A model generated the notes under the pieces. The model had not been told where the DNA came from and ran no database searches. It saw nothing but the letters and a program-made list of their open reading frames with translations. Made by a program: the position numbers and the translations under genes. A DNA stretch of 64,000 bases from positions 47,246 through 111,245 of the forward strand of contig DASUHM010000050.1 of NCBI GenBank assembly GCA_036273515.1, given 5' to 3'. How positions within the stretch are numbered: position 1 is the stretch's first letter; every line of letters starts with the position of its first letter. Positions 1 to 64,000 of this stretch are shown here, piece after piece. This DNA comes from Gaiellales bacterium. Its GTDB lineage: Bacteria; Actinomycetota; Thermoleophilia; Gaiellales; JAICJC01.

Positions 1-45
1 ATATGCGCGGCGCGCCTTCTTGCCGCGTCCGATCTCAATTTCCAC
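1..45 (-). CDS. IMP dehydrogenase-related protein (GuaB3-like), first 15 codons only; the gene continues off the left edge
   Basis: GTG at 45-43 has GGAGAGG about 9 nt upstream. It translates VEIEIGRGKKARRAY, which resembles the N-terminus I recall for actinobacterial GuaB3-type proteins. Too short to be sure. Confidence 0.3.
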   Translation of the reverse strand, partial: MEIEIGRGKKARRAY

Positions 46-181
46 GCGTGACCGCCTCTCCTCCTGCCCGCGATCCTCCAAAACGCACACGACCCAGGCG
101 GCTGGGGGCCGGCCCGGGTCGTAACGTGAATCGCTGAGCGCCGCAAGCTACTTTCAAAGTTGGGCGCAGTCTACCAGCGGG

Positions 182-1150
182 TCAGGACGCGGCCCGTGTT
201 CCCGCCGGCCTGATCTCCTGCACCTCGACCATGCCGGCAAACCGGGACACGTCGCGGGGATCGAACACGCCCGCGCCCACCGTCTGCGAGTTGGCGGCGC
301 CGCACGCGAGCGCCCGCCGCACGCACTCCTCGGGCTGCTGCTCGGCGGCCTGGGCGGCGACAAAGCCGGCCAGGAGCGACTCGCCCGAGCCGACCGAGGA
401 GACCGCCTCGACCTGCGGGATCCAGGCCCGGTACATCTGCGCCCGCCCGCGCCCGGTGCGCAGCAGCGCGTAGCAGCCGGTGCGCAGCGCGATCAGCACG
501 CTCGCGGCGCCCATCGAGGCGATCTCGGAGAGCCCGTCCTGGAAGTCCTCGTCAGTCTGGAACTCGTGCCCGACGAGCGCCTCCGCCTCGCGCTGCTCCG
601 TCGATACCAGGCTTGGCTGGGCGACGAGTGCCTTGCGCAGCGGCTCGCCGTCGCAGTCGATCACCGTGCGCACCTTGCGCTTCGTCATGTCGGAGATCAT
701 CCCGGCGTAGAGCTCTGTCGGCACCTTGCGCGGCAGGCTGCCGGCCAGCACCACCGTCGATACGGCGCCGCTCAGGTAGTGCAGCTTCTCCCGCAGCATG
801 GCGAGCTCGTCCTCGCCCACCTCGGGGCCGTACTCGTAGATCTCGGTCTGGACGCCGCTCGTCGGGTCGACGACCACCGTCGACGTGCGCGACTCGCCGC
901 GGATGCGGACGAAGTCGTTCAGGATGCCCGCCTCGGTCATCCCGTCGAGAATGTGGCTGCCCGTGCGGCCGCCGGCGAGGCCGGTCGCGATCACGGGCTC
1001 GCCCAGGCGCTTGAGCGCGCGGGCGACGTTCACTCCCTTGCCTCCCGGGATCACGATGCCCTGCTGCGCGCGGTGGCGATGACCCAGCTGGAGGTTCGGG
1101 ACGGTGAGCGTCTTGTCGACCGCGGCGTTCGCGGTCACGGTGAGGATCAT
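182..1150 (-). CDS. pfkB: PfkB-family sugar kinase (1-phosphofructokinase / tagatose-6-phosphate kinase subgroup)
   Basis: 322-aa ORF. It has the MILTVTANAAVDKT N-terminus, GGKGVNVA, and the C-terminal SVGSGESLLAGF...ACGAANS typical of FruK/LacC/PfkB ribokinase-fold kinases. Confidence 0.85.
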   Translation of the reverse strand: MILTVTANAAVDKTLTVPNLQLGHRHRAQQGIVIPGGKGVNVARALKRLGEPVIATGLAGGRTGSHILDGMTEAGILNDFVRIRGESRTSTVVVDPTSGVQTEIYEYGPEVGEDELAMLREKLHYLSGAVSTVVLAGSLPRKVPTELYAGMISDMTKRKVRTVIDCDGEPLRKALVAQPSLVSTEQREAEALVGHEFQTDEDFQDGLSEIASMGAASVLIALRTGCYALLRTGRGRAQMYRAWIPQVEAVSSVGSGESLLAGFVAAQAAEQQPEECVRRALACGAANSQTVGAGVFDPRDVSRFAGMVEVQEIRPAGTRAAS

Positions 1151-1221
1151 CGGCGTGCCACCCTCATCGGCGTCGCCGATTCTATACGCGCTTCACGCCA
1201 AGAAACTGTAAACTTGCAGGG

Positions 1222-1548
1222 ATGTTCGGTACTCGCACCCGCACGATCGTGACCGTCGCGGTCGTGGTCGAGGGTGCGATCGCCGGGTGGGCACTCGGCG
1301 CGGGCTGGTTCGGGCTGCTGGCGATGGTCGCCGCGGTGACCCTCGCCGACACGGCCTGGGGGATCGCCCGGAGGGGCGCGATCGCCGACTTCGCCGGGCT
1401 CGAGGTGGCCCTCGCGCTGGCGGTCATGATCGCCGTCGGCGCCCCGGGCACGATGACCGCGCTCACGGCGGCGGCCTGCGCGGCGTGGGTCATCCGCGAC
1501 GGCCGTTCCGCGCCCGCAGCGACGGCCCGCGCACCAGAAGGGGTCTGA
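1222..1548 (+). CDS. small hydrophobic (membrane) protein, hypothetical
   Basis: 108-aa A/G/V/L-rich ORF with 2-3 TM-like segments. Its last codons (APEGV*) lie inside a repeated palindrome, so the 3' end is uncertain. Confidence 0.4.
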   Translation: MFGTRTRTIVTVAVVVEGAIAGWALGAGWFGLLAMVAAVTLADTAWGIARRGAIADFAGLEVALALAVMIAVGAPGTMTALTAAACAAWVIRDGRSAPAATARAPEGV

Positions 1549-1561
1549 CCCCGTTTGGTGC
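1531..1561. repeat. 31-nt palindromic intergenic repeat GCACCAGAAGGGGTCTGACCCCGTTTGGTGC (REP-like / bidirectional terminator hairpin)
   Basis: Near-perfect dyad centred on T1546, lying between convergent stops (TGA 1546-1548 and TGA 1563-1565 on the minus strand). It is 30/31 identical to 19347-19377. Confidence 0.85.
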
Positions 1562-1562
1562 G

Positions 1563-2351
1563 TCAGGCGCGCGCGGCGAGGGCGACCACCTCGTCGTGCA
1601 GCGGCGAGCCGCACGTCGTCAGACAGGAGCGGTTGTCGGCGATCGGCGAGCCGTCGATCTGGGTGATCGTGCCGCCGGCCTCGCGGACGATCACCTCGAC
1701 CGCGGTCGTGTCCCACGTGTGGACGATCGGGTCGACCATGATCTGGGCGGCGCCGCGGGCCACCAGCATGTGGCCCCAGAAGTCGCCCAGGCCGCGGACG
1801 CGCCAGGCCGACTCGGAGAGCGTGCGGTAGAACGGCTCGAAGCCGTTCTCCTGGGCCGATCGCAGGCCGCCCGAGACGACCATTGCATCGGCGAGCGACG
1901 TCGCGCGGACGCTGATCGGCTCGCCGTTCATGCGGGCGCCGCCGCCGGCCGTGGCCTCGTAGCTCTCCCCCAGGCCGGGCGCGTGGCAGACGCCGACAAC
2001 GACCGCCCCGTCGACCACCAGCCCGATCAGCGTCGCCCAGAGCGGGATCCCGACCATGTAACTGTGGGTGCCGTCGATCGGGTCGACCACCCAGGTCGGC
2101 GCGCCCGGCACGGGCTCACCGCCGCCCGCCGCGTGCAGGCCGTCCTCCTCGCCGAGCATGTTGTGGCCGGGGCGCGCCTCCGCCAGCCGGGCGCGGATCG
2201 CCTGCTCGGCGGCGATGTCGGCATCGGTCACCCAGCTCCCGTCGCCCTTTCGCGTCGCCGGCGGGTGGTGCATGTAGCGCTCGTGGGCGATGCCGCCGCC
2301 GAGCAGGGCGAGCTCGCGGGCCAGCTCGAGGTCGGCGGTCTGGTCGCTCAC
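1563..2351 (-). CDS. hisN: inositol-monophosphatase-family phosphatase, most like histidinol-phosphatase HisN
   Basis: Start set at GTG 2351 (VSDQTADLELA...). IMPase motifs are present: LGEED, WVVDPIDGT, WDTTAVEVIVREAGG. The C-terminal pattern resembles actinobacterial HisN. GTGA overlap with the pyrF stop. The upstream 300 aa of the track ORF is Arg-rich junk. Confidence 0.7.
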   Translation of the reverse strand: MSDQTADLELARELALLGGGIAHERYMHHPPATRKGDGSWVTDADIAAEQAIRARLAEARPGHNMLGEEDGLHAAGGGEPVPGAPTWVVDPIDGTHSYMVGIPLWATLIGLVVDGAVVVGVCHAPGLGESYEATAGGGARMNGEPISVRATSLADAMVVSGGLRSAQENGFEPFYRTLSESAWRVRGLGDFWGHMLVARGAAQIMVDPIVHTWDTTAVEVIVREAGGTITQIDGSPIADNRSCLTTCGSPLHDEVVALAARA

Positions 2352-3226
2352 ACCGCGAGCACGGATCGGCGCAGCTCCGACGCGGCGGTGCGGATGCCCT
2401 GGCGCCAGTCGCCACCGCGGTCGCGCCAGGCGTAGATGACCGAGCGCGACGGCGCGATCAGCCCGCCGGCGGGATGCGTCGCCGTCGCGGCGTGCAGCAC
2501 ATCCGGGCGGCCGCCCTGCGCGCCGATGCCGGGGAGCAGGAGGATCGCGTGCGGCATCAGCTCGCGTGCGCGGGCGACGGCCTCGGGCTGGGTGGCCCCG
2601 ACGACCGCGCCGACCGCGGAGAGCCCGCTCTCGCCGACGTGCTCCTCGCCCCACCGGGCGACGAGACCCGCGAGCCGCTCCCATACGAGCTCGCCGCTGC
2701 CGAGCTCCGCCTCCTGCAGGTCGGCACCGCCCGGGTTCGACGTCCGCGTCAGGATGAAGAGGCCCGACCCCTCGCCGCACGTCGCCAGGAACGGCGTCAG
2801 CGAGTCGCCGCCCATGTAGGCGTTCAGGGTGATCGCGTCGCCGGCCGGCGGGGTGCCGTCGCGGCGGTGCAGCCACGCCTCGGCGTACGCCTCGGCTGTC
2901 GAGGCGATGTCGCCCCGCTTGGCGTCGACGATCACGAGCAGCCCGGCGTCGCGCGCGTGGGCGCAAACGCGCTCGAGCGCGGAGATACCGACGCCGCCGA
3001 GCGCCTCGAAGAACGCCACCTGGGGCTTCACGGCGACCGCCTCGTCGGCGACCGCGTCGATCACGCCGCTGCAGAAGCGCTCGTATGCGCGGGCGCGGCC
3101 GGACGCGCCGGGGTGGAGGCCCGTGATGACCTCCGGCGGCAGCAGGTCGATGCGGGGATCGAGACCGACGCAGAGGCAGCTCTGCTTGCGCTCCACCGCC
3201 TCGGCGACGCGATCTCCGAAGTTCAT
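2348..3226 (-). CDS. pyrF: orotidine 5'-phosphate decarboxylase (type 2, long form)
   Basis: ATG 3226 (MNFGDRVAEAVERKQSCLCVGLDP...). Motifs VGLDP, VDAKRGDI and LLPGIGAQGG are present. 4-nt overlaps on both sides. Confidence 0.9.
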   Translation of the reverse strand: MNFGDRVAEAVERKQSCLCVGLDPRIDLLPPEVITGLHPGASGRARAYERFCSGVIDAVADEAVAVKPQVAFFEALGGVGISALERVCAHARDAGLLVIVDAKRGDIASTAEAYAEAWLHRRDGTPPAGDAITLNAYMGGDSLTPFLATCGEGSGLFILTRTSNPGGADLQEAELGSGELVWERLAGLVARWGEEHVGESGLSAVGAVVGATQPEAVARARELMPHAILLLPGIGAQGGRPDVLHAATATHPAGGLIAPSRSVIYAWRDRGGDWRQGIRTAASELRRSVLAV

Positions 3227-5124
3227 CTCCGCAAGGGTACCGTCCGCCGCAGCCGGACGAGTCGCGCCGTCGCGTCGGACACCGTGGCGGCATCGATGGC
3301 CACCGCGCGCAGCGACGGCGAGGGCCGCGCGAGCGCCGCCGCGACCACCCGGGCCTGGTCGGCCTGCGCCGGCGAGAAGGGCGCCGGCGGGCTGCGCAGG
3401 CCGTGCGCGAGCGCGGCGACGAGGGCGTCGGCCTCGAGGCGGCCGTCGCCCGCGCGCGGCAGCCGCCGCCGGGCGACCACCCGGCCGCCGGCGCACGCGA
3501 ACGACTGCACGAAGCGCTCGTCGACGTCGGGCGCGAGCACGATCCCGCTCCGCCCCGACGAGCGCCGCAGGCGGATCAACGCGCGCCGCCCGCGCTCGAG
3601 CGCCGCCAGCTGATCGCGGGCCGCCGCGGCCTGCTCGTAGCGGCGCTCGGCGGCGAGCTTCCCCATCCGCGCCCGCACCTGCTCCTGCGGTCCGCCCCGG
3701 TCGTCGCCGTCGAGCCATGTCCGGGCCTCGGCCAGCGCCGCGGCGTAGGCGTCGACCGCCGGGCCGCCGCGGCACGGCGCCCGGCACGTCCCGATGATCC
3801 CGGCCAGGCAGGAGCCGTCGTCGACCGGCAGAGCCGGGCGGCACACCCGCAGCCCGAACGTTTCGCGCATGGCCGTGGCGACCGCCTCGGCCTGGGCCCG
3901 CGAGCGCAGCGGCCCGGCGGTGACGTCGCCGGGCCCGCCCGGCTTCGCCGAGACGCGCAGCCGCGGCACCGCCTCGGACAGCGTGAGCACGAGGTAGCAC
4001 GCCCTGTCCGGATCGGCCCCGCGCGTGTTCGCGGGCGGCCGCAGCCGCTCGATCAGCTCGAGCTCGAGCAGCGCCGCCTCGAACTCCGAGCCGAGCGGCC
4101 GCGTCTCGACCCGCGCCGCCGCCTCCACCGCCCGCTCGACCTGCGCCCGCAGCGCCCGCCCGGTGAAGTACGACCGCACCCGGGAGCGCAGGTCGGTGGC
4201 CTTGCCGACGTAGAGGACGCGCTCCGTCGCGTCGCGGAAGAGGTACACGCCCGGCCCGGTCGGCACCCCCGACGCCAGCGCGCGACGGCCGGACACGCGC
4301 CGCTGCGCCGGCGCGCACAGGCCGATCACCTCGCCCACCGTCGCGGCGCCGTGCTCCTGGGCGACGCCGAGCAGCCGCAGCAGCACCTCGGCGGTGGCCT
4401 CGGCGTCGGGCAGCGCCCGGTGGCACGGACGCACCTCGGTGTCGAAGCGCTCGGCCAGCGTCGCGAGCGCCATCCGCGGCAGCCGGTCGCCGATCAGGCG
4501 CCGCGCCAGCGCAACCGTGTCGATGACCGGCGCCGCCAGGCGCCCGCCGCGAAGCCGGCGCAGCTCGGTGTCGACGAACCCGACGTCGAAGCGGGCGTTG
4601 TGCGCGACGAGCACCGCGCCGGCGCTGAAGCGCAGGAACTCGGCCATGACGCTCTCGATGCGGGGCCGCCCGCGCACGTGGGCGGGAGAGATGCCGGTGA
4701 GCGCGGTGATCGCCGGCGGGATCGGCACGAGCGGGTCGACGAGCCGCTCGAGCCGGGCGACCGGCTCGAGGCCCGAGAGCCGCACCGCCCCCACCTCGAC
4801 GATGCGCGACTCGCCGGGCCGGGTGCCGGTGGTTTCGAGGTCGAAGACGACGTAGTCGGCCCGCTCGAGCGGCGCGTCGAGCAGCGACCCCGACGCGTCC
4901 TCCCAGTCGGCCAGCACGACCTCGTCGCCGGAGCGCCAGGCGAAGCGGGCGTCGGCCTTGATGACCTCGTCGACGAGCTGGCGAACGAGCGCCGCGGGGG
5001 CGCTTCGCAGCGCGAAGAGGCACGTCGCTGCGTCGGCGATCGAGAGCGGCCGCCCGGCCTCGGCCAGGCGGGCGTGCAGGCGGTCGCCGCCGTCGAGGGT
5101 GAGCTGGGCGCCGTTGGCTCGCAT
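3223..5124 (-). CDS. DEDD (DnaQ-like) 3'-5' exonuclease fused to a GIY-YIG nuclease domain (Cho/UvrC-N-like)
   Basis: Exonuclease motifs: VVFDLETTG, VAHNARFDVGF, HRALPDAEAT. These are followed by the GIY-YIG core GVYLFRD...VLYVGKATDLRSRVRSYF. Start is taken at ATG 5124 so that the LexA box lies upstream; ATG 5142 is the alternative. Confidence 0.85.
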   Translation of the reverse strand: MRANGAQLTLDGGDRLHARLAEAGRPLSIADAATCLFALRSAPAALVRQLVDEVIKADARFAWRSGDEVVLADWEDASGSLLDAPLERADYVVFDLETTGTRPGESRIVEVGAVRLSGLEPVARLERLVDPLVPIPPAITALTGISPAHVRGRPRIESVMAEFLRFSAGAVLVAHNARFDVGFVDTELRRLRGGRLAAPVIDTVALARRLIGDRLPRMALATLAERFDTEVRPCHRALPDAEATAEVLLRLLGVAQEHGAATVGEVIGLCAPAQRRVSGRRALASGVPTGPGVYLFRDATERVLYVGKATDLRSRVRSYFTGRALRAQVERAVEAAARVETRPLGSEFEAALLELELIERLRPPANTRGADPDRACYLVLTLSEAVPRLRVSAKPGGPGDVTAGPLRSRAQAEAVATAMRETFGLRVCRPALPVDDGSCLAGIIGTCRAPCRGGPAVDAYAAALAEARTWLDGDDRGGPQEQVRARMGKLAAERRYEQAAAARDQLAALERGRRALIRLRRSSGRSGIVLAPDVDERFVQSFACAGGRVVARRRLPRAGDGRLEADALVAALAHGLRSPPAPFSPAQADQARVVAAALARPSPSLRAVAIDAATVSDATARLVRLRRTVPLRR

Positions 5125-5125
5125 A

Positions 5126-5139
5126 CGAACACATGTTCG
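5126..5139. promoter_or_regulatory. LexA (SOS / Cheo) box CGAACACATGTTCG
   Basis: Perfect CGAAC-N4-GTTCG dyad in the short divergent intergenic region, 1 nt from ATG 5124 of the DnaQ/GIY-YIG gene. Confidence 0.6.
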
Positions 5140-5169
5140 CATACGCGACGGACGATTAGGCTCCTCCCG

Positions 5170-6117
5170 GTGTTAAGGATCTTCGCCAGCATGCCGCTGC
5201 GCGGCCCGGCCGGTGCGACCGGACGCGACATCGTCCGCGGGGCCGAGCTCGCGCTCGGTCGATCCGCGGCACCCGGCGTCGAGCTCGTGACCCGCGACGC
5301 CTGGGACGAGGATCGCGACGCTTGCGCGGTCGCCAACGCGCGCCGGGCTGCGGCCGACGCGACCGCGGTCGCATACCTGGGCGACTTCCACTCCTCCCAG
5401 GTCGAGCGCACCGCGCCGATCCTGTCCGCTGCGGGGCTCCTCCAGGTGGCGCCCGGGGCGACGTACGCCGGACTCGGCGGCCCGACGCTCGTGCGCCTGA
5501 TGCCCGACGACCGGGCGCTCGCGCGGGGGATCGCGGGGTGGGTCGCCGGCGCCGGGCTGCGCAGCGTGCTCGTCGTCCACGACCACGACGACGGCTACGG
5601 CGTGCCGGTCGGCGGGATGTGCCTGCGGGCGCTACGGGACGCCGGACTGGATGCGCGCGCCCGCCCGGTGTGGGATCACGACGAGCGGATCGCCGCCGAC
5701 CTCGAGGGCGCCGACGCGGTGCTCTATGCCGGCGTGGCCGGGTCGGGCGCCGCGGCTCTCTGGGGCAACCTGCACCGGCACGGTCCCGGACGCTGGCTGC
5801 TCGCCACCGACGGCCTTGCGGTCGACGGGTTCGCGCGGGAGCTCGACGCCCACGCGGCCGAGCGCACCCGCCTGTTCACGTCCCAGCGCGCGCCGTGGGG
5901 GTTCTACGGCTACGAGGCGGCCGCGCTGATCCTCGACGCGATCGCGGAGGCCGGCGGCGACCGCGCCGGGGTCGTCGGGACCGCACGGACCACGCGCGAC
6001 CGGGAGTCGATCCTCGGCCGCTATTCGATCGACGCGGGCGGTCTCACCACGGCTCCTGCCGACGGCGTCCTGGCCATCGTCGAGGGAGAGATCGTCTGGG
6101 AGCGACGCGCGCCTTGA
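5170..6117 (+). CDS. type-I periplasmic-binding-protein-fold protein (LivK/Peripla_BP_6-like) without a signal peptide
   Basis: Motifs: PLRGPAGATGRDIVRGAELAL, VAYLGDFHSS, FYGYEAAALILDAI. GTG 5170 restores a first beta-strand (LRIFAS); ATG 5191 is the alternative. No signal peptide or lipobox is visible. Confidence 0.65.
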   Translation: MLRIFASMPLRGPAGATGRDIVRGAELALGRSAAPGVELVTRDAWDEDRDACAVANARRAAADATAVAYLGDFHSSQVERTAPILSAAGLLQVAPGATYAGLGGPTLVRLMPDDRALARGIAGWVAGAGLRSVLVVHDHDDGYGVPVGGMCLRALRDAGLDARARPVWDHDERIAADLEGADAVLYAGVAGSGAAALWGNLHRHGPGRWLLATDGLAVDGFARELDAHAAERTRLFTSQRAPWGFYGYEAAALILDAIAEAGGDRAGVVGTARTTRDRESILGRYSIDAGGLTTAPADGVLAIVEGEIVWERRAP

Positions 6118-6124
6118 AAGCGTG

Positions 6125-6160
6125 CGCCGGGCCGCCCGCGGCGCAGCGGGCGGCCCGGCG
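6125..6160. terminator. bidirectional hairpin between convergent genes
   Basis: 15-bp perfect inverted repeat CGCCGGGCCGCCCGC / GCGGGCGGCCCGGCG with a 6-nt loop, between the stops at 6117 (+) and 6170 (-). No U tract. Confidence 0.6.
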
Positions 6161-6169
6161 GGCAGGTTC

Positions 6170-6448
6170 CTACTGCTTGACCGCGGCCTTCAGCTGGCTG
6201 CCGGCAGAAAACTTCGGCACCTTGCTGGCCGGGATGGTGACTTTCTGGCCAGGGTTGCGCGGGTTCACGCCGGTGCGCGCCTTGCGTGCCTGCACGCTGA
6301 ACTTCCCAAAACCGGTGAAGGTGACCTCGTCGCCCTTCTTGAGCGCGTCCTTCACGGAATCGAGCACCGCGTCGAGCGCCGCGCCGGCGTCCTTCTTGGA
6401 CAGTCCGGACCTGGTCGCCACGGCGTCGATAAAGTCGCTCTTGGTCAC
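6170..6448 (-). CDS. hup: nucleoid-associated DNA-binding protein HU
   Basis: GTG 6448 directly follows AGGAGG. 92 aa with the classic GFGKFSVQARKARTGVNPRNPGQKVTIPASKVPKFSAG arm. Confidence 0.93.
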   Translation of the reverse strand: MTKSDFIDAVATRSGLSKKDAGAALDAVLDSVKDALKKGDEVTFTGFGKFSVQARKARTGVNPRNPGQKVTIPASKVPKFSAGSQLKAAVKQ

Positions 6449-6541
6449 GTGTCCTCCTGGGTCGTTTGTCCGGGAACCTGTGAAGCGGCCACACCCTATC
6501 ACCGCGGTCGGACGGCCACAATCGCCCTACCGGAGCCAGTT

Positions 6542-7099
6542 TCAGGCTGTCTGAGGGGTCGGCGTGAGGCCGAGGGATTCGACGGTGAAGAGGGCGGCGT
6601 ACGGCACGCCTTCTGCGGCGATCGCCTCGGCGCCCCCCTCCTGACGGTCAACCACCGAAATTGCAGCACAAATGTCGAGATTTTCAGCTCGCAGAGCGGC
6701 AATGGCGGACAGCAGCGCACCGCCCGACGTGACCACGTCCTCGATCACGCAGACGGCCGTCCCCGGCGCCCAGACGCCCTCGAGACGATTGCCCGTGCCG
6801 TAGTCCTTCGTATCTTTTCGCACGATCACGAACGGCATGCCGGACTCGATCGAGGCCGCCGCCGTCAGCGGCACCGCGCCCAGCTCGGGGCCCGCCAGAA
6901 GCGCCGCCTGGGGCGCATGCTCGCGCACCATCGCGGCCAGCTCGCGGCCCAGCCCGGCCAGCAGCTGCGGGTCGGTCTCGAAGCGGTACTTGTCGAGGTA
7001 GTAGCGGCTGCGCCGGCCCGAGCGCAGGACGAAGTCGCCCTCGAGATATGCGCGCTCCACCAGCCGGCGGCCGAGCTCGGCCCGGCCGGACGACGTCAC
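6542..7099 (-). CDS. pyrE: orotate phosphoribosyltransferase
   Basis: 185 aa. Motifs: GDFVLRSGRRSRYYLDKY, and the PRPP loop VCVIEDVVTSGGA. Confidence 0.92.
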   Translation of the reverse strand: MTSSGRAELGRRLVERAYLEGDFVLRSGRRSRYYLDKYRFETDPQLLAGLGRELAAMVREHAPQAALLAGPELGAVPLTAAASIESGMPFVIVRKDTKDYGTGNRLEGVWAPGTAVCVIEDVVTSGGALLSAIAALRAENLDICAAISVVDRQEGGAEAIAAEGVPYAALFTVESLGLTPTPQTA

Positions 7100-7302
7100 C
7101 CGGCCTCCGCCAGCAGGTCGCGGGCGATCGGCAGCAGGCGGTCGGCGTCTGGGGCGCCGGTCGCCAGCGAGAGCATCGAGCCGTCGTCGAAGTAGAGGTC
7201 GACGCGGGTGCGGTTGCGGGCGCTGCGGCGGCGGTAGAAGATCGTGCCCGCGAAGGAGCCCGCGCCGATCAGCGCGCCGATGATGATCCGGCGCTTAGGC
7301 AT
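7096..7302 (-). CDS. small single-TM protein, hypothetical
   Basis: 68 aa with an N-terminal TM (RRIIIGALIGAGSFAGTIFY) and a soluble tail. ATGA overlap with pyrE, and an 8-nt overlap with the upstream Roadblock gene. Confidence 0.5.
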   Translation of the reverse strand: MPKRRIIIGALIGAGSFAGTIFYRRRSARNRTRVDLYFDDGSMLSLATGAPDADRLLPIARDLLAEAG

Positions 7303-7684
7303 CGCCGCTCTCCCCCGCGTCCGCCGGCGCCGCCGCCGCTCCGTCGTCGTCCAGCTGGCGCAGGAGCGTCTTCAGGTCGTAGAACACGAGGCCGACCGTC
7401 GGGTCGGCGCCGGTCGTCGCGACGGCCATGCGGTCGCCGTCGAGCACCACGAACACGCTCCCGTCCGGCGTTGCCGCCTGGAGCTGGGAGAGCGCGTCGC
7501 GGCCGAGATCGGCGCGGACGGTGTCCGCGCCCGCGACCAGGTCGCGGGCCAGCCCGCCGAGCCGCTCGGCCCGGTCGCCCTCGACGGTGGAGGCGGTCAC
7601 CGAGCCGTCCCGGGCGGCCACCATGATCACGTCGATCTGGGTAGAGAGGCTGCGTAGCTCGTCGATCGCGGCGGCTGCATCCAT
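7295..7684 (-). CDS. Roadblock/LC7 (MglB-like) domain protein
   Basis: Start at ATG 7684 (MDAAAAIDELRSL...). Robl_LC7 pattern: ...VIMVAARDGSV...SVFVVLDGDRMAVATTGADPTVGLVFYDLK. Confidence 0.6.
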   Translation of the reverse strand: MDAAAAIDELRSLSTQIDVIMVAARDGSVTASTVEGDRAERLGGLARDLVAGADTVRADLGRDALSQLQAATPDGSVFVVLDGDRMAVATTGADPTVGLVFYDLKTLLRQLDDDGAAAAPADAGESGDA

Positions 7685-7701
7685 CGAGTTGAACCTAGCA
7701 C

Positions 7702-8592
7702 ATGCCGATATTCTCACCGCCGATGGCGGCCAATACCCCGAAGATGGTGCTGCATCCGCTGCGCACCGCGGCCAAGCACGGGCATCCCGTCATCTCGAAG
7801 TACCTGCGCGACCGCGGCCCGCACCTCGCGGCGATGGTCGCCTACTACGCCCTGCTCTCGCTCGTGCCGTTCCTGTTCCTGACGGCGTCGCTGCTCGGAT
7901 TCGCGGGGCACGTCTCGCCCAGCTCCTACCTGATCCGTGAGCTGGCCCACATCCTGCCCGGCCAGTCCGCGCGCGACCTGCTCCACACCGTCCAGGCGAT
8001 CCAGCGCGACGCGGGCACGCTCGGGGCGATCGGCCTGATCGGCCTCGTGTGGGGCACGCTCGGGTTCTACTCGGCGCTCGAGTCGGCGCTGAACATCGTG
8101 TTCGGCGTCCAGAACCGCACGTTCCTGCACCAGAAGTGGGTCACGTTCGTGCTCGTAACGGTCTCGCTGCTCGTGCTCTTCACGTCGCTGATCGTGACCA
8201 CGGCGGCGACCGGCTGGTACCACCGCCACGCGCCCCACCTGGTCGACCTGAAGCTGATCCCGTTCGTCGCCACCCTGGCCGCGACGACGGTCGGAATCTT
8301 CCTCTTCCTGACCGCCGTCTACAAGTACCTGACCAACGTCGAGCTGCACCTGGCGGACGTGTGGCCGGGCGCGCTCGTCGGGACGGTGCTCTTCCAGGGC
8401 CTCTTCTCGGGCCTCTCGCTCTACCTGCGCTTCTCCGACCAGCTCCTCACGCTGCGCGCCTTCGGCGGGCTGGTGCTCCTGCTGGTGTGGCTCTACCTGA
8501 TGGCGAACATCATCGTGCTCGGCGCCGAGATCAACTGGTGGCACTGGTCGCGCAGGCAGCCGGCCGAGCCGGAGCTCGAGGGGCTGGCGTGA
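7702..8592 (+). CDS. YihY/BrkB-family (RNase BN-like) inner-membrane protein
   Basis: 296 aa and multi-TM. Motifs: AAMVAYYALLSLVPFLFL ... LVWLYLMANIIVLGAEIN. The start may be one of the downstream in-frame ATGs (7723 or 7744). Confidence 0.8.
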   Translation: MPIFSPPMAANTPKMVLHPLRTAAKHGHPVISKYLRDRGPHLAAMVAYYALLSLVPFLFLTASLLGFAGHVSPSSYLIRELAHILPGQSARDLLHTVQAIQRDAGTLGAIGLIGLVWGTLGFYSALESALNIVFGVQNRTFLHQKWVTFVLVTVSLLVLFTSLIVTTAATGWYHRHAPHLVDLKLIPFVATLAATTVGIFLFLTAVYKYLTNVELHLADVWPGALVGTVLFQGLFSGLSLYLRFSDQLLTLRAFGGLVLLLVWLYLMANIIVLGAEINWWHWSRRQPAEPELEGLA

Positions 8593-8806
8593 GCGATCCG
8601 GTCGACGCGCAGCTCGCCGCCTACAACGCGCGCGATGCCGAGGCGTTCGCAGCGTGCTACGCCGAGGACGTCGTACGGGCCCTTCTTCGCCGCGGCGCCC
8701 GACCTGCATGTCGAGATCGAGACGCGGATCCGGATCGACGCGCACGTGATCGACGAAGAGCCGATTGGCGTTCGACCCGAATGTCAATTGCAGAGATGGC
8801 ACCTGA
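8589..8806 (+). pseudogene. NTF2/SnoaL-like protein, apparently disrupted by an internal deletion and frameshift
   Basis: GTG 8589 (GTGA overlap with the yihY stop) gives VSDPVDAQLAAYNARDAEAFAACYAEDVV. Family-like sequence then resumes in the +1 frame at 8674 (YGPFFAAAPDLHVEIETRIRIDAHVIDEE). That frame has no nearby stop; the third frame stops at 8804-8806. Confidence 0.45.
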
Positions 8807-8814
8807 CGACGCGG

Positions 8815-9585
8815 TCACGCCCGCGTCCACAGCGCGCCCGAGCTGTACCGCCGCAGGCCGATCCGGAACGTCGTCACCGCCATGAGGGCGAAGAACGCCG
8901 CCGCGGCGATCGCCGCCAGCGCGACCGGCCAGCGGAAGCTCGACACGAGGCTCGTCGGGAGGCCGGTCACGAACGCCGCGGGCACCGCCGTGAAGAGGAA
9001 CAGCTTCGTCAGCCCCCCGAACACGTCGATCGGGTAGGAGGCGAAGATCAGGATCGCCTGGAAGCCCAGGTCGGCCTGCTCGCCGCGCCCGCCGGCGAAC
9101 AGCGTCACCGACCCCAGCGCGACCAGGAAGCCCACCAGCACCACCGTCCCGCAGATCGCGCCGAACACGAAGATCAGCGCCCGCTCGGGCGTCGGGTCGC
9201 CGGCCACCAGGAAGAGCACGGGCCCGAAGGCGAGGTCGCCGAGGAGGGCAGTGTCCACCCGCCGCGTCAGCAGGTAGGTGAGCGGATTCGTGGGCAGTGC
9301 GAGAGCGGCGTCGAGCGACCCGCCGGCGATCAGCTCGCCCAGCCGGCGTGAGTTCGAGAGCAGGCCGAGGCCGGTGCCGCTCACCGTCGTCAGGATCGCG
9401 AACAGCAGCAGCACCTTGTGGGTGTCCCAGCCCTTCAGCGACCCGACCTTGCGGAAGAAGAGCACCCAGAAGATCACCCAGGCCACGTCGTTCGCGGCCA
9501 TGATCCCGATCTGGAACCAGAACCCGCGCCGGTTCGACCAGGCCTCCAGAAACGCGGTGCGCAGGGTGGCGAGGGCGACGGTCAT
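8815..9585 (-). CDS. ABC-2 type transporter permease (DUF990-like)
   Basis: ATG 9585 (MTVALATLRTAFLEAWSNRRGFWFQ...). 256 aa, 6 TM-like segments. ATGA overlap with the upstream permease. Confidence 0.8.
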   Translation of the reverse strand: MTVALATLRTAFLEAWSNRRGFWFQIGIMAANDVAWVIFWVLFFRKVGSLKGWDTHKVLLLFAILTTVSGTGLGLLSNSRRLGELIAGGSLDAALALPTNPLTYLLTRRVDTALLGDLAFGPVLFLVAGDPTPERALIFVFGAICGTVVLVGFLVALGSVTLFAGGRGEQADLGFQAILIFASYPIDVFGGLTKLFLFTAVPAAFVTGLPTSLVSSFRWPVALAAIAAAAFFALMAVTTFRIGLRRYSSGALWTRA

Positions 9586-10358
9586 CCGCCCACCACCTCC
9601 AGCCGCCGCTCGCCGGCCCGGAAGACGCCGCCGGCGCAGGCGAGCAGGGCCACGAGCCACGCCGCCTGCGCGAGCAGGAGCCACGGCTCCACATGCCCCG
9701 ACGCCAGCCGCGCGGGGGCGTACGCCATCGCCGCGAACGGCAGCGCCTTGGCCACGTCGGCGAGCCCGGTCGGCAGGAACTCGAGCGGCAGCAGCATCCC
9801 GCCGAGCAGGAACACGAGCTTCTGGTACAGGAACCAGGTCGAGCGGGCGTCGCGCAGCCAGAACGCCGCGCCGGCGAACGCGTGCTGCGCCGCCAGGTTG
9901 CAGCCGACGGCGAGCAGGCTCGCCGGGACGAAGAGCGCGATGCCGGCGGCGCTCGGCGGCGGCCCCACATAGAGCCAGACGATCACGCCGCCGACCGCCA
10001 GCGACGCCACGAGCCGCACGAGCGCCTCGCCCAGCTCGGCCGCCAGCCGCAGCCCGACGACGGAGGCCGGCCGCAGCATCTCGGTCACGATGGCGCCGGA
10101 GGATATGTCCCAGCCGATGGTCTCGATCATCCGCGGCTTGGTGGCGATCACCGAGCCCTCGGCCGCGGCCACGTACCAGAGCAGCGAGTGGGCGGTGTAG
10201 CCCGAGATCGAGCCGCCGTTGGCCTTCGTCGCCGCCGACCACAGGGCCGAGAAGATGACCAGGATGAGCGCGTAGAACGTCACCCGCACGGCCAGCTCGC
10301 CGCGCTGGCGCATCGTCCGCCGGGCCGAGAGGTGCAGCTGGGCGAGGAGGGCGCTCAC
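9582..10358 (-). CDS. ABC-2 type transporter permease (second subunit)
   Basis: GTG 10358 (VSALLAQLHLSARRTMRQRGELAVRVTFY...). 258 aa, multi-TM. GTGA overlap with the ATPase stop. Confidence 0.8.
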   Translation of the reverse strand: MSALLAQLHLSARRTMRQRGELAVRVTFYALILVIFSALWSAATKANGGSISGYTAHSLLWYVAAAEGSVIATKPRMIETIGWDISSGAIVTEMLRPASVVGLRLAAELGEALVRLVASLAVGGVIVWLYVGPPPSAAGIALFVPASLLAVGCNLAAQHAFAGAAFWLRDARSTWFLYQKLVFLLGGMLLPLEFLPTGLADVAKALPFAAMAYAPARLASGHVEPWLLLAQAAWLVALLACAGGVFRAGERRLEVVGG

Positions 10359-11296
10359 GTCCGCCCCTCGTAGATCTCCGAGATGACCTGCTCGAGCGGC
10401 GGATCGACCACGGAGATGTCTGCGATCGCATAGCTGTCGAGCAGCTCGTCGAGCACCTCGCGCACCGACAGGCGGCGGGTGTCCACCACCAGGCCGTAGA
10501 CCGTGTCGGACTCCGAGGTCACCTGCACGCCGTCGATCTCGAGCCCGTCCGGCGCCTCCTCGAAGCGCACCTCGAGCAGCTTCGTCTGCAGCAGCGAGCG
10601 CCGCATCCGGCCCACCTGGTCGTCGTAGATGATCGTGCCGTGGTTGATCACGACGACCCGGTCGGCCACGTGCTCGATGTCGGCCACGTCGTGCGAGGTG
10701 AGAAAGACGGTGGTGCCGTGCTCCTCGTTCAGGCGCACCACCATCTCGCGGAAGCGCTGCTTGGCGATCAGGTCGAGTCCGATCGTGGGCTCGTCGAGAA
10801 AGAGCACCTCGGGCCCGTGCAGCACCGTCGCGGCGAGCTCGCAGCGCATTCGCTGGCCGAGCGAGAGCGAGCGCACCGGCTGGTCGATCAGGTCGGTGGC
10901 GTCGAGCAGCTCCGCCAGCTCGTCGGTGCGGCGGCGGGCATCGTCGGGGTCGAGCCGGTAGATCCGCGCGAGCAGGTGCAGCGTCTGCCGGGTGGTGAGC
11001 TCGAACCAGAGCTGGGAGCGCTGGCCAAAGAGCGTGCCGATGCGGCGGGCGAGGTCGCGACGCTGGGTCCACGGCACGAGGCCGAGCACCGTCGCCTCGC
11101 CGCGAGTCGGGTGCAGGATGCCCGTGAGCATCTTGATCGACGTCGACTTGCCGGCGCCGTTCGGGCCGATGTAGGCCAGCCGCTCGCCTCGCTCCACGGT
11201 GAAGGTGATGTCGCGCACGGCCTCGACGCGGCGGCGGTCGCGGCCGCGGCCGGCGGTGAATTCCTTGGAGAGCTCGGTGGTCGAGATGGCAAGCAT
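10355..11296 (-). CDS. ABC transporter ATP-binding protein
   Basis: Walker A GPNGAGKST, signature LSLGQRMR, Walker B VLFLDEPTIGLD. Start taken at ATG 11296 (MLAIS...); the track's TTG 11311 lies in a terminator U tract. Confidence 0.9.
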   Translation of the reverse strand: MLAISTTELSKEFTAGRGRDRRRVEAVRDITFTVERGERLAYIGPNGAGKSTSIKMLTGILHPTRGEATVLGLVPWTQRRDLARRIGTLFGQRSQLWFELTTRQTLHLLARIYRLDPDDARRRTDELAELLDATDLIDQPVRSLSLGQRMRCELAATVLHGPEVLFLDEPTIGLDLIAKQRFREMVVRLNEEHGTTVFLTSHDVADIEHVADRVVVINHGTIIYDDQVGRMRRSLLQTKLLEVRFEEAPDGLEIDGVQVTSESDTVYGLVVDTRRLSVREVLDELLDSYAIADISVVDPPLEQVISEIYEGRT

Positions 11297-11307
11297 GGGT
11301 CGGTCCA

Positions 11308-11335
11308 ACAAAAAGCCCCGGTGGGTGTCCGGGGC
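11308..11335 (-). terminator. intrinsic-terminator-like hairpin (attenuator) immediately upstream of the ABC-2 operon start
   Basis: Minus strand reads GCCCCGG-ACACCCA-CCGGGGC followed by TTTTTGTT. The hairpin ends 12 nt before ATG 11296. Confidence 0.65.
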
Positions 11336-11478
11336 GGCGGCGGTGCAGAGATGATGCGAGATCGATCTAGTGCGCGCGACGCCCCGGCCCGGCGGGGTAC
11401 GCCGGGACCATGACCTTCGTCTCGTGGGAGCGACACGTCATCCCGACCACGATAGCCGCACTCCTCCCGAAAGTGCAA
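11336..11478 (-). promoter_or_regulatory. candidate promoter, leaderless 24-codon sORF and antiterminator arm (leader of the ABC-2 operon)
   Basis: TTGCAC (11478-11473), an 18-nt spacer, TATCGT (11454-11449), then 7 nt to ATG 11441. The sORF is MTCRSHETKVMVPAYPAGPGRRAH* (11441-11367). A second CCGGGGC copy (11387-11381) can pair with the terminator 5' arm. Confidence 0.4.
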
Positions 11479-11490
11479 CGGAAATCGCCG

Positions 11491-11520
11491 TGAACAAACG
11501 GGCCTGACCCGTCTATTCAG
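11491..11520. repeat. palindromic repeat, TGAAYAAA...GTCTATTCA subfamily
   Basis: TGAACAAACGGGCCTGACCCGTCTATTCAG is closely similar to 48824-48855. It overlaps the last codons and the TAG stop of rdgB. Confidence 0.7.
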
Positions 11521-12088
11521 GGAGCTTCGGGCGCAGGGCCGCGGCGGCGCGGGCGCGGTGCGACATCGCGTCCTTCTCCTCGGGGGACATCTCGGCGACC
11601 GTGCGCGTCTCGCCGTCCGGCACGAACGCCGGGTCGTAGCCGAAGCCGCCGCTCCCGCGCGGGGCCTCGGCAAGCGTCCCGGTCAGCTCGCCGCGGGCGT
11701 GGAGCTCCGCGCCGCCGGGGGCGATCGCGACCAGCTCGGCGACGTAGCGGACGCGGCGGTCTTCTTGCCCATGGAGCGCCGCCAGGAGCTTCGCCAGGTT
11801 CTGCTCGTCGGTCGCGTCCTCGCCGGCGTAGCGGGCCGAGCGCACGCCGGGCACCCCGCCGAGCGCGGCCGCCTCGATGCCCGAGTCGTCGGCCAGCACC
11901 CAGTCGCCGCCGCCGGTTGCCGCGAACACGTGCCGCGCCTTCAGGAGCGCGTTCGCGACGAACGTGTCGCCGGTCTCCTCGGGCAGCTCGCCGCCGAACG
12001 CCTGCACGTCCCAGCCCGGCAGCACCCGCGCGAGCTCGACGGCCTTGTGCGCGTTCCCCGACGCGAGCACGATCCTGCGGCCGCTCAC
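11513..12088 (-). CDS. rdgB: non-canonical purine NTP pyrophosphatase (RdgB/HAM1)
   Basis: GTG 12088 (VSGRRIVLASGNAHKAVEL...). Motifs: ADDSGIE, GFGYDPAF, MSHRARA. GTGA overlap with rph. Confidence 0.9.
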   Translation of the reverse strand: MSGRRIVLASGNAHKAVELARVLPGWDVQAFGGELPEETGDTFVANALLKARHVFAATGGGDWVLADDSGIEAAALGGVPGVRSARYAGEDATDEQNLAKLLAALHGQEDRRVRYVAELVAIAPGGAELHARGELTGTLAEAPRGSGGFGYDPAFVPDGETRTVAEMSPEEKDAMSHRARAAAALRPKLPE

Positions 12089-12807
12089 GCCTCCCGCAGC
12101 ACCCGGGCCTGGTCGCGGCCGATCGTCTCGATGCCGCCGGCGGCCAGTTCGAGCAGGCGGTCGAGCGACGCCCGCCCGAACGGCGTCCGCTCGGCCGTCG
12201 CCTGCACCTCGATCAGCTCGCCCGAGCCCGTCATGACGACGTTCATGTCCACCTCGGCGCGGCTGTCCTCCGCGTAGGGCAGGTCGAGCAGCGGCTCGCC
12301 GTCGACGATCCCGACCGACACGGCCGCGACCGAGTCGCGCAGCGGCACGCGCTCGAGCGCGCCCTTGCCGACGAGCCGCGAGAGCGCCACGTGCAGGGCC
12401 ACGTAGCCGCCGCAGATGGCCGCGCAGCGGGTGCCGCCGTCGGCCTGGATCACGTCGCAGTCGATCCACGCCGTGCGCTCGCCGAGCGCCTTGAAGTCGA
12501 CGACGGAGCGCAGCGAGCGACCCACCAGGCGCTGGATCTCGACCGTGCGGCCGTCGACACGGCCGCGGCTCGAGTCGCGCGACTTCCGCTCCGACGTCGA
12601 CCCGGGCAGCATGCCGTACTCGGAGGTGACCCAGCCGGTGCCGCGCCCGCGCATCCACGGCGGCACGGACTCCTCGACCATCGCGGTGCAGATCAGCCGG
12701 GTCGAGCCGATCTTGAAGAGCGCGGAGCCCGACGCCGACGGGATGAAGTCGAGCTCGATCTCGACCGGGCGCAGCTCGTCGGCCGCGCGGCCGTCGCCGC
12801 GGCTCAT
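12085..12807 (-). CDS. rph: ribonuclease PH
   Basis: ATG 12807 (MSRGDGRAADELRPVEIELDF...). Motifs: GSALFKIGSTRLICTA and DCDVIQADGGTRCAAI. The rest of the 1134-aa track ORF is an artefact. Confidence 0.93.
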   Translation of the reverse strand: MSRGDGRAADELRPVEIELDFIPSASGSALFKIGSTRLICTAMVEESVPPWMRGRGTGWVTSEYGMLPGSTSERKSRDSSRGRVDGRTVEIQRLVGRSLRSVVDFKALGERTAWIDCDVIQADGGTRCAAICGGYVALHVALSRLVGKGALERVPLRDSVAAVSVGIVDGEPLLDLPYAEDSRAEVDMNVVMTGSGELIEVQATAERTPFGRASLDRLLELAAGGIETIGRDQARVLREA

Positions 12808-13628
12808 GCGGCCACCCGCAGCGTGTCGGCGTCGACGCGCTCGACCTCGGTCAGCGGCAGCTGCAGGAACCGGCCGGCCACGTCGCGGAACGCCGTCGGG
12901 TCGCCGGTGCAGAGGAAGCGGTAGTCGCCCTCGCGGTCCGGGTCGTTGCCGACGCCGCGGCGGGCGATCGTCTCGGCCACCTCGCGCGCGATCTCCTCTG
13001 CCGACGTGATCAGCGTGACGTCGCGGCCGAAGATGCGCTGCAGCATCTGGCGGATGAGCGGGTAGTGGGTGCAGCCGAGGATGACGGTGTCGGCGCCGGC
13101 CAGCTTCAGCGGCGCGGCGTAGGTCTTGGCCGCCTCGTGCAGGTCGTGGCCGTGGGTGTCGCCGCTCTGGATGAGCGGCACGAGCTCGGGGCAGGCCACC
13201 TGCGTCACGTCGATCCCCGCGTCGAGCGCGTGCACCGCCGCCGGGTAGCGGCCGCTCGTGACCGTCGCCTGGGTCGCCATCACGCCGACGCGGCGGTTGC
13301 GGGTCACCTGCACGGCCGCGCGGGCCTCGGGCGTGATCACGCCGATCAGCGGCACGGCGAACTCGCGCTGCAGCTCTGGCAGCGCCGCAGATGTCGCCGC
13401 GTTGCACGCGACGACCACGAGCTTCGTGTCGAGCTCCGCCAGGTGGGTGGCGATCTCGTGGGCGAAGCGGCGGATCGTCGCCGCGGGCTTGGGGCCGTAC
13501 GGGAAGCGGTCGGGCGAGGAGTCGCCGAAGTACACGAAGTCCTCGTGCGGCAGGGTCACCAGGCACTCGTGGAGCACCGTCAGGCCGCCGACGCCGGAGT
13601 CGAACATCCCGATCGGGCGCGCATCCAT
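12804..13628 (-). CDS. murI: glutamate racemase
   Basis: 274 aa. Motifs: IGMFDSGVGGLTV, VVACNAATS, ILGCTHYP. Confidence 0.93.
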   Translation of the reverse strand: MDARPIGMFDSGVGGLTVLHECLVTLPHEDFVYFGDSSPDRFPYGPKPAATIRRFAHEIATHLAELDTKLVVVACNAATSAALPELQREFAVPLIGVITPEARAAVQVTRNRRVGVMATQATVTSGRYPAAVHALDAGIDVTQVACPELVPLIQSGDTHGHDLHEAAKTYAAPLKLAGADTVILGCTHYPLIRQMLQRIFGRDVTLITSAEEIAREVAETIARRGVGNDPDREGDYRFLCTGDPTAFRDVAGRFLQLPLTEVERVDADTLRVAA

Positions 13629-13683
13629 GGGCGCATACTATGGGCGCCGGCCGACGACGGCGCATGGATACAATCGCCGCCAG

Positions 13684-15540
13684 ATGGTCGATCTGATCCC
13701 TCGCGACGTCCTGTTCGGGAACCCGGAGCGGCTCGCTCCGGCGGTGTCGCCCGACGGCAAACGGCTGGCCCACGTCGCTCCGGCGGACGGGATCCTGAAC
13801 GTGTTCGTCGGGGAGCTCGGCGGCGAGGACGCGAAGCAGGTCTCGAACGACCGCGAGCGCGGCGTGCGCGCCTTTGCGTGGTGCATGGACAACCACCACA
13901 TCGTCTATCCGCAGGACACGGGCGGCGACGAGAACTGGCACCTGCACCTGGTCGATCCGGACGAGGGCACCGACGTCGACGTGACGCCGTTCGACGGCAT
14001 CCAGGCCCGCATCCTGGCCGGCGATCGCGAGCAGCCGCACCTGATCATGGTGGGCCTCAACCGCGACAACCCGGAGCTGCACGACGCCTACCTGCTCGAC
14101 GTCCGCGACGGCTCGCTGGCGCTCGCCGCGAAGAATCCGGGCTTCGTCAGCTGGCTGATCGACCGGAAGCTGAACGTCCGCGGCGGGATCGCCTTCCTGC
14201 CCGACGGCGGCGTCGAGATCCGGGTCGGCGACCCGGCGACGGGCGACTACCGCATCCTGCTCGCCGTGGGCGCCGAGGACGCGCTCACGACCGACGTCAT
14301 CGGCTTCACGCGCGACGGCACGGCGATCTACCTGGTGACGTCCAAGGGCGTGAACGCGGCCCGGCTCCTGCGCATGGACGTCGAGACCGGCGCCTTCGAG
14401 GTGCTGGCCGAGGACCCGATCTACGACGTGTCCGACGTCGAGGTCGACCCGGCCACGCACGAGGTGCAGGTGGTCACGTTCACGCGCGAACGGGCCGATC
14501 ACGTCGTGCTCGACGAGTCGCTGCGCCCCGACGTCGAGGCGATGCGCAAGCTGCACCCGGGCGACCTGCACTTCAACGGCCGCGACCACGCCGACCGGAT
14601 CTGGATCCTCGGGTTCACCGCCGACGACGGCCCCGTCGCCTACTACGCGTTCGACCGCACGACCGGCGAGGGCACCTTCCTCTTCGCCCACAAGCCGTCG
14701 CTCGCGAGCTACACGCTGGCACCGATGGAGCCGTTCTCGTTCACCTCGCGCGACGGCCTCGACGTGCACGGCTACCTGACCTTCCCGCCCGGCTCCGACC
14801 GCGCGCAAGAGGCGACCGTGCTCTTCGTGCACGGCGGGCCCTGGGCGCGCGACGAGTGGGGCTTCAGCCCCGACCCGCAGTGGCTCGCGAACCGCGGCTA
14901 CCTGTGCGTGCAGGTGAACTACCGCGGCTCGACCGGCTACGGCAAGGACTTCCTGAACGCCGGCGACCGCGAGTGGGCCGCGCGCATGCACGACGACCTG
15001 CTCGACGCCGTCGCCTGGGTGGTCGCGCAGGGCTACGCCGACCCCGACCGGATCGCGATCTACGGCGGCTCCTACGGCGGCTACGCCGCGCTGGTCGGCG
15101 CCACGTTCACGCCGGACATCTTCACGTGCGCGATCGACGTCGTCGGCCCGTCCGACCTGCGCACCCTGATCCGCAGCATCCCGCCCTACTGGGCGCCGCT
15201 CGTGGCCCAGTTCCACCGGCGGGTCGGGAACCCCGAGACCGAGCCCGACTTCCTCTGGTCGCGCTCGCCGCTCTCGCGGGTCGACGCCATCCGCATCCCG
15301 ATGCTGATCGCGCAGGGCGCGAACGACCCGCGCGTGAAGAAGGAGGAGTCCGAGCAGATCGTGGCGGCGATGACCGAGCGCGGCATCCCCCACCGCTACC
15401 TCGTGTTCGAGGACGAGGGCCACGGATTCCGAAAGCCCGAGAACAACCTGGCGTTCCATGCGGCCGCCGAGGAGTTCCTGGCCGAGCACCTGGGCGGACG
15501 GCTCGAGCCCGCCCGCGCCGACGAAGGGACCGCAGCATGA
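13684..15540 (+). CDS. S9-family serine peptidase (prolyl oligopeptidase / acylaminoacyl-peptidase-like)
   Basis: ATG 13684 (MVDLIPRDVLFGNPE...). Beta-propeller N-half. Catalytic half has the GGSYGGY nucleophile elbow, AQGANDPRV and EGHGF. Confidence 0.88.
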   Translation: MVDLIPRDVLFGNPERLAPAVSPDGKRLAHVAPADGILNVFVGELGGEDAKQVSNDRERGVRAFAWCMDNHHIVYPQDTGGDENWHLHLVDPDEGTDVDVTPFDGIQARILAGDREQPHLIMVGLNRDNPELHDAYLLDVRDGSLALAAKNPGFVSWLIDRKLNVRGGIAFLPDGGVEIRVGDPATGDYRILLAVGAEDALTTDVIGFTRDGTAIYLVTSKGVNAARLLRMDVETGAFEVLAEDPIYDVSDVEVDPATHEVQVVTFTRERADHVVLDESLRPDVEAMRKLHPGDLHFNGRDHADRIWILGFTADDGPVAYYAFDRTTGEGTFLFAHKPSLASYTLAPMEPFSFTSRDGLDVHGYLTFPPGSDRAQEATVLFVHGGPWARDEWGFSPDPQWLANRGYLCVQVNYRGSTGYGKDFLNAGDREWAARMHDDLLDAVAWVVAQGYADPDRIAIYGGSYGGYAALVGATFTPDIFTCAIDVVGPSDLRTLIRSIPPYWAPLVAQFHRRVGNPETEPDFLWSRSPLSRVDAIRIPMLIAQGANDPRVKKEESEQIVAAMTERGIPHRYLVFEDEGHGFRKPENNLAFHAAAEEFLAEHLGGRLEPARADEGTAA

Positions 15541-16634
15541 CGGACGCCTGGTACGACCCCGCCCACTTCCCCGAGCTGCGCGAGCAGCCGCCGTGGGTGA
15601 TGGAGGAGATGATCGAGAGCGAGCCGGCGCTCGTCGAGCGCATCGTCGGCTCGTGCGATCCCTCCGCCCTCGCGCTGCTCTGCAAGGGCGCCGGGCCGCT
15701 GGCGATCGTCGGCTGCGGGACGAGCGAGCACGGGTCGCTGGGCGTCGCCGAGATGCTGCGCGAGGCCGGGGTCTCCGCGCTCACACGCGACGGCCTCGAG
15801 GCCGCACTCGAGCCGCAGACCGGCGGCACCGTCATCGGCGTCTCCCACGAGGGCGGCACCTGGGCGACCATCCAGGCGCTGACGGCGGCGCGCGCGAACG
15901 GCTCGGCCACCGGGCTCATCACCGCCCGGCCCGATTCGGAGTCGACCCGGCACGCCGACGCCGTGCTGGCGACGCCCGAGGTCGACCGCTCGTGGTGCCA
16001 CACGGTCGGCTACATCTCCCCGCTCTCGGCCGGCTACGCCCTGGCGGCGGCCGCCTCCGGGGGCGGGGCCGACGCCGCGGCCGCCGGCCGGCTCGTCGCC
16101 GCGGGCCTGGGGACCGGCGCGGACGCGAAGGCCGCCGCCGAGCGCCTGCACGGCTGCTCCCGGCTCCTCATCGCCGGCAGCGGCGCCGACCGCACGAGCG
16201 CCCGTGAGCTGACCCTGAAGATCGAGGAGGCGTGCCACCTGCCGACCTCGATGCGCAACCTCGAGACGCTGCTCCACGGCCACCTGCCCGCCACCGACGA
16301 GGCCACCGGCGTCGTCATCGTCCTGTGCGACCGCCGCTCCCGCGAGGCGCGCACGGAGCGCGCCAAGACGGCCCTTGCGGCCTGCGCCCGGATCGGCATC
16401 GCCTGCGCCCTGATCACGACCGATCCCGGCCTGGCCGACCTCGCCCCGGCGGGCGTCCTGATCGTGCCCGAGGCCGACGATCTGCCCGCCGCCGCGGCCG
16501 CCCTGCTCGGCGCGGCTGTCCCACTGCAGCTGCTGACGCTCGAGCTGGCCCACGCCCGCGGCACGAACCCCGACCTGATCCGGCGCGAGCAGGCCGCCTA
16601 TCGCGAGGCCGCGAAGATCGTCGAGGGCGGATGA
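15537..16634 (+). CDS. SIS-domain protein (GlmS isomerase-domain / FrlB / AgaS-like)
   Basis: ATGA overlap with the S9 stop. Motifs: IVGCGTSEHG, ISHEGGT-like VSHEGGT, and C-terminal PLQLLTLELAHARGTNPD as in GlmS-type SIS pairs. Confidence 0.75.
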   Translation: MTDAWYDPAHFPELREQPPWVMEEMIESEPALVERIVGSCDPSALALLCKGAGPLAIVGCGTSEHGSLGVAEMLREAGVSALTRDGLEAALEPQTGGTVIGVSHEGGTWATIQALTAARANGSATGLITARPDSESTRHADAVLATPEVDRSWCHTVGYISPLSAGYALAAAASGGGADAAAAGRLVAAGLGTGADAKAAAERLHGCSRLLIAGSGADRTSARELTLKIEEACHLPTSMRNLETLLHGHLPATDEATGVVIVLCDRRSREARTERAKTALAACARIGIACALITTDPGLADLAPAGVLIVPEADDLPAAAAALLGAAVPLQLLTLELAHARGTNPDLIRREQAAYREAAKIVEGG

Positions 16635-17350
16635 GCCTGCGCGCCCTCCACATCGTGAACGAGCCGAGCGGCCCCGGCGGCCTCTTCCTGCCGCCGCTCG
16701 AGAGCCGCGGGTTCGTGATCGACTCCGTCGACATCGCCCAGACCCCGCTGCCCGACACGCTGGCCGGCTACGACGCCGTCATCTCCTGCGGCGGGACGGC
16801 GAACACGCACGAGACCGACGTCTACACCTGGATCGACCCGCAGATCGAGCTGCTCCGCGGGGCGCTGCGCGACGAGGTGCCCGTGATCGGCCTCTGCCTC
16901 GGCGCGCAGCTGCTGACGAAGGCGGCCGGCGGGAACGTCTACCGCTGCGAGCCGTCCGAGGTCGGGTGGGTGGAGGTGCAGACGAACGCCGCCGCCTCGG
17001 CCGACCCGGTGCTGGCCGACGTGCCCGGCTCGTTCATGGCGATGCAGTGGCACCGCTATGCGTGCGAGCTCCCGCCCGGCGCCGTCGAGCTCGGCCGCAA
17101 CAGCACCTGCCTGCAGGCGTTCCGGCTGGGCGAGGCCGCCTGGGGCACGCAGTTCCACATCGAGGTCACGCGCGACATCCTGCTCGCCTGGGCACGCTGG
17201 GGCGGCGAGGACCTGGCGGCGGCCGGGTACTCCCAGGAGCGCTACATGGAGGAGCTCGAGCGCCACTTGAGCCGGCACGAGAAGATCGGCCGCGGCATGG
17301 CCGAGCGCTTCGCCGAGATCGCCGCCACGCGCGCCCGCAGCGCCGCCTGA
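16631..17350 (+). CDS. class-I glutamine amidotransferase-like protein
   Basis: ATGA overlap with the SIS stop. Nucleophile elbow VIGLCLGAQLL, and later WGTQFHIE (His-Glu of the triad). Confidence 0.75.
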   Translation: MSLRALHIVNEPSGPGGLFLPPLESRGFVIDSVDIAQTPLPDTLAGYDAVISCGGTANTHETDVYTWIDPQIELLRGALRDEVPVIGLCLGAQLLTKAAGGNVYRCEPSEVGWVEVQTNAAASADPVLADVPGSFMAMQWHRYACELPPGAVELGRNSTCLQAFRLGEAAWGTQFHIEVTRDILLAWARWGGEDLAAAGYSQERYMEELERHLSRHEKIGRGMAERFAEIAATRARSAA

Positions 17351-17366
17351 GCTGGTCTAGACCAGC
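17351..17366. promoter_or_regulatory. 16-bp perfect palindrome GCTGGTCTAGACCAGC (terminator stem or operator)
   Basis: It starts 1 nt after the TGA at 17350. A further GGTCTAG half-site lies at 17400-17406, 38 nt before the permease ATG. Confidence 0.4.
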
Positions 17367-17443
17367 GCCTGCGAGGGCTCTTTACTCCGACCGATCGACG
17401 GTCTAGTGTCGGGCACGACAAGCGACCCCCGAAAGGAGGGCGA

Positions 17444-19063
17444 ATGAGCGTTGATCCCGGAGCCGGCGGCGGAGGGGCGCCCACCGGGCTCGAGCACCTG
17501 TCCGAGGACGAGCAAACCCTGCATCGGCTCGGATACGCCCAGGAGCTCCTGCGCGGATGGGGCGGGTTCTCCAACTTCGCAATCTCGTTCACCATCATCT
17601 CCATCCTGGCCGGCTGCCTCACGTCGTACTACATCGCGATCGGCTGGGGCGGGCCGGTCGCCGTGACCTGGGGCTGGCTGATCGTCGGCGGCTTCTGCAT
17701 CATCGTCTCGCTGGCGATGGGCGAGATCGCCTCGACCTACCCGACCGCGGGCGGCCTGTACTACTGGTCGTCGCGCCTCGGCAGCCCCGCCTGGGGCTGG
17801 TTCACCGGCTGGTTCAACCTCGTCGGCCAGATCGCCGTCACGGCGGCGATCGACTTCGGCGCGGCGACGTTCATCTCGTCGCTGATGAACCTGTGGTTCG
17901 GCTACACGCTGAGCAAGGGGCACGTGTTCCTGACCTATACGGTGATCGTTGCGCTGCACGGCCTGATCAACACGTTCCTGCCACGGATGCTGGCGATGAT
18001 CAACAACATCTCCGCCTGGTGGCACATGGGCGGGGTGCTCGTGATCGTGGTCGTCCTCATTGCGATCCCCGACCACCACAAGTCGCTGAGCTTCGTGTTC
18101 ACCGACACGGAGAACTTCTCCGGTTTCCAGGGGCACGGGTTCTCCAACCCGGTGTTCTGGATCGTCTTCGGCCTGGGCTTGCTCATGGCCCAGTACACGA
18201 TCACGGGGTACGACGCGTCGGCCCACATGAGCGAGGAGACGCGCAACGCGTCGCGGACCGCCGCCATCGGCATGGTCATGTCGGTCGTCGTGTCGGTCAT
18301 CTTCGGGTTCATCCTGCTGGTCGCGGTCACGTTCGCGATCCCGGGCCCGGTGTCGAACACGGCACTCCAGTACACGTTCGCGGTGCAGTACATCTGGCAG
18401 AACGCGATGAGCAACAAGTGGGCCGAGTTCCTGCTCCTGATCGCCTGCGTGGCCCAGTTCTTCTGCGGTCTCGCGTCGGTCACCTCGGCGTCGCGGATGA
18501 TGTTCGCGTTCTCGCGTGACCGGGCCATCCCGGGCCACCAGTGGTGGCGCAAGGTGTCGGCCAAGGAACGCGTTCCGGTGAACTCGATCTGGGCGATCTG
18601 CTTCCTGTCGTGGGCGCTGATGCTGCCGACGCTCAAGAACCCGATCGTCGGCTACGCGGTCGGCACCTCGATCGCCGTGATCGGCCTCTACATCGCGTTC
18701 GTCCTCCCGGTCATCCTGCGCTACCGCAAGGGCGAGTCGTTCGAGCGCGGCGCCTGGCACCTCGGGAACAAGTACAAGTGGATCGACCCGCTGGCGATCA
18801 TCTGGATCGCGCTGATCTGCATCCTGTTCCTGCTGCCGCTCTTCCCGGACGGCATCCCGGGGAAGGCGTCGGGCAACCACTACCTGCTCGACGTGAACTG
18901 GGTCGACGTGAACTACGCACCGCTGACGGTGGGCGGCGCCTTCCTGTTCTTCGGTGGATGGTGGGTCATCTCCGCCAAGAAGTGGTTCAAGGGCCCGGTG
19001 CGCATGGGCTCGGAGGAGGAGCTCGAGCAGATCGAAGCCGGCCTGGCCGGCAGCGGCGACTGA
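17444..19063 (+). CDS. APC-superfamily amino acid / polyamine / GABA-type permease
   Basis: 539 aa, about 12 TM. RBS AAAGGAGGG. Motifs: FSNFAISFTIISILAG, GEIASTYPTAGGLYYW. Confidence 0.88.
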   Translation: MSVDPGAGGGGAPTGLEHLSEDEQTLHRLGYAQELLRGWGGFSNFAISFTIISILAGCLTSYYIAIGWGGPVAVTWGWLIVGGFCIIVSLAMGEIASTYPTAGGLYYWSSRLGSPAWGWFTGWFNLVGQIAVTAAIDFGAATFISSLMNLWFGYTLSKGHVFLTYTVIVALHGLINTFLPRMLAMINNISAWWHMGGVLVIVVVLIAIPDHHKSLSFVFTDTENFSGFQGHGFSNPVFWIVFGLGLLMAQYTITGYDASAHMSEETRNASRTAAIGMVMSVVVSVIFGFILLVAVTFAIPGPVSNTALQYTFAVQYIWQNAMSNKWAEFLLLIACVAQFFCGLASVTSASRMMFAFSRDRAIPGHQWWRKVSAKERVPVNSIWAICFLSWALMLPTLKNPIVGYAVGTSIAVIGLYIAFVLPVILRYRKGESFERGAWHLGNKYKWIDPLAIIWIALICILFLLPLFPDGIPGKASGNHYLLDVNWVDVNYAPLTVGGAFLFFGGWWVISAKKWFKGPVRMGSEEELEQIEAGLAGSGD

Positions 19064-19081
19064 CCGACGCACACCCGGCAA

Positions 19082-19113
19082 CCCGCCAGGAGGGGCAGAC
19101 CCCTTCTGGCGGG
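19082..19113. repeat. palindromic repeat (inverted-orientation variant: CCCGCCAGGAGGGGCAGACCCCTTCTGGCGGG)
   Basis: 14-bp stem with one G:T pair and a 4-nt loop, 19 nt after the permease stop. Its minus strand shares CCAGAAGGGGTCTG with the copies at 1531 and 19347. Confidence 0.75.
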
Positions 19114-19115
19114 TC

Positions 19116-19333
19116 CGCCGCGCGCAGCGCCGCGGCGATGAAGGCGGTCTTCGCCTCGGTGTACGCGAGGCGGTCCGTGCCATGGCGGGCCGCGAGGTCG
19201 CGCTTGCATGCGGCATACGCCTCTGCCACTTCCGGGTGCTCGCGGAGGTGGTCTCGGAAGCGGACGTGCTCGGCGTGAGGTCGGTCTTCCCGGCCGCCAT
19301 CGGGCCGGTGATCAGACAGACGACGGGCTCCAC
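19116..19333 (-). pseudogene. gene remnant: a P-loop N-terminus joined out of frame to the C-terminal ~54 aa of a GrpB/UPF0157-like protein
   Basis: GTG 19333 gives VEPVVCLITGPMAAGKTDLT (Walker A). One frame over, 19277-19116 reads HAEHVRFRDHLREHPEVAEAYAACKRDLAARHGTDRLAYTEAKTAFIAAALRAA, a GrpB C-terminal pattern. No intact ORF and no native stop. Confidence 0.6.
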
Positions 19334-19346
19334 CGGCCGAGCATAC

Positions 19347-19377
19347 GCACCAGAAGGGGTCTGACCCCGTCTGGTGC
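19347..19377. repeat. 31-nt palindromic repeat GCACCAGAAGGGGTCTGACCCCGTCTGGTGC
   Basis: 30/31 identical to 1531-1561. It lies 10 nt from the stop of the HAD gene (19387). Confidence 0.85.
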
Positions 19378-19386
19378 GCCCGCGCG

Positions 19387-20022
19387 TCAGCCGGCGAGCA
19401 GCGCCTCGCGGACCGTGTGGAAGTCGTCGAACGGGGTGTAGTCCAGCCCCATCTCGTCGAGATCCCGGGCCAGGTGGCGGCGGGCGAAGCGGCGGTCGGC
19501 GGCGATCGCCGCGCAGCGGTCGGAGTAGCCGTCGCCGATGTAGGCGACCGGCAGGCCGTCGCGCATCGAGGCGACCACGCCGCGCTTGCACTCCTCGCCG
19601 CAGACGTCGCAGTCGGCGTCGGCCATGAAGTCGATCGTCGTCCCCTCCGGCGTGATCCGGAACTCGTGCGAGATCACCTCCAGGTGCCCGGCGCCGGCCC
19701 GCTCGAGCACCGGCCGGATCACCGACTCGAACCCGCCCGAGACGACCACCAGGCGGTTTCCGGCCGCCTCCATCGCCTCGACGAACTCGCCGAAGCCCGG
19801 GCGCACCCGCGCCGCGGCGACGGTCTCGGCGACGATCGCGTCGTGGTCGCCGCGCACCGGCGCGAACTCGAGCTCCATGCACTCGCGCAGCGTCAGCCGG
19901 CCCGCGGACAGCCCCCGCTCGGCCTCCACGTACGCCTCGGGCGCGTACTTCTCGAGGAGGTCGTCCTGGGTGTCGCGCTCGGTGATGGTGCCGTCGAAGT
20001 CGACGACGACCAGCCAGGTCAT
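19387..20022 (-). CDS. HAD-IB hydrolase, MtnX-like phosphatase
   Basis: ATG 20022 (MTWLVVVDFDGTIT...). HAD motifs: DFDGT, VVSGG, IGDGYSD. A Cys cluster CDVCGEECK is typical of the MtnX group. Confidence 0.75.
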   Translation of the reverse strand: MTWLVVVDFDGTITERDTQDDLLEKYAPEAYVEAERGLSAGRLTLRECMELEFAPVRGDHDAIVAETVAAARVRPGFGEFVEAMEAAGNRLVVVSGGFESVIRPVLERAGAGHLEVISHEFRITPEGTTIDFMADADCDVCGEECKRGVVASMRDGLPVAYIGDGYSDRCAAIAADRRFARRHLARDLDEMGLDYTPFDDFHTVREALLAG

Positions 20023-20342
20023 CCGCGCCGCATCCAGCGGGCGACGGTGTCGGCGTCGTGGCCATGGGCGATCAGCTGCAGCAGCGGCTTCGGGCTCTTC
20101 AGCGTCTGCATCGTCTCCATCCTGCCCACCGAGATGCCCTGGCGCTGGCAGAAGCGCAGCAGCGCCTGGCGATCGCTCGAGAGCAGCCGCCACACGGTTT
20201 CCTGACGGTGCCGGTCGAAGTCGCGGTAGACGCCGACGTCGCCGGCGATCGCGCGCCGCACGGCCTCGTTGTACTCGGCCCGGTAATCGTGTTCCTCCGA
20301 CACGGCGCAGAGTCTAGACGCGGGATCTGGACGCGGGATCAT
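20019..20342 (-). CDS. hypothetical protein (about 95-107 aa)
   Basis: ORF with normal composition and an ATGA overlap with the HAD gene. The start is uncertain (ATG 20342 or an internal GTG at VSEEHDY). I recognise no family. Confidence 0.5.
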   Translation of the reverse strand: MIPRPDPASRLCAVSEEHDYRAEYNEAVRRAIAGDVGVYRDFDRHRQETVWRLLSSDRQALLRFCQRQGISVGRMETMQTLKSPKPLLQLIAHGHDADTVARWMRRG

Positions 20343-20355
20343 CTACGCTTGCCGC

Positions 20356-21234
20356 ATGCCTGACATCGCCGCACCCAGCACGCGCCGCTTCGGCGCCCAG
20401 AGCATGACCGCGCCGCTCCGCGAGGTGCTCGTGAAGCGCCCGGGGGCCGCGTTCGGGCGCGCCCATGAGAACCCGGCGTTCGGGTACCTGCACCCCGTCG
20501 ACCTGACCGAGGCGCAGCGCCAGCACGACGCCTTCTGCGCGATCCTGACCGGGCTCGGCGTCGCCGTCCACGAGCTCGAGACCGAGACGGCCAGCCCCGA
20601 CCTCGTCTACACCTACGACCCTGCCCTCGTCACCGACCGCGGGATGATCGCGCTGCGGTCGGGCAAGCCCAACCGCGAGCGGGAGGGATCGGCCCTCGCC
20701 GACTGGGCCGAGGCGCACGACATGCCCATCGTCGGCCGGCTCGAGGAGCCGGAGACGGCCGACGGCGGCGACACCTTCTGGCTGCGGCCCGACGTCTTCT
20801 GCATCGGCCGCTCGCTGCGCACGAATTCGGCCGGCGCCCGCCGCCTGACAGAGCTCGTCGGCGGCGAGGTGCACGTCTTCGACGTCCCCTACGCGAACGG
20901 CCCCGCGGAGTGCCTGCACCTGCTCTCGGTCGTCTCGCCGGTCGCCGACGACCTGGCCGCCGTCTTCCTGCCGCAGCTCCCGGTCGGCCTCTACGAGCTG
21001 CTCGGCGATCTCGGCGTCGACCTCGTCCCCGTGCCGGAGGAGGAGCTGGCCACCCAGGGGTGCAACATCCTGGCCGTGCGGCCGGGCGTGGTCGTCATGG
21101 TCGAGGGCAACCCGGTCACCCAGCGGGCGCTGCTCGACCGCGGCTGCGAGGTGCACACGTTCCCGGGCACCGAGGTCTGCATCAACGGCACGGGCGGGCC
21201 GACCTGCATCACCCGCCCGCTCCTGCGCGGATGA
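20356..21234 (+). CDS. dimethylarginine dimethylaminohydrolase / amidinotransferase-superfamily enzyme
   Basis: 292 aa. Pentein-fold pattern: [16 protein letters not shown], and the C-terminal catalytic Cys in [12 protein letters not shown]. Confidence 0.8.
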
Positions 21235-22502
21235 AGAACCTGACCCCGGCCGAGCTGGCCGTCGTCGCCCGGGTCGACCGCGATCGCGTCGCCGACGACC
21301 TGGCGGCGCTGGTCGCGATCCCCAGCCTCACCGGCGACGAGGGCGAGGTGCAGACCGAGGTCGCCCTGCGGATGACGACGGCCGGCCTGGACGTCGAGCG
21401 CGTGGACACCCCCGCGATCGAGCTGGCGGCCGACCCGGACTTCCCCGGCGTCGAGGTCGCGCGCGACTCGCATCCGGTCGTGTCGGGGCGCGTCACCGGC
21501 GACGCCGCCGGCCGCCGCGTGCTGATCGCCGGGCACATCGACGTCGTCGGCGCCGGGGACGAGATGGCGTGGACCTCGCCGCCGTTCCAGCCCCGCATCG
21601 ACGACGGCGTGCTCTTCGGCCGCGGCGCATGCGACATGAAGGCGGGCGTCGTCGCCGGCCTGGCCGCGCTGCGGGCGATCGTCGAGGCGGAGGTCGATCT
21701 CGGCGGCGAGGCGATGCTCGTGACCGTGCCCGGCGAGGAGGACGGCGGCGCTGGCATGCTCGCCGCCATCCGGGCCGGCTGCACGGGCGACTGGGCCGTC
21801 ATCACCGAGCCGACCCGGCTCGAGATCGTCACCGCGCAGGGCGGCGCCATCACCTTCACGCTCACCGTCACCGGCCGCCCGGCCCACGCTGCGTTCCGCC
21901 GCCGGGGCGTCTCGGCGCTCGAGAAGCTCGTCCCGGTCATGGCGGCGCTGGCCCGCAACGAGGAGGAGCGAAACGCCGCCGAGCGGATGCAGTCGATGCG
22001 CGACCTGGGCCTGCCCTACCCGACGTCGATCGGGCGCGTCAGCGCGGGCGACTGGTCATCGACGGTGCCCGAGCGGCTCGTGGCCGAGGGCCGCTTCGGC
22101 GTCCGCGTCGGCCAGACCACCGCCGAGGCCGAGGAGGAGCTGCGCGCGGTCGTCGCCGCGGCCTGTGCGGGCGACGAGTGGCTGCGCGACCATCCGGTCG
22201 AGGTGCAGATCACCGGCGGGCGCTTCGCCGCCGCCGCCGTGCCGTCGGATCACCCGCTGCCCTGGGCGCTGGGCGAGGCGGCCCGCGACGTGCGCGGGCG
22301 GCTGCCGCCGTTCGTCGGCGTGCCGTACGGCTCCGACGCGCGCCTCCTGATCGACCACGGCGCGACGCCGACCGTGCTCTACGGCCCGGGCGACCCCGAG
22401 TACGCCCACTCGATCGACGAGCGTGTCCCCCTCGAGGACGTCGCGCAGTGCGCGCGCGTCCTCGCCGTGTGGGTCATGCGGGCGCTGCAGCCGGCGGGAT
22501 GA
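21231..22502 (+). CDS. M20-family metallopeptidase (ArgE/DapE/acetylornithine-deacetylase-like)
   Basis: ATGA overlap with the previous stop. Motifs: [25 protein letters not shown]. Confidence 0.85.
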
Positions 22503-23454
22503 GCAGCAGCTTCCCGCGGGTCTTCCGCGACTCGAGATCCTCGTGCGCGCGACTGGCCTCGTCGAGCGGGTAGCGGCCGCCGATCAGGACGCGCAGCTTG
22601 CCGGTCCCCGCCCACTCGAGCACCTGCTCGGCGCGCGCCAGCAGGTCGTCGCGGCCGGCGGTGTACGCCGGCAGCGTCGGCCGGGTGACGAAGAGCGACC
22701 GGCCGCCGCCGAGCCGGTCGAGCACGAGCGGCTCGGGCTCGCCGCTGGCGTAGCCGTAGAGCGCCATCGTGCCGCGCGGGCGCAGCGCGTCGAGGCCGGC
22801 GTCGAAGGTGTCCCTCCCCACCCCGTCGTAGACGGCGTGGACGCCGGCCCCGCCGGTCAGCCGCCCCACCTCCTCGGCGAACCCGGCGTAGGCGATCGCC
22901 TCGTCGGCGCCGTGCTCGCGTGCCAGCGCGCGCTTCTCCTCGGTCGATGCCGTCGCGATCACGCGGGCGCCGCGCAGCTTGGCGATCTGGGTCAGCAGGA
23001 GGCCGACGCCGCCCGCGGCCGCGTGCACGAGCACCGTGTCGCCGCGCCGGATCGGGTAGGTCGACGTGGCCAGGTAGTGGGCCGTCATGCCCTGGAGCAG
23101 CACGGCGGCGGCGAGCTCGGAGCTCGTCTCGGCGGGCACCGGGACGGCCCGGTCGGCTTTCACGATCACCCGCTCCGCATAGCTCCCGGTGGCGCTCGTC
23201 CAGGCCACCCGCTCGCCCGGCCCGAGCCCGGTCACCCCCGGCCCGGTCGCGACGACGGTGCCGGCGCCCTCCGCCCCGGCCACGAGCGGCGGCGGCGTGC
23301 CGTAGCCGCCGCGGCGCTCGTAGACGTCGCGGAAGTTCACGCCGGCCGCCTCGAGGGCGACCAGCAGCTCGCCCGGCCCGGGCTCGGGCTCCGGCCGGTC
23401 GCGCGGCTCGAGCACCTCGGGACCGCCGTTCCGCTCGATGACGATCGCGCGCAT
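22474..23454 (-). CDS. qor: NADPH:quinone oxidoreductase (zeta-crystallin / MDR family)
   Basis: 326 aa. Motifs: GVNFRDVY, and the Rossmann motif [17 protein letters not shown]. Its 3' end overlaps the convergent M20 gene by 29 nt. Confidence 0.85.
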
Positions 23455-23465
23455 CCGGATCCCCG

Positions 23466-24260
23466 TCAGCCCTGGGCCGCGGCCGGTGTGCCGTTGTCCC
23501 AGCCGCGCAGGTCGAGGCCCGCACCGCCCAGCCGGTCGCGCAGATCGTCCGCGGCGGCGCCGGCGCAGACGGCGAGGATGCCGCCCTCGCGCCCGTCGTC
23601 ACGGCGGAGCGCCGCGGCCACGCGCTCGGGCGGCTGCAGGTGGTGGCCGGCCAGGCCGAGCTCCTGGTAGGTGTCGCGCACGACGACGAGCGCGCCGGCC
23701 GGCCCGCGCACGATGGTCGCAAGCTCGACGAAATGGCCGGCGTCCCAGTCGGCCGGAGGCGGCTCCGGCTCGGCGCCGGCCAGGTGGTTCAGGATCACCG
23801 CGGGGTCGGGCCGTGCGCCCCAGAAGAGGGCGGTGCGCAGGTTCGCGATCAGCACGGCCGCCGGCCCGGCGATGTCCATCACGGCCGTGACGGTGTCCCC
23901 CGTCCACGGCCCGCCGACCTCGATCGGCTCGAGCGTCCCGCCCGAGAGCCGCCGGATCGCGCCGGCCAGGGCGGGCGCCGCGGTGCCCGCGGTCTCGGGG
24001 TCGGCGGCCATCGGCAGCTCGACGCGGTAGTCGTTCCTCGGCGTCGCGCCCGGCGCGACGTGCGTCCGGGGGTCGCCGCCGGGCAGGATCGCGCCCGCCT
24101 CGAGCGCGACCGCCTCCTGGTCGGCGTCGATGCCGGCGGCGCGCAGCAGCAGGCTGCCCCAGAAGCAGCCGCACAGGTTGTCCATCTGCTGGCGCTCGGC
24201 CGCGTGAAGCCGGGCCAGCAGCTGGCGGTCGGGGATCGCGGTCACGGCTGGCGCTGCCAC
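23466..24260 (-). CDS. hypothetical protein with a phytochelatin-synthase-like (papain-fold) Cys/His/Asp pattern
   Basis: QQMDNLCGCFWGSLLLRAAGID resembles the Q-x-CG...LNAL..ID catalytic-Cys segment of phytochelatin synthases. GHFVEL...(14 aa)...VVVRD matches the His/Asp spacing. Confidence 0.45.
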   Translation of the reverse strand: MAAPAVTAIPDRQLLARLHAAERQQMDNLCGCFWGSLLLRAAGIDADQEAVALEAGAILPGGDPRTHVAPGATPRNDYRVELPMAADPETAGTAAPALAGAIRRLSGGTLEPIEVGGPWTGDTVTAVMDIAGPAAVLIANLRTALFWGARPDPAVILNHLAGAEPEPPPADWDAGHFVELATIVRGPAGALVVVRDTYQELGLAGHHLQPPERVAAALRRDDGREGGILAVCAGAAADDLRDRLGGAGLDLRGWDNGTPAAAQG

Positions 24261-24283
24261 GGGAGAGAGCTTACGCTTTCGGC

Positions 24284-24565
24284 ATGGCGGTCGTGTCCGG
24301 CTACCCCGCGCTCGTGCTCGGCCTCCTGGCGGGGCTCCTGGCGATCCGGTCGCAGCGGCCGGCCGCTCCCCTGCTGGGGGCCGGGGCGCTCGCCTTCGCC
24401 GCCCTCGTCGCCTACCAGGCCTCCGGCCCGGTGGTGGCGAGCCCGGAGGGCAACGGCGTGATGACGACGCCGCTCTGGCTCGTGCTCGCGCTCGTGAACG
24501 CCGGGGCGTGGGCGCTCGGCATCGGCATGGCGGTCGCGCTCGCCGGCCGCCGGGCGCCGCGCTAG
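24284..24565 (+). CDS. small membrane protein, hypothetical
   Basis: 93 aa with three hydrophobic segments. 4-nt convergent overlap with the EamA gene. Confidence 0.45.
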   Translation: MAVVSGYPALVLGLLAGLLAIRSQRPAAPLLGAGALAFAALVAYQASGPVVASPEGNGVMTTPLWLVLALVNAGAWALGIGMAVALAGRRAPR

Positions 24566-25491
24566 GACGGTTCGGCCGGCGGCTCGAGGTCGAGGATGGT
24601 CGGCTCGCGGCTGCGCCGCGCGCTCGCGGTCCGGCCCAGGGCGACGCCGCCGACGATGACCGCGCCGCCGGCGATCTGGAGCGCGCCGATCTCCTCCCCC
24701 AGGAGCAGCGCCGCGAACAGCGCGCCGAGGAACGGCTGCAGGTACATGAAGAGCGTCGCCCGGGCCGCGCCCACGCGCGGGAGCGCGGTGAAGTAGAGGA
24801 CGTTCGTGACGATCAGCGGAAAGATCGTCGAGTACACGAGCGCCCCCCAGCGCAGCGCTCCCAGGCTGCCGAAGTCCTGCTGGCCGAGCTGGTGGATCGA
24901 GATCGGCGCCATCAGCACCGCACCGACGATGATCATGAGCGTCGAGAGCCGCATCGCGCTGTATTTGCCGAACAGCGGCCGCATCATCACCGAGTAGGCC
25001 GCCCAGGTGAGCGCCGCGCCGATGGCGAGGAGGTCGCCCTTGAGGCTGAAGCCCTCCACCCCCGCGCCGCCCTGGACGACCAGCGCGACCCCCGCCAGCG
25101 AGACGCCGAGCGCGACCCAGTGCACGGGCCGCACCCGCTCGTGCCCGAGGGCGACCGAGAACGCCGCGGTGAACGCCGGCGCCGCGCCCAGGATCAGGGC
25201 GACGTTCGCCGCGGCCGTGTAGTCGAGCGCGTAGTTGAACGTCAGCTGGTTCAGGAAGATGCCGGTCGCGCCGGCCAGCACGACGAGCGGGACGTCGCGG
25301 CGCGCGACGCCGAGCCCGCGCTCGCGGACGCCGACGATGAGCGCCATCCCGATCCCCGCGAGCGCGAAGCGCAGGCCCGAGAAGGCAAGCGGGTTCCAGC
25401 GCTCGAATGCGTACTTGGTGGTGGCGTAGTTCAGGCTCCACAGCACGTTGGCCAGCACCAGCATGCCGTCGGCCCGGTCGGGGCGTCGCAC
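24562..25491 (-). CDS. DMT-superfamily (EamA/RhaT) transporter
   Basis: 309 aa, 10 TM, with two EamA-like halves (LANVLWSLNYATTK...; ...LGEEIGALQIAGGAVIVGGV). Confidence 0.85.
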   Translation of the reverse strand: MRRPDRADGMLVLANVLWSLNYATTKYAFERWNPLAFSGLRFALAGIGMALIVGVRERGLGVARRDVPLVVLAGATGIFLNQLTFNYALDYTAAANVALILGAAPAFTAAFSVALGHERVRPVHWVALGVSLAGVALVVQGGAGVEGFSLKGDLLAIGAALTWAAYSVMMRPLFGKYSAMRLSTLMIIVGAVLMAPISIHQLGQQDFGSLGALRWGALVYSTIFPLIVTNVLYFTALPRVGAARATLFMYLQPFLGALFAALLLGEEIGALQIAGGAVIVGGVALGRTASARRSREPTILDLEPPAEPS

Positions 25492-25526
25492 GGCCGCACA
25501 CTAGATGGTCGCGAGACAGCGGTGTG

Positions 25527-26294
25527 TCAGGCGGTGACGCGAGCGCCGGCGGCCGTGACGAGCATGTCGCCGGTCGTCTGCAGCGGCATCGGCAGGCGCT
25601 TTCCGGCCGCGGCCAGGGTCAGGTTCCAGGGCGCTCCGACCCGCACCCACAGCCGATGCCGGGCGAAGCGCAGGCGCTGCCCGTTCGCGAGCGTGCTCTG
25701 GAAGAGCACCTTGCCGGTGGCCGATCCGGCCCGCACGTCGAGCCACACGTTGCCGCCGGTCGCACCCAGCACGAGCGGCGCCGGGCCGGCCGGCGGTGCG
25801 GTCGTCGTGACGCCGGTCGCGGTCGTCGTCGGCGGCGTCGTGGTCTGCCCGGCCGGGGCCGTCGTGCCGGTCTTCCCGGCGGGCGGAGCGGCCGGAGCGC
25901 CGGACGAGGAGCCGCGCAGGGCCAGGAAGGCGATGGCCGCCGCGGCGACGAGCGCCATGACGACCGCAGCCGCAGTCCAGACGACGATGCGCGCCCGCCG
26001 GTCGAGCAGCGGCACCGCGGCCACCTGCCGCGGCGGCACCATGACGACCTCGTCCGGCACGAGCTCCGGCCGGGCATTCAGCTCGGCGACCATCTCCTGC
26101 GGATCGAGCCCGAGCTGCTCGGCGTAGTCGCGGACGAACGCCCGCACGTATGCCGGGCCGGGCAGGACGTCGAAGCGCTCCTCCTCGAGCGCGAGCAGGA
26201 ACTTGGCGCGGATGCGCGTCTCGGCCTCGACCTGGTCGATGCCGATGCCCCTCCGCTCGCGCTCGCCGCGCAGCTTCGCCCCCAGCTCTCCCAT
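25527..26294 (-). CDS. RodZ-like cytoskeleton protein (HTH_25 + TM + DUF4115-like)
   Basis: ATG 26294 (MGELGAKLRGERERRGIGIDQVEAETRIRAKFLLALEEERFD...). It has a TM segment, a Thr/Pro-rich linker and a beta-rich C-terminus. Confidence 0.75.
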   Translation of the reverse strand: MGELGAKLRGERERRGIGIDQVEAETRIRAKFLLALEEERFDVLPGPAYVRAFVRDYAEQLGLDPQEMVAELNARPELVPDEVVMVPPRQVAAVPLLDRRARIVVWTAAAVVMALVAAAAIAFLALRGSSSGAPAAPPAGKTGTTAPAGQTTTPPTTTATGVTTTAPPAGPAPLVLGATGGNVWLDVRAGSATGKVLFQSTLANGQRLRFARHRLWVRVGAPWNLTLAAAGKRLPMPLQTTGDMLVTAAGARVTA

Positions 26295-26354
26295 CCCGCC
26301 CCGGATTGTGCCTGCATGCGGCGGGAGCATCAACCGGAGGGGGTCCCCGGGGCG

Positions 26355-27302
26355 TCAGCCGTTGCGCAGGCCCGAGGTGTCGACGACCTCGAGGTCGCTG
26401 CCGTGGATCTGGTTCAGCAGGTGCAACGCCGAGTCGTTGAAGAGCGGATTGGAGAAGCCGGAGATGTACCAGGGCGAGCCGTTGTCGGCCACGATCATCC
26501 CGTAGCGCTTGAGCGCGGTGCCGATCACCCGCACGGGCCGCGGCAGCCCGGCCAGGCTGAACGACGCCCTCAGGCGCACGCGCAGGCCCATCGGCGGCCA
26601 GTTGGCGCAGCTGCCCGATCCGGCGTCGTGCCGGGCCGGGTAGACGTGGCCGCTGCACGTGTGCGGCACGGTGAAGCGCAGGGCGTGGTCGATCACGCCC
26701 GCCTTGACCTCGTTGTGGCGCACGAGCCCGGGCAGGATCGGCAGGCCGGCGGCGTCGGCGCTCGTCCAGCCGTTCGGGCGCAGGTGGTTCGAGGTCAGCG
26801 ACCACACGGCGCCCGACCCGGCGCGCCAGCCGGTGGCGGTGTGGCGGACGGCGTAGAGCTCGTAGAGCCGGCAGGTGCCGCGGTTCACGATCAGCATGTG
26901 GCGGTCGGACCCGGCCTCGATCTTCGGGTGGGCCGGGATCGGGTAGGGGACGTGGTTCGACTCGCTCTTGTAGAGGAACCGCACCCGGTGGGTGACCTGG
27001 TTGCGCGTGACCACGTTGATCGGGATGCCGTAGCCGGCGAAGGAGCCGAAGTCCGGATGCAGGCCGACGTTCGCGCCGATCGCGTTGATCATCGTCGCCG
27101 AGTTCGCCGCCACCGGCAGCGCGTCGACCCGCTTGTTCCACACGTTCGTCGCGGGGAAGATCGGGCAGTTGGGCGCGCTCGGCAGGCGCGTGGACGGCGC
27201 AGGCGGGACGGCGAGCGCGACCGACTCGGCGAAACCCGCGAGCACGACGACCAGGACGGCCGCCGACGCGACCCGTACCGAACGACCCCACATGCGCCGC
27301 AT
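26355..27302 (-). CDS. secreted conserved hypothetical protein
   Basis: Signal peptide (VRVASAAVLVVVLAGFAESVALA). The mature part has WTSADAAGLPILPGL, HALRFT and GMIVADNGSPWYISG. I recognise no family. The start could be 27338, 27302 or 27293. Confidence 0.6.
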   Translation of the reverse strand: MRRMWGRSVRVASAAVLVVVLAGFAESVALAVPPAPSTRLPSAPNCPIFPATNVWNKRVDALPVAANSATMINAIGANVGLHPDFGSFAGYGIPINVVTRNQVTHRVRFLYKSESNHVPYPIPAHPKIEAGSDRHMLIVNRGTCRLYELYAVRHTATGWRAGSGAVWSLTSNHLRPNGWTSADAAGLPILPGLVRHNEVKAGVIDHALRFTVPHTCSGHVYPARHDAGSGSCANWPPMGLRVRLRASFSLAGLPRPVRVIGTALKRYGMIVADNGSPWYISGFSNPLFNDSALHLLNQIHGSDLEVVDTSGLRNG

Positions 27303-27389
27303 AATCGGTGTAGTTGGGCCGGCCCGCAACCCTCGCAAGGGGGAGCTTACGGAACGCTTACGCCGGGCGTCTGCGTATCCTTACGAGCG

Positions 27390-28370
27390 ATGGCGGTGAG
27401 GGCTGAGCACGGGCCGGCGGTCGAGGTGGAGGGCCTCGAGAAGCGCTACCCCAAGGCCCCCGTGAACGCCGTGGACGGCGTCACCTTCACCGTCGAGCGG
27501 GGCGAGGTCTTCGGCCTCCTGGGGCCAAATGGCGCCGGCAAGACGACGACGATCGGCGTGCTGACGACCCGCGTGAAGCTGACCAGCGGGATCGCCCGGG
27601 TCGGCGGGATCGATGTCTCTCGCGACCCGGTACGTGCGCGCACGCAGCTGGCCGTGGTGCCGCAGCGCACGAACCTCGACCGGTCGCTCTCGATCCGCCA
27701 GAACCTGATCTTCCACGCCGCCTACCACCGCGTGCCGAGCGCCGAGCGCAACCGGCGGGCCGACGAGCTGCTCGAGCTCTTCGGCCTCACCGACCGCGGG
27801 GACGACAAGCCGGACTACATCTCGGGCGGCCAGTCGCAGCGGATCATGATCGCCAGGGCGATGATGCACACCCCGCAGGTGCTGTTCCTGGACGAGCCCA
27901 GCACGGGGCTCGACCCGGCGGCGCGGCTCTTCGTGTGGGACCGTGTGCGCGACCTGCGCGACCGCGGCACCACGATCGTGATCACCACGCACGACATGGA
28001 CGAGGCGGCGACGCTGACCGAGCGGGTCGGGATCATGGATCACGGCAGGCTGCTCGCCCTCGACCGGCCCGATGCGCTGACGCGCGGGCTGCCGGGGAAG
28101 ACGACGCTCGAGATCGCGCTCGCCGGCGCCGACGGCAACCTCGACGCGGCCGTCGAGGCGCTCGAGCGGCTCGACGGCGTCGAGCGGCTGGAACGGCTGG
28201 AGCAGAGCAACGGCCACATCCGCCTCTACGTCGCCGGCGACGCGCCGCTGATGGTGGCGCCGGTCGCGGGCGCCCTGTCCGGGTTCGGGATCACGCTCTC
28301 GGACGTGAAGATCGGCGAGCCGAGCCTCGAGGACGTCTTCATCAACCTGACGGGGCGGGCGCTGCGGTGA
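27390..28370 (+). CDS. ABC transporter ATP-binding protein (DrrA/ABC-2 exporter type)
   Basis: ATG 27390. Walker A GPNGAGKTT, signature ISGGQSQR, Walker B VLFLDEPSTGLD. Confidence 0.9.
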   Translation: MAVRAEHGPAVEVEGLEKRYPKAPVNAVDGVTFTVERGEVFGLLGPNGAGKTTTIGVLTTRVKLTSGIARVGGIDVSRDPVRARTQLAVVPQRTNLDRSLSIRQNLIFHAAYHRVPSAERNRRADELLELFGLTDRGDDKPDYISGGQSQRIMIARAMMHTPQVLFLDEPSTGLDPAARLFVWDRVRDLRDRGTTIVITTHDMDEAATLTERVGIMDHGRLLALDRPDALTRGLPGKTTLEIALAGADGNLDAAVEALERLDGVERLERLEQSNGHIRLYVAGDAPLMVAPVAGALSGFGITLSDVKIGEPSLEDVFINLTGRALR

Positions 28371-29167
28371 GCGCGCCGGCGGTCAGGGACGTGCGGACGA
28401 GCGCCCCGGGCGTGTTCATGGCGGTGCTCTGGCGCGACATCTTCGTCACCGGCCGGGAGCTGCCCGTCTTCCTCGCGCAGGTGATCCTGCAACCGCTCTT
28501 CATGCTGTTCGTGTTCGGCAAGGTGCTCTCGAACCTCGGCTACACCCGTCCCGGCTACGCGCACCTGCTCTTCCCCGGCATCGTTGCGCTGACGGCGCTG
28601 CTGACGTCGCTCCAGTCGACGGCGCTCCCGCTGGTGCTCGAGTTCAGCTTCACGAAGGAGATCGAAGACCGGCTGCTGGCCCCGATCCCGACCGCCCTCG
28701 TGGCCGTCGAGAAGATGATCTTCGCAGCGACGCGGGCGCTGATCGCGGCGGTCTGCATGTTCCCGATCGGCGTCCTCATCCTCGGCTCCGTGCCGTGGCG
28801 GGCGGCCGGCGCGCCGGAGTTCGCCGTCATCCTGATCCTGGGCGCGCTCGCCGGCGCCGCGATGGGCCTCACGATGGGGACGCTCGTCCCGCCGAACCGG
28901 ATCTCGATCGCGTTCAGCCTGGTGCTCACGCCGCTGCTCTTCACCGGCTGCAGCCAGTACCCGTGGCCGACGCTCGACTCGCTGCGCTGGTTCCAGATCG
29001 TGACCCTGTTCAACCCGCTGACCTACGTCAGCGAGGGCATGCGCGGCGCGCTCGTCCCGTACGTCCCCCACATGCGGGCGTGGGTGTGCGTCGTCGCGCT
29101 CGTCTTCTGGCTCGCCGCCTTCTCGGCGATCGGCATCTGGGGGTTCATCCGCCGGGCGATCGACTGA
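28367..29167 (+). CDS. ABC-2 type exporter permease
   Basis: GTG 28367 (GTGA overlap). 266 aa, 6 TM. Motif FNPLTYVSEGMRG. Confidence 0.85.
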   Translation: MSAPAVRDVRTSAPGVFMAVLWRDIFVTGRELPVFLAQVILQPLFMLFVFGKVLSNLGYTRPGYAHLLFPGIVALTALLTSLQSTALPLVLEFSFTKEIEDRLLAPIPTALVAVEKMIFAATRALIAAVCMFPIGVLILGSVPWRAAGAPEFAVILILGALAGAAMGLTMGTLVPPNRISIAFSLVLTPLLFTGCSQYPWPTLDSLRWFQIVTLFNPLTYVSEGMRGALVPYVPHMRAWVCVVALVFWLAAFSAIGIWGFIRRAID

Positions 29168-29185
29168 CCGCCCGGCGGATCCGCG

Positions 29186-30622
29186 TCATTCGGCGGCCTG
29201 CATGCCCTCCGACGCGGTCAGGTTCGCGCCGATCCGCTGGGCGAGGCCGGGGATGGCCATGATGATGGCGAGGCCGGCCAGCAGCCAGGCCGCGACCACC
29301 CAGGGGAACCAGTTGAACGGGTACACCTGGCCGACGGCGTTGCGGTAGAAGACGTAGGCGAGCACGATGATCGCGGCGACCGGGAACACGAGCTCCCACA
29401 GCCGCTCGCGGCTGTCGCGCAGAAACATGCGGCCGGCGCCGACGTTGGTCACGGCGTAGGCCACGATCATGCTGAGCACGCCGATCGTACCGGGGTAGAA
29501 GAACGCCGAAACCGCGTCGGAGATGCCGTAGGCGCGCATCGCGATCAGGCCGGCAGCGGCGATCACGATGACCGTGGCGAGGGCGAACGCGGGCGCACCG
29601 GTGCGGTTGGACGAGGTGCCGAGGCGCGGAGTGACGAAGCCGTCGCGGCCCATGGCGAACAGGATGCGGGAGGCACCGGTGGCCGTGCCGAGCGCGCTGG
29701 CGAAGGCGCTCACAGCCGCGCCGAGGTTGATCAGATCGCCCATCCACGAGGCGATGTAGGTCTTGCCCAGGTCGCCCAGCGGCGAGCTCGATCCCGCGAA
29801 CGCGGCCACGCCGGCCTTGTCGGTGCCGAAGCCCCACGTCTGCGCCAGCATGCAGAGCACGTAGAAGACGCCGGCGCCGATCACGGCGTTTCGGATCGCG
29901 CGCGGGATCTGGCGGCGCGGCTCGTTCGTCTCCTCGCCGAGCGCCGCGGCGCCCTCGAACCCGCCCCAGGAGAGGAACGCGAACACGACGCCAAGGCCCA
30001 GGGCGGAGCTCGTCGTCCCGCTCGGGAGCTTGAACACGTCGGCGGTGAAGCCCTGGTTGCCCGGCGTGTTGCCGGTGGCGAGCTTCACGAAGATCACGAT
30101 CATGAGGACGGAGATCAGGGCCACCGAGATCGCCTCGATCGAGAGCAGCGTCCGGGTCGTGATCTTGATGTCGCTGTACGCGAAGAAGCCGACGGCGAGC
30201 GCGGCGGCGAGGGCAATCCAAAGCCATTCGCTGCCGCTCCAGATGCCGACGCCGTTCGCGAACTGGGCCAGGAAGAGACCGACCTCGGCGGTCGACGCGA
30301 CCGTGAAGCAGAGGTACGTGCCGAGCAGCGCCCAGCCGGAGAAGAACCCCGCCCGGGCGCCGAGGGTGGCACCGGTGAACGCGTAGACCGAGCCGGCGTG
30401 GCTGTAGTGGCCGGCGAGGCGCATGATGCCGAAGGCGACCAGGAAGACGAGGATCGCCGCGATCAGGAAGGCAAGCGGGACGGCCTGACCCACGTTGCCG
30501 GCAACGCCGACGCCGTTCAGGGCCATTGCGGCGGTGGGCGCCATGATCCCGATCGAGAGGGCGATCGCCTCCCAGAACCGGAGCTCGCGGCGCAGGCCGC
30601 GGTCCTTCTCAACCGTGCTCAT
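29186..30622 (-). CDS. APC-family amino acid permease
   Basis: ATG 30622 (MSTVEKDRGLRRELRFWEAIALSIGIMAPT...). 478 aa, 12 TM. ATGA overlap with the formamidase stop. Confidence 0.88.
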   Translation of the reverse strand: MSTVEKDRGLRRELRFWEAIALSIGIMAPTAAMALNGVGVAGNVGQAVPLAFLIAAILVFLVAFGIMRLAGHYSHAGSVYAFTGATLGARAGFFSGWALLGTYLCFTVASTAEVGLFLAQFANGVGIWSGSEWLWIALAAALAVGFFAYSDIKITTRTLLSIEAISVALISVLMIVIFVKLATGNTPGNQGFTADVFKLPSGTTSSALGLGVVFAFLSWGGFEGAAALGEETNEPRRQIPRAIRNAVIGAGVFYVLCMLAQTWGFGTDKAGVAAFAGSSSPLGDLGKTYIASWMGDLINLGAAVSAFASALGTATGASRILFAMGRDGFVTPRLGTSSNRTGAPAFALATVIVIAAAGLIAMRAYGISDAVSAFFYPGTIGVLSMIVAYAVTNVGAGRMFLRDSRERLWELVFPVAAIIVLAYVFYRNAVGQVYPFNWFPWVVAAWLLAGLAIIMAIPGLAQRIGANLTASEGMQAAE

Positions 30623-31572
30623 CGTCCCTCCTCGTCGAAGATCCCCAGCGGCAGGAACATGCCGACCACCCAGTTGGGCTGGTCGACAACCTCGTGGATG
30701 CGCAGGTCGCAGGCGACCGAGCAGAGCGCATACGCCTCCTGCCGGTCGAGCCCGCGGTTGTGGCCGAGGTGCTCGATCATCGCCCGCGTCGCCGCCTTCG
30801 TCGCCTCCATCAGGTCGGGTGCGACGCCGGTCGTGACGTGATAGGCGTGCGCCTCGGTGGGGGCGAGCTCTCCGGCGGCCACCGAGTACTGCGGCGCGGG
30901 CACCGAGAAGTCGCGGCGGACGCTCAGGCGCACGACGATGTCCATCGCCGCCTCGACGGCCGTGCCGCACACCTCGCCGTCGCCCATGGCCGCGTGCGTG
31001 TCGCCGACCGAGAACAGGGCGCCGTCGACGCCGACCGGCAGGAACAGGGTCGTGCCGACGCGCAGGTGCTTGATGTCGAGGTTGCCGCCGAAGTTGGACG
31101 GCGGCACGATCGAGTGCCGGCCCGGCTCCGGCATGGCGACGCCGATCGTCCCCGGGAACGGCTCGAACGGGAGCGTCACGCCCTCGGCGAAACGGACACG
31201 ACGGGCCGCGCCGTCGACGGCCGAGATGCGCAGCCACGGATCCGGGAACTCGTCGGCGAGCAGCCCGAAGCCGGGGATGATCGCCGTCCAGCCCCAGTCG
31301 CCGGGCCGCAGCTCGAGGATCTCGACCGCGAGCACGTCGCCCGGCTTCGCGTCCTTCACGAACACCGGCCCGCTGACCGGGTTCACGTGCGAGAAGTCGA
31401 GCGCGGTGACCGCCTCGGCGCCCGAATCGCGGCCGATCTGCTCGTCGCCGGCGTCGCGCACGTGCAGCTCGACATCGGCTCCGGAATCGACCTCGAGGGC
31501 GGGCGGGATGGCGTTGTCCCAGACGTAGTTGAACGCCTCTGGCCGGACCTCGTGCAGAGAATGACGGTGCAT
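30619..31572 (-). CDS. acetamidase/formamidase-family amidohydrolase
   Basis: ATG 31572 after GGGAGAGGGG. FmdA_AmdA pattern: VNPVSGPVFVKDAKPGDVL, GGNLDIKHL, GDTHAAMGDGEV. Confidence 0.85.
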   Translation of the reverse strand: MHRHSLHEVRPEAFNYVWDNAIPPALEVDSGADVELHVRDAGDEQIGRDSGAEAVTALDFSHVNPVSGPVFVKDAKPGDVLAVEILELRPGDWGWTAIIPGFGLLADEFPDPWLRISAVDGAARRVRFAEGVTLPFEPFPGTIGVAMPEPGRHSIVPPSNFGGNLDIKHLRVGTTLFLPVGVDGALFSVGDTHAAMGDGEVCGTAVEAAMDIVVRLSVRRDFSVPAPQYSVAAGELAPTEAHAYHVTTGVAPDLMEATKAATRAMIEHLGHNRGLDRQEAYALCSVACDLRIHEVVDQPNWVVGMFLPLGIFDEEGR

Positions 31573-31619
31573 CAGAAGACCCCTCTCCCAGTGACCGAGC
31601 GCGAGTCTACAGGTGCTGG

Positions 31620-32003
31620 CTACATGTGCGCCGGGAGGGGGCGCAGGTCGGGGTCGACCCACGTCGAGCGGGCGGCCGGCGTGGCCAGCAGCTCGGCGCT
31701 GAAGTGGCGCGTGAGGAGGCCGCCGTCGAGCAGCCCGGGGAAGTGCGCGAGGAACTCGTCGAAGGTCACTGCCGGGGCTTCCGCGAGGTGGTACGCGACG
31801 AACGCCGCCCACGCCTCGGTGATCGTGCGGTGGTACTTCTGCGGGGCGCCGTGGGCCTCGGCGACGTGGCGGATCGCCGTCTCGATCCGCGTCAGCGCGA
31901 CCTCGCGCTCGTGCTCGCGCAACTCGCGCCACGCCAGGCGCAGGTGCTCACGATGACCGAACTCGCCCTGCGGGCCGAGCAGATCGGAAGGGACGGCGGG
32001 CAT
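31620..32003 (-). CDS. hypothetical protein
   Basis: ATG 32003; 127 aa with ordinary composition (HREHLRLAWRELREHE...). I recognise no family. Confidence 0.5.
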   Translation of the reverse strand: MPAVPSDLLGPQGEFGHREHLRLAWRELREHEREVALTRIETAIRHVAEAHGAPQKYHRTITEAWAAFVAYHLAEAPAVTFDEFLAHFPGLLDGGLLTRHFSAELLATPAARSTWVDPDLRPLPAHM

Positions 32004-32073
32004 GCGGCGATGGTAGCCGTTGTCGAGGGGTCTCCCCGACGCGATCCCCACCCCGCGCGGACACACTCGGCAC

Positions 32074-32334
32074 ATGACCCGGAACCCAGGATCGGCGCGA
32101 CCCGGCCCGGTTTTCTGGGCGGGCATGACGCTCGTCGCGCTCTGGAACGCCGGACTGATCATGCTCGCCGTCGAGTCGGCGCAGGGATACAGGAGCTGCG
32201 TCGCCGACGACGGCATCATCTGCGTCGACTTCAGCGGCCCGATCCTCGTCGTCATGATCGCCGTCGACGAGGTCGTCGCGCTCACGTGGTGGTTCGTGCG
32301 CCGGCGTGCCGGTCGAGGCGACCCGACCGAGTGA
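32074..32334 (+). CDS. small two-TM membrane protein, hypothetical
   Basis: ATG 32074 (MTRNPGSARPGPVFWAGMTLVALWNAGLIMLAV...). Confidence 0.45.
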   Translation: MTRNPGSARPGPVFWAGMTLVALWNAGLIMLAVESAQGYRSCVADDGIICVDFSGPILVVMIAVDEVVALTWWFVRRRAGRGDPTE

Positions 32335-32349
32335 GTTCAGGGCGACCGG

Positions 32350-32374
32350 CTCCGCCATCAGCATGTGACAGTTG
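32350..32374 (+). repeat. direct-repeat core A: CTCCGCCATCAGCATGTGACAGTTG
   Basis: 23/25 identical to 34812-34836 in the same orientation. Looser shared blocks continue for about 50-60 nt and include the stop codon of the enclosed gene. Confidence 0.8.
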
Positions 32375-32408
32375 GCGCCGTCGGCATCCGCCACCGGCGG
32401 CCTGCGAA

Positions 32409-34703
32409 CTACGACGCTACGGGATACTCGGCCAGCGGCACGCCGTCGGCATCCCAGGCGTCCTCGAACGACTCGAGCGGCATGTCGGAGGACCGGATCG
32501 AGTCGACCGTTCCGGCCAGCACGGAGTTGAGCGGTGGAACCTCGAACGTCTCGTCGTCGTCGCAGATCACGCGGGCATGAAATCCTCGGGCCTTCTCCGC
32601 CGGAAGGACGCGCCACTGGACGTCGATCTGCCGCTTCTCGAGCTCCTGGACGAACCGCTCGAACGAGCGCTTCAGCTTCGAGTTGAGATTCCCCGGCCCG
32701 GACATGAGACGCACGCTCACGATCCCTTCGGCGGGCAGCTCGTCAGTCAGGATCTCGAGCGCCTTGCGATCCATGTGCTGCTCGTACCAGAGCACGTCGC
32801 CCTGCAGCTTGCGAATAAGACGGCGGATTGCAAGGTCGTTCGAGAACGGGCGGTTGGGATGGAGGTACACATCGACAGGCCCTCGCCGTTGTGCCTCTTC
32901 CTCGCGTTCGACCAGAACCTTCGTCGGCGCCCCGCCGATCGTCTCGAACCCGGCGCGGATCACCTTCGCGAGCAGCTTGCGCCGGGCTTCGAGGAAGTCC
33001 TCGTACGCCATGTCGTGCCAGTTCTCCGGCAGGGCATGGTGGAACATGTCCTCGCTCGTGAACTGATCGGCGTAGTCCGGCCAGTAGTCCTTCGGCGCGG
33101 TCGCCGACACCTCGATGTTGTCCGGCCACTCGACATAGGACAGGTTTGCGATCTGGTTCACGCGTCGTATCCCCGAGACGCCGAGGCCCTCCAGGTACTT
33201 GCGCGGAAAGAGGTGGTGGCGGTCGATCGGGGACTTTTTCGGCTGCACCACCGGATCGAACAGATCGCGCAGCGGCAGCGATGCCTTCTGCTCGCCGTCG
33301 GGGCCCTGCTTGCCGAACGGCGGCACGCGGGCATCGAGCAGACACAGGGACGCCGCATAGGCGAAGAGCTCCGGGCTGCGTGCGGCAGAGGTCGCCAGCT
33401 CGTTCGGGAGCGTGATCGTCCAGTAGTCCGGCGTCAGCGTCGTCTCGACCGCCTGACGCAGGCGGTCGAGATACTCCGCGCCCGTCTCGGCGGTCGAGAA
33501 GGTCTGGACGTCCTGGGTGATCTGGGTCTCGAACGACCCCGTGTAGCGCCCCGTCAGCGCAGACATGAAGAAATAGCGGGAGATCGGCGTCCGCAGATCG
33601 GTGTGAGACAGGCCGTAGCGACGGCCGACCAGATAAAGCGCGTAGACCAGGACGACGTTGTTGACCGACGAGATCTCGGTCGAGCGCCGGAAACCCGCGG
33701 CGATCAACGCCTTCAGGTATTCGTGCCAGCTGGTCAGGTCGAGGGTCTCGTCAATCGCTTCGGTGAGGATGTCGAGCTGGGCCTCCCGATCCGTCTGGGT
33801 CAGGGTCGTATCACCGTCGAGGTTCGCGCCGCGCAGAAGCGCCAGCACGGACTGGAGCCGCCCCCGATGGAAGCCGACCAGGACGCCGACGCGCAGAAGC
33901 TGATCGGGAGCAGGCGTGATCAGATGGTTGTACGGACTCGGCCTGCCGTCGCTCGGGACGAGTCGGGCGGCACGGGCAAACTGCTCGAGCCGCCGGCGGT
34001 CGGATTCACGGAACACCGACAGGAGGGTGAGGATGAAGTCGGCCTGGGTGAGCGGAGTGCCACCGCTGTTCACGCGAAGGAAGATCTCGGCGACGCGCTC
34101 CTCGTCGACCTCATGGCCGATCTGCACCGCGAGGAAGGGGTAGTCCTCCAGGCCGCTGAGGCGGAAGAGCGCGTTCTTGATCGCCTTTTCTCCCCCATTT
34201 TCGAGGGCCTCCGGCCGCGACTCACGCAAGCGGTCGACGAACTCGTCGATCACCTGCCAGTCCTCTCCCGTCCAGAGCCGCGTGATGTCCGCGAGGAACT
34301 CCGGGTCTTTCTCGACGGCGGCGTCCGTGACCTCGAAACGGCCATCTCGCGGGCGGAAGGACAGGTTGATCCGCCCGGTCGTGAAGTCCTTGAACGTGAC
34401 GTCGGCGCCCTTCATGACCGCGTAGAGGCTCGTCAGCCGCTGCTGCCCGTCGACGATGAACTCGGTCGGCGTGTGCTGCTTGCCGTCGACGCCGATGAAC
34501 TTGGCGTCGACCTCGGCGGCGTTCCAGAGCATTAGGTAGCCGACCGGAAAGCCCTGGTACATCGAATCGAGCAGGTCGCGCACCTCGGACTTCTGCCAGA
34601 CAAACGGCCGCTGCAGCTCGGGCAGAGCCAGCTTGCCGAGAACGATGTCGCCGAGCAGCTGGCTCAGCTCGAACGAGACGGGTTTGAAGAGTGTCCTTGC
34701 CAT
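32409..34703 (-). CDS. DUF262 (ParB/Srx-like NTPase) + DUF1524-like His-Me-finger nuclease (GmrSD/SspE-like) with an extra C-terminal PLD/Nuc-like domain
   Basis: ATG 34703 (MARTLFKPVSFELSQL...). Motifs: LPELQRPFVWQ; VDGQQRLTSLY; IDRHHLFPRKYL...NQIANLSYVEWPDN. The C-terminal ~190 aa contains VSVRLMSGP...GFHARVICDDD...PPLNS. Confidence 0.8.
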   Translation of the reverse strand: MARTLFKPVSFELSQLLGDIVLGKLALPELQRPFVWQKSEVRDLLDSMYQGFPVGYLMLWNAAEVDAKFIGVDGKQHTPTEFIVDGQQRLTSLYAVMKGADVTFKDFTTGRINLSFRPRDGRFEVTDAAVEKDPEFLADITRLWTGEDWQVIDEFVDRLRESRPEALENGGEKAIKNALFRLSGLEDYPFLAVQIGHEVDEERVAEIFLRVNSGGTPLTQADFILTLLSVFRESDRRRLEQFARAARLVPSDGRPSPYNHLITPAPDQLLRVGVLVGFHRGRLQSVLALLRGANLDGDTTLTQTDREAQLDILTEAIDETLDLTSWHEYLKALIAAGFRRSTEISSVNNVVLVYALYLVGRRYGLSHTDLRTPISRYFFMSALTGRYTGSFETQITQDVQTFSTAETGAEYLDRLRQAVETTLTPDYWTITLPNELATSAARSPELFAYAASLCLLDARVPPFGKQGPDGEQKASLPLRDLFDPVVQPKKSPIDRHHLFPRKYLEGLGVSGIRRVNQIANLSYVEWPDNIEVSATAPKDYWPDYADQFTSEDMFHHALPENWHDMAYEDFLEARRKLLAKVIRAGFETIGGAPTKVLVEREEEAQRRGPVDVYLHPNRPFSNDLAIRRLIRKLQGDVLWYEQHMDRKALEILTDELPAEGIVSVRLMSGPGNLNSKLKRSFERFVQELEKRQIDVQWRVLPAEKARGFHARVICDDDETFEVPPLNSVLAGTVDSIRSSDMPLESFEDAWDADGVPLAEYPVAS

Positions 34704-34754
34704 GAGGCGGGAGGCTAGCTCGCGCCCCCAAATCGTCGCCGCGACGTCATCAAG

Positions 34755-34776
34755 CGGACGGTCAGACCCCGTTCCG
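34755..34776. repeat. hairpin carrying the GGTCAGACCCC core (member of the palindrome family)
   Basis: CGGACGGTCAGACCCCGTTCCG, located 52 nt upstream of the islet gene start. Confidence 0.5.
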
Positions 34777-34811
34777 GCAGGCCCGCGCGCAGCTCCGCCC
34801 GCGGCGACACA

Positions 34812-34836
34812 CTCCGCTATCAGCATGTGACATTTG
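34812..34836 (+). repeat. direct-repeat core B: CTCCGCTATCAGCATGTGACATTTG
   Basis: Partner of 32350-32374. Confidence 0.8.
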
Positions 34837-34909
34837 TCGGCGAGGCCGCCCGCCGAACGGCCGCCAGCCCCCACCGGCAACCGCCTACCACCGCTATGCT
34901 CCCGCGCCG

Positions 34910-35116
34910 ATGGCTGAGCCGACTCTCCGCGATATCGACGCCCTGTGGGGGCCGGCGACGCCGCAGTTCGCCTACCAGATCGCCGTCCGCATCGAGAGCC
35001 TGATCGCCGACCTGCCGGCGGGGCATCCGGTGCGGCGCCACGGAGAGCTGCGGCTGGCGGAGCTGGACGAGCTCGGGCACGGCACGACCAAGGGCCCGGC
35101 GCCGACCGTCCACTAG
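34910..35116 (+). CDS. small hypothetical protein
   Basis: 68 aa (MAEPTLRDIDALWGPATPQFAYQIAVRIESLIADLPAGHP...) with normal composition. No family recognised. Confidence 0.45.
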   Translation: MAEPTLRDIDALWGPATPQFAYQIAVRIESLIADLPAGHPVRRHGELRLAELDELGHGTTKGPAPTVH

Positions 35117-35123
35117 GTCGCGC

Positions 35124-35154
35124 TTGACCCTGACGCGGCGTCAGGGTCTATCGT
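35124..35154 (+). promoter_or_regulatory. MerR-type promoter: TTGACC, 19-nt spacer, TATCGT, with an embedded 11-1-11 dyad
   Basis: The spacer contains GACCCTGACGC-G-GCGTCAGGGTC (35126-35148). The -10 element ends 6 nt before ATG 35161, so the mRNA is probably leaderless. Confidence 0.65.
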
Positions 35155-35160
35155 CGGGCC

Positions 35161-35904
35161 ATGGATCCAACCGGCCCGGTGGACACGTGGCGGATCGGCG
35201 AGCTCGCCGGGATGGCGCGCGTCTCGGTCCGCACCCTGCGCCACTACGAGGCGCTCGGCCTGCTCACGCCGACGGCGCGCACCGAGTCCGGCTACCGGCT
35301 CTACGGCCTCGCCCAGGTCGACCGGCTCTACCGGATCCTCGCGCTGCGCTCGCTCGACCTGTCGCTCGAGGAGATCGGGCGGCTGCTGCGCGACGATGTC
35401 GGCCTGGCCGACGTGCTCGCCCGCCAGCTGCAGGCGATCGAGCGGCGCATGGCCGCGGACGCCGAGCTGCAGGCCCGGCTCCACCGGCTGCTCGAGGCGA
35501 GCTCGAAGCTCGGCGAGCCGACCGTTACGGAGCTCACAGACACGATGGAGGCGATGGCGATGTCCGACCGCTACTACACGCAGGAACAGCAGGAGGCGCT
35601 CGCGCAGCGCCGCGACGCGCTCGGCCCGGAGGGCATGCGCGCCGCCGAGCGGGCCTGGGCCGACCTGATCGCCGAGGCCGAGGCGGAGCGAGCCGCGGGC
35701 ACCGATCCGGCCGCCCCGCGGATGCAGAAGATCGCGCGGCGCTGGCGCGCCCTCATCGAGGGGTTCACCGGCGGCGACCCCGCCGTTCGCGAGTCGCTCG
35801 GGCGCATGTACCGCGAGGAGGGCGTCGAACGGGCGTCGCGCGGCGCCGTCTCGAGTGACCTGATGGCCTACGTCGGCCGGGCGCTCAGCGCCCGCGAGGG
35901 ATGA
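35161..35904 (+). CDS. MerR-family regulator with a TipAS-like C-terminal domain
   Basis: HTH IGELAGMARVSVRTLRHYEALGLL, a coiled-coil linker, and a C-terminal YYTQEQQEAL...WADLIAEAEAE pattern as in TipAL/Mta. Confidence 0.85.
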   Translation: MDPTGPVDTWRIGELAGMARVSVRTLRHYEALGLLTPTARTESGYRLYGLAQVDRLYRILALRSLDLSLEEIGRLLRDDVGLADVLARQLQAIERRMAADAELQARLHRLLEASSKLGEPTVTELTDTMEAMAMSDRYYTQEQQEALAQRRDALGPEGMRAAERAWADLIAEAEAERAAGTDPAAPRMQKIARRWRALIEGFTGGDPAVRESLGRMYREEGVERASRGAVSSDLMAYVGRALSAREG

Positions 35905-36316
35905 GCGCGCCGAGCACGGCCCCGAACAGGGCGTGCCCGAGCACCTCCTGCGCGAACGCGTTCGGGTTTCGGGCGAGCGGCGGCCACACGCCGGAGCGGA
36001 CGTCCGGGTGGATCTGGTCGAGCACCCCGACGGCCGGCCACAGGAGCGTGTTCTCGACCTCGGCGGCCAGGATGCCCTGACCCGCCCCGCCCAGGCCGAG
36101 CCACGCGAACGCCACGCCGAACGCGGCGCCGTTGGCGAGATGGCCGGCGAGCCCGACCTCGGGCCACGCCCCGTCCGGCGCGGCCACGCCGCCGATCAGG
36201 CGCACCTGCGAGTGGTAGCCGCCGGTCAGCGCGCGCAGCTTGGGCTCGACGGCGGCCCAGGCGCCGGCGGCGAAGGCACCGGCGACGGCGGCTCGCAGCG
36301 TGCGGCCGAGGCTCAT
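35885..36316 (-). CDS. membrane protein, hypothetical (last gene of the 4-gene operon)
   Basis: 143 aa, Gly/Ala-rich TM segments. ATGA overlap with the PRODH stop. 20-nt convergent overlap with the MerR gene. Confidence 0.5.
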   Translation of the reverse strand: MSLGRTLRAAVAGAFAAGAWAAVEPKLRALTGGYHSQVRLIGGVAAPDGAWPEVGLAGHLANGAAFGVAFAWLGLGGAGQGILAAEVENTLLWPAVGVLDQIHPDVRSGVWPPLARNPNAFAQEVLGHALFGAVLGALIPRGR

Positions 36317-37230
36317 CGCATTCCCGGGACGATCGTGCGCACGACGTCGCGGGCCACGTAGCCGGCGATGCTCGGGTTCTCCTGCAGCCGGCGCACGGAA
36401 TAGGCGTACCAGGCCCGGCCGAACGGCACGTACACGCGCAGGTGGTGGCCGTCGGCGATCAGCCGGCGGCGGGCGTCCTCCGCGACGCCAAGCAGCATCT
36501 GGAACTCGTAGCGGTCGCGGCCGAGACCGCGCCGGTCGATCAGCGCCAGCGCGCCGTCGAGCAGGGCGCGGTCGTGGGTGGCGATGGCGACGTAGCTGCC
36601 CTGGTCGACGAGCTGCTCGAGCAGCCGCAGGTAGCTCGCGTTGATCTCGGGCATCGTCTGGAAGGCGACGTCCTCGGGCTCGAGGTAGATGCCCTTCACG
36701 AGCCTGACGCTGGGCACCAGATCGCGCAGCGCGGCCACGTCGGCCTCGGCCCGGCGCATGTAGGACTGGATCACCACGCCCACGTCCTCGTGCCCGGCCG
36801 CGCGCAGGTCGCGGTAGAGGGCCAGCGTCTCCTCGGTGAGGGCGCTGTGCTCCATGTCGATGCGGACGAAGATGCGGTGCCGCTCGGCCGAGCGCAGCAC
36901 CCGGGCGAGGGTGCGGTCGACGAGCTCCCGGTCGATCTCGATCCCGAGCGCCGAGAGCTTCACCGACACGTTGGCGTCGAGCTGCCCGGCGGCGATCGCG
37001 TCGAGCGCCCGCTCGTATTCGGTCGCGGTCTCCTCGGCCTCCTCGGGCCGGGAGATGAACTCGCCGAGCACGTCGACGGTGGCCATCGCGCCGAGCCGGT
37101 TCAGCTCGCGCACGGTCGCCACGGCATCGTCGAGCGTCTCGCCGGCGATGTAGCGGTCGGCGATCCGGCGCACGACGACCCGCGGCACCGCGGGCAGCGA
37201 TGCGGCGATCAGCCGGTCGAACGCCTTCAC
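36313..37230 (-). CDS. proline dehydrogenase (monofunctional PRODH)
   Basis: 305 aa. Motifs: ATVDVLGE, NVSVKLSALG, FVRIDMEHS, VVIQSYMRR, RLVKGIY, and YAYSVRRLQENP at the C-terminus. Confidence 0.88.
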   Translation of the reverse strand: MKAFDRLIAASLPAVPRVVVRRIADRYIAGETLDDAVATVRELNRLGAMATVDVLGEFISRPEEAEETATEYERALDAIAAGQLDANVSVKLSALGIEIDRELVDRTLARVLRSAERHRIFVRIDMEHSALTEETLALYRDLRAAGHEDVGVVIQSYMRRAEADVAALRDLVPSVRLVKGIYLEPEDVAFQTMPEINASYLRLLEQLVDQGSYVAIATHDRALLDGALALIDRRGLGRDRYEFQMLLGVAEDARRRLIADGHHLRVYVPFGRAWYAYSVRRLQENPSIAGYVARDVVRTIVPGMR

Positions 37231-37892
37231 GCCTCGAGCTCCACCCGGTAATTGTCCAGCACGTCGGCGACGAGCGCGTCGACAGCCCCCGAGGCCGCGG
37301 TCATCGCCCGGGCGAAGTTGCCCGGCTCGCCGGCCCGGCCGGCCGCGGCCAGCGCCGTCCAGGCCGCCTGGGCGGCCGGCGATGCCTGCTCGGCGCCCTG
37401 GCCGAGCCGGTCCGCCTGGACGACGAACGCCTCGATCGCCGCCGCCAGCTCGCCGGCCAGCGCGGCCAGGAGGTCGAGATACACGGGCGTCGCCGCCCGC
37501 GGGCCGGCGGCGGCCGCGCCGAGGCGGGCGCCGGCTTCGGCGACCGCCTCGGCGGCTGCGGCCGCCTCCACCTCTCCGGCCCCACGCAGCGACCCCCCCG
37601 CCCCCCGGAACTGCTCCACCAGGTCGTCGGCGCCCGTCGCTCCCGACACCTCCTCGGCCCGCTCGACCAGCGCCGCCAGCGAGACGGCGTCCTTGACCAG
37701 GCGGCGGTCGGCCACGGCCGCGCCCGCGTCGTCGACCGCCACGAAGCCGAGATCGTCGCCGGCCGCGAGCGCGACCACAAAGACGCGCGTGCCCGCCGGC
37801 TCCGCCGCCATCACCGCCACGGGCTGCTCGCCCGGACGGGCATGACGGCCCGCCGCCGTCACCGCCGTCTCGAGCTCCTCCTCGAGCGTCAT
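37227..37892 (-). CDS. Ala-rich hypothetical protein
   Basis: ATG 37892 (MTLEEELETAVTAAGRH...), 221 aa, with ATGA overlaps on both sides. No family recognised. Confidence 0.5.
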   Translation of the reverse strand: MTLEEELETAVTAAGRHARPGEQPVAVMAAEPAGTRVFVVALAAGDDLGFVAVDDAGAAVADRRLVKDAVSLAALVERAEEVSGATGADDLVEQFRGAGGSLRGAGEVEAAAAAEAVAEAGARLGAAAAGPRAATPVYLDLLAALAGELAAAIEAFVVQADRLGQGAEQASPAAQAAWTALAAAGRAGEPGNFARAMTAASGAVDALVADVLDNYRVELEA

Positions 37893-38869
37893 GCAGCGGG
37901 CGTGTGGGCCGGGGCGACCGCCATCCGCATCTCGAACGCGATGAGCACGGCGGCCGCGAGCAGCGTCAGCACGAGCGGCGGCTCGAGCAGCGTCGCGGCG
38001 ACCAGGGCGGAGGCGATGCCGGCGAAGATGATCACGGTCTCGCACATCGTGACCGACTCGACGTCTGCGGGGCGGCAGCGGAGGTGCGCGACCAGGCCGA
38101 TCGCGTAGCCGAACACGAGCGGCAGCAGCCGCGGCTGCGCCGCCGAGCCCACCAGCGCGGCGGCCATCGCGACCAGGCACCAGGCGATCGCGTAGCGGCG
38201 GCCGTTCACGAGGCCGAGGCGGACGATCGACGTCACCTTGGGCGGATTCGCGGCCGCGTCGGCGTCGTGGTCGAGGTAGTGGTGCACCATGAGCATGGAT
38301 ACCGCGTATCCCGCCACCGCAACCGCGGCGGCCACCGTCGTGCCGTCGATCGCCGGGCCCTGCAGCAGGTGGGCGCCGAGGACGCAGTCGGCGAGGCAGA
38401 CGAACGCGATCGCCTCGCCGGCGAACGGCCGGTAGGCGGCCCGCACCGGCGGGAGCGTGTAGAGGATCGCCCCGGCCACCCCGACAAGGCCGAACGGGAG
38501 CATGATGAGGCCGCGGGCGGCGACGAGCGCGAGCCCGATCACCGTGGTCGCCGCGAACGCCGCTGCGAACACGCACCAGAGCGCGCGCGGCTGCAGCAGC
38601 CCGGCCACGATCACCTTGCTGCCGCCGGAGATGACCCGCGGCGACGCGTGCTTGTCGGTGCCCGAGCGCCAGTCCTCCACCTCGTTCACCGAGTGGGCCA
38701 GAAGGCCCTGGATCAGCACGCCGAGCGCGACGGCGCCGAGGTAGTACCAGACCTGCAGATCGTGCCCGCGGGCGGCGAGGGCGGTTCCGAGCGTGAGGGC
38801 CGAGAAGCTCCACAGGAGCACGGGGATGATCCGCACCTCGAGCCACAGGCCACGCAGGGTCTCGGACAT
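37889..38869 (-). CDS. UbiA-superfamily prenyltransferase
   Basis: ATG 38869 (MSETLRGLWLEVRIIPVLLW...). About 8-9 TM. Asp-rich motifs NEVEDWRSGTD and YLDHDAD. Confidence 0.75.
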   Translation of the reverse strand: MSETLRGLWLEVRIIPVLLWSFSALTLGTALAARGHDLQVWYYLGAVALGVLIQGLLAHSVNEVEDWRSGTDKHASPRVISGGSKVIVAGLLQPRALWCVFAAAFAATTVIGLALVAARGLIMLPFGLVGVAGAILYTLPPVRAAYRPFAGEAIAFVCLADCVLGAHLLQGPAIDGTTVAAAVAVAGYAVSMLMVHHYLDHDADAAANPPKVTSIVRLGLVNGRRYAIAWCLVAMAAALVGSAAQPRLLPLVFGYAIGLVAHLRCRPADVESVTMCETVIIFAGIASALVAATLLEPPLVLTLLAAAVLIAFEMRMAVAPAHTPAA

Positions 38870-38921
38870 ACGCGGCTGACGATACCAGCGTCTTCTTGGT
38901 CCGTCCGAGGGCGCTCCTACC

Positions 38922-39131
38922 ATGGCGCGCATGACTCCGGCGAATGTCCTCGACGAGGGCACCGACGCGGCTTCGCAGGTGGAGGCGTGGCGGCTTCACG
39001 TGCTGCTCCAGGCGGGTTATCCGCTGCGGGTGGCGGAGCGCCTCGCCAAGAGCACGGCCGACCTGCACAGGGCGGTCGACATCCTCGAGCACGGCTGCAC
39101 ACCACATACCGCGGCACGCATACTCACGTAG
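38922..39131 (+). CDS. small hypothetical protein
   Basis: 69 aa (MARMTPANVLDEGTDAASQVEAWRLHVLLQAGYPLRVAERLAK...) with plausible composition. Confidence 0.4.
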   Translation: MARMTPANVLDEGTDAASQVEAWRLHVLLQAGYPLRVAERLAKSTADLHRAVDILEHGCTPHTAARILT

Positions 39132-39153
39132 GTCCGAGCCGTAGACTTCCGGC

Positions 39154-40380
39154 GTGAGCGCGAAGCCGGAGCCGACGACCTATGGCGACCGCACCGTCTA
39201 CTCGGTGGCCGGGTTCAACCAGGGCGTCGCCGACTGGCTGGCCCGGCTCGGCAACGTCTGGGTCGAGGGAGAGCTGTCGGAGCTCAAGCGCACCGACCGC
39301 TGGGGCCTCGTCTACTTCTGCCTGAAGGACGGCACGTCGATCCTGCGCGGCTCGATGCAGAAGGAGAAGTTCGACCGCATCCAGCCGCCGCCGCGCGCCG
39401 GCGACCGCGTCCATGTCTTCGGCCGCGGGGAGCTATGGCAGCGCAAGGGCGAGTTCCGGTTCAAGGCGTACGCGATCGAGCAGTTCGGCCTCGGCCAGCT
39501 GCTGCGCCGGATCGAGGAGGTGCGGCTGCGGCTCGCCGACGAGGGCCTGTTCGCGGCCGAGCGCAAGCGGCCGCTGCCGTTCCTCCCCCGCGTCGTCGGC
39601 CTCGTGTGCGGGAGCGACGCGGCCGCGAAGCGCGACGTCGTCGAGACCGCGACGGCGCGCCACCCGAGCGTGCGGTTCCGGATCGTCGAGGCGGCCGTGC
39701 AGGGCGCCGGCGCCGCCGGCGAGCTGCGGGCCGCGCTGCGGCGGCTCGACGCCGACCCGGAGGTCGGCGTGATCGTGCTCGCCCGTGGCGGCGGCAGCGT
39801 CGAGGATCTGCTGCCCTTCTCGGACGAGGCCCTGTGCCGGGCCGTCGCAGCCTGCGGGACGCCCGTCGTCGCCGCGATCGGCCACGAGCAGGACACGCCG
39901 CTCGTCGACCTCGTCTGCGACGTCCGCGCCGGCACCCCCAGCCTGGCGGCGAAGCTGATCGTGCCCGACCACGCCGCGGTGGTGGTCGAGCTCGACGCGC
40001 TTCTGGCCAGGGCCGGCCGCGCGCTGGAAGGCCGGGCGACTCATGCTCGCCGCCATCTCGAGCTGCTCGCCACCCGGCCGGCGTTCGCCGATCCGCGCAG
40101 CTGGATCACCACCCGGCGAGCCGCCCTCGACATGTCAGCCGCGTCGCTGCGGCGACTGCCCGAGCTCCGCCTCGAGCGCGAGGCGACCCGCCTGCGCGGC
40201 GCCCACGACCGGCTCCGGCTGCTGGGGCCGGCAGCCACGCTCGAGCGCGGCTACGCCATCGTGCAGGACGACGCCGGCGCCGTCGTGCGCGAGGCCACGA
40301 CGCTCGCCGCCGGCGACCACATCGGCGTCCGCCTCGCCGCAGGCCGGGTCGGAGCGCGGGTCGAGGAGGTCGAACCGTGA
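39154..40380 (+). CDS. xseA: exodeoxyribonuclease VII large subunit
   Basis: 408 aa. OB-fold N-terminus (VWVEGELSELKR), then GVIVLARGGGSVEDLLPF and AIGHEQD. Confidence 0.92.
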   Translation: MSAKPEPTTYGDRTVYSVAGFNQGVADWLARLGNVWVEGELSELKRTDRWGLVYFCLKDGTSILRGSMQKEKFDRIQPPPRAGDRVHVFGRGELWQRKGEFRFKAYAIEQFGLGQLLRRIEEVRLRLADEGLFAAERKRPLPFLPRVVGLVCGSDAAAKRDVVETATARHPSVRFRIVEAAVQGAGAAGELRAALRRLDADPEVGVIVLARGGGSVEDLLPFSDEALCRAVAACGTPVVAAIGHEQDTPLVDLVCDVRAGTPSLAAKLIVPDHAAVVVELDALLARAGRALEGRATHARRHLELLATRPAFADPRSWITTRRAALDMSAASLRRLPELRLEREATRLRGAHDRLRLLGPAATLERGYAIVQDDAGAVVREATTLAAGDHIGVRLAAGRVGARVEEVEP

Positions 40381-40595
40381 GCGCCGGGCCGAGCTTCGAG
40401 CAGGCCCGCGACGAGCTCGAGCAGATCGTGCGCAAGCTCGAGGACGGGAGCACCTCGCTCGACGAGGCGCTCGCGCTGTGGGAGCGCGGCGAGCAGCTGC
40501 ACGCGCTCTGCCGCGCCCGCCTGGACGCCGCCGAGGAGCGGGTGGCGGAGCTGCTCGCACGGCTCGGCCGCGCGCCCGGTGTGGATTCAGGCTGA
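40377..40595 (+). CDS. xseB: exodeoxyribonuclease VII small subunit
   Basis: GTG 40377 (GTGA overlap). [36 protein letters not shown]. Confidence 0.9.
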
Positions 40596-40853
40596 GAAGC
40601 CGGTCTCGCCGACCGGCGTCTCCTCGAGCACCTCGATCCCCGCGACGACGGCGCCGGACGGCCCCTCACCGCAGTAGCGCACCATGCCGACGACGTTCGG
40701 CTCGTCGCCCTCGAAGACGGCCTCGACCTGCCCCGACGGGAGGTTTCGCACCCACCCCGCGACGCCCCGGGTGCGGGCGTGCCGGCTCACCGCGGCGCGG
40801 AAGCCGACGCCCTGCACGCGGCCCGAAACGACGACCCGGCGGCGGACGGCCAT
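40587..40853 (-). CDS. acyP: acylphosphatase
   Basis: ATG 40853. [14 protein letters not shown]...[17 protein letters not shown]. Confidence 0.9.
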
Positions 40854-40937
40854 GCCCGGAACGTACCCAAAATTGCTGGGAAGGACTGGGAGGCGAGGCG
40901 TCGAACTGGGAGGGTCCGCACGCAGAACCGGACACCG

Positions 40938-41912
40938 ATGCGCCTCAGAATCGCCGCAATTGCAGCCACCACGCTCGCCCTCGCCGGGGCCGCCCCCGCG
41001 GCCGCGCGCACGCACTACGTCGTGCGCTACGGCGACACGCTGACCGGCATCGCCCGCGCCCACGGCGTCGGCCTGCGCCGGCTGGCGCACGCGAACCATC
41101 GCCGCGTGTACGGCGTCCTGCGCGCCGGCACCGTGCTCGTCATCCCGGGCGGCCGCCCATCGTCGTCCACGGGCGGGAGGTACACCGTCCGCTGGGGCGA
41201 CACGCTCACGGGGATCGCCGCCCGCTTCGGCGTGAGCGTCGACGGACTGGCGCGGATGAACGGGATCTCGCCGCACGGCCTGCTGCTGGCCGGCGCGACG
41301 CTGCACGTGCCCGGCGCCGGCGGCGGTGGCGGCGGTGGCTCGACCGGGATGGGCGGAAGCTACGTCGTGCACCCCGGCGACACGCTCTCGGGGATCGCCG
41401 CCCGCTTCGGCGTGGGCATGCACCGGCTGGCGCGTGCGAACGGCCTGCGCGTGCGCGGGATCCTGCTCGCCGGCATCACGCTGCGCGTCCCGGCGGCTTC
41501 GGCACCGGCGCAGAGCCCGCTCGGCCCGTGGTCGGTGCCGGCCTCGATCGACGCGTGGTCGGCGCACTACGGCGTCGACGCTGCGCTCGCGCGGGCCGTC
41601 TCCTGGCAGGAGTCCGGCTTCCACGTGAACATCCTCTCGGCCGCGGGGGCCTGGGGCCCGATGCAGGTGCTCCCCGGCACGTGGACGTACGTCGAGGACG
41701 TCCTCATCGGCCACCGGGTCTCGCACACCGGCGACGGTGACGTGCGCGTCGGCGTTGCCCTGCTCCACCACCTGATCGGCGAGTTCGGCGGCAACGAGTC
41801 GCTGGCGGTCGCCGCCTACTACCAGGGCGAGCGCTCGGTGCGCGAGCGCGGCCTGCTGCCGGAGACGCGCATGTACGTCGCGAACGTCATGGCCCTCCGC
41901 GGGCGCGTCTAG
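40938..41912 (+). CDS. secreted LysM-repeat lytic transglycosylase (SLT domain)
   Basis: ATG 40938 and a signal peptide. Three LysM repeats (Y.V..GDTL.GIA). The SLT motif is SWQESGF...GPMQV...AAYYQG. Confidence 0.88.
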
Positions 41913-42499
41913 CCGGCCTCGATCGGCCGGCCGACAGTGAGCGCCTCGCGCAGCTCCGGCTCGATCAGCTCGTTGAAGGCCGCGTCGGGGTTGCAGCCGA
42001 GGGCGTCGAGCGTCTTGCTGAAGAAGCACCGCGCCGCCGCGGCCAGGACGACGTCGAGGATCTCGGCGTCGGAGAGCCCCAGGCCGCGCAGGCGCTCGAT
42101 GTCGGCCTGCGTGACGGTGGTCGCGTCGACGGCGACCTTGTCGGCGAGGTCGATCACGGCCCGGTCGACGTCGTCGAGCTCGTCCGACGGCCGTCCCAGG
42201 GCGATGTCGCTCACCGCCGAGGCGGGCATGTGCCGCGCCAGGATGCGGCCGTGCGCGAGCGAGCAGTAGCTCGAGCGCAGGCGGCGGGCGGCCGCGAGCG
42301 TGGCGATCTCGTAGCGGCGCTCGTCCATGTTGGCCTTGATGGCCCCGTTCAGGCCGCGCCACGCTGCATAGACGCCCGGGCGATGAGAGTATGCGCGGGT
42401 GAAGTTCGGCAGGAATCCCCAGCCGGCGCGGTCGGTCTCGTACATGTCGGCGACGTCGCCCTCGGCGGCGTCGGTGGGGATCGTGTCGATGAACGCCAT
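41909..42499 (-). CDS. carboxymuconolactone decarboxylase / AhpD-like peroxidase-related protein
   Basis: ATG 42499 after GAAGGAAGAG ([21 protein letters not shown]...), with SSYCSLAHG. Confidence 0.75.
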
Positions 42500-42530
42500 C
42501 GGCTCTTCCTTCTCGTCTCGGCGGTGGTGG

Positions 42531-42839
42531 TCAGGCGGGCTCGCGCAGCGCTGCTGCGCGCGCGTCCGCGTGCCGGCGAAGCGTCTCACATACCTGGGCG
42601 CAGAGGGCGAACACCGCAGGGTCGCGGACGCGGTAGTAGCCGTGCAGACCCTGGCGGCGGCGCTCGACGAGGCCCGCGTCGGCCAGGAGCGCCAGGTGCT
42701 TCGACACGTTCGCCTGGGTGCAGCCGAGCTCGGTCGCGAGGCTGCCCACGCTGCGCTCGCCGTCGCCGAGGATGTCGAGCAGGCGCAGGCGCGTAGGCTC
42801 CGACAGGAGCCGGAACCGCTCGGCGATTGCCGTGGCCAT
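42531..42839 (-). CDS. ArsR/SmtB-family transcriptional regulator
   Basis: ATG 42839 (MATAIAERFRLLSEPTRLRLLDIL...VGSLATELGCTQANVSKHLALLADAGLV). Confidence 0.88.
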   Translation of the reverse strand: MATAIAERFRLLSEPTRLRLLDILGDGERSVGSLATELGCTQANVSKHLALLADAGLVERRRQGLHGYYRVRDPAVFALCAQVCETLRRHADARAAALREPA

Positions 42840-42935
42840 GGCAGGGGTAAGGGGGCGGGGCAGCGTCACTTGCAAAAGTGTACCGCATGTGCAACTATAT
42901 AGCTAGTCAGTTGAATATTGCTTGAAGGAGCATCT

Positions 42936-43274
42936 GTGTCCAGCATCGAGATCACCAAGAGCAACTTCCAGTCCGAGGTCGTCGACTCCGACGTCCCCGT
43001 CCTGCTCGACCTGTGGGCGGCCTGGTGTGGCCCGTGCCGCATGGTCTCCCCCATCGTCGACGAGCTCGCCGGCGACTACGCCGGGCGGATCAAGGTTGGC
43101 AAGGTCGACGTCGACGCCGAGCCCGAGCTGGCCGGCGCGTTCGGCGTCTCCAGCATCCCGACGCTTCTCCTGCTCAAGAACGGGGAGATCGTCGAGCGCG
43201 CGGTGGGAGCGCGGCCGAAGGCACAGCTCGCGCAGGCCCTGCGCCTGGACGAGCACGTGACCGCCGCCGTCTAG
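42936..43274 (+). CDS. trxA: thioredoxin
   Basis: GTG 42936, 6 nt after GAAGGAG. WCGPC active site in LDLWAAWCGPCRMV. Confidence 0.93.
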   Translation: MSSIEITKSNFQSEVVDSDVPVLLDLWAAWCGPCRMVSPIVDELAGDYAGRIKVGKVDVDAEPELAGAFGVSSIPTLLLLKNGEIVERAVGARPKAQLAQALRLDEHVTAAV

Positions 43275-43281
43275 ACCCGAC

Positions 43282-43300
43282 CCCTCCGAATCGGGGAGGG
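43282..43300 (+). terminator. weak hairpin after trxA
   Basis: CCCTCC-GAATCGG-GGAGGG, 8 nt after the TAG. No U tract. Confidence 0.3.
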
Positions 43301-43345
43301 CGGATCACCGCCGACGGGAGCGCGGCCGCGACGCCGCGCACCGAT

Positions 43346-44275
43346 TCAGTGACATACGCGGGCCGATGACCTGCCGCCGGTATCGGCCCGCGCTTCCCCC
43401 ACCTCTCGCTCGTACTGCACGGCTGCCCAGGCGACTCGCATCCCGGCGCGCTCGTACAGCCTGATCGCCGCCGCGTTGTCGCCGTCCACGCCGAGGCCGA
43501 CGCGGCGCTCGCCGGCGGCCCAGAGCCGCCGCAGCGCCTCGTGCAGCAGCACCGCGCCGATCCCCCGGCCCCGCCATTTGGCGCGCACGGCGAGTGCTTC
43601 GACGTAGCCCATCCCGAACGTCCGCGCCGTGCACAGGACGACCCCGCAGACGTCCGCGCCCTCCCGGGCGACGATCCACACGTCCGCGTCGAACCGCCCC
43701 TCCGCCGCCTTCCCCTCGCGCCATTCGGCCTGGTTCGTCCAGCGGTGCTCGAACGCCTCTTCGACACACGCGTCCACTCCGGCGTCGTCGACGCCGGGCC
43801 GGAAGGTCGCGAGCGCGATGCCGGGCGGCGGCGCGAGCGGCGGGGGCGCGGCGTCGAGATCGATGCGCATGCGCAGGTGCTGCGACTCCGCGACGTAGCC
43901 CCGGCGCTCGAGGAGCCGGCAGGCGGCCCGGTCGGCGGCGAGCACCGAGTTGCGCACGACCACGCTCCCGCCGGTCTCGGCCGCCCGCTGCTCCGTGAGG
44001 TCGACGAGCAGGCCGCCCACGCCATGCCCGGCATCGGCAGGGTGCGTCCAGCCGAGCGCGTACAGACGGCCGCCGTCCCTTGGGCGGAGCGTCGCGTGCC
44101 CGGCGAGCTCCCCGGCCCGCTCCGCCAGCCAGACGTCCGACGCCGTTCTCCACTCGTCCTCGACGTCCGTGACCGTCCAGGCGCCGTCGCCGCCGTACGC
44201 GGCGTCGTACGCGTTCACGAGCGCGGCCACCGCGGCGGCATCTTCCGGCCGCGGCGGTCGCGCCGCGAGCGTCAT
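43346..44275 (-). CDS. tandem-GNAT acetyltransferase (MshD-like architecture)
   Basis: ATG 44275 (ATGA overlap with the thrC-family stop). Two GNAT cores are present, the second with AVRAKWRGRGIGAVLLHEAL...AAAIRLYERAGM. Confidence 0.75.
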   Translation of the reverse strand: MTLAARPPRPEDAAAVAALVNAYDAAYGGDGAWTVTDVEDEWRTASDVWLAERAGELAGHATLRPRDGGRLYALGWTHPADAGHGVGGLLVDLTEQRAAETGGSVVVRNSVLAADRAACRLLERRGYVAESQHLRMRIDLDAAPPPLAPPPGIALATFRPGVDDAGVDACVEEAFEHRWTNQAEWREGKAAEGRFDADVWIVAREGADVCGVVLCTARTFGMGYVEALAVRAKWRGRGIGAVLLHEALRRLWAAGERRVGLGVDGDNAAAIRLYERAGMRVAWAAVQYEREVGEARADTGGRSSARVCH

Positions 44276-45495
44276 GCCTGAAGCGGCTGGGCCAGCGCCT
44301 CGTCGACGGCGTCCGCGTCGGCCGGGATCGCGATCGTCTCGACCGCGGGCTCCACCGCGTCGACGGTCTTCAGGCCGTCGCCGGTGATGTACACGACGAC
44401 GGTCTCGCCGGCGCCGATCTCGCCGCGCTCGGCCAGCTTGCGCAGGACCGCGGTCGTGACGCCGCCCGCCGTCTCGGTGAAGATGCCGGTGGTGCGGGCG
44501 AGCAGCTGGATGCCCTCGACGATCTCCGCGTCGGAGGCCGCCTCGATGCTGCCGCCGGTGCGGCGGGCGACCCCGAGCGCGTAGACGCCGTCGGCAGGGT
44601 TGCCGATCGCGAGCGACTTGGCGATGCCGGTCGGGCGGACGGGGACGACCTGATCGCCGCCCGCCGCAAACGCCGTGGCGACCGGGGAGCAGCCCTCGCC
44701 CTGCGAGCCGTGCATGACGGGCGCCGGCCCGGGCTCGATCAGCCCGGCGGCGCGGCCCTGCTCGAACCCCTGCAGGATCTTCGTGTAGAGCGAGCCGGAG
44801 GCGATCGGCGCGACCACGCGGTCGGGCGCCCGCCAGCCGAGCTGCTCGGCCGTCTCGAGCGCGATGGTCTTCGAGCCCTCCGAGTAGTAGGCGCGCATGT
44901 TCACGTTCACGAACGCCCACGGCCGGTCGTACGCGAGCTCCGAGCAGAGCCGGTTGACGTCATCGTACGAGCCGTCCACGGCGAACACGGTCGCGCCGTA
45001 GGCGGCCGCGGCGATGATCTTCTCCCGCTCGAGGTTCGCCGGCACGAAGATGTACGTCGGCAGGCCCAGCGCCGCCCCGGCGGCAGCCGTCGCGCCGGCC
45101 AGGTTGCCGGTCGAGGCGCACGCGAGCGCGCCGAAGCCGAGCTCGGCCGCCTTGGCGGCGGCCACCGCGACCACCCGGTCCTTGAACGAGTGGGTGGGGT
45201 TCGAGGTCTCGGTCTTCACGTAGAGCTCGCAGTCGAGGCCGAGCTCGGCCGCGAGCCGGTCGGCCCGTATCAGCGGCGAGCAGCCCACCGGCAGGCCCTT
45301 CTCGGGCGGCTCGACGGGCAGGAAGTCGGCGAAGCGCCAGAGCGTCTGCGGCCCGGCGGCGATGCGGTCGCGGGCGACCGGCTCGGACTCGTCCCAGCCC
45401 ACCTCGAGGGGGCCGAAACAGCGGTCACAGGCGAACAGGGCCTCCAGCGGATAGGTGGCGCCGCAGCCCTTGCAGGCGAGGTGGGTGGCCTTCAT
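44272..45495 (-). CDS. thrC: threonine-synthase-family PLP enzyme with an N-terminal Cys4 zinc ribbon
   Basis: 407 aa. Motifs: CKGCG...CDRC, the PLP-Lys motif NPTHSFKDR, and ASTGNLAG. It is preceded by a SAM-I riboswitch, so its physiological role may be in methionine rather than threonine synthesis. Confidence 0.8.
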   Translation of the reverse strand: MKATHLACKGCGATYPLEALFACDRCFGPLEVGWDESEPVARDRIAAGPQTLWRFADFLPVEPPEKGLPVGCSPLIRADRLAAELGLDCELYVKTETSNPTHSFKDRVVAVAAAKAAELGFGALACASTGNLAGATAAAGAALGLPTYIFVPANLEREKIIAAAAYGATVFAVDGSYDDVNRLCSELAYDRPWAFVNVNMRAYYSEGSKTIALETAEQLGWRAPDRVVAPIASGSLYTKILQGFEQGRAAGLIEPGPAPVMHGSQGEGCSPVATAFAAGGDQVVPVRPTGIAKSLAIGNPADGVYALGVARRTGGSIEAASDAEIVEGIQLLARTTGIFTETAGGVTTAVLRKLAERGEIGAGETVVVYITGDGLKTVDAVEPAVETIAIPADADAVDEALAQPLQA

Positions 45496-45543
45496 GGTCG
45501 ATCCCCTACGTTCGGGCCGGCGCCCTTCGGCGCGGCCGGTTCA

Positions 45544-45655
45544 CATCGTCCGGGATCCGCGGATCCCGCCGGATTTGGCACCTTTCCCCGCCGTGGCCGG
45601 GATGGTTGCCGAGGCTTCACAGGGCCGGTCCCTCCGCCTCTCTGGATGCGACGCC
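45544..45655 (-). promoter_or_regulatory. SAM-I (S-box) riboswitch
   Basis: The minus strand reads AUCCAGAGAGGCGGAGGGACCGGCCCUGUGAAGCCUCGGCAACC...AAAGGUGCCAAAUCCGGCGG...GGACGAUG. This matches the conserved SAM-I core almost position for position. A GC hairpin and GGGGA RBS lie between it and ATG 45495. Confidence 0.9.
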
Positions 45656-45729
45656 GGGGATCGCCCCGGCGGGTACGCAAACTGCTCGTCACATCGTAGC
45701 GGGAAGATTTCCCGTGCGGCCCGCGTCCC

Positions 45730-45930
45730 TTGGACATGTACGCCAACGCGCACGTGCACGAGGAGCTCTCACGGCTCCACTCCGCCGAGATCGCCGCCCA
45801 GGCCCGCCATGCGGACCTGCTCCGGCGCGCGCGGAGCGGCACCCTCCAGCCCGAGCTACGGGCCGGCCGCGAGCACGAACGGCGCGTACGCACGGCCGCG
45901 CGACGGCGCGGTCGGCCGGCGGTGGCCTAG
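45730..45930 (+). CDS. small hypothetical protein
   Basis: 66 aa (MDMYANAHVHEELSRLHSAEIAAQARHADLLRRA...). Weak call. Confidence 0.3.
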   Translation: MDMYANAHVHEELSRLHSAEIAAQARHADLLRRARSGTLQPELRAGREHERRVRTAARRRGRPAVA

Positions 45931-45965
45931 GGCCACGCCGGCGCCGGCTTGGTAGCCGTCTGAGC

Positions 45966-46313
45966 TCACCCCTCGCTCGGGCGGCTGCCTCGACCGGCCC
46001 GGTCAGGAATGATCTCGATCCGCGACCACGTCACCGAGGGCAGGGCGCCCGCCAGGAGCGCCGTCGCCGCGGCACGTGCGGCGTCCGCGTCGGCGGCCCG
46101 AACGGTGAGCGTCGCCTCCACGTCATCGCCCGCGCCGTCCCGGCCGAGCCGGGTGACGCCAAACCCGGACCCGGGCGCCGCGGTCTCGACCCACCGATGA
46201 GCCGCGAGAGCCTCCGCTCGCCCCCAGTGAGCATCGCTGGCGTCGCGGACGGCCGCGTCGGTGCCCTTCGCGGACACGCGCCAGAACGACTCGCCGGGCG
46301 CGCGTCCGCTCAT
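45966..46313 (-). CDS. hypothetical protein
   Basis: 115 aa, directly downstream of the sulfite reductase gene on the same strand. No family recognised. Confidence 0.4.
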   Translation of the reverse strand: MSGRAPGESFWRVSAKGTDAAVRDASDAHWGRAEALAAHRWVETAAPGSGFGVTRLGRDGAGDDVEATLTVRAADADAARAAATALLAGALPSVTWSRIEIIPDRAGRGSRPSEG

Positions 46314-46327
46314 GCCGCAAGCCTACG

Positions 46328-47983
46328 CTAGGCGGCTGCCTCGACCGGCTCGCGCGCCACGGCGACGCCTGCCAGCGCCGCCAGGCGCCGGTCGGACTGC
46401 TCCTGCGCCCAGGCGGCGAACGTGCCGTCGGCGGGCCGCTCGGCCGCGTAGGCGCGCACGATCCGCTCGACCGCGTAGCGGGCGTCGTCGGCCGGGATCG
46501 CCTTCGAGGCGACCCGCCGGCCGAACCCGGCGTCGGCGCCGAGGCGGCCGCCGATGTGCAGGATGAAGCCCTGCACGCGGGTGCCGTCCGCGAGCCGGGC
46601 GATGCCGCCCTGCAGGCCGATGTCGGCCACCTGGTACTGGGCACAGGCGTTGGGGCAGCCGTTCAGGTTGATCCGCAGCGATCCGGCCACGTCGCCGACC
46701 CGCTTCTCCAGGTGCTCGATCAGCTCGCGGGCGCGCTCCTTCGTCTCGACGATCGCGAGCTTGCAGAACTCCATTCCCGTGCACGAGATGATCCCGCGCC
46801 GGAAGGTCGACGCCCGGGTCGGCAGGCCGACGTCGGCGAGCGAGGCCGACGCCTCCTCGACGTCCGCGTCGGGCACGCCGAGGACGATGATGTTCTGGCG
46901 GTTCGTGCAGCGCAGCTCGCCCGAGCCGAAGCGGTCGGCGATGTCGGCGACGGCGATCATCTGCTCGCCCGAGAAGCGGCCGCGCAGCGTCGTCGCGCCG
47001 AGGTAGTAGAGGCCCGGCTCGACCTGCGGGTGGACGCCGAGGTGGTCGCGGTGGGGGTCGATCGGGTCGGCCGGGGCGACCGACGTCGGCAGCGACCGGC
47101 CCAGCTTGCGCTCGACCTCGGCCCGCAGCCGCTCGACGCCCCACTCGTCGACCAGGAACTTGACCCGCGCCCGCGTGCGCTTGGTGCGCTTACCCTCGTC
47201 GCGGTAGATCTCGGTGATCACGGCGCAGACCTCGGTGGCCTCCTCGGGCAGGACGAACGCATCCAGCCGCCGGCCCATGCGCGCCGACGCGCCCAGGCCG
47301 CCGCCGACCCAGACGTCGTAGCCGAGCACGCCGTCGCGCTCGACCGCGACCAGGCCGATGTCGTTGATCTCGTGCTGGGCGCAGCGGTGCAGGCAGCCCG
47401 ACACCGACACCTTGAACTTGCGCGGCAGGTTCGAGAAGCGCTTGTCGCCGACGAAGGTGCGCTCGAGCTCGGCGATCAGCGGGCGCGAGTCGAGCAGCTC
47501 GTGGCCGTCGACGCCGGCGAGCGGGCAGCCGACCACGTTGCGCCAGACGTCGCCGCAGGCCTGGGTGAACGAGAGCCCGACGGCGTTCAGCTCGTCGAGC
47601 ACGACGGGGAGATCCTCGATCCGCAGCCAGTGCAGCTGGATGTTCTGACGGGTCGTGATGTCGCCCATGCCCCGCCCGTAGCGCTCGGAGAGGCGACCGA
47701 TCGTGCGCAGCTGCTCGGACGTGACGATGCCGTTCGGGAACTTGATCCGGAGCATGAAGAGGCCGTCGGTGTCGTCGGACGGCCCGGGGTCGCCGGATGC
47801 GGCCGACTCCTCGGCCCGCTGGGTGTAGATGCCGTACCAGCGAAACAGGGTCAGGTCGTCCGGCGCGATCGCGTCGAAGCCGAGCTCGGCGTACCGGTAG
47901 ATGTCGGCAAGGACGTCCAGCCCGTCCTTGCGGGCCTTGATGTGCTCGATCTCCGGCAGCTTTGCAACGGCATCTACGGACAT
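46328..47983 (-). CDS. sirA: ferredoxin-dependent sulfite (NirA/Sir-type) reductase hemoprotein
   Basis: ATG 47983 (MSVDAVAKLPEIEHIKARKDG...). Siroheme/[4Fe-4S] Cys motifs SCTGMEFCKLA and LNGCPNACAQY. Confidence 0.88.
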   Translation of the reverse strand: MSVDAVAKLPEIEHIKARKDGLDVLADIYRYAELGFDAIAPDDLTLFRWYGIYTQRAEESAASGDPGPSDDTDGLFMLRIKFPNGIVTSEQLRTIGRLSERYGRGMGDITTRQNIQLHWLRIEDLPVVLDELNAVGLSFTQACGDVWRNVVGCPLAGVDGHELLDSRPLIAELERTFVGDKRFSNLPRKFKVSVSGCLHRCAQHEINDIGLVAVERDGVLGYDVWVGGGLGASARMGRRLDAFVLPEEATEVCAVITEIYRDEGKRTKRTRARVKFLVDEWGVERLRAEVERKLGRSLPTSVAPADPIDPHRDHLGVHPQVEPGLYYLGATTLRGRFSGEQMIAVADIADRFGSGELRCTNRQNIIVLGVPDADVEEASASLADVGLPTRASTFRRGIISCTGMEFCKLAIVETKERARELIEHLEKRVGDVAGSLRINLNGCPNACAQYQVADIGLQGGIARLADGTRVQGFILHIGGRLGADAGFGRRVASKAIPADDARYAVERIVRAYAAERPADGTFAAWAQEQSDRRLAALAGVAVAREPVEAAA

Positions 47984-48021
47984 GGCAGGGCTCCTTCGCG
48001 GTGGTGCCCGCCACCATAGCA

Positions 48022-48035
48022 GTTTGGATCCAAAC
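48022..48035. promoter_or_regulatory. 14-bp perfect palindrome GTTTGGATCCAAAC (candidate GntR-family operator)
   Basis: It lies in the 112-bp divergent region between the sulfite reductase and the GntR gene. A TACGAT -10-like hexamer ends 7 nt before GTG 48096. Confidence 0.45.
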
Positions 48036-48095
48036 ATCAACCGTAGGGATACATGTTGCGGATGTTCGGCTCCCCGCAGTGTTACGATCGAGGGT

Positions 48096-48803
48096 GTGAG
48101 CCCGAACACACCGACCCTCTCCCGCGCCGACGACCTGGCGCACAGGCTGCAGGTCGAGATCGTCACGGGCCGCATCCCGCTGGGGTCGCGCCTGCGCCAG
48201 GAAGACCTCGCGAGCCGTTTCGGCGTGAGCCGCACGCCGGTGCGCGAGGCGCTGCGCCAGCTCCAGGCGATCGGGCTCGTCGACCAGCTCGGCCACCGCG
48301 GCGCCGTCGTGCGCCGGTTCAGCCCGGAGGAGTGCCGCAACGTCTATCTGGTGCGGGCCGAGCTCGAGGGCCTCGCCGCCGAGCGGTCGGCCGGACGGCT
48401 CACCGGCTACGACAAGGGCGACCTCGACGTCGCCCAGGCGCTGCTACGCACCGGCTACGAGCGCCACCGCGCCCTGGCACGCGACGACGAGGACGGCCTG
48501 GCCATCCTGTGCGAGCAGTGGTCGCAGGCGAACGAGCTCTTCCACAACGTGATCCTGGCCGCGGCGGCCTGCCCGCCGCTGCGCGACACCGTCCAGTCGC
48601 TCCAGAACAGCGTGCCCCGCTCGATCGCGTGGCGCACGTTCGCCGACGACCCCGACATCATCCCCCGCAGCGTCGCCGATCACGACCGCATCGTCGAGGC
48701 GCTCGTGAAGCCCGACCCCCGCCGCGCCCGCAAGCTGCTGCACCAGCACGTGCTCGAGACGGGCGACACCGCCGCTCGCTGGCTCGAGCGGCAGGGCTCC
48801 TGA
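48096..48803 (+). CDS. GntR-family regulator (FadR/FCD subfamily)
   Basis: GTG 48096. wHTH LASRFGVSRTPVREALRQLQAIGLV, followed by a helical FCD-like C-domain. Confidence 0.85.
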   Translation: MSPNTPTLSRADDLAHRLQVEIVTGRIPLGSRLRQEDLASRFGVSRTPVREALRQLQAIGLVDQLGHRGAVVRRFSPEECRNVYLVRAELEGLAAERSAGRLTGYDKGDLDVAQALLRTGYERHRALARDDEDGLAILCEQWSQANELFHNVILAAAACPPLRDTVQSLQNSVPRSIAWRTFADDPDIIPRSVADHDRIVEALVKPDPRRARKLLHQHVLETGDTAARWLERQGS

Positions 48804-48823
48804 GGCGCCAGGTCGCGCCGCCG

Positions 48824-48855
48824 TGAATAAAAGCGGTCTGACCCCGTCTATTCAG
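48824..48855. repeat. palindromic repeat, TGAAYAAA...GTCTATTCA subfamily
   Basis: TGAATAAAAGCGGTCTGACCCCGTCTATTCAG. Partner of 11491-11520. It contains the TGA stop (48852-48854) of the NlpC/P60 gene. Confidence 0.7.
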
Positions 48856-49955
48856 CCGGGGACGCGCGCGGCGCCGTAGTACGAGCCGCCGCCGGAGAGC
48901 GACGAGATCTGCACCACGGTGCCGGTGTGCGGCGCGTGGATGATCGAGCCGCCGCCGATGTAGATGCCGACGTGGTTGAGCCCGTCGAAGAAGACCAGGT
49001 CGCCCGGCTGGAGGTCGCTCTCCGACACGTGGGGGAGCGAGTAGTACTGGGCCGCGGCGTTGTGCGGGAGCGACACGCCGAGCTGCGAGTAGACGTACAT
49101 CGTGAGCCCCGAGCAGTCGAAGCCCGAGGGGCTGGCGCCGCCCCACACATAGGGCACGCCCAGGTACCGCTCGGCGATCGCGACCGCCTGGCCGCCCAGC
49201 GTGCTCGCCGGCGGGTTCGGCAGGTTCGACGGCGGCGCCGTCCCGGAGCCGGCCGCCGTCGCGCTCGCGGCGGCCGCCGCCGCTGCGGCGGCCTGCTGCT
49301 CGTCGATCATCTTCCGGATCGACGCCTTCAGGCCGTCGAGGTAGCTCATCTGGTTGGCGACGGCCGCCTTGGCCTTGTCGCGCTGGGCGGCCGCGGCCGC
49401 CTGCTGCGCATTCCGCTGCCGCTTCTGCTTCTTCAGCAGCTTCTCGCGCTGCACGATCTCGGCCTGATCCTTGGTGATCTGCTGGAGCAGGTTCTTGTTC
49501 ACGCCCGTCGTGCGCTGGAGCACCTGCACCTGGTCGACGAGGTCGCCGATCGAGCGGGCCGCGAGGACGTAGGCGATCGCGTCCTGGTCGCCGCTCTTGT
49601 AGTCCTGCGTCAAGCTCGCGGCCAGCTGCTTCTGCGCCGCCTTGAGGTTCTGCTTGGCGAAGCGCAGCGTCTGCTGGTTCAGGCGCAGCGCCGCGAGCGT
49701 GTTCTCGTACTTCTGGTGGATGCCGTCGTAGACCTCGACGGCGTGCTCAGCCTCGTTCGAGAGCTTCGTAAGCTGCTTCTCGGCGGCGGCAGCCTCGTTC
49801 TGCTTCTGCTTGATCGAGGTCGCGTTGGCGGGTGCGGCCGTCAGCGCTGTCGCCAGCATCGCGACAAGAACTCCGGTCGTGATGCTCGCTCGGGTTGCGC
49901 GGGCGCGTCCGCTCGCCTGGCCTCGGGCGGTGGGCATTGCGGCGCAGGCTACCAA
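48852..49955 (-). CDS. secreted NlpC/P60 (C40) peptidoglycan endopeptidase with a coiled-coil N-region (RipA-like)
   Basis: Signal peptide, long Gln/Ala/Lys coiled coil, and a C-terminal GVPYVWGGASPSGFDCSGL...HVGIYIGGGSIIHAP. Confidence 0.88.
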   Translation of the reverse strand: MVACAAMPTARGQASGRARATRASITTGVLVAMLATALTAAPANATSIKQKQNEAAAAEKQLTKLSNEAEHAVEVYDGIHQKYENTLAALRLNQQTLRFAKQNLKAAQKQLAASLTQDYKSGDQDAIAYVLAARSIGDLVDQVQVLQRTTGVNKNLLQQITKDQAEIVQREKLLKKQKRQRNAQQAAAAAQRDKAKAAVANQMSYLDGLKASIRKMIDEQQAAAAAAAAASATAAGSGTAPPSNLPNPPASTLGGQAVAIAERYLGVPYVWGGASPSGFDCSGLTMYVYSQLGVSLPHNAAAQYYSLPHVSESDLQPGDLVFFDGLNHVGIYIGGGSIIHAPHTGTVVQISSLSGGGSYYGAARVPG

Positions 49956-50027
49956 ACGCTGCGGCGGGACGTGACAACCACCGGCAACGCCTTTACGTTT
50001 CCGTCACAAATCGGCCGCACGGAGCGA

Positions 50028-50477
50028 TCACGCCGCTGCCTGGCCGGCGATCCAGACCGCCGCCGTGACGGTGCACGCGACGGGCCAGCGCCACCACACC
50101 TCGTACGGCGAGCGCAGCGACCATACGCTCCCGCACACGTACGTGAGCACGGTCGCGGCGACGGCCGCCGGCGGGTACGCCGCGGAGCCGCCGCGGACGA
50201 CGGCGCCGGCAACTGCGGCGTCGAACGCGGCCGCCCAGGCCACCACCGCGGTCACGATCACCCGCTCGATTGCGCCCGCCCGGCCCATTCCGGGGAGCGC
50301 CACAGGGCCGACCCAGGCGGCCAGCAGCGCGAGCAGCGCCGCGCTGCCGCCGATGATCCCGAGCGACGCCGACCCGGCGCCGACAGCGGCCACGCCGAGG
50401 GGCGCGGCGGGGAGCGCCACGGCCAAAGTCCCGGCCGCCGCCCAGCGCGGCGGCGAGGCCGTCCGCACCAGCTGCAT
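50028..50477 (-). CDS. membrane protein, hypothetical
   Basis: ATG 50477 (MQLVRTASPPRWAAAGTLAVALPAAPLG...). 149 aa, 4 TM-like segments. TGATG junction with the rhodanese stop. Confidence 0.5.
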   Translation of the reverse strand: MQLVRTASPPRWAAAGTLAVALPAAPLGVAAVGAGSASLGIIGGSAALLALLAAWVGPVALPGMGRAGAIERVIVTAVVAWAAAFDAAVAGAVVRGGSAAYPPAAVAATVLTYVCGSVWSLRSPYEVWWRWPVACTVTAAVWIAGQAAA

Positions 50478-51130
50478 CAGGCCGCGCCGAGCAGGTCGAG
50501 GCCGATCGGCCGCTCCAGCAGGTCGGCCACGCCGCCGTCGGCGACGCGCCAGACGTTGCGGTGGCCCCAGCGGCGAAGCGCGCTCGCCGCGACGGCGGCG
50601 CGGCGGCCGTCGGAGCAGCACGCCACCGTCGGAACGTCCGGAAGCAGGTGCGCCGCCCCGCGCAGCGCCGCGAGCGGCAGGTGCACGGAGCCGGGCACGT
50701 AGCCGCACCGCCACTCGGCGGTCTCGCGGACGTCGATCAGGAGCACCGCGCCGGTCGCAAGCTCGTCCGCGAGACGATCGACCTCGATCGCCCCGCCGCG
50801 CGCCAACGGATGGCCCCCGACGGCGCGGCCGGGATGGTCGCCGGCCACCGCGCCGAGCAACTCGCGGAACCCGGCGGCCTCGAGCTCGGCCTCGAGTTCG
50901 ACCGCCTGCTCGAGCCGCGCCGCCAGCGCGAGCACCGGCACGTCGCGCGAGAGCACGAGGGCCGCCAGCCCGCCGGCGCCCGGCCCGGCGGGCACGTTCA
51001 CGGCGCCCTGGAGGTGACCGGCGTCGAACGCCTGGGGCGCGCGCCCGTCGACGACGGCGGCGCCGGCCCGCAGCGCGCCGGCCACGGGGGCCGGGCCGAC
51101 GAGGCGCAGGCGCGTGCCGGCCGCGCTCAT
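50477..51130 (-). CDS. tandem rhodanese-domain sulfurtransferase-like protein
   Basis: ATG 51130. Two rhodanese modules; the second has the active-site loop VACCSDGRRAA. Confidence 0.7.
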   Translation of the reverse strand: MSAAGTRLRLVGPAPVAGALRAGAAVVDGRAPQAFDAGHLQGAVNVPAGPGAGGLAALVLSRDVPVLALAARLEQAVELEAELEAAGFRELLGAVAGDHPGRAVGGHPLARGGAIEVDRLADELATGAVLLIDVRETAEWRCGYVPGSVHLPLAALRGAAHLLPDVPTVACCSDGRRAAVAASALRRWGHRNVWRVADGGVADLLERPIGLDLLGAA

Positions 51131-51492
51131 CCGACCGCCTTTCCGGCGACGAGCCCGCCCCACTCGTCGTCGTCCGCCTCCGCCGTCTCGGAGAGCGCCC
51201 GCACGGGGGCCCGCTCGAACACGCCGGCGGCCGCGCGCACGCAGCTGCCCGTGTCGGCGAAGAGGGAGTCCATGGTGATGCCGAACGCGGCCGCGATCCG
51301 CTGCGCCGTCCGCGAGCGCGGCTCCGAGCGGCCATGGAGGATGTTCCAGAGCCCCTGCGGCGACAGCCCGAGGTAGCGGGCGAGCCGCTGCTGGCTGACG
51401 TTGTGCATGCCGAGCAGGTGCCGGACGTTGGTTCCCAAGCTTGCTGCTGCCACTGGTTGATGCCTCTCCTGGTTCGCGTCGAGCTCCCCCAT
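51127..51492 (-). CDS. XRE-family helix-turn-helix regulator
   Basis: HTH LGTNVRHLLGMHNVSQQRLARYLGLSPQGLWNILHGR. The start is uncertain (ATG 51492 or the track start at 51519). ATGA overlap with the rhodanese gene. Confidence 0.7.
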   Translation of the reverse strand: MGELDANQERHQPVAAASLGTNVRHLLGMHNVSQQRLARYLGLSPQGLWNILHGRSEPRSRTAQRIAAAFGITMDSLFADTGSCVRAAAGVFERAPVRALSETAEADDDEWGGLVAGKAVG

Positions 51493-51569
51493 TCGAGGGT
51501 TCTCGCTTGACAGTCTCACGCACCCATCCTACCCTAATCTCAACTTAGTCGATAGACAAAGGAGAAAAG

Positions 51570-52604
51570 TTGAACCGAGTACAAGTACGGATCGCGGCGG
51601 CCGGGGCCGTCGTCCTCTCGATCGTCGCCCTGGCGGCGGCTTGCGGGGGCAGCGGCGGAAGCACCGCCGATGCCGCGTCTGGTGGGAAGATCAACCTCGT
51701 CGCCTACTCGACGCCCGAGACGTCGTACGCGAAGCTGATCCCCGCCTTCAACACGACGTCGGAGGGCAAGGGCGTCACCTTCACGCAGTCCTACGGCGCC
51801 TCCGGCGACCAGAGCCGGGCGGTCGCCGCCGGGCAGGCCGCCGACGTCGTCCACTTCGCCCTCGAGCCGGACATCTCGCGGCTCGTCGACGCGAAGCTGG
51901 TCAGTCCCAACTGGAATCAGAACCAGTACAACGGCTTCGTCGCGGACACCATGGTCGTGTTCGTCGTCCGCAAGGGCAACCCGAAGCACATCACCACCTG
52001 GGACGACCTGACCAAGCCCGGCGTCGAGGTGATCACGCCCAACCCGTTCACCTCGGGCGGCGCCCGCTGGAACATCATGGCGGCGTACGGCGCCCAGCTG
52101 AAGGAAGGCAAGACCCCCGCGCAGGCCCAGCAGTACCTGAGCGACCTGTTCCACCACGTGCCTGTCCAGGACGACAAGGCATCCGCCGCCCTGCAGACGT
52201 TCACCGGTGGCAAGGGTGACGTGCTCCTCGCCTACGAGCAGGACGCCCTGCTCGCTCAGGAGAGCGGCGCGGACATCCAGATCGTGTACCCCCCGCAGAC
52301 GATCCAGATCCAGACGCCGATCGCGACGACGGTGAAGGCCTCGTCCGCCGCGAAGAGCTTCGTCAAGTGGATGTACACGCCCCAGGCTCAGACGATCCTG
52401 GCCCAGACCGGCTACCGGCCGGTGGTCTCGAGCGTCGAGTCCGCGTTCACCAAGGCGTTCCCGGACGCCGGCAACCCCACCCAGTTCACGATCGACGACG
52501 TCGACTCGGGCGGCTGGGATGACGTGATGACGAAGTTCTTCGATCCGACGAACAGCGTCATGCAGAAGATCGAGTCCAGCATCGGAGTGTCGACCAGCTC
52601 ATGA
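51570..52604 (+). CDS. sbp: sulfate/thiosulfate ABC transporter substrate-binding lipoprotein
   Basis: TTG 51570, 5 nt after AAAGGAGAAAAG. Lipobox LAAACGG. Sbp/CysP family sequence. Confidence 0.88.
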   Translation: MNRVQVRIAAAGAVVLSIVALAAACGGSGGSTADAASGGKINLVAYSTPETSYAKLIPAFNTTSEGKGVTFTQSYGASGDQSRAVAAGQAADVVHFALEPDISRLVDAKLVSPNWNQNQYNGFVADTMVVFVVRKGNPKHITTWDDLTKPGVEVITPNPFTSGGARWNIMAAYGAQLKEGKTPAQAQQYLSDLFHHVPVQDDKASAALQTFTGGKGDVLLAYEQDALLAQESGADIQIVYPPQTIQIQTPIATTVKASSAAKSFVKWMYTPQAQTILAQTGYRPVVSSVESAFTKAFPDAGNPTQFTIDDVDSGGWDDVMTKFFDPTNSVMQKIESSIGVSTSS

Positions 52605-53419
52605 CGACGGTCGCACTCCCGCGCAGGCGGGCCTCCGGGGCGGCGCTACCCAGCGTCGCTCCGGGGGTTGCGATCACCTACCTGTCGGTGGTCGTGCTCC
52701 TGCCGCTCTCCGCCCTCCTGTGGGAGTCCCACAAGGGCGGCCTCGACGCCTTCTGGCAGGCGGTCACCGCTCCCGATGCGGTGGCCGCGCTCAAGCTCAC
52801 CCTCGGAGCGGCGCTGCTCGTCGCCCTGATCAACGCCGTCTTCGGCACCCTGATCGCGTGGGTGCTGGTGCGCGACTCCTTCATCGGGAAAGGGCTCGTG
52901 AACTCGCTCATCGACCTGCCGTTCGCCCTGCCGACGGTGGTGGCCGGCCTCACCCTGCTCACCCTGTACGGCCCCAACTCCCCGATCGGCCTGAACATCA
53001 CCTACACCCGCAAGGCGGTCGTGCTCGCGCTGATGTTCGAGACGCTGCCGTTCGTCATCCGCAGCGTCCAGCCGGTGCTGCTCGAGCTCGACCGCGAGAT
53101 GGAGGAGGCGGCCGCATCGCTCGGTGCCCGCGGCCACGTCATCTTCCGCCGCGTCGTCCTGCCGAACCTGATGCCGGCGATCTTCTCCGGCATGGCGCTC
53201 GCCTTCGCCCGGGCGGTCGGCGAGTACGGCTCGGTCGTGATGCTCTCGGGCAACGTGCCGTTCTCGACCGAGGTCGCCTCGGTGCACATCTACTCGCAGA
53301 TCCAGAGCGACTACGTGACCGGTGCGACCGCGATGTCGGTCGTCCTGCTCTCGATCTCGCTCGTCGTGCTCCTGTCCATCTCCGCCCTCCACCGCTGGAG
53401 CTCGAAGCATGATCGTTAA
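52601..53419 (+). CDS. cysT: sulfate ABC transporter permease CysT
   Basis: 272 aa. Contains an EAA-loop segment EAAASLGARGHVIFRRVVLP. Confidence 0.88.
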   Translation: MTTVALPRRRASGAALPSVAPGVAITYLSVVVLLPLSALLWESHKGGLDAFWQAVTAPDAVAALKLTLGAALLVALINAVFGTLIAWVLVRDSFIGKGLVNSLIDLPFALPTVVAGLTLLTLYGPNSPIGLNITYTRKAVVLALMFETLPFVIRSVQPVLLELDREMEEAAASLGARGHVIFRRVVLPNLMPAIFSGMALAFARAVGEYGSVVMLSGNVPFSTEVASVHIYSQIQSDYVTGATAMSVVLLSISLVVLLSISALHRWSSKHDR

Positions 53420-54200
53420 GTACGGGCTCCGCTTCGTGGCGCTGACCTACCTGGCGCTGCTCCTGATCATCCCGGTCGGGATGATCGTCGCGCACACCTT
53501 CTCCGGCGGCATCGCACCCGTCTGGACCGCGCTCACCGACCCGGACGCGATCAAGGCGCTCGAGCTGACGCTCAAGATCGCGATCATCGTCGTCCCGCTG
53601 AACACGCTGTTCGGGATCACGATGGCGCTCGTCATGGTGCGGCGCGAGTTCCGCGGCAAGGCGCTGCTCTCGGCCCTGATCGACCTGCCCTTCGCCGTCT
53701 CGCCCGTCATCGTGGGCTTCACGCTGATCCTGGTGTACGGCATGAACGGCTGGTTCGGCGAGTTCTTCATCAACCAGGGCTACCCGATCATCTTCTCGAC
53801 GCCGGGCATGGTGCTCGCGACGATGTTCGCGTCGCTCCCGTTCGTCTGCCGCGAGGTGATCCCGGTGCTGCGCGAGATCGGCACCGAGCAGGAGCAGGCG
53901 GCGGCGACGCTGGGCGCGCGGGCGCATCAGACGTTCCGGCGCGTCACCCTGCCGGCGATCCGCTGGGGCATCGTCTACGGCGTCGTCCTCACGACCGCAC
54001 GCGCGATCGGCGAGTACGGCGCCGTCGCCGTCGTCTCGGGCAACGTGATCGGCCAGACCCAGACGCTGACGCTCCGCGTCTCGCAGGAGTATCAGAACTT
54101 CGACCACATCGCGGCCTACACGGCGGCGCTCGAGCTCGCCGTGATCGCACTCGTGACCCTGTTCCTGATGAACCTGTTCCACCCCCGAAAGGACCACTAG
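53409..54200 (+). CDS. cysW: sulfate ABC transporter permease CysW
   Basis: ATG 53409 ([15 protein letters not shown]...). EAA-loop-like [21 protein letters not shown]. 11-nt overlap with cysT. Confidence 0.88.
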
Positions 54201-54207
54201 CTCAGAT

Positions 54208-55188
54208 ATGGCAATCACCGTCCGCAACGTGAACAAGCGCTTCGGCGACTTCGTGGCACTCGACGATGTCAGCCTTGAAGTGCCGGCGGGATCGCTGACG
54301 GCGCTCCTGGGCCCCAGCGGGAGCGGCAAGTCGACGCTCCTGCGCGTCATCGCCGGTCTCGAGAAGGCCGACCAGGGCGAGGTCTTCATCGGGGGCGCCG
54401 AGGCGACGAAGCTGCCGCCGCAGCGACGCGACATCGGCTTCGTGTTCCAGCACTACGCCGCCTTCAAGCACATGACAGTCGCCAAGAACGTGGCGTTCGG
54501 CCTCGAGATCCGCAAGCGGCCCAAGGACGAGGTGAAGCGACGGGTGGCGGAGCTGCTCGACCTCGTCCAGCTCGACGGCTTCGGCGACCGCTACCCGTCC
54601 CAGCTCTCGGGCGGCCAGCGCCAGCGCATGGCGCTCGCCCGCGCGCTCGCGGTCGAGCCCGAGGTGCTGCTCCTCGACGAGCCCTTCGGCGCCCTCGACG
54701 CCAAGGTGCGCAGTGAGCTGCGCGCCTGGCTGCGGCGGCTGCACGACGAGATGCACGTCACCACCGTGTTCGTCACCCATGACCAGGAAGAGGCCATGGA
54801 GGTGTCGGACACGATCGTGCTCATGGATCACGGGCGGATCGTCCAGGAGGGCCGCCCGCAGGATCTCTACGACCATCCCGAGACCGAGTTCGTGATGCGC
54901 TTCATGGGCCAGGTCAACCGGATCGGCGACGTCTACGTGCGCCCGCACGACGTCGAGATCCGGCTCGAGCCCAACGGCACCACCGAGGCGGCGGTCGTCG
55001 AGCGAGTCCTGCACATGGGCCACCACATCCGCGTCGACCTGACCGTGAACGGCGGCGACCCGGTGTCGGCCCAGCTCACCCGCGACGAGGCGGAGCGGCT
55101 CGGCCTCGAGCCGGGCCGGCCGGTTTTCGTGCGCCCCGCGAAGGCCAGGACCTTCGCCGGCGAGCCGGAAGCCGAGGCCGTCTCCTGA
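54208..55188 (+). CDS. cysA: sulfate ABC transporter ATP-binding protein
   Basis: Walker [10 protein letters not shown], signature LSGGQRQR, Walker [12 protein letters not shown], and a C-terminal TOBE-like domain. Confidence 0.9.
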
Positions 55189-55195
55189 CGGGCAT

Positions 55196-55227
55196 GGGAC
55201 TGTCCCCGGCAGGGCGGGGACAGTCCC
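55196..55227 (+). terminator. hairpin terminator after cysA
   Basis: 13-bp perfect stem GGGACTGTCCCCG / CGGGGACAGTCCC with a 6-nt loop, 8 nt after the TGA. No U tract. Confidence 0.6.
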
Positions 55228-55233
55228 CGAGCA

Positions 55234-55300
55234 CCGGGGTCAGACCCCGAACGGAAGCGTCACGAACGTGCAACGACCGGCGTTCGGGGTCTGACCCCGG
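55234..55300. repeat. composite element: two palindrome-family cores as a perfect 20-bp inverted repeat around a 27-nt spacer
   Basis: CCGGGGTCAGACCCCGAACG (55234-55253) and CGTTCGGGGTCTGACCCCGG (55281-55300). The right arm abuts the TAA stop (55301-55303) of the minus-strand permease gene. Confidence 0.8.
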
Positions 55301-56098
55301 TTAGCGGCCGGTGATGCCACCCGTGTCGCGCATCAGGCGCTGGGCCAGGTAGACCGGGATCGCGGTCAGCAGGATCACGAACACCGCGACCGCGTTCACC
55401 TCGGCGGCGGTGTTCGGGAGCCGGAACTGGTTGTAGATCCAGAGCGGCAGCGTCTGCTGGCTGCCGGCGGTGAAGAGCGTGACGACGACCTCGTCGAAGG
55501 AGAGCGCGAACGCGAGCAGGCCGCCGGCGACGAGCGCCGTGGCGATGCTCGGCAGGGTCACGTGCCGGAACGTCTGCCAGCCGTCTGCGCCGAGGTCCAT
55601 CGACGCCTCCTCGAGCGACGTCGAGGAGCGCCGCAGCCGCGCGACCACGTTGTTGAAGACGACCACGATGCAGAACGTGGCGTGGCCGGCGACCACCGTC
55701 CAGAGCGACGGCGTGATGCCCAGGTAGTCGATGGTCGAGAGCAGCGCGAGCCCGGTGACGATGCCCGGCAGCGCGATCGGAAGCACGAAGAGCAGCGACA
55801 CCGTGTTCTGGCCGAAGAACCGGAACCGCGAGAGCGCGAACGCGATGCACGACCCCAGCACGAGGGCGACCGCGGCGGCCCGCAGCCCGACCGTCACGGA
55901 GTTCTCGAACGCCGTCCGGGCGAACTGGTCGTGCCAGGCCAGCCGGAACCATCGCGTCGAGTAGTGGCCGATCGGCCAGCCCGGGATCGGCGAGGAGCTG
56001 AACGCCTGCAGCACGATCACGAGCAGCGGCAGGTACAGGAACAGCATCACGAACGTCGATGCGGCCCGCAGGCCGATCCGAACGGCGCGCGGCTCCAT
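55301..56098 (-). CDS. ABC transporter permease (PotC-like, polyamine-type)
   Basis: 265 aa, 6 TM. EAA loop EEASMDLGADGWQTFRHVTLP. Confidence 0.85.
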   Translation of the reverse strand: MEPRAVRIGLRAASTFVMLFLYLPLLVIVLQAFSSSPIPGWPIGHYSTRWFRLAWHDQFARTAFENSVTVGLRAAAVALVLGSCIAFALSRFRFFGQNTVSLLFVLPIALPGIVTGLALLSTIDYLGITPSLWTVVAGHATFCIVVVFNNVVARLRRSSTSLEEASMDLGADGWQTFRHVTLPSIATALVAGGLLAFALSFDEVVVTLFTAGSQQTLPLWIYNQFRLPNTAAEVNAVAVFVILLTAIPVYLAQRLMRDTGGITGR

Positions 56099-57007
56099 CT
56101 AAAGGGCCTCGAATGCGCCGAGGCGCTTCATGACCATGAGGTAGACGATGACGATCGCGACGGGAACGCACGCGAACGCCGCCGCGTAGGGCAGGTTCTG
56201 GGCGACGCCCTGGAAGCGGAAGATCACGTTCCCGATGAAGTCGTGGTTGTTCCCGCCGACGAGGTCAGGGAGCACGTAGTCGCCCAGCGTGAGCGAGAAC
56301 GTGAAGATCGATCCGGCCGCGATGCCGGGCAGAGCGAGCGGCCAGATCACCTTGCGGAACGTGATCCAGGCCCGGCCGCCCAGGTCGCTCGACGCCTCCA
56401 GGAACGACCCCGGAACCCGTTCCAGGGCCGCGTAGACGGGCAGGATCATGTAGGGCAGCCACATGTAGCTGAAGGCCAGCCACATGGCCGTGTAGGAGTA
56501 GGCGATGTGGTACGGACCGAGGCCGATCTTGCCGAACGCCCAGTTGATCGGGCCGTCATAGGCCGTCATCAGACGCCACGTATACGCCTTGATCAGATAG
56601 CTCGACCAGAGCGGCATGAGCACGCCGACGAAGAGCACCGCCCGCATCTTCGGCGACGCCATGCGCACCATGTAGTAGGCGAGCGGGAACGCCAGGACGG
56701 CGTCGGTGATCGTGACGACGATCGCCATCCCCACCGTGTTGCGGGTGATGACCCGGTTGGTGGGGTCGTCCCACAGCTGCTTGAAGTTGTCCAGCGTGAA
56801 CGTGTGCAGGATCCGGCCGGAGAGCTCGTCCTGCACCCACAGCGACGTGAGGAGCAGCACCCCGAGCGCCGCCAGGTAGACGACCAGGATCCAGCCCATC
56901 GGCGGCAGCAGGAGCAGGCCGAGCTTCAGCTTCCGCCGACGGTAGAAGAACGCGGACACCCGCCGGCGCGCGCCGGCCGTCCCCGCCCCGGAGGCGGAGG
57001 CGGTCAC
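56099..57007 (-). CDS. ABC transporter permease (PotB-like)
   Basis: 302 aa. EAA loop LEASSDLGGRAWITFRKVIWP. Confidence 0.85.
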   Translation of the reverse strand: MTASASGAGTAGARRRVSAFFYRRRKLKLGLLLLPPMGWILVVYLAALGVLLLTSLWVQDELSGRILHTFTLDNFKQLWDDPTNRVITRNTVGMAIVVTITDAVLAFPLAYYMVRMASPKMRAVLFVGVLMPLWSSYLIKAYTWRLMTAYDGPINWAFGKIGLGPYHIAYSYTAMWLAFSYMWLPYMILPVYAALERVPGSFLEASSDLGGRAWITFRKVIWPLALPGIAAGSIFTFSLTLGDYVLPDLVGGNNHDFIGNVIFRFQGVAQNLPYAAAFACVPVAIVIVYLMVMKRLGAFEAL

Positions 57008-57032
57008 GGCGCGCGCCGGCCGGCGGCCGGCA

Positions 57033-58223
57033 TCACGAGTTCTTGATGTCGGTCCAGGCCGTCGTCCACTCGGAGTACGGGATGCAGGTGTTGCCGCGGC
57101 TGTCGCCGCAGTCGGAGAGCGGCGTCTTCCAGTACGCGATCTTCTTGAAGTAGCTCTGGTCGGTCACGTGGTAGTCCGTGCAGTAGTTCGCGACCATCTT
57201 GTCGAGGATCGTGCACGCCTTCGGGTTGGCCGGGGCCGACCCGAACGTGTAGGCCGTGTGCGCCTGGGTGAACGGCTCCGTCGCCCATTTCATCCACATG
57301 AGCATGCAGTTGGGGTGCTTCGCCTGCGACGAGAGCATCCAGGTGTCGGCCCAGCCGGTGGCGCCCTCCTTGGGCAGCACCGTCGCCACGGGCTGCTTCT
57401 CGCCCTTGAGCGTGTTGTACTGGTACGGCCAGGTCGGCCCGATCACGATGGACTTCTGCTTGAAGTCCTGGATCTGCGAGGTGTAGCTCGACCAGTAGTT
57501 GCCGATCTGGGCGCGCTGTTTCTTCAGCAGGGCGACAGCGGCGTCGAACTGGTCCTGCGTCAGCTCGTACGGATCGGTGATCTTCAGGTCGGGCTGCGTC
57601 GCCTTCAGGTACACCGCCGCGTCGGCGATGTAGATCGGGCTGTCGTAGGCGTCGACCTTGCCCTTGTAGCTCGAGCCGTCGAAGATCACGCCCCAGCTGG
57701 TCGGGGCGGGCTTTACGACCTGGGTGTTGTACATGAGCACGTCGGCGCCCCACTCGTAGGACACGCCGTAGTGCAGGCCGTTCACCGTGTTGTGCGGCGG
57801 CGACTGGAGCGCCGGTGAGATGTCCTTCCAGTCGGGGATCAGCTTCTGCACGTCGACCGGGACGACGTCGCCGGCGGCAATCAGCCGGTTGGTGGCGTCG
57901 CCGGACGCGCTGACGCCGTCGTAGTTGCCCGAGCGCATGAGCTGCACCATCTCGTCCGACGTCTGGCCGTAGGTGACGTGCACCTGGCAGCCCGTGCTCT
58001 TCTCGAACGGCTTCACGACGTCGGGCTCGGTGTAGCCCTGCCACGCGATCAGGTCGAGCGCGCCCTCGCCCTTCCCGATGCTCTCGACGACCTTCGTGCT
58101 CGAGCCGCCGCCGCCTCCGTTGCCGCCGCCGCCCGCACCGCCGCCGCCGCTCGAGCCGCCGCAGCCGGCCGCCACGGCCAGCATCACAGTCGCCGCTATC
58201 AGGGCGATCCATCGCTTGGTCAT
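57033..58223 (-). CDS. extracellular solute-binding lipoprotein (PotD/PotF-like)
   Basis: Lipobox LAVAAGCGG and a Gly-rich linker. Family-1 SBP sequence. Confidence 0.8.
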   Translation of the reverse strand: MTKRWIALIAATVMLAVAAGCGGSSGGGGAGGGGNGGGGGSSTKVVESIGKGEGALDLIAWQGYTEPDVVKPFEKSTGCQVHVTYGQTSDEMVQLMRSGNYDGVSASGDATNRLIAAGDVVPVDVQKLIPDWKDISPALQSPPHNTVNGLHYGVSYEWGADVLMYNTQVVKPAPTSWGVIFDGSSYKGKVDAYDSPIYIADAAVYLKATQPDLKITDPYELTQDQFDAAVALLKKQRAQIGNYWSSYTSQIQDFKQKSIVIGPTWPYQYNTLKGEKQPVATVLPKEGATGWADTWMLSSQAKHPNCMLMWMKWATEPFTQAHTAYTFGSAPANPKACTILDKMVANYCTDYHVTDQSYFKKIAYWKTPLSDCGDSRGNTCIPYSEWTTAWTDIKNS

Positions 58224-59314
58224 GCCGGGATCTCCTTCACCTCGTTTTCGCGATCGGCGCCGTCCACCGGACGGTTGTGCTGCCGATCCCAGACAAGGCG
58301 GACCTGCCGTCCGCGCGCGGCCAGCGCCTGCATCGACGACGTGGCCTGGTTCTGCTGCACCACCACCAGCTCGCCCCCCGCCGCGAGCTTCACGATGTAG
58401 CGGGTGTTGACCCCCAGGTAGACGACCTCCGAGACGATGCCCTCGGCACTGCAGCGGTCGGGACCGGGATCCTCGCCGGGTTCGGCGAGATGGATCTTCT
58501 CGGGCCGTACGGTGAACGTCCCGGCGGCCCCGGTGATCGCGCGCGCGACCGCGCCCGTGATCAGGTTCGACGTGCCGACGAAACCGGCCACGAAGGCCGT
58601 CGCCGGGTTCTCGTAGACCTCGGCCGGCGAGCCGACCTGGTCGATGCGGCCGTCGTTGAAGACCGCCAGCCGGTCGCTCATCGTGAGCGCCTCGTCCTGG
58701 TCGTGGGTGACGAACAGGAACGTGATGCCGACGTCCTTCTGGATCGCCTTCAGCTCGATCTGCATCTGCTCGCGCAGCTTCAGGTCGAGCGCCCCCAGCG
58801 GCTCGTCCAGCAGGAGCACGCGGGGCCGGTTGACGAGCGCGCGGGCGAGCGCGATCCGCTGCCGCTGGCCGCCGGAGAGCTGGGCCGGCTTGCGCTTCTC
58901 GTAGCCGGCCAGGCGCACCATCTCGAGCGCCTCCGAGACGCGCGTCGCCCGCTTCCTCTTCGGCACCCGCTTCACCATCAGCCCGTAGCCGACGTTGTCG
59001 CCGACCGTCATGTGCGGGAAGAGCGCGTAGTCCTGGAAGACCGTGTTCACGTCGCGCTGGTACGGCGGCAGTTGCGAGACATCCGCCCCGTCGAGCAGCA
59101 CCTCGCCCGACGTCGGCAGCTCGAACCCGGCGATCAGCCGCAGCGTCGTCGTCTTGCCCGAGCCGGACGGGCCGAGCAGCGTGAAGAACTCGCCCGCCGC
59201 GACGTCGAGATCGACGTGGTCCACGGCGACGACGTCGCCGTAGGTCTTGCGCACGCCCTGGAGGCTGACGGCGGGTGCGGAGCTACCGGCGGGGCTAGCC
59301 GACGGCTGCGCCAA
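58220..59314 (-). CDS. ABC transporter ATP-binding protein (PotA-like)
   Basis: Walker A GPSGSGKTT, signature LSGGQRQR, Walker B LLLDEPLGALD, and a TOBE-like C-terminus. Confidence 0.88.
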   Translation of the reverse strand: MAQPSASPAGSSAPAVSLQGVRKTYGDVVAVDHVDLDVAAGEFFTLLGPSGSGKTTTLRLIAGFELPTSGEVLLDGADVSQLPPYQRDVNTVFQDYALFPHMTVGDNVGYGLMVKRVPKRKRATRVSEALEMVRLAGYEKRKPAQLSGGQRQRIALARALVNRPRVLLLDEPLGALDLKLREQMQIELKAIQKDVGITFLFVTHDQDEALTMSDRLAVFNDGRIDQVGSPAEVYENPATAFVAGFVGTSNLITGAVARAITGAAGTFTVRPEKIHLAEPGEDPGPDRCSAEGIVSEVVYLGVNTRYIVKLAAGGELVVVQQNQATSSMQALAARGRQVRLVWDRQHNRPVDGADRENEVKEIPA

Positions 59315-60584
59315 GCGACTCCTCGAGCCGGTCGAGCCCGGCCTCCAGGTCCTCGTCCGGCGCCGTGATCGGCACCAGGATCCGGATGACGTTGTCGTAG
59401 ATGCCGGTCTTGAGCAGGATCAGGCCGCGCTCGAGCGCCCCGGCGACGACGGCGGCGGCCACGTCGGCCGCCGGCTCCTTGCCAACCGGGTCCTTGACGA
59501 GCTCGATGGCGGACATCGGGCCGATCCCGCGCACCTCGCCGATCACCGGGTAGCGCGCGGCCAGCTCCCGCAGGCGCACGCCGATGCGGTGGCCGACCTC
59601 GACCGAGCGGGCCAGGAACTCCTCGCTCGAGATGGCGCGCAGGCTCTCGATCGCCGCGGCGCAGGCGACCGGGTTGCCGCCGTAGGTCGAGCCGAGCCCG
59701 CCCGGGTGCACCGAGTCCATCACCTCGGCCCGGCCGATGACGCCGGCGAGCGGCATGCCCGAGGCGAGCGACTTGCCGACCGTGACCATGTCGGGGATGA
59801 CGCCCGAGTGCTCGATCCCCCAGAGCGCCCCGGTGCGGCCCATCCCGGCCTGCACCTCGTCGTCGATGTAGAGGATGCCGTGGGCATCGCAGCGCTCCTT
59901 GAGGCCCTGGATGAACTCGGGCGGCATGACGGTGAACCCGCCCTCGCCCTGCACCGGCTCGAGGATCACGCAGGCCACCGAGGCCGGGTCGACCGTGGCC
60001 TTGAACATCCAGTCGAGCGCCTCGAGGGCGTCGGCGGAGGAGATGCCGCGGTACGGGTACGGCGCCGTCGCCCGGTAGATCTCGGGCGCGAACGGGCCCA
60101 TGCCGCGCTTGTAGACGAGCTTCGACGTCAGCGACATCGTCAGCAGCGTGCGGCCGTGGAAGCCGCGGTCGAACGTGATCACGCCGTCGCGGCCGGTGTG
60201 GTAGCGGGCGATCTTGATCGCGTTCTCGACGGCCTCGGCGCCCGAGTTGATCAGGAGCGCCTTCTTGTCGTGCGTGCCCGGCGCGAGCTCGCACAGCATC
60301 TTGCAGACCTCGAGGTACGGGTCGTAGGCGGCCACCGGGAAGCAGGCGTGCATGAGCTGCTCGGCCTGCTCGCGGATCGCCGCGACCACCGCCTCGGGCG
60401 TGTGGCCGAGGTTCAGGACGCCGATGCCGCCGGCGAAGTCGATGTACTCGCGCCCGTCCGCATCCGTCAGCCGGGCGCCGTGGGCGTGGTCGGCGAAGAT
60501 CGGCGCGATGGAGACGCCGCGCGCGACGTAACGGTCGCGCTTCTCGAGCAGCGCCTCGGTCTTGGAACCTTGCTGAACTGCCAT
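59295..60584 (-). CDS. gabT: 4-aminobutyrate aminotransferase (class-III PLP)
   Basis: ATG 60584 (MAVQQGSKTEALLEKRDRYVARGV...). Motifs: DEVQAGMGRTG and TVGKSLASGMPL (PLP Lys). Confidence 0.85.
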   Translation of the reverse strand: MAVQQGSKTEALLEKRDRYVARGVSIAPIFADHAHGARLTDADGREYIDFAGGIGVLNLGHTPEAVVAAIREQAEQLMHACFPVAAYDPYLEVCKMLCELAPGTHDKKALLINSGAEAVENAIKIARYHTGRDGVITFDRGFHGRTLLTMSLTSKLVYKRGMGPFAPEIYRATAPYPYRGISSADALEALDWMFKATVDPASVACVILEPVQGEGGFTVMPPEFIQGLKERCDAHGILYIDDEVQAGMGRTGALWGIEHSGVIPDMVTVGKSLASGMPLAGVIGRAEVMDSVHPGGLGSTYGGNPVACAAAIESLRAISSEEFLARSVEVGHRIGVRLRELAARYPVIGEVRGIGPMSAIELVKDPVGKEPAADVAAAVVAGALERGLILLKTGIYDNVIRILVPITAPDEDLEAGLDRLEESLGAAVG

Positions 60585-60721
60585 TTTGGGACCCCCGCGG
60601 AGGAGCGATTCGTGCGCCGCCGAGTATAAGGGTCGCGGCGCCTTTGCGGGGGCTCGTTCCGGTAGCATTGGCCGCGGTGTCCAACAGCCGGCTGGGGCAC
60701 CGCCATCGAAAGGATCTGAGC

Positions 60722-62122
60722 ATGACGGACCACGCCAACCTGCAGGACCTCGCGAAGCAGCATCTGATGATGCATTTCACGAGCCAGGGCCGCTTCTCCT
60801 CGGAGGAGGTGCCCGTGATCGAGCGGGGCGACGGCTGCTGGCTCTGGGACACCAACGGCAAGCGCTACTTCGACGGCATGTCCGGCCTGTTCTGCACCCA
60901 GATCGGGCACAGCTACGGCGCCGAGCTGGGCGAGGCGGCAGCGAAGCAGATGGCCGAGCTCGGGTTCTTCATCAACTGGAGCTATGCGCATCCGCGGGTC
61001 ATCGAGCTCTCCGCCAAGATCGCCGAGATCGCGCCGGGCGACCTCAACCGCACCTTCTTCTGCTCCGGCGGCTCCGAGGCCAACGAGTCGATCATCAAGC
61101 TGGCCCGCCAGTACCACCAGATCCGCGGCGAGGGCCGCCGCTACAAGATGATCGCCCGCCGCACCGCCTACCACGGCACGACGCTGGGGGCGCTCTCGCT
61201 GACCGGCATCGCCTCGATCCGCAACCCGTTCGAGCCGCTGCTCCCGGGCGTGCGTCACGTCTCGAACACGAACAGCTACCACCGCCCCGAGGGCGAGACC
61301 GAGGCCGAGTTCACGGCGTTCCTGCTCGACGAGCTGCGCGGCGTGATCGAGCAGGAGGGGCCGGGGACGATCTCGGCCTTCTTCGCCGAGCCCGTGCAGA
61401 ACTCGGGCGGCACGTTCACGCCGCCCGAGGGCTACTTCCGGGGCGTGCGCGAGATCTGCGACGAGTACGGCATCCTGCTCGTGGCCGACGAGGTCATCTG
61501 CGGCTTCGGCCGGCTGGGCTACTGGTTCGGGTCGGAGCGCTACGACATCCGCCCCGACATCGTCACGTTCGCCAAGGGCATCGGCTCGGCCCACGTGCCG
61601 CTCGGCGGCGTGATCATGACCGACAAGATCGCTGCGCCCTTCCTCGAGGGCTCGAACATGTTCGTGCACGGCATCACCTACGGCGGCCACCCGGTCTCGA
61701 CCGCCGTCGCGCTCAAGAACCTCGAGATCATGGAGCGCGAGGACGTGCTCGGGAACGTCCGGCGCAACGAGCCCTACTTCAAGGCCGTGCTCGAGAAGCT
61801 CGGCGACAAGCCGATCGTCGGCGACGTGCGCGGCGCCGGCTACTTCATGTCGCTCGAGCTCGTGCGCGACAAGGAGACGAGGGAGACCTTCTCCGACGAG
61901 GAAGCCGACCGCCTGCTGCGCGGGTTCCTCTCGCCGCGGCTCTACGACGCGGGCCTGATCTGCCGCGCCGACGACCGCGGCGACCCGGTGGTGCAGCTCT
62001 CGCCGCCGCTGGTCGCGACCCGCGAGGAGCTCGACTACGTCCACGACGTGCTCGACACCGTGCTCGACGAGGCCTGGACGGAGATGAATCGCTCCAGCGC
62101 CCGCGAGGCAGTCACCTCGTAG
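60722..62122 (+). CDS. class-III omega-aminotransferase (putrescine / beta-alanine:pyruvate type)
   Basis: ATG 60722 after GAAAGGA. Motifs: DEVICGFGRLGYWFG and TFAKGIGSAHVPLG. Confidence 0.85.
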   Translation: MTDHANLQDLAKQHLMMHFTSQGRFSSEEVPVIERGDGCWLWDTNGKRYFDGMSGLFCTQIGHSYGAELGEAAAKQMAELGFFINWSYAHPRVIELSAKIAEIAPGDLNRTFFCSGGSEANESIIKLARQYHQIRGEGRRYKMIARRTAYHGTTLGALSLTGIASIRNPFEPLLPGVRHVSNTNSYHRPEGETEAEFTAFLLDELRGVIEQEGPGTISAFFAEPVQNSGGTFTPPEGYFRGVREICDEYGILLVADEVICGFGRLGYWFGSERYDIRPDIVTFAKGIGSAHVPLGGVIMTDKIAAPFLEGSNMFVHGITYGGHPVSTAVALKNLEIMEREDVLGNVRRNEPYFKAVLEKLGDKPIVGDVRGAGYFMSLELVRDKETRETFSDEEADRLLRGFLSPRLYDAGLICRADDRGDPVVQLSPPLVATREELDYVHDVLDTVLDEAWTEMNRSSAREAVTS

Positions 62123-62133
62123 ATCCGAGGCAC

Positions 62134-63267
62134 ATGCTGACGGTCTCAGACATCGTCGGGATCGAGGCGCTCAAGATCACCCTCCGCGGAGGCCGGTCCG
62201 GCGCGGGCCGGCCCGTGCGGTGGGTGCACATCTCCGAGCTCGACGACCCGACCCCGTGGCTGCGCGGCGGCGAGCTCCTGCTGACGACCGGCCTGCCGCT
62301 GCGGAATGGGCCCGCCGCCTACGTCGAACGGCTGGCCGACGCGGGCCTGACCGGCATGGGCCTGGGCCTCGGGTTCGGCTACGACACGACGCCCGACGAG
62401 GCCCTCGCGGCCGCCGACCGGCTCGGGTTCCCGCTGTTCGAGATCCCCTACCAGGTGCCGTTCATCGCGCTCACCGAGGCGGTGTTCACGCGCCTCTCCG
62501 ACGCGCGCGTCGCCGAGGCGGTGCGGCGGCTCGCCGGCGACCTCGTCGAGGCGGTGCTGAGCGGCGAGGCCGGCGCGCGCGAGCTGCGCCGGCGGGCGCG
62601 GGCCTTCGGCCTGCGCGGCACGCTGCCGCTCTCCTTCCTGGCGCTGCGGCCGGCGGCCGACGAGGCGGCGACGCTCGCCCGCCTGGCCGAGGCGGCCGGC
62701 CGGTTCGGGCCCGCCGGCGTCCGCGACGGCGTCGTGGCCGTCCTGATCGAGGCCCGCGACGACGGCGAGGCCGAGCGGGTGGCCGCCGAGGCCCTGCTCG
62801 AGACCGGCGCGGGCGCCGCGGGCGTCGGCCGTGTCCGCACCGAGCCGGGCGAGCTCGCCCGCAGCTACGACGAGGCGCTCTACGCGGTCGAGGCCAAGCC
62901 CGTGAACGGGACGCCGGCGGTGGCCACGTTCCGCGACCTTGGCTCCATGCAGCTGCTGCTCTCGCTGGGCGACGAGCGTGGCGTCGAGCTCTACTGCGAG
63001 TCGATGCTCGGGCCGCTGCGGGCGCACGACGCCCGCTACGGCTCGGCCCTGATCGACTCGCTCGCCGCCTACATCGAGGCCAACGGCCGCTGGGCCGACG
63101 CCGCCGCGGCCCTCGGCGTCCACCGGCACACGCTCCGCTACCGCATCCGCAAGATCGAGAAGCTGACCGGCCGCAGCCCCACGGACGCGCGCGATCGGCT
63201 GGAGCTGTGGCTGGCACTGCGGGCATACGAGCTGCAGGGACGGCGGGAGCTGGAGCCCGTGCCGTGA
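62134..63267 (+). CDS. PucR/CdaR-family transcriptional regulator
   Basis: ATG 62134. PucR N-domain (VRWVHISELDDPTPWLRGGELLLTTG) and C-terminal HTH (LGVHRHTLRYRIRKIEKLTG). Confidence 0.85.
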   Translation: MLTVSDIVGIEALKITLRGGRSGAGRPVRWVHISELDDPTPWLRGGELLLTTGLPLRNGPAAYVERLADAGLTGMGLGLGFGYDTTPDEALAAADRLGFPLFEIPYQVPFIALTEAVFTRLSDARVAEAVRRLAGDLVEAVLSGEAGARELRRRARAFGLRGTLPLSFLALRPAADEAATLARLAEAAGRFGPAGVRDGVVAVLIEARDDGEAERVAAEALLETGAGAAGVGRVRTEPGELARSYDEALYAVEAKPVNGTPAVATFRDLGSMQLLLSLGDERGVELYCESMLGPLRAHDARYGSALIDSLAAYIEANGRWADAAAALGVHRHTLRYRIRKIEKLTGRSPTDARDRLELWLALRAYELQGRRELEPVP

Positions 63268-64000
63268 GCCGCGTCTGCGTGGTCGGCGCCGCCGGGATCA
63301 TCGGTCCGGCCATCGTGGCGACGCTCGCGGGCGAGGACGCGGTCTCGGAGATCGCCTGCCTCGACGTCGACGGGGAGCGCGCCGCCGAGGTGGCGGCCGC
63401 CCGCGGCGGCGGCAAGGCGACCGCCGGATCGCTCGACATCCGCGACACCGCCGCGGCCCGCGAGGCCCTGGCCGGGGCGGCGGTGCTCGTGAACACGGCC
63501 GCGTACCGCATCAACCTGGCCGCCATGGAGGCGGCGCTGGCCGCCGGGACGCACTACATCGACCTGGGCGGGCTCTTCCACGTCACCCGCGAGCAGGTCG
63601 GCCTGGACGACCGCTTCCGCGAGGCCGGGCTGCTGGCCGTGCTCGGGATGGGGTCGACGCCGGGCAAGACGAACGTGATGGCGGCTCGCGCCGTCGAGCT
63701 GCTCGGCGGCGAGGTCGAGCGGATCGTCGTCGCCGCATCGGGCCGCGACCCGGAGCCGCCGCCGGGGCCGCTGGTCGCCCCTTACGCCGTCGAGACGATC
63801 CTGGACGAGCTGACGATGCCCACACCCGTCGTCCGCGACGGCGAGGTGCGCATGATCGAGCCGATGACGCCGGCCGGCGTCGTCGAGTTCGGCGATCCGG
63901 TCGGCCCTGCCGAGACCGTCTTCACGATCCACTCCGAGATGGCCACCTTCCCCCGGAGCTTCGGCGCCCGCGACGTCGGCTTCCAGCTCTCGCTCGATCC
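63264..64000 (+). CDS. saccharopine-dehydrogenase-family NAD(P)-binding protein (3' end outside the window)
   Basis: GTG 63264 (GTGA overlap). It translates VSRVCVVGAAGIIGPAIVATLAG...VNTAAYRINLAAMEAALAAGTHYIDLGG...GMGSTPGKTN. Not listed in the ORF track because no stop is reached. Confidence 0.75.
   Translation, partial: MSRVCVVGAAGIIGPAIVATLAGEDAVSEIACLDVDGERAAEVAAARGGGKATAGSLDIRDTAAAREALAGAAVLVNTAAYRINLAAMEAALAAGTHYIDLGGLFHVTREQVGLDDRFREAGLLAVLGMGSTPGKTNVMAARAVELLGGEVERIVVAASGRDPEPPPGPLVAPYAVETILDELTMPTPVVRDGEVRMIEPMTPAGVVEFGDPVGPAETVFTIHSEMATFPRSFGARDVGFQLSLD

Follow-up and report, generated by a model that had tools for sequence, protein, structure and literature searches.

The DNA analysed here is a 64-kb window (64,000 nucleotides in all) from a Gaiellales bacterium, with a G+C content of 68-75%. 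No tRNA genes were found in the window, and the only Rfam family detected at gathering thresholds was a SAM riboswitch, with nothing at the hairpins described below. Gene contexts were assigned with a simple caller of our own based on third-position G+C (GC3), and ten genes flanking hairpins in the window were checked with Pfam. These flanking genes are ordinary, and include those for an inositol monophosphatase, ABC transporters, Ham1, a HAD hydrolase, GntR, an NlpC/P60 protein and a GmrSD-like protein; the exception is a weak ORF at 1249-1548. The gene at 17444-19063 encodes an amino-acid permease, which shares 79-93% identity with metagenome proteins and with proteins of MAGs labelled Gaiellales, and an assignment as GroEL was rejected.

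Dispersed between these genes is a family of short hairpins, and this GGGGTC(T/A)GACCCC repeat family is real. The 13-nt palindrome GGGGTC(T/A)GACCCC is the common element of all credible copies, and in the form GGGGTCWGACCCC it is the most frequent 13-nt palindrome of the window. With at most one mismatch allowed, GGGGTCWGACCCC has five matches in the 64 kb (at 1540, 19356, 48833, 55236 and 55286), against 0.12 expected from shuffles of the window, and a count of five was reached in none of 100 shuffles. The inventory consists of three single hairpins of 31-35 nt (at 1530, 19081 and 19346), two degenerate copies (at 11491 and 48824) and one inverted doublet of 67 nt (55234-55300). Strong hairpins are predicted by folding at 1531, 11491, 19082, 19347 and 48824. 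The scores in bits given below come from a covariance model trained on copies found outside the window, in other genomes.

Two of the single hairpins are REP hairpins of type A (the types are defined below). The first, CGCACCAGAAGGGGTCTGACCCCGTTTGGTGCG (1530..1562, + strand; dG -31, z -4.0), is matched by the model at 1526-1566 with 61.5 bits. The inositol monophosphatase gene (1563-2351, - strand) adjoins it directly with its 3' end, and the weak ORF 1249-1548 is closed by a TGA in its loop. The second (19346..19378, + strand; dG -34, z -5.0) is matched at 19342-19382 with 59 bits, and only 9 nt separate it from the 3' terminus of the gene for the HAD hydrolase (19387-20022, - strand). The near-identity of these two copies was correctly predicted: 1531-1561 and 19347-19377 agree at 30 of 31 positions, with one difference. 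The third hairpin, ACCCGCCAGGAGGGGCAGACCCCTTCTGGCGGGT (19081..19114; dG -39, z -6.1), is of type B with a loop 1 nt short, and lies 18 nt past the permease stop codon. It is matched at 19078-19117 with 43 bits, and its orientation is ambiguous (43.2 bits on the + strand, 41.1 on the - strand).

The two degenerate copies are assigned to type D. The first is a REP singlet at 11469..11520 (+ strand; dG -22.8, z -4.4), in which the hairpin (11491-11520, core GGGCCTGACCC) is preceded by the remnant of a doublet spacer (GAAAGTGCAACGG...CGCCG), so that the copy has the appearance of a half-doublet in decay. Its arm includes, at 11513-11515, the TAG stop codon of the Ham1 gene (11513-12088, - strand). 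The second, TGAATAAAAGCGGTCTGACCCCGTCTATTCAG (48824..48855, + strand; dG -23.7 and z -3.0 on the - strand), is situated between the convergent GntR (48096-48803, + strand) and NlpC/P60 (48852-49859, - strand) genes, and is matched only partially by the model, at 48829, with 16.5 bits. These two copies had been described as sharing the outer arms TGAAYAAA...GTCTATTCAG; the right flank does recur in three copies elsewhere, but the TGAAYAAA left arm is present in none of those.

The remaining element (55234..55300, + strand; dG -56/-61 kcal/mol, z -7/-6.3) is a type C head-to-head REP doublet, REPIN-like in its layout, with CCGGGGTCAGACCCCGAACG and CGTTCGGGGTCTGACCCCGG separated by a 27-nt spacer, GAAGCGTCACGAACGTGCAACGACCGG. 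It lies between convergent ABC-transporter genes and is 82-88% identical to doublets in two related loci (L130 and L139); the covariance model matches its arms at 55234 and 55281 only partially. It is directly adjoined by a doublet of a sister family with an AC core, GGGGACWGTCCCC (55195..55228), and the two doublets form a BIME-like cluster.

The original prediction counted at least eight copies in the window. Since 55234-55253 and 55281-55300 are exact reverse complements and represent the arms of one 67-nt inverted doublet, the number is seven elements rather than eight, and of these the copy at 34755 is additionally doubtful. This sequence, ACGGTCAGACCCCGTTCCG (34755..34776, - strand), lies 5' of the GmrSD-like gene, has a core with two mismatches and a fold z of +0.6, and is matched by the model (at 34760) at E = 5; it is not credible as a family member, and is at best a decayed fragment. 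Two further candidates, a degenerate look-alike at 32022 (z -0.25) and a possibly related palindrome at 17351 (z -1.0), have no significant model match and are not members. The motif TCTGACCCCGT(C/T)T, thought to be shared by all copies, is present only in those at 1531, 19347 and 48824. The observation as a whole is partly confirmed: it was right about the repeat family, and wrong about the copy number, the membership of some sites and the universal motif.

The same family is found in other genomes. When GTDB was scanned for the exact 20-mer CAGAAGGGGTCTGACCCCGT, with each species represented by one genome, 35 stretches were identified, approximately 18 of them on different contigs of one Thermoleophilia MAG. 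Six more Actinomycetota-type MAGs also contain the 20-mer (one Gaiellales, one Actinomycetota and four uncultured Actinomycetes), and outside this group there are a few matches in Duganella species and single matches in two other MAGs. A separate scan of viral contigs with a 14-mer gave single scattered matches among the matches listed, and was uninformative. At least 120 JGI metagenome loci with an element (609 kb) hold 215 exact cores. That the palindrome is short and multi-copy, as a REP is, can be seen from its excess in the window, from the approximately 18 20-mers in a single MAG and from the 249 exact cores in the 827 kb of all usable loci listed.

The flanks of the 20-mer matches define two subfamilies, type A, GCACCAGAAGGGGTCTGACCCCGTTTGGTGC, and type B, (GA)CCCGCCAGAAGGGGTCTGACCCCGTTTGGCGGG(TC). 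Across genomes, the similarity among copies stops at the foot of the stem. The related loci share no alignable DNA with the window other than the elements and short conserved gene segments, and the elements are thus far better conserved than their surroundings. Near-identical copies in genomes with genes too divergent from those of the window for a DNA alignment support the predicted propagation as an element. The helix itself is also conserved: in an alignment of 36 A and B copies, 92% of cells are paired, compared with 36-51% in slid controls, and two stem pairs distinguish type A from type B through compensatory changes (GC to CG or the reverse at 19:16, AU to GC or the reverse at 18:17). 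A G.U pair is kept in 26 of the 36 copies, and an unpaired A/G position is retained as well.

Looser searches revealed a third type, C, which consists of CCGGGGTCAGACCCCGAACGG and CCGTTCGGGGTCTGACCCCGG about 25 nt apart. Adjacent pairs are strongly biased in polarity, with 42 of the form GGGGTCAGACCCC...GGGGTCTGACCCC at 50-51 nt and three of the opposite polarity at any spacing to 130 nt. A consensus was derived from 40 distinct doublets; its spacer contains two GGAAGnGCAAC-like units, and the window copy fits it. Type C copies have CCGTTC or CCGTAC as the head, and types A and B have CCAGAA in its place; none of the three carries the classical GT(A/G)G head next to the palindrome. Tandem B-A pairs have direct rather than alternating orientation. 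Different cores can coexist in one locus, as in the window, where a TC core lies beside the AC doublet, and in the related locus L157, where a hybrid TC/CC doublet lies beside an AC core.

The doublets have perfect terminal inverted repeats of 20-21 nt, and a 67-nt unit of this kind could be taken for the MITE of an ordinary insertion sequence, not a RAYT (REP-associated tyrosine transposase), and mobilised through recognition of its 20-nt repeats by a transposase present in many copies. However, the bases immediately outside the doublet, AACC...GGTT, are complementary and extend the inverted repeat, so that there is no direct target duplication of the kind that marks a DDE-type MITE; the absence of one is the expectation for Y1 transposases. 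In addition, many copies are single hairpins, and the sole transposase found beside copies, a Y1 enzyme, occupies a syntenic position that is conserved (see below) and is not a multi-copy insertion sequence. A MITE origin is accordingly considered very unlikely.

Placement relative to genes is highly regular. Cores lie outside gene bodies in 242 of 249 cases (97%), and only seven (2.8%) are more than 30 nt inside a called gene, while 78% of the bases in the 827 kb are genic; the core is thus far from equally frequent inside genes, in agreement with the original prediction. In the window, too, every credible copy lies outside gene bodies, with some overlapping a stop codon only, as judged from the GC3 caller and the Pfam assignments of the flanking genes. 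Window copies lie in the convergent gaps 19063-19387, 48803-48852 and 55188-55301, and also in 1548-1563 if the ORF 1249-1548 is real. Among 64 A and B copies, 27 are in convergent, 26 in co-directional and four in divergent contexts, six are at contig ends, and one is inside a called gene, which is probably an artefact of the start-codon call. Most of the co-directional copies follow the upstream stop codon by a few bases, and several genes read into the element and terminate at the TGA of its loop (GGG GTC TGA). The expected location at gene 3' ends or between convergent genes therefore mostly holds, both in the window and in related loci.

This distribution also bears on whether the hairpins are binding sites for a DNA-binding protein, such as a nucleoid-associated protein or a regulator, or serve as a DNA-uptake signal, and were spread by selection and not by transposition. 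The invariant 13-nt palindromic core exceeds what pairing needs, which would suit such sites, and the uptake signals of Neisseria likewise occur as inverted pairs at gene ends. Uptake sequences are, however, frequent within genes, whereas 97% of the present cores are outside gene bodies and 2.8% are deep inside genes, and a DNA uptake sequence was rejected on this count. Unlike operators, the elements are depleted in divergent gaps (four of the 57 A and B copies between two called genes). Neither the RAYT association nor the co-variation of core and RAYT locus described below is predicted by protein binding, and this explanation is judged very unlikely.

The position of the hairpins at 3' ends and between convergent genes, and their stability (dG -23 to -61 kcal/mol), would be in keeping with factor-independent terminators, and the original prediction had allowed for a genome-specific family without U-tracts. 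Such clade-specific 'I-shaped' terminators would have evolved independently, and would resemble each other through selection for one optimal stem-loop. When the flanks were read, no copy had a T-tract after the hairpin, and a terminator scan of 1-20000 and 44000-60000 flagged none of the copies; an intrinsic (Rho-independent) terminator, with a GC-rich hairpin followed by a T/U tract, was thus rejected. A canonical terminator with a hairpin and TTTTT is present at 11335-11315, on the transcript strand of the 11491 copy and approximately 160 nt further downstream. The asymmetric features of the hairpin, namely the unpaired A/G and the G.U (in DNA, G.T) pair, are kept in most copies regardless of the direction of transcription: in co-directional gaps, the strand with the G.U pair is the transcript strand in ten cases and the opposite one in 16, which argues that these features travel with the element and are not selected at the level of RNA. 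The 31-nt identity between genomes with no alignable genes, the conserved spacer of the doublets and the palindromes on either side of RAYT genes likewise speak against independently evolved terminators, and a reading as U-tract-less terminators is extremely unlikely.

A comparison with two syntenic relatives indicates that the abundance of the elements is uneven. The window has seven elements in 64 kb; in the 21.6 kb of L157 (86% identity) there is a single TC core, and in the 21.7 kb of L158 (88% identity) no core was found even with two mismatches allowed. The single TC core of L157 lies at the site orthologous to 11491 in the window, where it forms half of the hybrid doublet with a CC core and adjoins the AC core. 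Because the 11491 copy is kept at an orthologous site, not every copy is recent. At the junction of the permease and HAD hydrolase genes, the elements are absent from both L157 and L158; these two relatives show a 4-nt overlap and a 21-nt gap there, compared with 323 nt and two hairpins in the window. The uneven abundance and the missing elements at this junction are indirect evidence that copies may be gained by transposition. The 233 nt that separate the 19081 and 19346 hairpins are the remnant of a GrpB gene, so the stretch is not a simple insertion, and the possibility that the two hairpins bound one inserted unit was rejected.

All ORFs of the window and the related loci (1.03 Mb) were searched, and three sequences of Y1 transposases served purely as probes. 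No RAYT gene was found by this search in the 64-kb window. Three ORFs in other loci (L208, L235 and L225) did match, and each is directly beside an element. They score 32-41 bits against the Pfam family Y1_Tnp (cut-off 23), and their best family is NCBIfam REP_Tyr_transpos, the REP-associated tyrosine transposases, with 70-77 bits, under the 80-bit equivalog cut-off; the IS200 model reaches 19.6 bits. For the L225 protein, over 2,000 relatives are on record, and JGI names many of these RayT. A HUH motif (NHYHLAL) and the sequence RYIxxNPVRAGL are invariant in these proteins. A PDB search with a single RAYT sequence returned nothing, but with a profile the top match was E. coli TnpA-REP (4ER8, E = 6e-8), with the ISDra2 transposase behind it.

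The metagenome loci had been picked because they contain the element, and RAYT enrichment among them is therefore not an unbiased estimate. Six further homologues (L282-L287) were retrieved by RAYT protein similarity alone, independently of that choice. All nine RAYT loci (L208, L225, L235 and L282-L287) are bracketed by GGGGnnWnnCCCC cores on both sides, and in L208, L235 and L225 the core is GGGGTCWGACCCC on both sides. The RAYT that the original prediction suggested should be sought is thus present in related genomes and metagenome contigs, with the GGGGTC(T/A)GACCCC palindrome on either side of it. The heads of the palindromes at RAYT genes are those of type C (CCGTTC), and among the loci examined the A and B singlets, with the flanks CCAGAA...GTTTGG, were never seen beside a RAYT.

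Seven of these loci (L225 and L282-L287, from different samples; L225 as judged by its flanking sequence) are syntenic, with the RAYT gene between Glycos_transf_4, next to the atp operon, and upp-glyA-prmC-prfA. In each, an inverted GGGGnnWnnCCCC-GAACG lies approximately 97 nt upstream, and a matching palindrome is found at or just after the stop codon, such that the RAYT reading frame terminates within the right-hand REP (...PPPFGV*). The flanking copies are inverted in these seven loci, and direct in L235 (both copies) and L208 (three of four). The two inner bases of the core vary with the locus: the core is TC in L225, L282, L285 and L287, CC in L283 and AC in L284 and L286, where the core GGGGACWGTCCCC of the 55195..55228 doublet flanks the RAYT genes. 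The transposases vary with it, as the TC-associated RAYTs are 74-82% identical among themselves and 60-70% identical to the AC-associated ones. The RAYT gene of L286 looks frameshifted. The physical association of RAYT and REP in related genomes, together with this co-variation, is a direct observation, as are the repeat family, its subfamilies, the extragenic placement and the doublet architecture.

The hairpins are best explained as a REP/REPIN family, that is, short extragenic palindromes that are non-autonomous mobile DNA, with the RAYT as the mobilising enzyme, and a probability of about 0.85 is assigned to this reading. The REP/BIME interpretation that was originally offered gains support from the near-identical dispersed copies, from the head-to-head doublets and from the RAYT flanked by the palindrome in relatives. 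In the mechanism proposed, the RAYT would be a chromosomally fixed, vertically inherited Y1/HUH tyrosine transposase which recognises the folded single-stranded hairpin and its conserved 5' head CGT(T/A)C. By cutting and rejoining the hairpin, it would move REP copies, which may then build up where they are tolerated, in small gaps past stop codons and between convergent genes. The genome from which the window comes presumably encodes such a RAYT too, given its relatives. Transcribed REP hairpins of E. coli act as barriers at mRNA 3' ends. The present stem-loops would be very stable when transcribed, and a secondary role of this kind at the RNA level is plausible for them.

As a kind, REPIN-RAYT systems are known, and the transposase has already been labelled RayT by JGI. 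A REPIN is an extragenic pair of REPs in inverted orientation, both built on a palindrome of some 14 bp, and depends on a single-copy RAYT maintained in the same extragenic space (10.1101/2021.07.10.451892). The family described here resembles the REPIN-RAYT systems of Pseudomonas fluorescens SBW25 and other Proteobacteria in having two inverted REPs on 13-14 nt palindromes around a spacer (PMC3116915; PMC5581495; 10.1101/2021.07.10.451892), in its almost wholly extragenic location, in the presence of singlets beside doublets, and in the HUH motif and catalytic tyrosine of the transposase. It differs from them in its host, a Gaiellales-like actinobacterium, in the length of the doublet (67 nt as opposed to about 100 nt), in a spacer that is semi-conserved rather than highly variable, in the lack of a GTAG/GTGG head, and in the abundance of long single hairpins (types A and B).

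There are also similarities to the REP/PU elements and BIMEs of E. coli and their TnpA-REP (RayT/YafM), including imperfect palindromes of 31-39 nt with conserved unpaired positions at gene ends (PMC2817692; PMC3333891), mixed-subtype clusters (B next to A and TC next to AC here), and a RAYT gene bounded by REPs, with 4ER8 as the best PDB match of the RAYT profile. Unlike in E. coli, the GT(A/G)G head is missing and the tandem B-A pairs are direct, and the similarity to the E. coli RAYT is remote (E = 6e-8, seen with a profile only). In the CGTC-tagged REP super-family, head-to-head dimers predominate, stems of 8-9 bp start with A/T pairs, loops are 4-5 nt long, and no dedicated transposase was found (PMC3733652). 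By description, the unpaired head CGT(T/A)C resembles the CGTC tag, and in both cases the elements are mostly head-to-head dimers; the differences are that the tag is one base longer here and that a RAYT is flanked by the elements (PMC3733652). Finally, IS200/IS605 elements are similar to this system in that their transposase is of the Y1/HUH type, their subterminal hairpins are recognised in single-stranded form and the target is not duplicated, whereas the RAYT here is at a fixed syntenic site, is apparently not multi-copy, and is far outnumbered by the hairpins.

Neither the repeat family nor its core variants or its actinobacterial host is described in any paper found. Literature searches for the motif yielded nothing but primers and viral sequences with no relation to it, those that combined RAYT with actinobacteria gave no result or only noise, and the word Actinobacteria was absent from the REP/RAYT and REPIN papers whose text was searched. 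This may be the first REPIN-RAYT system characterised in Actinomycetota (Gaiellales/Thermoleophilia), with one RAYT that stayed at its locus under vertical inheritance while the inner two bases of its REP stem (GGGG-TC/CC/AC-W-..-CCCC) were switched between sister lineages; this more specific proposal is put forward tentatively, as a possibility that is somewhat doubtful at present.

Work on REP/REPIN-RAYT systems has so far been almost entirely proteobacterial, and the soil actinobacterial hosts of this family are abundant yet uncultured. In practical terms, a large share of the strong hairpins seen where genes end in these MAGs is explained by the elements, which also provide several genes with their stop codons, and they are likely break points in short-read assemblies and a source of mis-called gene ends. 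The compact 13-nt core, the fixed RAYT locus and the three co-varying cores (TC, CC and AC) offer a comparative handle on how a transposase and its hairpin co-evolve after domestication, and on how long such elements persist. If the RAYT did switch the inner stem bases, the sister lineages would constitute a natural series from which its hairpin recognition could be read, and the CGT(T/A)C head may tie the transposase-less 'CGTC' REP super-family to RAYT.

The element can supply the stop codon of genes that read into it, using the TGA of the hairpin loop (GGG GTC TGA). Loop TGA stops are found at 1546-1548 in the window, and elsewhere at 3258-3260 in L130, 1611-1613 in L149 and 1309-1311 in L225, among other loci. 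The genes that end in this way include those of the REP-associated tyrosine transposases (RAYTs) themselves, which terminate in ...PPPFGV*.

The three variants of the inner stem bases (TC, CC and AC) occur together within a single intergenic gap in L157 (3990-4080). Here, a hybrid doublet with the usual spacer carries a CC core in one arm and a TC core in the opposite arm, and is adjoined by an AC-core palindrome. Local tandem amplification is seen in two further loci: L173 contains three type A (single) hairpins with a 44-nt period (1334-1464), and L124 contains a duplicated 117-nt unit (600-900) that consists of a type A hairpin and half of a type C (head-to-head) doublet. Back-to-back doublets of the same 13-nt palindrome, GGGGTCTGACCCCGTACGGGGTCAGACCCC, are also present in six genomes of the betaproteobacterial genus Duganella (L125, L131, L138, L140, L144 and L148) and in some metagenome contigs (L163, L172 and L181). 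Either convergence or a related RAYT may account for them.

Within the window, the hairpins at 19081-19114 and 19346-19378 flank a minus-strand remnant of a GrpB-domain gene (19114-19346; Pfam GrpB, 56 bits), which comprises the final 53 residues of the domain. In the syntenic relatives (L157 and L158), no gene is present at this position. A P-loop-like GPMAAGKT precedes the remnant in a different frame.

On the minus strand at 11315-11335, a hairpin of canonical terminator-like form, tailed by TTTTT (GCCCCGGACACCCACCGGGGC TTTTTG), ends 4 nt upstream of the start of an ABC-transporter gene; the Ham1 gene and its REP both lie upstream of this hairpin. The minus strand also encodes a SAM riboswitch (45540-45652; Rfam RF00162, 84.6 bits), with a gene for a PLP-dependent enzyme (44272-45495, minus strand; Pfam PALP) downstream of it. 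The part of the window with the lowest GC content (68%) contains a GmrSD-like (DUF262) restriction endonuclease gene (32409-34703, minus strand).

Two of the RAYT genes lose similarity or diverge partway through: in L286 (4001-4540) similarity stops shortly ahead of the catalytic RY motif; in L282 (10001-10549) divergence follows NPVRAGL. These breaks may be frameshifts, and the two genes may thus represent RAYTs in decay.

What the first reader, a model, noticed from the sequence alone, without database searches (positions are those of the whole stretch)
11308..11478. Terminator hairpin 12 nt before an ABC-2 exporter start, with a competing arm inside a possibly leaderless sORF
On the minus strand, GCCCCGG-ACACCCA-CCGGGGC-UUUUUGUU (11335-11308) is one of the few canonical intrinsic terminators in this window. 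It ends only 12 nt upstream of the ATPase ATG (11296), leaving no room for a promoter. The operon must therefore be transcribed through it. Upstream there is a plausible promoter: TTGCAC, an 18-nt spacer, TATCGT (11478-11449). It is followed 7 nt later by ATG 11441, which opens a 24-codon ORF, MTCRSHETKVMVPAYPAGPGRRAH*. A second exact CCGGGGC heptamer (11387-11381) lies within the 3' part of that sORF and can pair with the terminator's 5' arm GCCCCGG. This gives a mutually exclusive antiterminator. That is the logic of a translation-coupled attenuator, or of an unrecognised riboswitch. I could not match the leader to any riboswitch class I know.
Basis: partly seen in the sequence, partly recalled or inferred. 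Interest (0 to 1): 0.55.

Follow-up and report, generated by a model that had tools for sequence, protein, structure and literature searches.

The report
Leaderless leader-peptide attenuator of ABC exporter
In front of a drug-exporter-like ABC operon of a soil actinobacterium (order Gaiellales) lies a conserved 24-codon mini-gene that seems to start at the first base of its transcript. It is followed by two mutually exclusive RNA hairpins, so the position of a ribosome on the mini-gene most likely decides whether transcription stops before the operon. This is a new example of a well-known kind of switch.

Summary
GCCCCGG-N7-CCGGGGC-U5GUU (11335-11307, minus strand) ends 10 nt before the ATPase ATG (11296). 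By a strict scan it is the only canonical intrinsic terminator in this 72% GC window. The whole leader is conserved in 22 Gaiellales-type loci: -35 TTGC, -10 GCGGCTAT(C/G)GTG, a start codon 6-8 nt later (ATG; GTG once), and a 23-24-codon sORF always ending at the same TAG. The sORF has gene-like GC3 (0.91) and only 3-nt indels. This hairpin contains the sORF stop codon and uses the terminator's 5' arm. The leader stays with the ABC operon where the upstream gene is divergent. Six further subfamilies in other Actinomycetota share the design: a start codon 6-11 nt after the -10, 22-25 codons, a stop 22-31 nt before the same stem, and in five of them a C-terminal R-[A/V]-x-stop. There is no Rfam, Pfam or NCBIfam match. 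Best reading: a ribosome-dependent transcription attenuator, like the whiB7 and ilvB1 leaders, controlling an Ethyl Viologen Exporter-family (DUF990) pump. The signal is unknown. It is a new member of a known kind, of moderate interest.

The parts
11473..11478 (-). -35 hexamer TTGCAC of the leader promoter
   Evidence: TTGC is invariant or nearly so in the 14-locus alignment. It lies 18 nt upstream of the -10, and the spacer sequence is not conserved. The consensus promoter scan misses it because only 3 of 6 bases match TTGACA.
11448..11459 (-). Conserved -10 block GCGGCTATCGTG (the -10 hexamer TATCGT is at 11454-11449, of the TAnnnT type)
   Evidence: GCGGCTAT-GTG is invariant in the 14 genome-derived leaders. 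The metagenome loci deviate slightly: L067 has TAAGGT, and L068, L071 and L072 have TCCGGC. The distance from the hexamer to the start codon is 6-8 nt in all 22 leaders, while the intervening bases vary.
11367..11441 (-). Apparently leaderless sORF of 24 codons plus TAG, encoding MTCRSHETKVMVPAYPAGPGRRAH
   Evidence: The ORF is intact in 22 of 22 leaders, and one has a GTG start (L072). All indels inside it are 3 nt, whereas those after the stop are 1-2 nt. GC1/GC2/GC3 of codons 2-12 are 0.47/0.54/0.91, and none of 231 third positions is A. The ATPase gene gives 0.71/0.42/0.95 and the post-stop region 0.69/0.62/0.62. Translation itself is inferred, not shown.
11388..11406 (-). Small hairpin inside the sORF, CCCGGCG-loop-CGCCGGG (codons 12-18)
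   Evidence: The six pairs are 86.5% paired across the alignment, and three of them show changes on both sides: GC to AU in L008, and CG to UA or GC elsewhere. Its role is inferred. It may be a pause hairpin or a spacer helix next to the antiterminator.
11329..11387 (-). Antiterminator hairpin of 59 nt. The 5' strand is at 11387-11366 (codons G-P-G-R-R-A-H plus the UAG stop). The 3' strand is at 11349-11329 and includes the terminator 5' arm
   Evidence: It is the RNAalifold consensus of 21 leaders. Its energy is -26.6 kcal/mol with z = -2.57, and -25 to -33 kcal/mol in all 21 leaders. Cells are 98% paired, but the columns are mostly invariant. One pair shows a double change (GC to UA in L009 and L019) and three show G-U changes.
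11307..11335 (-). Intrinsic terminator: stem-loop at 11335-11315 (7 GC pairs, 7-nt loop) and U-run UUUUUGUU at 11314-11307
   Evidence: Its energy is -14.1 kcal/mol. The stem is invariant apart from one C-to-U change that stays paired in both structures (L047). It is the only canonical terminator found in the window.
11302..11309 (-). Conserved GUUGGACC directly after the U-run, function unexplained
   Evidence: It is identical in 20 of 21 unique leaders (L010 has GUCUGACC). The 5-18 nt between it and the ATPase ATG vary freely. No conserved pairing partner and no Shine-Dalgarno sequence were found.
10355..11296 (-). ABC ATPase gene, the first gene of the regulated operon
   Evidence: It matches Pfam ABC_tran. 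The best NCBIfam hit is the DrrA subfamily, below cutoff. JGI names the homologues 'viologen exporter family' ATP-binding protein. The start is conserved across orthologues.
8815..10361 (-). Two ABC2_membrane_6 (DUF990) permease genes (about 10361-9582 and 9591-8815; starts approximate)
   Evidence: Both match Pfam PF06182. The gene order ATPase, permease, permease is conserved in all related loci. [quoted passage not shown]
11493..11512 (-). Context only: rdgB's own hairpin next to its stop codon, ACGGG-UCAGG-CCCGU followed by UUGUU, upstream of the leader promoter
   Evidence: Related loci carry different GC-rich palindromes at this place. This shows that rdgB has its own 3' end structure, separate from the leader.

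Best explanation
This is a ribosome-dependent transcription attenuator of the ABC-2 exporter operon. I infer that transcription starts at or within a few bases of A 11441, from a TTGCAC-18 nt-TATCGT promoter. The RNA would then begin with the AUG of a 24-codon leader ORF, making it a leaderless mRNA. The 3' third of the ORF, including its UAG stop, is the 5' strand of a long antiterminator hairpin. The 3' strand of that hairpin contains the 5' arm of the intrinsic terminator. The antiterminator strands are made before the terminator's 3' arm, and the antiterminator is the more stable local hairpin. It should therefore form first on naked RNA and let RNA polymerase read into the operon. A ribosome that has translated to codon 14 or beyond, and above all one sitting at the stop codon, covers or melts the 5' strand. 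The GCCCCGG arm is then free to pair with CCGGGGC, and transcription stops 10 nt before the ATPase start. Efficient, closely coupled translation of the leader ORF therefore keeps the exporter off. Slow, stalled (P-site codon 13 or earlier) or absent translation turns it on. What is shown: the sequence elements, their conservation, the coding signature of the sORF and the two mutually exclusive structures. What is inferred: the transcription start, translation of the sORF, the polarity of the switch and the physiological signal. The most likely signal is general translation stress, such as ribosome-targeting antibiotics or starvation, as for the whiB7 leader.
For: The terminator, promoter hexamers, sORF and competing arm are all in the sequence. 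The leader is conserved in 22 loci, with neutral-looking variation exactly where the model predicts no constraint: the -35/-10 spacer, the bases between the -10 and the ATG, and the bases between GGACC and the ATPase ATG. The start codon lies 6-8 nt after the -10 in all of them, with one ATG-to-GTG change. Indels are 3 nt inside the sORF and 1-2 nt outside it. GC3 of the sORF is 0.91, like real genes of the window, and the periodicity disappears after the stop. RNAalifold's consensus is the antiterminator, with the stop codon inside it. The antiterminator has -25 to -33 kcal/mol against -14 to -17 for the terminator in 21 of 21 leaders, with z = -2.57. The full-length terminator and antiterminator states are nearly isoenergetic (mean difference +1.8, sd 4.4 kcal/mol), as expected for a kinetic switch. 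When a ribosome footprint is masked, the terminator is always predicted once the P-site is at codon 14 or later. The leader travels with the ABC operon when the upstream gene is divergent. Six further subfamilies keep the same geometry, and in five of them the predicted partner of the terminator 5' arm lies within -5 to +16 nt of the stop codon (-18 to -12 in the window's own subfamily). The same logic has been shown experimentally for the actinobacterial whiB7 and ilvB1 leaders (papers read).
Against: There are no experimental 5' or 3' ends and no ribosome occupancy data. The antiterminator helix is mostly invariant, so covariation support is thin: one pair has a double change, and 3 of 500 shuffles reach the observed covariation score. 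Part of its conservation could instead reflect the peptide. In the window's own sequence the equilibrium fold of the complete leader favours the terminator by about 4 kcal/mol. Read-through by default therefore rests on a kinetic argument. No run of regulatory codons or known stall motif is present, so the signal is unknown. In subfamilies L015-17, L076 and L092-96 the predicted antiterminator is only 3-8 bp against a -16 to -22 kcal/mol terminator, and in L075 and L087 only 3 arm bases are paired. Transcription-translation coupling has not been studied in this lineage. The ATPase has no Shine-Dalgarno sequence, and the conserved GUUGGACC is unexplained.
Confidence: 0.72

Rival explanations
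1. The architecture is the same, but the sensor is the nascent peptide. The conserved C-terminus (G-R-[A/V]-x-stop) would act as an arrest or termination-pausing peptide inside the ribosome, possibly together with a small molecule such as the exporter's substrate. The dwell time of the ribosome at the stop codon, rather than elongation speed, would then set the choice between terminator and antiterminator. This would resemble TnaC, SpeFL, MsrDL and PepNL.
For: R at -3 and A or V at -2 from the stop recur in 6 of 7 subfamilies. They do so with different codons (GCG, GCC, GTC, GTG, GTT; CGC, CGT) and with all three stop codons, while the rest of the peptide is unrelated. In subfamilies other than the window's, the CGCG bases have no antiterminator partner, so RNA pairing does not explain their conservation there. 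The stop codon always lies 22-31 nt before the terminator stem. Peptides that block release at a stop codon are an established class, in which residues near the C-terminus matter (PMC11890864).
Against: A ribosome held at the stop codon would cover the antiterminator 5' strand and favour termination. A substrate-induced stall would therefore switch the exporter off, which is an odd logic for a pump. The last residue varies (H, R, L, C, P, S), and subfamily L075 ends in PAA. In the window's subfamily the same bases are paired in the antiterminator. In several other subfamilies they are predicted to pair with the 5' end of the sORF. Nucleotide-level constraint is therefore not excluded. The peptides match no known family.
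Confidence: 0.12
2. It is a riboswitch or a protein- or sRNA-binding leader. A ligand or factor, not a ribosome, would decide between the antiterminator and the terminator, and the ORF would be incidental.
For: There are two mutually exclusive, nearly isoenergetic structures. The apical part of the antiterminator, UAGAUCGAUCUCGCAUCAUCUG, is very strongly conserved and could be a binding site. An open 23-codon frame is itself not unlikely at this GC content (probability about 0.68).
Against: No Rfam family matches, even at E up to 10. The 5' 36 nt are poorly conserved in sequence, and there is no multi-helix junction. Such a model does not explain the fixed distance from the -10 to the start codon, the ATG-to-GTG change, the 3-nt indels, or the GC3 periodicity that stops at the stop codon. 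Subfamilies with unrelated leader sequence still keep a 22-25-codon ORF in the same position.
Confidence: 0.07
3. The sORF encodes a functional micropeptide, for example a substrate or partner of the exporter. The hairpin would simply end its short transcript, and the operon would be expressed by occasional read-through.
For: The sORF shows a coding signature and a conserved C-terminal motif. Small peptides are often encoded next to ABC-2 exporters (general knowledge).
Against: The N-terminal two thirds of the peptide are not conserved even among close relatives. There is no room for a separate operon promoter between the terminator and the ATPase start (10 nt). The long antiterminator that overlaps both the ORF end and the terminator arm has no role in this reading.
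Confidence: 0.04
4. The hairpin is the terminator of the upstream rdgB gene, and the ABC operon has an unrecognised promoter elsewhere.
For: rdgB is co-directional and ends 177 nt upstream of the hairpin. The order rph, rdgB, leader, ABC operon is conserved in most loci.
Against: rdgB has its own hairpin directly after its stop codon. A conserved promoter and sORF lie between rdgB and the terminator. In L010, L090 and L091 the upstream gene is a divergently transcribed flavin oxidoreductase, yet the full leader is present. In the other subfamilies the upstream genes are unrelated. Only 10 nt separate the U-run from the ATG.
Confidence: 0.02

Closest known systems
whiB7/wblC uORF attenuator of Actinobacteria
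   Same: A short upstream ORF is followed by a Rho-independent terminator and a competing antiterminator. Efficient uORF translation gives termination, and translation stress (ribosome-targeting antibiotics, amino-acid depletion) gives read-through. This is as described in bioRxiv 10.1101/2023.06.02.543512. The phylum is the same, and the regulated function is linked to drug tolerance.
   Different: The regulated gene is an ABC-2 exporter, not a WhiB-family regulator. The whiB7 uORF is described as lying downstream of a distal transcription start, and the word 'leaderless' does not occur in that paper; here the ORF seems to start at the 5' end. There is no Ala-rich composition and no sequence similarity. 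No positive feedback loop is evident.
Mycobacterium tuberculosis ilvB1 leader (and the classical trp, ilv and leu attenuators)
   Same: There is a translated uORF, antiterminator and terminator hairpins, and a ribosome at the stop codon that masks the antiterminator so that the terminator forms (PMC13236596). Seliverstov et al. predicted classical attenuators in Actinobacteria (PMC1262725).
   Different: Those leaders carry runs of regulatory codons for the amino acid made by the operon (LVVI in ilvB1). Here no such run exists and the operon is not biosynthetic.
Mycobacterial polycysteine leaderless short ORFs (Ms5788A class)
   Same: A leaderless short ORF is the first cistron of an operon in an actinobacterium, and ribosome position on it controls the downstream genes (bioRxiv 10.1101/834739).
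   Different: [quoted passage not shown] Here there is a canonical intrinsic terminator and no Cys tract (0-2 Cys codons).
Antibiotic-responsive leader-peptide attenuators of resistance genes in Firmicutes (vmlR; bmrB-bmrCD and lmo0919 cited from memory)
   Same: A leader ORF plus terminator and antiterminator control a drug-related ABC protein. PMC9226507 on vmlR appeared in the search; only the start of its abstract was seen. The bmrCD and lmo0919 cases rest on my own knowledge.
   Different: Those leader ORFs are led by Shine-Dalgarno sequences, lie in a different phylum, and respond to defined antibiotic classes. No inducer is known here.
Termination-arrest peptides TnaC, SpeFL, MsrDL and PepNL
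   Same: These are short leader peptides whose C-terminal residues control the behaviour of the ribosome at the stop codon, and through it the downstream genes (PMC11890864). Here a C-terminal R-[A/V]-x-stop is conserved.
   Different: No arrest has been shown here and there is no sequence similarity. According to my own knowledge, TnaC and SpeFL act through Rho rather than through an intrinsic terminator.

Membership tests
Ribosome-dependent (leader-peptide) transcription attenuator | A short ORF with a plausible translation start lies in the 5' leader of the regulated operon | tested here: met
   A 23-24-codon ORF is present in 22 of 22 leaders. Its start lies 6-8 nt after the -10 (ATG, once GTG). 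It has gene-like GC3 and only 3-nt indels. Translation was not measured.
Ribosome-dependent (leader-peptide) transcription attenuator | An intrinsic terminator lies between the leader ORF and the first structural gene, with no room for another promoter | tested here: met
   There is a 7-bp GC stem and a U5GUU tail ending 10 nt before the ATG. It is conserved in all loci.
Ribosome-dependent (leader-peptide) transcription attenuator | An alternative antiterminator shares a strand with the terminator, and its other strand lies where a translating ribosome would cover it | tested here: met
   The consensus antiterminator spans 11387-11329, and its 5' strand is the last 6 codons plus the stop. Ribosome-mask modelling puts the switch point at codon 13/14. 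Covariation is weak.
Ribosome-dependent (leader-peptide) transcription attenuator | Defined regulatory codons or a stall site link the switch to a signal | tested here: inconclusive
   There is no codon run. Only Pro13 and the C-terminal G-P-G-x-R-A are conserved within the subfamily, and R-[A/V]-x-stop across subfamilies.
Ribosome-dependent (leader-peptide) transcription attenuator | Premature termination and regulated read-through are observed experimentally | not testable with these tools
   This needs Term-seq, 5'-RACE or reporter assays.
Leaderless mRNA | The transcription start coincides with the start codon (5' UTR of 0 to a few nt) | tested here: inconclusive
   The gap from the -10 to the start codon is 6-8 nt in the window's subfamily, 6-7 nt in four others, 9 nt in L092-96 and 11 nt in L075. 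No Shine-Dalgarno sequence is conserved upstream. The start site itself is not mapped.
Riboswitch | A conserved ligand-binding aptamer with a multi-helix architecture supported by covariation | tested here: not met
   No Rfam match was found at E up to 10 or at gathering thresholds in related loci. The 5' part is variable, and only one small hairpin and the antiterminator helix are conserved.
whiB7/wblC leader family | The leader lies upstream of a whiB7/wblC gene and has an Ala-rich uORF | tested here: not met
   The downstream genes are an ABC ATPase and DUF990 permeases. The peptide has 3 Ala in 24 residues. It works like this family but is not a member.
Mycobacterial polycysteine LL-sORF attenuators | A poly-Cys tract in the sORF, and control through occlusion of the downstream ribosome-binding site | tested here: not met
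   There are 0-2 Cys codons and none is invariant. Control here is through an intrinsic terminator, and the ATPase has no Shine-Dalgarno sequence to occlude.
Ethyl Viologen Exporter (EVE, DUF990) ABC family, TCDB 3.A.1.141 (the regulated operon) | One ABC ATPase plus two PF06182 (ABC2_membrane_6) permeases | tested here: met
   Pfam hits are, the JGI naming, and the equivalence of the family with DUF990 in PMC5417439. The substrate was not tested.

The most novel reading that the evidence does not exclude
The conserved C-terminus of the leader peptide (G-R-[A/V]-x-stop) is kept across seven otherwise unrelated leader subfamilies and with all three stop codons. It may be a new actinobacterial arrest peptide that controls how long the ribosome stays at the stop codon. 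It might do so in response to a small molecule in the exit tunnel, such as a cationic substrate of the exporter. That dwell time would set the choice between antiterminator and terminator. This would be a TnaC- or SpeFL-like metabolite- or drug-sensing nascent chain, on an apparently leaderless mRNA and coupled to an intrinsic terminator.
Probability: 0.12. Interest if true: 0.72.

Novelty: new member of a known kind. Interest (0 to 1): 0.42.

Why it matters
This element has not been described: it has no Rfam, Pfam or NCBIfam counterpart, and I found no paper on it. It occurs in several largely uncultured Actinomycetota lineages, always in front of one ABC exporter family (EVE/DUF990) whose natural substrate and regulation are unknown.

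Regulation by a translation-sensing attenuator would point to a role of this pump in coping with translation stress or ribosome-targeting compounds in soil. It would also add a second widespread actinobacterial example, besides whiB7, of a uORF-controlled stress or drug-response gene.

The element combines an apparently leaderless leader peptide with a canonical intrinsic terminator in a genome where such terminators are rare. This makes it a compact test case for transcription-translation coupling on leaderless mRNAs. The conserved C-terminal motif offers a concrete candidate for a new arrest or termination-pausing peptide.

Tried and rejected
- **Rfam.** The leader was searched at E up to 10, six related loci at gathering thresholds and the whole window. 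Nothing matched the leader. The weak anti-hemB hit (18.7 bits against a gathering score of 49.5) only reflects the terminator.
- **Consensus promoter scan.** It found nothing. This is uninformative, because actinobacterial promoters of the TTGCnn / TAnnnT type fail its thresholds.
- **Second copy in the window.** A fuzzy search for the four conserved blocks found only the leader itself.
- **Peptide families.** Six representative leader peptides gave no hit in Pfam or NCBIfam at E up to 1.
- **5'-terminal hairpin AUGAC:GUCAU.** It would sequester the start codon. By my reading of alignment A2 it is present in most leaders but absent in the L004, L047, L067 and L009, L019 groups, so it is not a family feature.
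- **Pairing of GUUGGACC with GGUCC in the sORF.** It appears in the MFE of the window and of L069 only and is not conserved.
- **The palindrome AGATCGATCT after the stop as a DNA operator.** It is not kept in the L004 group or in L010. Those keep only UAGA:UCUG, which fits RNA pairing better.
- **Macrolide-type '+x+' stalling at R-A-R as the inducer.** A ribosome stalled there would cover the antiterminator strand and favour termination. The last residue is often H, L, C, P or S.
- **ORF openness as evidence for coding.** It is weak. The chance probability is about 0.68, and one of the two other frames is open too.
- **A strong antiterminator of the same kind in the other subfamilies.** Only 3-8 bp helices next to the stop codon were found.
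Full report
**Observation**

On the minus strand the window reads rph, rdgB (Ham1 family, ends TAG 11515-11513), then a 216-nt intergenic region. After that come an ABC ATPase (11296-10355) and two ABC2_membrane_6 (DUF990) permeases.

The hairpin GCCCCGG-ACACCCA-CCGGGGC lies at 11335-11315 and is followed by UUUUUGUU at 11314-11307. The ATPase ATG follows 10 nt later.

The scan tool recognises the hairpin, but its loose definition is not enriched over shuffles (2 found, 1.9 expected). With a strict definition it is the only canonical intrinsic terminator on either strand of the 64-kb, 72% GC window. TTGCAC (11478-11473), an 18-nt spacer, TATCGT (11454-11449), ATG 11441, the 24-codon ORF ending at TAG 11369-11367, and the second CCGGGGC (11387-11381) are all present.

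**Relatives**

The ATPase retrieved 66 genome loci. The closest thirteen have 85-94% protein identity and are labelled Gaiellales, Thermoleophilia or uncultured Actinomycetes. They carry the same leader.

I also scanned the metagenome collection with a pattern anchored only on ACCGCCG, the terminator 3' arm, the U-run and GACC, which is blind to the sORF and the promoter. It gave eight more loci, and all eight carry the sORF. In the seven that extend past the leader, the same ATPase gene follows; L067 ends 5 nt after GGACC.

In the alignment the conserved blocks are TTGC, GCGGCTAT(C/G)GTG, the start codon, the 3' part of the sORF, the post-stop segment TAGATCGATCTCGCATCATCTGCACCGCCG, the terminator stem, the U-run and GTTGGACC. 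Three stretches vary freely: the -35/-10 spacer, the bases between the -10 and the ATG, and the bases between GGACC and the ATPase ATG. The leader is therefore under selection as a unit.

**The leader belongs to the ABC operon**

rph, rdgB, leader, ABC operon is the usual order. In L010, L090 and L091, however, the upstream gene is a divergently transcribed flavin oxidoreductase, and the complete leader is still there. rdgB also has its own hairpin right after its stop codon. The idea that the hairpin merely terminates rdgB can be dismissed.

**The sORF**

- All 22 leaders have an intact 23-24-codon frame that ends at the same TAG.
- The start codon lies 6-8 nt after the -10 hexamer, although the intervening bases differ. 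No Shine-Dalgarno sequence is conserved. This is the geometry of a leaderless mRNA, in which transcription starts on the start codon.
- L072 has GTG instead of ATG.
- The two indel events inside the frame are both 3 nt. Indels after the stop are 1-2 nt.
- Openness alone means little at this GC content (chance about 0.68; one of the two other frames is also open).
- Codon-position composition is telling. In codons 2-12, where no RNA structure is conserved and the amino acids vary, GC1/GC2/GC3 are 0.47/0.54/0.91, and not one A occurs among 231 third positions. The ATPase gene gives 0.71/0.42/0.95. The 33 nt after the stop give 0.69/0.62/0.62.

I take this as good indirect evidence that the frame is translated. 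Translation was not measured.

**RNA structures**

RNAalifold on 21 unique leaders returns the antiterminator as the consensus, not the terminator. CCGGGGCG pairs with CGCCCCGG. The helix is extended by CG(C)GCG:CGCCG and UAGA:UCUG and capped by a small GAU:AUC stem. Its 5' strand is the last six codons plus the stop codon, and its 3' strand ends with the terminator's 5' arm.

- The hairpin has -26.6 kcal/mol (z = -2.57), against -14.1 for the terminator.
- The same holds in all 21 leaders: -25 to -33 against -14 to -17.
- Pairing is kept in 98% of cells, but most columns are invariant. One pair shows a double change (GC to UA in L009 and L019), and three show G-U changes. One of these is a C-to-U in the shared arm of L047 that stays paired in both structures. 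Covariation support for the antiterminator is therefore thin.
- The small hairpin inside the sORF (11406-11388) has three covarying pairs.
- For the complete leader the two states are nearly isoenergetic (mean difference +1.8, sd 4.4 kcal/mol). In the window itself the terminator state wins by about 4 kcal/mol, because the upper part of the antiterminator can persist in a shifted register. This is the behaviour of a kinetically controlled switch.

**Mechanism**

The antiterminator strands are transcribed before the terminator's 3' arm, so naked RNA should fold into the antiterminator first and allow read-through. I modelled a ribosome as an unpaired footprint from -12 to +15 around the P-site. 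The terminator is predicted with probability close to 1 whenever the P-site is at codon 14 or later. With the P-site at codon 13 or earlier, or with no ribosome, the outcome is bistable.

I therefore propose that efficient, coupled translation of the leader ORF to its end causes termination. Slow, stalled or absent translation lets the antiterminator form and the operon be transcribed.

This is the logic shown for the actinobacterial whiB7 leader and the M. tuberculosis ilvB1 leader. Leaderless sORFs as sensors are known from the mycobacterial polycysteine sORFs, which act on translation rather than on termination.

No run of regulatory codons is present. My best guess for the signal is general translation stress. 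This is an inference and nothing more.

**Wider family**

Other orthologous operons (70-80% ATPase identity) carry leaders with unrelated sequence but the same plan. The peptides are:

| Subfamily | Leader peptide |
|---|---|
| L015-17 | ..TTNPI..FMLVxxRAR* |
| L075 | MDGRAICTYPKVSSSEAGLPAA* |
| L076 | MFGRCVIAVMLLTGFDPELGGRAR* |
| L080, L083, L084 | ..GFGPAGSGR[VA]R* |
| L087 | ..GMSGDGGRVC* |
| L092-96 | ..LPAVEVRVP* |

All have the following features:

- a TAnnnT -10, with the start codon 6-9 nt later (11 nt in L075);
- 22-25 codons;
- a stop codon 22-31 nt before a GCCCCGGG/CCCGGGGC stem, followed by a U-rich tract (interrupted in L075);
- 16-31 nt from the stem to the ATPase start.

The sORFs of the lower-GC subfamily L092-96 have the same GC1/2/3 as their ATPase gene. 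Before the 3' arm exists, the predicted partner of the terminator 5' arm lies within -5 to +16 nt of the stop codon in five of these six subfamilies (-18 to -12 in the window's own). That is within reach of a terminating ribosome. Outside the window's subfamily, however, that helix has only 3-8 bp; in L087 the few paired arm bases reach only +10 to +12, and in L075 just three arm bases pair, at +5 to +7. The simple competition is less convincing there.

In still other lineages the ATPase gene itself appears leaderless, with TAGGGT or TAGGCT 5 nt before the ATG. This suggests that the leader ORF and terminator were inserted between an old leaderless promoter and the gene.

**An open point: the C-terminus**

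R at -3 and A or V at -2 from the stop recur in six of seven subfamilies, with different codons and all three stop codons. In the window's subfamily these bases are also paired in the antiterminator. In the others they are not, although some are predicted to pair with the 5' end of the sORF.

This may mean that the nascent chain tunes how long the ribosome stays at the stop codon, as termination-arrest peptides do. I rate this reading at about 0.12. A ribosome held at the stop would favour termination, which is an unexpected logic for substrate induction of a pump.

**The regulated genes**

[quoted passage not shown] JGI labels the homologues 'viologen exporter family'. The best NCBIfam hit of the ATPase is the DrrA subfamily, below its cutoff. 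The natural substrate is unknown.

**Comparison and novelty**

Nothing in Rfam, Pfam or NCBIfam corresponds to the leader or its peptide. The literature searches found no description of it.

It meets the structural criteria of a leader-peptide transcription attenuator. It is not a member of the whiB7, ilvB1, polycysteine or amino-acid leader families. I class it as a new member of a known kind.

It is a clean and unusually well-conserved case in a poorly studied lineage. Three things remain unexplained: the signal, the conserved C-terminal motif, and the invariant GUUGGACC after the U-run together with the missing Shine-Dalgarno sequence of the ATPase. Interest is moderate (0.42).

Noticed in passing
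window 45540-45652 (minus strand): A SAM-I riboswitch aptamer (RF00162, 84.6 bits against a gathering score of 44.4) is the only Rfam family that reaches its threshold in the window. My strict terminator scan found no canonical terminator near it.
   Followed up: no
window 1-64000, both strands: Under strict criteria (perfect GC-rich stem of at least 6 bp plus a T-run), the leader hairpin is the only canonical intrinsic terminator in 64 kb of 72% GC sequence. Gene ends here evidently use other signals.
   Followed up: partly
window 11302-11309 (minus strand): GUUGGACC directly after the U-run is identical in 20 of 21 leaders, while the next 5-18 nt vary. In this subfamily the ATPase start has no Shine-Dalgarno sequence, unlike most of the other subfamilies, where GGAGG-, GGGAG- or GGGGA-like motifs are visible before the start. 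No pairing partner was found.
   Followed up: partly
L002, L005, L007, L009, L019, L045, L047, L068, L069, L071, L072: spacer between rdgB and the leader promoter: This spacer is filled with GC-rich palindromic repeats such as GGTGCCTGGCACC...GGTGCCAGGCACC or GGGGACTGTCCCC. The window has only a short ACGGG/CCCGT hairpin at 11512-11498. They could be REP-like elements or variable rdgB terminators.
   Followed up: no
L011, L018, L021, L077, L079 (TAGGGTgagg[ga]ATG) and L013, L014, L049 (TAGGCTcaacgATG), directly upstream of the ATPase start: In these Actinomycetota lineages the orthologous ATPase gene has a -10-like hexamer 5 nt before its ATG and no leader. The operon itself therefore appears to be leaderless. 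This hints at how the sORF-terminator module was inserted.
   Followed up: partly
L046:2800-3000 (Bacillota MAG, 45% ATPase identity): This distant homologue has a TTGCAT-17 nt-TATAGT promoter and a leader of about 170 nt with its own terminator hairpin and U-run before the ATPase. No Rfam family matches it at the gathering threshold. It may be an independent regulatory leader of the same transporter family.
   Followed up: no
L010:5706-5781 (minus strand): A c-di-GMP-I-GGC riboswitch (RF03167, 64.4 bits) lies downstream of the ABC operon in this related locus.
   Followed up: no
L015:1557-2780; L094:1-709: In two other subfamilies the gene(s) upstream of the leader look like signalling proteins. 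L015 has a 407-aa multi-pass membrane protein. In L094 the precomputed Pfam hits are PspC with a weak HATPase_c on one gene and Response_reg with GerE on the next. This may point to a second layer of control of the exporter.
   Followed up: no

What the first reader, a model, noticed from the sequence alone, without database searches (positions are those of the whole stretch)
32350..34836. Single-gene islet bracketed by an imperfect direct repeat, with the look of a site-specific insertion but no recombinase
The 25-nt string CTCCGC(C/T)ATCAGCATGTGACA(G/T)TTG occurs at 32350-32374 and 34812-34836. The two copies are in the same orientation and match at 23/25 positions. Looser shared blocks (GTCGGC, CCACCGGC, AC(C/G)GCTA) continue for the next 50-60 nt of each copy. 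The 2462 bp between the cores contains exactly one gene, the DUF262/His-Me-finger protein. Its last codons and stop fall inside the extension of the left repeat. By eye the gene has noticeably more A/T-ending codons and lower GC than the flanking genes. Outside the repeats lie two small ordinary ORFs, so the segment reads like an attL/attR-type duplication around a cargo gene inserted into an intergenic spacer. No integrase, transposase or terminal inverted repeat is present. Mobilisation would therefore have to be in trans, or the recombinase has been lost.
Basis: seen in the sequence. Interest (0 to 1): 0.8.

Follow-up and report, generated by a model that had tools for sequence, protein, structure and literature searches.

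The report
Restriction gene in a repeat-bounded slot
A single horizontally acquired anti-phage restriction gene sits between two diverged copies of a short, strongly conserved DNA element that sister species carry only once, but the same element is also duplicated around other contents in relatives, so it marks a recombination-prone landing spot and not the ends of a self-mobile element.

Summary
The repeat is real. The 25-nt core (32350-32374 and 34812-34836) matches at 23/25, with none expected by chance. With its flanks it forms a ~65-nt direct repeat at about 77% identity. It brackets one gene, a 764-aa GmrSD/BrxU-like DUF262 protein with its own leaderless-type promoter. That gene has the lowest GC3 (0.87) of any gene of at least 100 aa in the window. 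No recombinase lies between 13 and 55 kb. The repeat is nonetheless not a footprint of this gene. Close DUF262 homologues in integrase and conjugative contexts lack it. Relative L123 has two copies about 150 nt apart around a gene-less 133-nt hairpin segment. Relative L008 has its own version of the repeat around a different foreign gene. More distant relatives carry 2-7 tandem motif copies. The 21-nt heart is invariant across species and also occurs at a second locus. My best reading (about 0.5) is a native palindromic protein-binding element whose local duplication delimits a variable slot now holding a foreign restriction gene. The main rival (about 0.25) is an att-like site served by a recombinase acting in trans. 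Interest is moderate.

The parts
31620..32003 (-). p127, a conserved hypothetical gene and the first gene of the p127-formamidase-permease operon. It is the left conserved anchor of the variable region.
   Evidence: tblastn finds orthologues at 63-91% in 13 syntenic loci. The longer upstream extension of this ORF is not conserved.
32074..32334 (+). p104 (called as 86 aa), a small two-helix membrane protein restricted to this clade. Its stop lies 6 nt before the left repeat.
   Evidence: 75-92% aa orthologues in L087, L088, L092, L120, L123, L124 and L127. Only 15 clusters exist in the protein database. GC3 is 0.885.
32341..32405 (+). Left copy of the ~65-nt direct repeat. Its left flank and core are orthologous to the single copy in empty sites.
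32350..32374 (+). 25-nt core, left copy: CTCCGCCATCAGCATGTGACAGTTG. Its first 21 nt are the near-invariant heart of the element.
32409..34703 (-). The cargo gene, 764 aa. It has an N-terminal GmrSD_N/DUF262 domain resembling BrxU, an HNH-like DRHH...N...N stretch, and an extra C-terminal domain of about 175 aa.
   Evidence: Pfam 3.7e-31. PDB 7p9k 4e-9. PADLOC HEC-05 2.8e-30. GC3 0.871. DNA homology to L002-L005 spans exactly 32409-34721.
34712..34717 (-). The gene's own -10 element, TAGCCT, 8 nt before the ATG (leaderless type). The conserved gene module ends at 34721.
   Evidence: The element is conserved upstream of the homologues in L002, L003 and L005, which are otherwise unrelated contexts.
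34722..34802 (.). Spacer between the gene module and the right repeat. It contains a degenerate copy (34755-34776) of a dispersed REP/terminator-like palindrome and is probably native DNA.
   Evidence: It aligns with L123 segment X, p about 0.012, and with L127 at 76% over 70 nt, E 4e-7. The palindrome family is described.
34803..34868 (+). Right copy of the ~65-nt direct repeat. Its right flank runs on into the native p68 promoter.
34812..34836 (+). 25-nt core, right copy: CTCCGCTATCAGCATGTGACATTTG.
34895..35116 (+). p68 with its conserved -10 (TATGCT, 34895-34900) and ATG at 34910. It is the right conserved anchor of the variable region.
   Evidence: -10 and ATG are conserved in 22 loci. The family has 182 clusters, from Gaiellales-like organisms.

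Best explanation
The two repeats are diverged copies of a native, functionally constrained element of the p104-p68 spacer. The element is a 21-nt invariant heart inside a roughly 37-nt imperfect palindrome, most likely a protein-binding site. Its local duplication delimits a variable slot.

In this species the slot holds one foreign, self-promoted GmrSD/BrxU-like DUF262 gene, a candidate type IV (modification-dependent) restriction enzyme. The gene came from the lower-GC mobile gene pool of Thermoleophilia and is now fixed in the species.

Shown:
- The repeat is real.
- Empty sites with one copy exist.
- The gene is foreign in composition.
- No recombinase is nearby.
- The same duplication occurs around other contents in relatives.
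- The element is conserved.

Inferred:
- The duplication arose locally and probably before the gene arrived.
- The gene entered the already duplicated spacer by illegitimate or short-homology recombination, replacing part of the earlier filling.
- Homologous recombination between the two copies can delete the filling and restore a one-copy site.

On this reading the repeats are a property of the locus, not the ends of a DUF262 mobile element.
For: - Empty sites with one copy: L087, L092, L088, L124-126.
- The left copy with its left flank, and the right copy with its right flank, are each collinear with the single native copy.
- L123 has two direct copies about 150 nt apart around a 133-nt non-coding segment. 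L120 has that segment with one copy only.
- Window 34760-34829, just left of the right copy, is homologous to the hairpin-to-core stretch of L127 and to the end of L123 segment X.
- L008 has a 30-nt (27/30) repeat of its own version of the element around a different low-GC3 gene.
- L012, L016 and L009 carry 2, 4 and 7 tandem motif copies respectively.
- The 21-mer is identical in five lineages that differ by 5-12% in coding DNA.
- DUF262 homologues at 82-90% aa lie in an integrase island or next to TraG/TrwC/DDE genes. They have no core and no flanking repeats, and DNA homology stops at 32409 and 34721.
- The content between p127 and p68 differs in almost every relative, with gaps from about 14 nt to 4.7 kb.
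- The insertion is fixed in at least 10 samples of the species.
Against: - In all three genomes with two copies, the copies share lineage-specific bases: CATG against CAGG, and ATCGCCG in L123. That fits independent duplication at each insertion, which is att-like, as well as it fits gene conversion.
- A 33-nt identical copy at an unrelated locus (L089) is unusual for an ordinary operator.
- Several rearrangement breakpoints fall at or next to the core in L120 and L127.
- L127 is a 596-nt contig at about 2x coverage and may be chimeric.
- The homology of the 34722-34802 spacer rests partly on a dispersed palindrome, so it may not be orthology.
- No binding protein is identified.
- How the gene physically entered is not shown.
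Confidence: 0.5

Rival explanations
1. The core is an att-like site. It would be the crossover site of a chromosomally encoded site-specific recombinase acting in trans. Circular DNA carrying a copy of the site integrates there Campbell-fashion and leaves attL/attR-like copies. DUF262, the L008 gene and L123 segment X would be three captured cassettes.
For: - One copy in empty sites and two around inserts in three genomes, with similar repeat boundaries.
- Copies within a genome share lineage-specific bases.
- Both gene cargos lie on the same strand relative to the core.
- The element is an imperfect palindrome of recombination-site size, with 21 nt invariant.
- An identical 33-mer lies at a second locus (L089).
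- Breakpoints fall at the core in L120 and L127.
- No recombinase is inside the islet, as with integron cassettes or Xer-exploiting elements.
Against: - No recombinase was found from 13 to 55 kb here or in L123's 11.5 kb.
- No free attP-like copy accompanies DUF262 homologues elsewhere, and none is in viral contigs.
- There are only two gene-bearing examples and no arrays.
- Strong conservation of the site in empty genomes is easier to explain by a housekeeping or regulatory role.
- The left flank of the right copy looks native rather than element-derived.
- The arms match only 8-10 of 16 and show no covariation.
Confidence: 0.25
2. The arrival of the DUF262 gene itself created the repeat. This would be a long target duplication from staggered breaks or replicative repair at a fragile palindrome. 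The duplications in L123 and L008 would be independent events of the same kind.
For: The duplicated segment is native sequence, present once in empty sites. The element is palindromic and the locus is visibly unstable.
Against: - 65 nt is far beyond known target-site duplications.
- The copies are only about 77% identical although the insertion is confined to one species.
- L123 has the duplication without any gene.
- The spacer left of the right copy is shared with relatives that lack the gene.
Confidence: 0.1
3. The two copies are simply two operator sites kept by selection, one for p68 and one for the p127 operon or the new gene. Their position around the gene would be coincidental and unrelated to how the gene arrived.
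For: Motif arrays with a 23-nt period upstream of p68 in relatives look like cooperative binding sites. The element is strongly conserved. The right copy lies 109 nt upstream of the DUF262 start and about 60 nt upstream of the p68 -10.
Against: - The left copy lies between the 3' ends of two convergent genes, which is a poor place for an operator.
- p68 keeps its promoter but has no core at all in L007-, L121- and L110-type genomes.
- Coincidence would have to recur in L008 and L123.
Confidence: 0.1
4. The repeat is a chance match in GC-rich DNA.
For: None beyond the high GC content of the region.
Against: Zero matches in 100 shuffles. The same 21-mer is conserved at the orthologous site in six or more lineages.
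Confidence: 0.01

Closest known systems
Core defence hotspots free of mobile-element genes, lying between conserved genes (e.g. Pseudomonas aeruginosa cDHS, PMC10250203; E. coli defence-island hotspots, PMC10121019)
   Same: A defence gene sits between conserved anchor genes (p127/p104 and p68). The content at the same spot differs between relatives. No mobility genes are present.
   Different: - The slot is a spacer of about 115 nt holding a single gene.
- It is bounded by duplicated copies of a specific conserved 21-37-nt element.
- Most alternative contents are not defence genes: a methyltransferase, an ECF sigma factor, transporters, a secreted protein.
Integron gene cassettes and CALINs (attC clusters without an integrase)
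   Same: Single genes without a recombinase are bracketed by related imperfect-palindromic repeats in direct orientation. Both gene cargos share one orientation.
   Different: - There is no attC architecture. The GTTRRRY core site is not matched.
- There is no IntI and no array of cassettes.
- The cargo carries its own promoter.
- The repeat is native to the spacer and conserved in empty genomes.
Xer-exploiting elements (IMEX) and pdif modules. This comparison is from my own knowledge, not tested against a reference set.
   Same: Insertions without a recombinase are flanked by a host site plus a diverged copy, and mobilised by a host enzyme acting in trans.
   Different: - The core shows no resemblance to the dif consensus as I recall it.
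- It occurs at a second locus.
- It is absent from this locus in several relatives.
- A position at the replication terminus was not shown.
GmrSD / BrxU type IV restriction enzymes (PMC4619093, PMC8565348; PDB 7p9k)
   Same: The N-terminal DUF262 domain aligns to BrxU and carries the DGQQR motif. An HNH-like stretch follows. Distant homologues are plasmid-borne, one of them next to type I restriction-modification genes.
   Different: - Only the N-terminal domain reaches significance.
- No DUF1524 match was found.
- There is an extra C-terminal domain of about 175 aa.
- Activity is untested.

Membership tests
GmrSD/BrxU type IV restriction enzyme (the cargo) | N-terminal DUF262 (GmrS, ParB-like NTPase) domain | tested here: met
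   Pfam GmrSD_N 3.7e-31, residues 14-227. BrxU structure 7p9k at 4e-9, with DGQQR aligned. PADLOC HEC-05 at 2.8e-30.
GmrSD/BrxU type IV restriction enzyme (the cargo) | C-terminal DUF1524 (GmrD) His-Me finger nuclease domain | tested here: inconclusive
   No Pfam or NCBIfam hit for the C-terminal half. Only a DRHHLFP...NQIANL...WPDN stretch is visible by eye.
GmrSD/BrxU type IV restriction enzyme (the cargo) | Cleavage of modified DNA only, and protection against phage | not testable with these tools
   Needs experiment.
Integrase-mediated integrative element (attL/attR) | Direct repeats flank the insert and the empty site has one copy | tested here: met
Integrase-mediated integrative element (attL/attR) | A recombinase is encoded by the element or adjacent to it | tested here: not met
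   The islet holds one gene. No recombinase domain was found in 30 genes from 13 to 55 kb.
Integrase-mediated integrative element (attL/attR) | The repeat travels with the cargo, so an attP copy accompanies the gene elsewhere | tested here: not met
   L002-L006 have no core and no flanking repeats. The repeat also brackets other contents.
Integrase-mediated integrative element (attL/attR) | Excision to a circular form | not testable with these tools
   Needs read-level data. All 16 contigs of the same species carry the insert.
Integron cassette / CALIN | attC site with R''-L''/L'-R' structure and a GTTRRRY core site | tested here: not met
   GTTGGCG and TTTGTCG do not fit GTTRRRY. No conserved hairpin was found across copies.
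Integron cassette / CALIN | An array of two or more cassettes, or a nearby IntI | tested here: not met
   Two copies only in 64 kb. No integrase found.
Xer-exploiting element (IMEX) at dif | The site is the unique chromosomal dif: 28 bp with XerC and XerD arms, at the replication terminus | tested here: inconclusive
   The arms match 8-10 of 16. The same 33-mer occurs at another locus in L089. The core is absent from this locus in the L007 and L110 types. Terminus position was not tested, and the dif consensus comes from memory only.
Transposon or IS insertion | A transposase, terminal inverted repeats and a short target-site duplication | tested here: not met
   No transposase and no inverted repeats at the ends. 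The repeat is about 65 nt and imperfect.
Mobile-element-free variable hotspot between core genes | Conserved flanking genes with different content in relatives | tested here: met
   The p127-p68 gap ranges from about 14 nt to 4.7 kb and holds at least 7 different contents.
Mobile-element-free variable hotspot between core genes | Contents enriched for defence systems | tested here: not met
   Only the window's gene is defence-like. The others are a methyltransferase, an ECF sigma factor, transporters, a Cys-rich protein and a secreted protein.

The most novel reading that the evidence does not exclude
The 21-37-nt imperfect palindrome is the recombination site of a host-encoded recombinase acting in trans. 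That recombinase would capture promoter-bearing single genes, and gene-less segments, at defined intergenic sites in uncultured Thermoleophilia. This would be a gene-capture system analogous to integrons or Xer-exploiting elements, but with an unrelated site and no linked integrase.
Probability: 0.2. Interest if true: 0.8.

Novelty: new variant of a known kind. Interest (0 to 1): 0.45.

Why it matters
Single defence genes that appear in chromosomes with no mobility gene nearby are common and poorly explained. This locus offers a clean natural series of states: empty, duplicated but gene-less, and filled with two different foreign genes, all at one conserved 21-nt element in a barely studied soil lineage. 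If the element is a recombination site, it would reveal a new way for Actinomycetota to capture genes. If it is an operator whose duplications merely create a tolerant landing pad, it shows how regulatory repeats seed insertion hotspots. Both outcomes can be tested with read-level metagenomics and a simple two-site recombination assay.

Tried and rejected
- **RNA element:** no Rfam hit in window 31.9-35.2 kb or in L123, no tRNA, and no hairpin conserved across copies.
- **Promoter or terminator role of the core:** the consensus scans found nothing. By eye the core has no TANNNT at the right distance. p68, DUF262 and MerR each have their own -10 close to the start codon.
- **The repeat as part of the DUF262 module:** rejected. 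Homologues lack it.
- **Phage or plasmid attP:** two scans of viral contigs gave only one chance hit, in 53%-GC DNA.
- **Extension of the repeat to the gene's stop codon and beyond:** not significant.
- **Left/right discordance of the flanking genes** as a sign that the right side was imported: none seen. All relatives are 88-96% identical on both sides.
- **Deciding orthology against paralogy of the copies from their sequences:** uninformative, because the 21-mer is invariant.
- **Polymorphism within the species (an empty allele):** none in 16 contigs.
- **A long N-terminal extension of the formamidase and p127 ORFs:** rejected as wrong-frame artefacts.
Full report
**1. The observation**

The 25-mer CTCCGC(C/T)ATCAGCATGTGACA(G/T)TTG is present at 32350-32374 and 34812-34836 on the + strand, 23/25 identical. 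A search allowing 3 mismatches finds only these two copies in 64 kb and none in 100 dinucleotide-preserving shuffles.

In register, the similarity runs from 32341 to 32392 against 34803 to 34854, with 40/52 identical. The 27 positions outside the core match at 17/27, empirical P about 0.001. With one 1-nt indel it continues to about 32405 / 34868.

A gapped local alignment of the flanks against shuffles gives p about 0.2.

**2. The gene between the copies**

One gene lies between the copies, on the minus strand, with ATG at 34703 and TAG at 32411-32409. It encodes 764 aa.

- It has a Pfam GmrSD_N/DUF262 domain at 3.7e-31.
- It aligns to the BrxU structure 7p9k at 4e-9.
- It matches PADLOC HEC-05 at 2.8e-30.
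- An HNH-like DRHH...N...N stretch is visible, but no DUF1524 model matches.
- Residues 590-764 are an extra domain that 600-aa relatives and plasmid homologues lack.

Its composition stands out. GC is 0.651 and GC3 is 0.871, against GC3 0.93-0.97 in the neighbours. It is the lowest of all genes of at least 100 aa in the window.

**3. The gene is foreign and travels as a bare gene module**

The organism is an uncultured Thermoleophilia, Gaiellales-like. Homologues at 82-90% aa identity sit in quite different contexts. One lies in an island with a methyltransferase, a ResIII helicase and a phage-type integrase (L003). Others lie next to TraG/TrwB, TrwC and a DDE transposase (L004, L005).

DNA homology to the window starts 18 nt upstream of the ATG, at 34721, and ends at the stop codon, at 32409. 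Those 18 nt hold a conserved TAGCCT -10 element 8 nt before the start codon.

None of these loci has the core or any flanking direct repeat. Their GC3 is 0.77-0.89, typical of a lower-GC mobile pool.

**4. No recombinase nearby**

Thirty genes between 13 and 55 kb are ordinary metabolic, transport and regulatory genes. No terminal inverted repeats are present.

**5. The neighbourhood and the empty site**

The real neighbours are as follows.

| Side | Gene | Coordinates | Strand |
|---|---|---|---|
| Left | p127, ahead of formamidase and a permease | 31620-32003 | - |
| Left | p104 | 32074-32334 | + |
| Right | p68 | 34910-35116 | + |
| Right | MerR/TipAS regulator | 35161-35904 | + |

A metagenome scan with a degenerate core pattern found contigs of sister species (L087, L092, L088). 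In them, the p104 stop is followed by one copy of the element and then, 58 nt on, by the p68 promoter. The spacer is about 115 nt.

Further look-ups through p104 homologues added more empties, L124-126.

In the five-way alignment, the left copy is collinear with the native site from the p104 end through the core and about 35 nt beyond. The right copy is collinear from GGCGAC through the core to p68.

Within the window's own species, 16 contigs from at least 10 samples at 97-100% identity all carry the gene and both copies unchanged. The insertion is therefore fixed and is not an assembly artefact.

**6. The repeat belongs to the locus, not to this gene**

Anchoring on the formamidase gave 80 loci. 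In those that keep the synteny, the gap between p127 and p68 ranges from about 14 nt to 4.7 kb and its contents vary:

- nothing (L017, L013, L016);
- a methyltransferase (L010, L110-119);
- an ECF sigma factor with a partner (L018);
- a Cys-rich protein (L011, L014, L015, L061);
- a permease, a Usp protein and Kup (L007, L009, L012, L121).

Three further states bear directly on the finding.

- **L008.** This MAG lacks p104. It has a different single gene at the same spot, on the same strand as DUF262: a 627-aa secreted protein with GC3 0.85. The gene is bracketed by a 30-nt direct repeat (27/30) of that genome's own version of the core, GTCCGCCAAnnGCAGGTGACAyTTGTCGCC.
- **L123.** This NCBI MAG (GCA_036265265.1) is among the closest relatives. 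It has two direct copies about 150 nt apart around a 133-nt non-coding segment, X, and no gene. L120 has X with only the first copy.
- **L127.** This contig is 95% identical to the window across p104. After the p104 stop it has a REP-like hairpin, then GGGCGAC plus the first 18 nt of the core, and then a 76%-identical partial second copy of the p104 3' half. It is 596 nt long at about 2x coverage, so it should be treated with caution.

More distant relatives carry a related motif, CAYGYGCCACTTGGCG, upstream of p68 in tandem. L012 has 2 copies, L016 has 4, and L009 has 7 at a 23-nt period.

**7. The duplication probably predates the gene**

The 81 nt between the gene module and the right copy (34722-34802) contain a degenerate member (34755-34776) of a dispersed palindrome family. 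This stretch aligns with the hairpin-to-core stretch of L127 at 76% over 70 nt, E 4e-7. It also aligns with the 3' end of X in L123, p about 0.012, ending at the same GGCGAC.

Hairpin, about 22 nt of spacer, GGCGAC and core therefore form a unit shared by relatives that lack the gene. On this reading the ancestor looked like L123: p104, copy 1, filling, hairpin, copy 2, p68. The DUF262 module, with about 38 nt of unknown origin on its right side and only about 3 nt on its left, then replaced the left part of the filling.

The caveat is that part of this similarity could come from independent insertion of the dispersed palindrome.

**8. What the element is**

The 21-mer CTCCGCTATCAGCATGTGACA is identical in winR, L087/L092, L088/L124-126, L120 and L089. 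It differs by one base in winL. These lineages differ by 5-12% in coding DNA and much more in the adjacent spacer. In 1.64 Mb of fetched DNA the 21-mer occurs only at this spacer and once elsewhere.

The other occurrence is in L089. There a 33-nt identical copy lies between a 69-aa ORF and a GNAT-ankyrin gene, next to a cyclophilin gene.

The element is an imperfect palindrome, with 16-nt arms matching 8-10 of 16 around GCATG. It also contains the inner dyad GACA-NN-TGTC or GCCA-NN-TGGC. It matches no Rfam family, tRNA, promoter consensus or terminator consensus.

p68 keeps its promoter without any core in several lineages. The core is therefore not needed for p68 expression.

A constrained double-stranded protein-binding site is the most economical reading. 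The data cannot tell whether the protein is a regulator or a recombinase.

**9. Weighing the explanations**

For a locus-level duplicated element with turnover of the filling (best reading, about 0.5):
- the gene-less duplication in L123;
- the native look of the right copy's left flank;
- the tandem arrays in relatives;
- the strong conservation in empty genomes;
- the absence of the repeat from DUF262 genes elsewhere.

For an att-like site served in trans (about 0.25):
- three genomes with two copies that share lineage-specific bases;
- similar repeat boundaries;
- the same orientation for both gene cargos;
- the second locus with an identical 33-mer;
- breakpoints at the core.

The remaining readings are weaker. 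A duplication created by this gene's own insertion (about 0.1) fits poorly with L123 and with 77% identity. A purely regulatory coincidence (about 0.1) fits poorly with the left copy lying between two convergent 3' ends. Chance is excluded.

**10. Comparison with known systems**

The situation most resembles the mobile-element-free hotspots between core genes described for defence systems (PMC10250203, PMC10121019). It differs in three ways: the slot is a single-gene slot, it is bounded by a specific duplicated element, and most alternative contents are not defence genes.

It resembles integron cassettes and Xer-exploiting elements in lacking a recombinase of its own. However, it fails the attC test and the integrase test, and shows no dif-like features.

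The cargo is a new member of the GmrSD/BrxU family on the strength of its N-terminal domain only (PMC4619093, PMC8565348).

**11. Verdict**

The attL/attR reading is only partly supported. The feature is a moderately interesting variant of a known kind. A read-level search for excision junctions, together with a genome-wide census of the 21-mer, would settle the mechanism.

Noticed in passing
window 35124-35163: A textbook MerR-type promoter stands in front of the MerR/TipAS gene. It reads TTGACC, a 19-nt spacer holding the inverted repeat CCCTGACGC/GCGTCAGGG, then TATCGT, with the ATG 6 nt later. The MerR gene itself is absent in L087, L092 and L110, where p68 abuts p143.
   Followed up: partly
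window 1533-1563, 19083-19116, 19346-19379, 34755-34776; L123 3590-3640; L127 378-416; L017 9334-9362; L018 5903-5931; L012 20654-20718: A dispersed REP- or terminator-like palindrome family, GCRCCAGRAGGGGTCTGACCCCKTYTGGYGC, sits downstream of genes. The arms show compensatory changes (A-T to G-C) between copies. The copy at 34755-34776 is degenerate.
   Followed up: partly
window 34895-34912, 34703-34717 (-), 35149-35163: p68, the DUF262 gene and MerR all have a TANNNT -10 element 6-9 nt before the start codon and no Shine-Dalgarno sequence. This suggests leaderless transcripts are common in this organism.
   Followed up: partly
window 45540-45652 (-): A SAM riboswitch (RF00162, 84.6 bits) lies directly upstream of a PLP-dependent enzyme gene (44272-45495, -).
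   Followed up: no
L009 4873-5060; L012 5325-5370; L016 6000-6160: Tandem arrays of 7, 2 and 4 units of about 23 nt (CACCACGCGCCACTTGGCGGCG) lie upstream of p68 in more distant relatives. They resemble iterons or cooperative binding sites.
   Followed up: partly
L089 1734-1766: A 33-nt copy of the core, identical to that in L087, lies at an unrelated locus. It overlaps the stop codon of a 69-aa ORF and sits about 58 nt upstream of a GNAT-ankyrin gene, next to a cyclophilin gene.
   Followed up: partly
L127 446-596: In the closest relative, the core is truncated after CATGTG and followed by a 76%-identical partial second copy of the p104 3' half. The contig has low coverage and may be chimeric.
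   Followed up: partly
window 32074-32334: p104 has GC3 0.885 and only 15 homologue clusters in 5.8 billion proteins. It looks like a young gene restricted to this clade, and it sits in the same hotspot.
   Followed up: partly
window 32412-32940 (protein residues 590-764): The DUF262 protein has an extra C-terminal domain of about 175 aa with no Pfam match. Many 600-aa relatives and the plasmid homologues lack it.
   Followed up: no
window 30619-32285 (-): The mechanical ORFs over-extend the formamidase (true start near 31572) and p127 (true start 32003) into Arg-rich wrong-frame sequence. Public gene callers disagree here, and they also disagree on the DUF262 start (821 aa against 764 aa).
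   Followed up: yes
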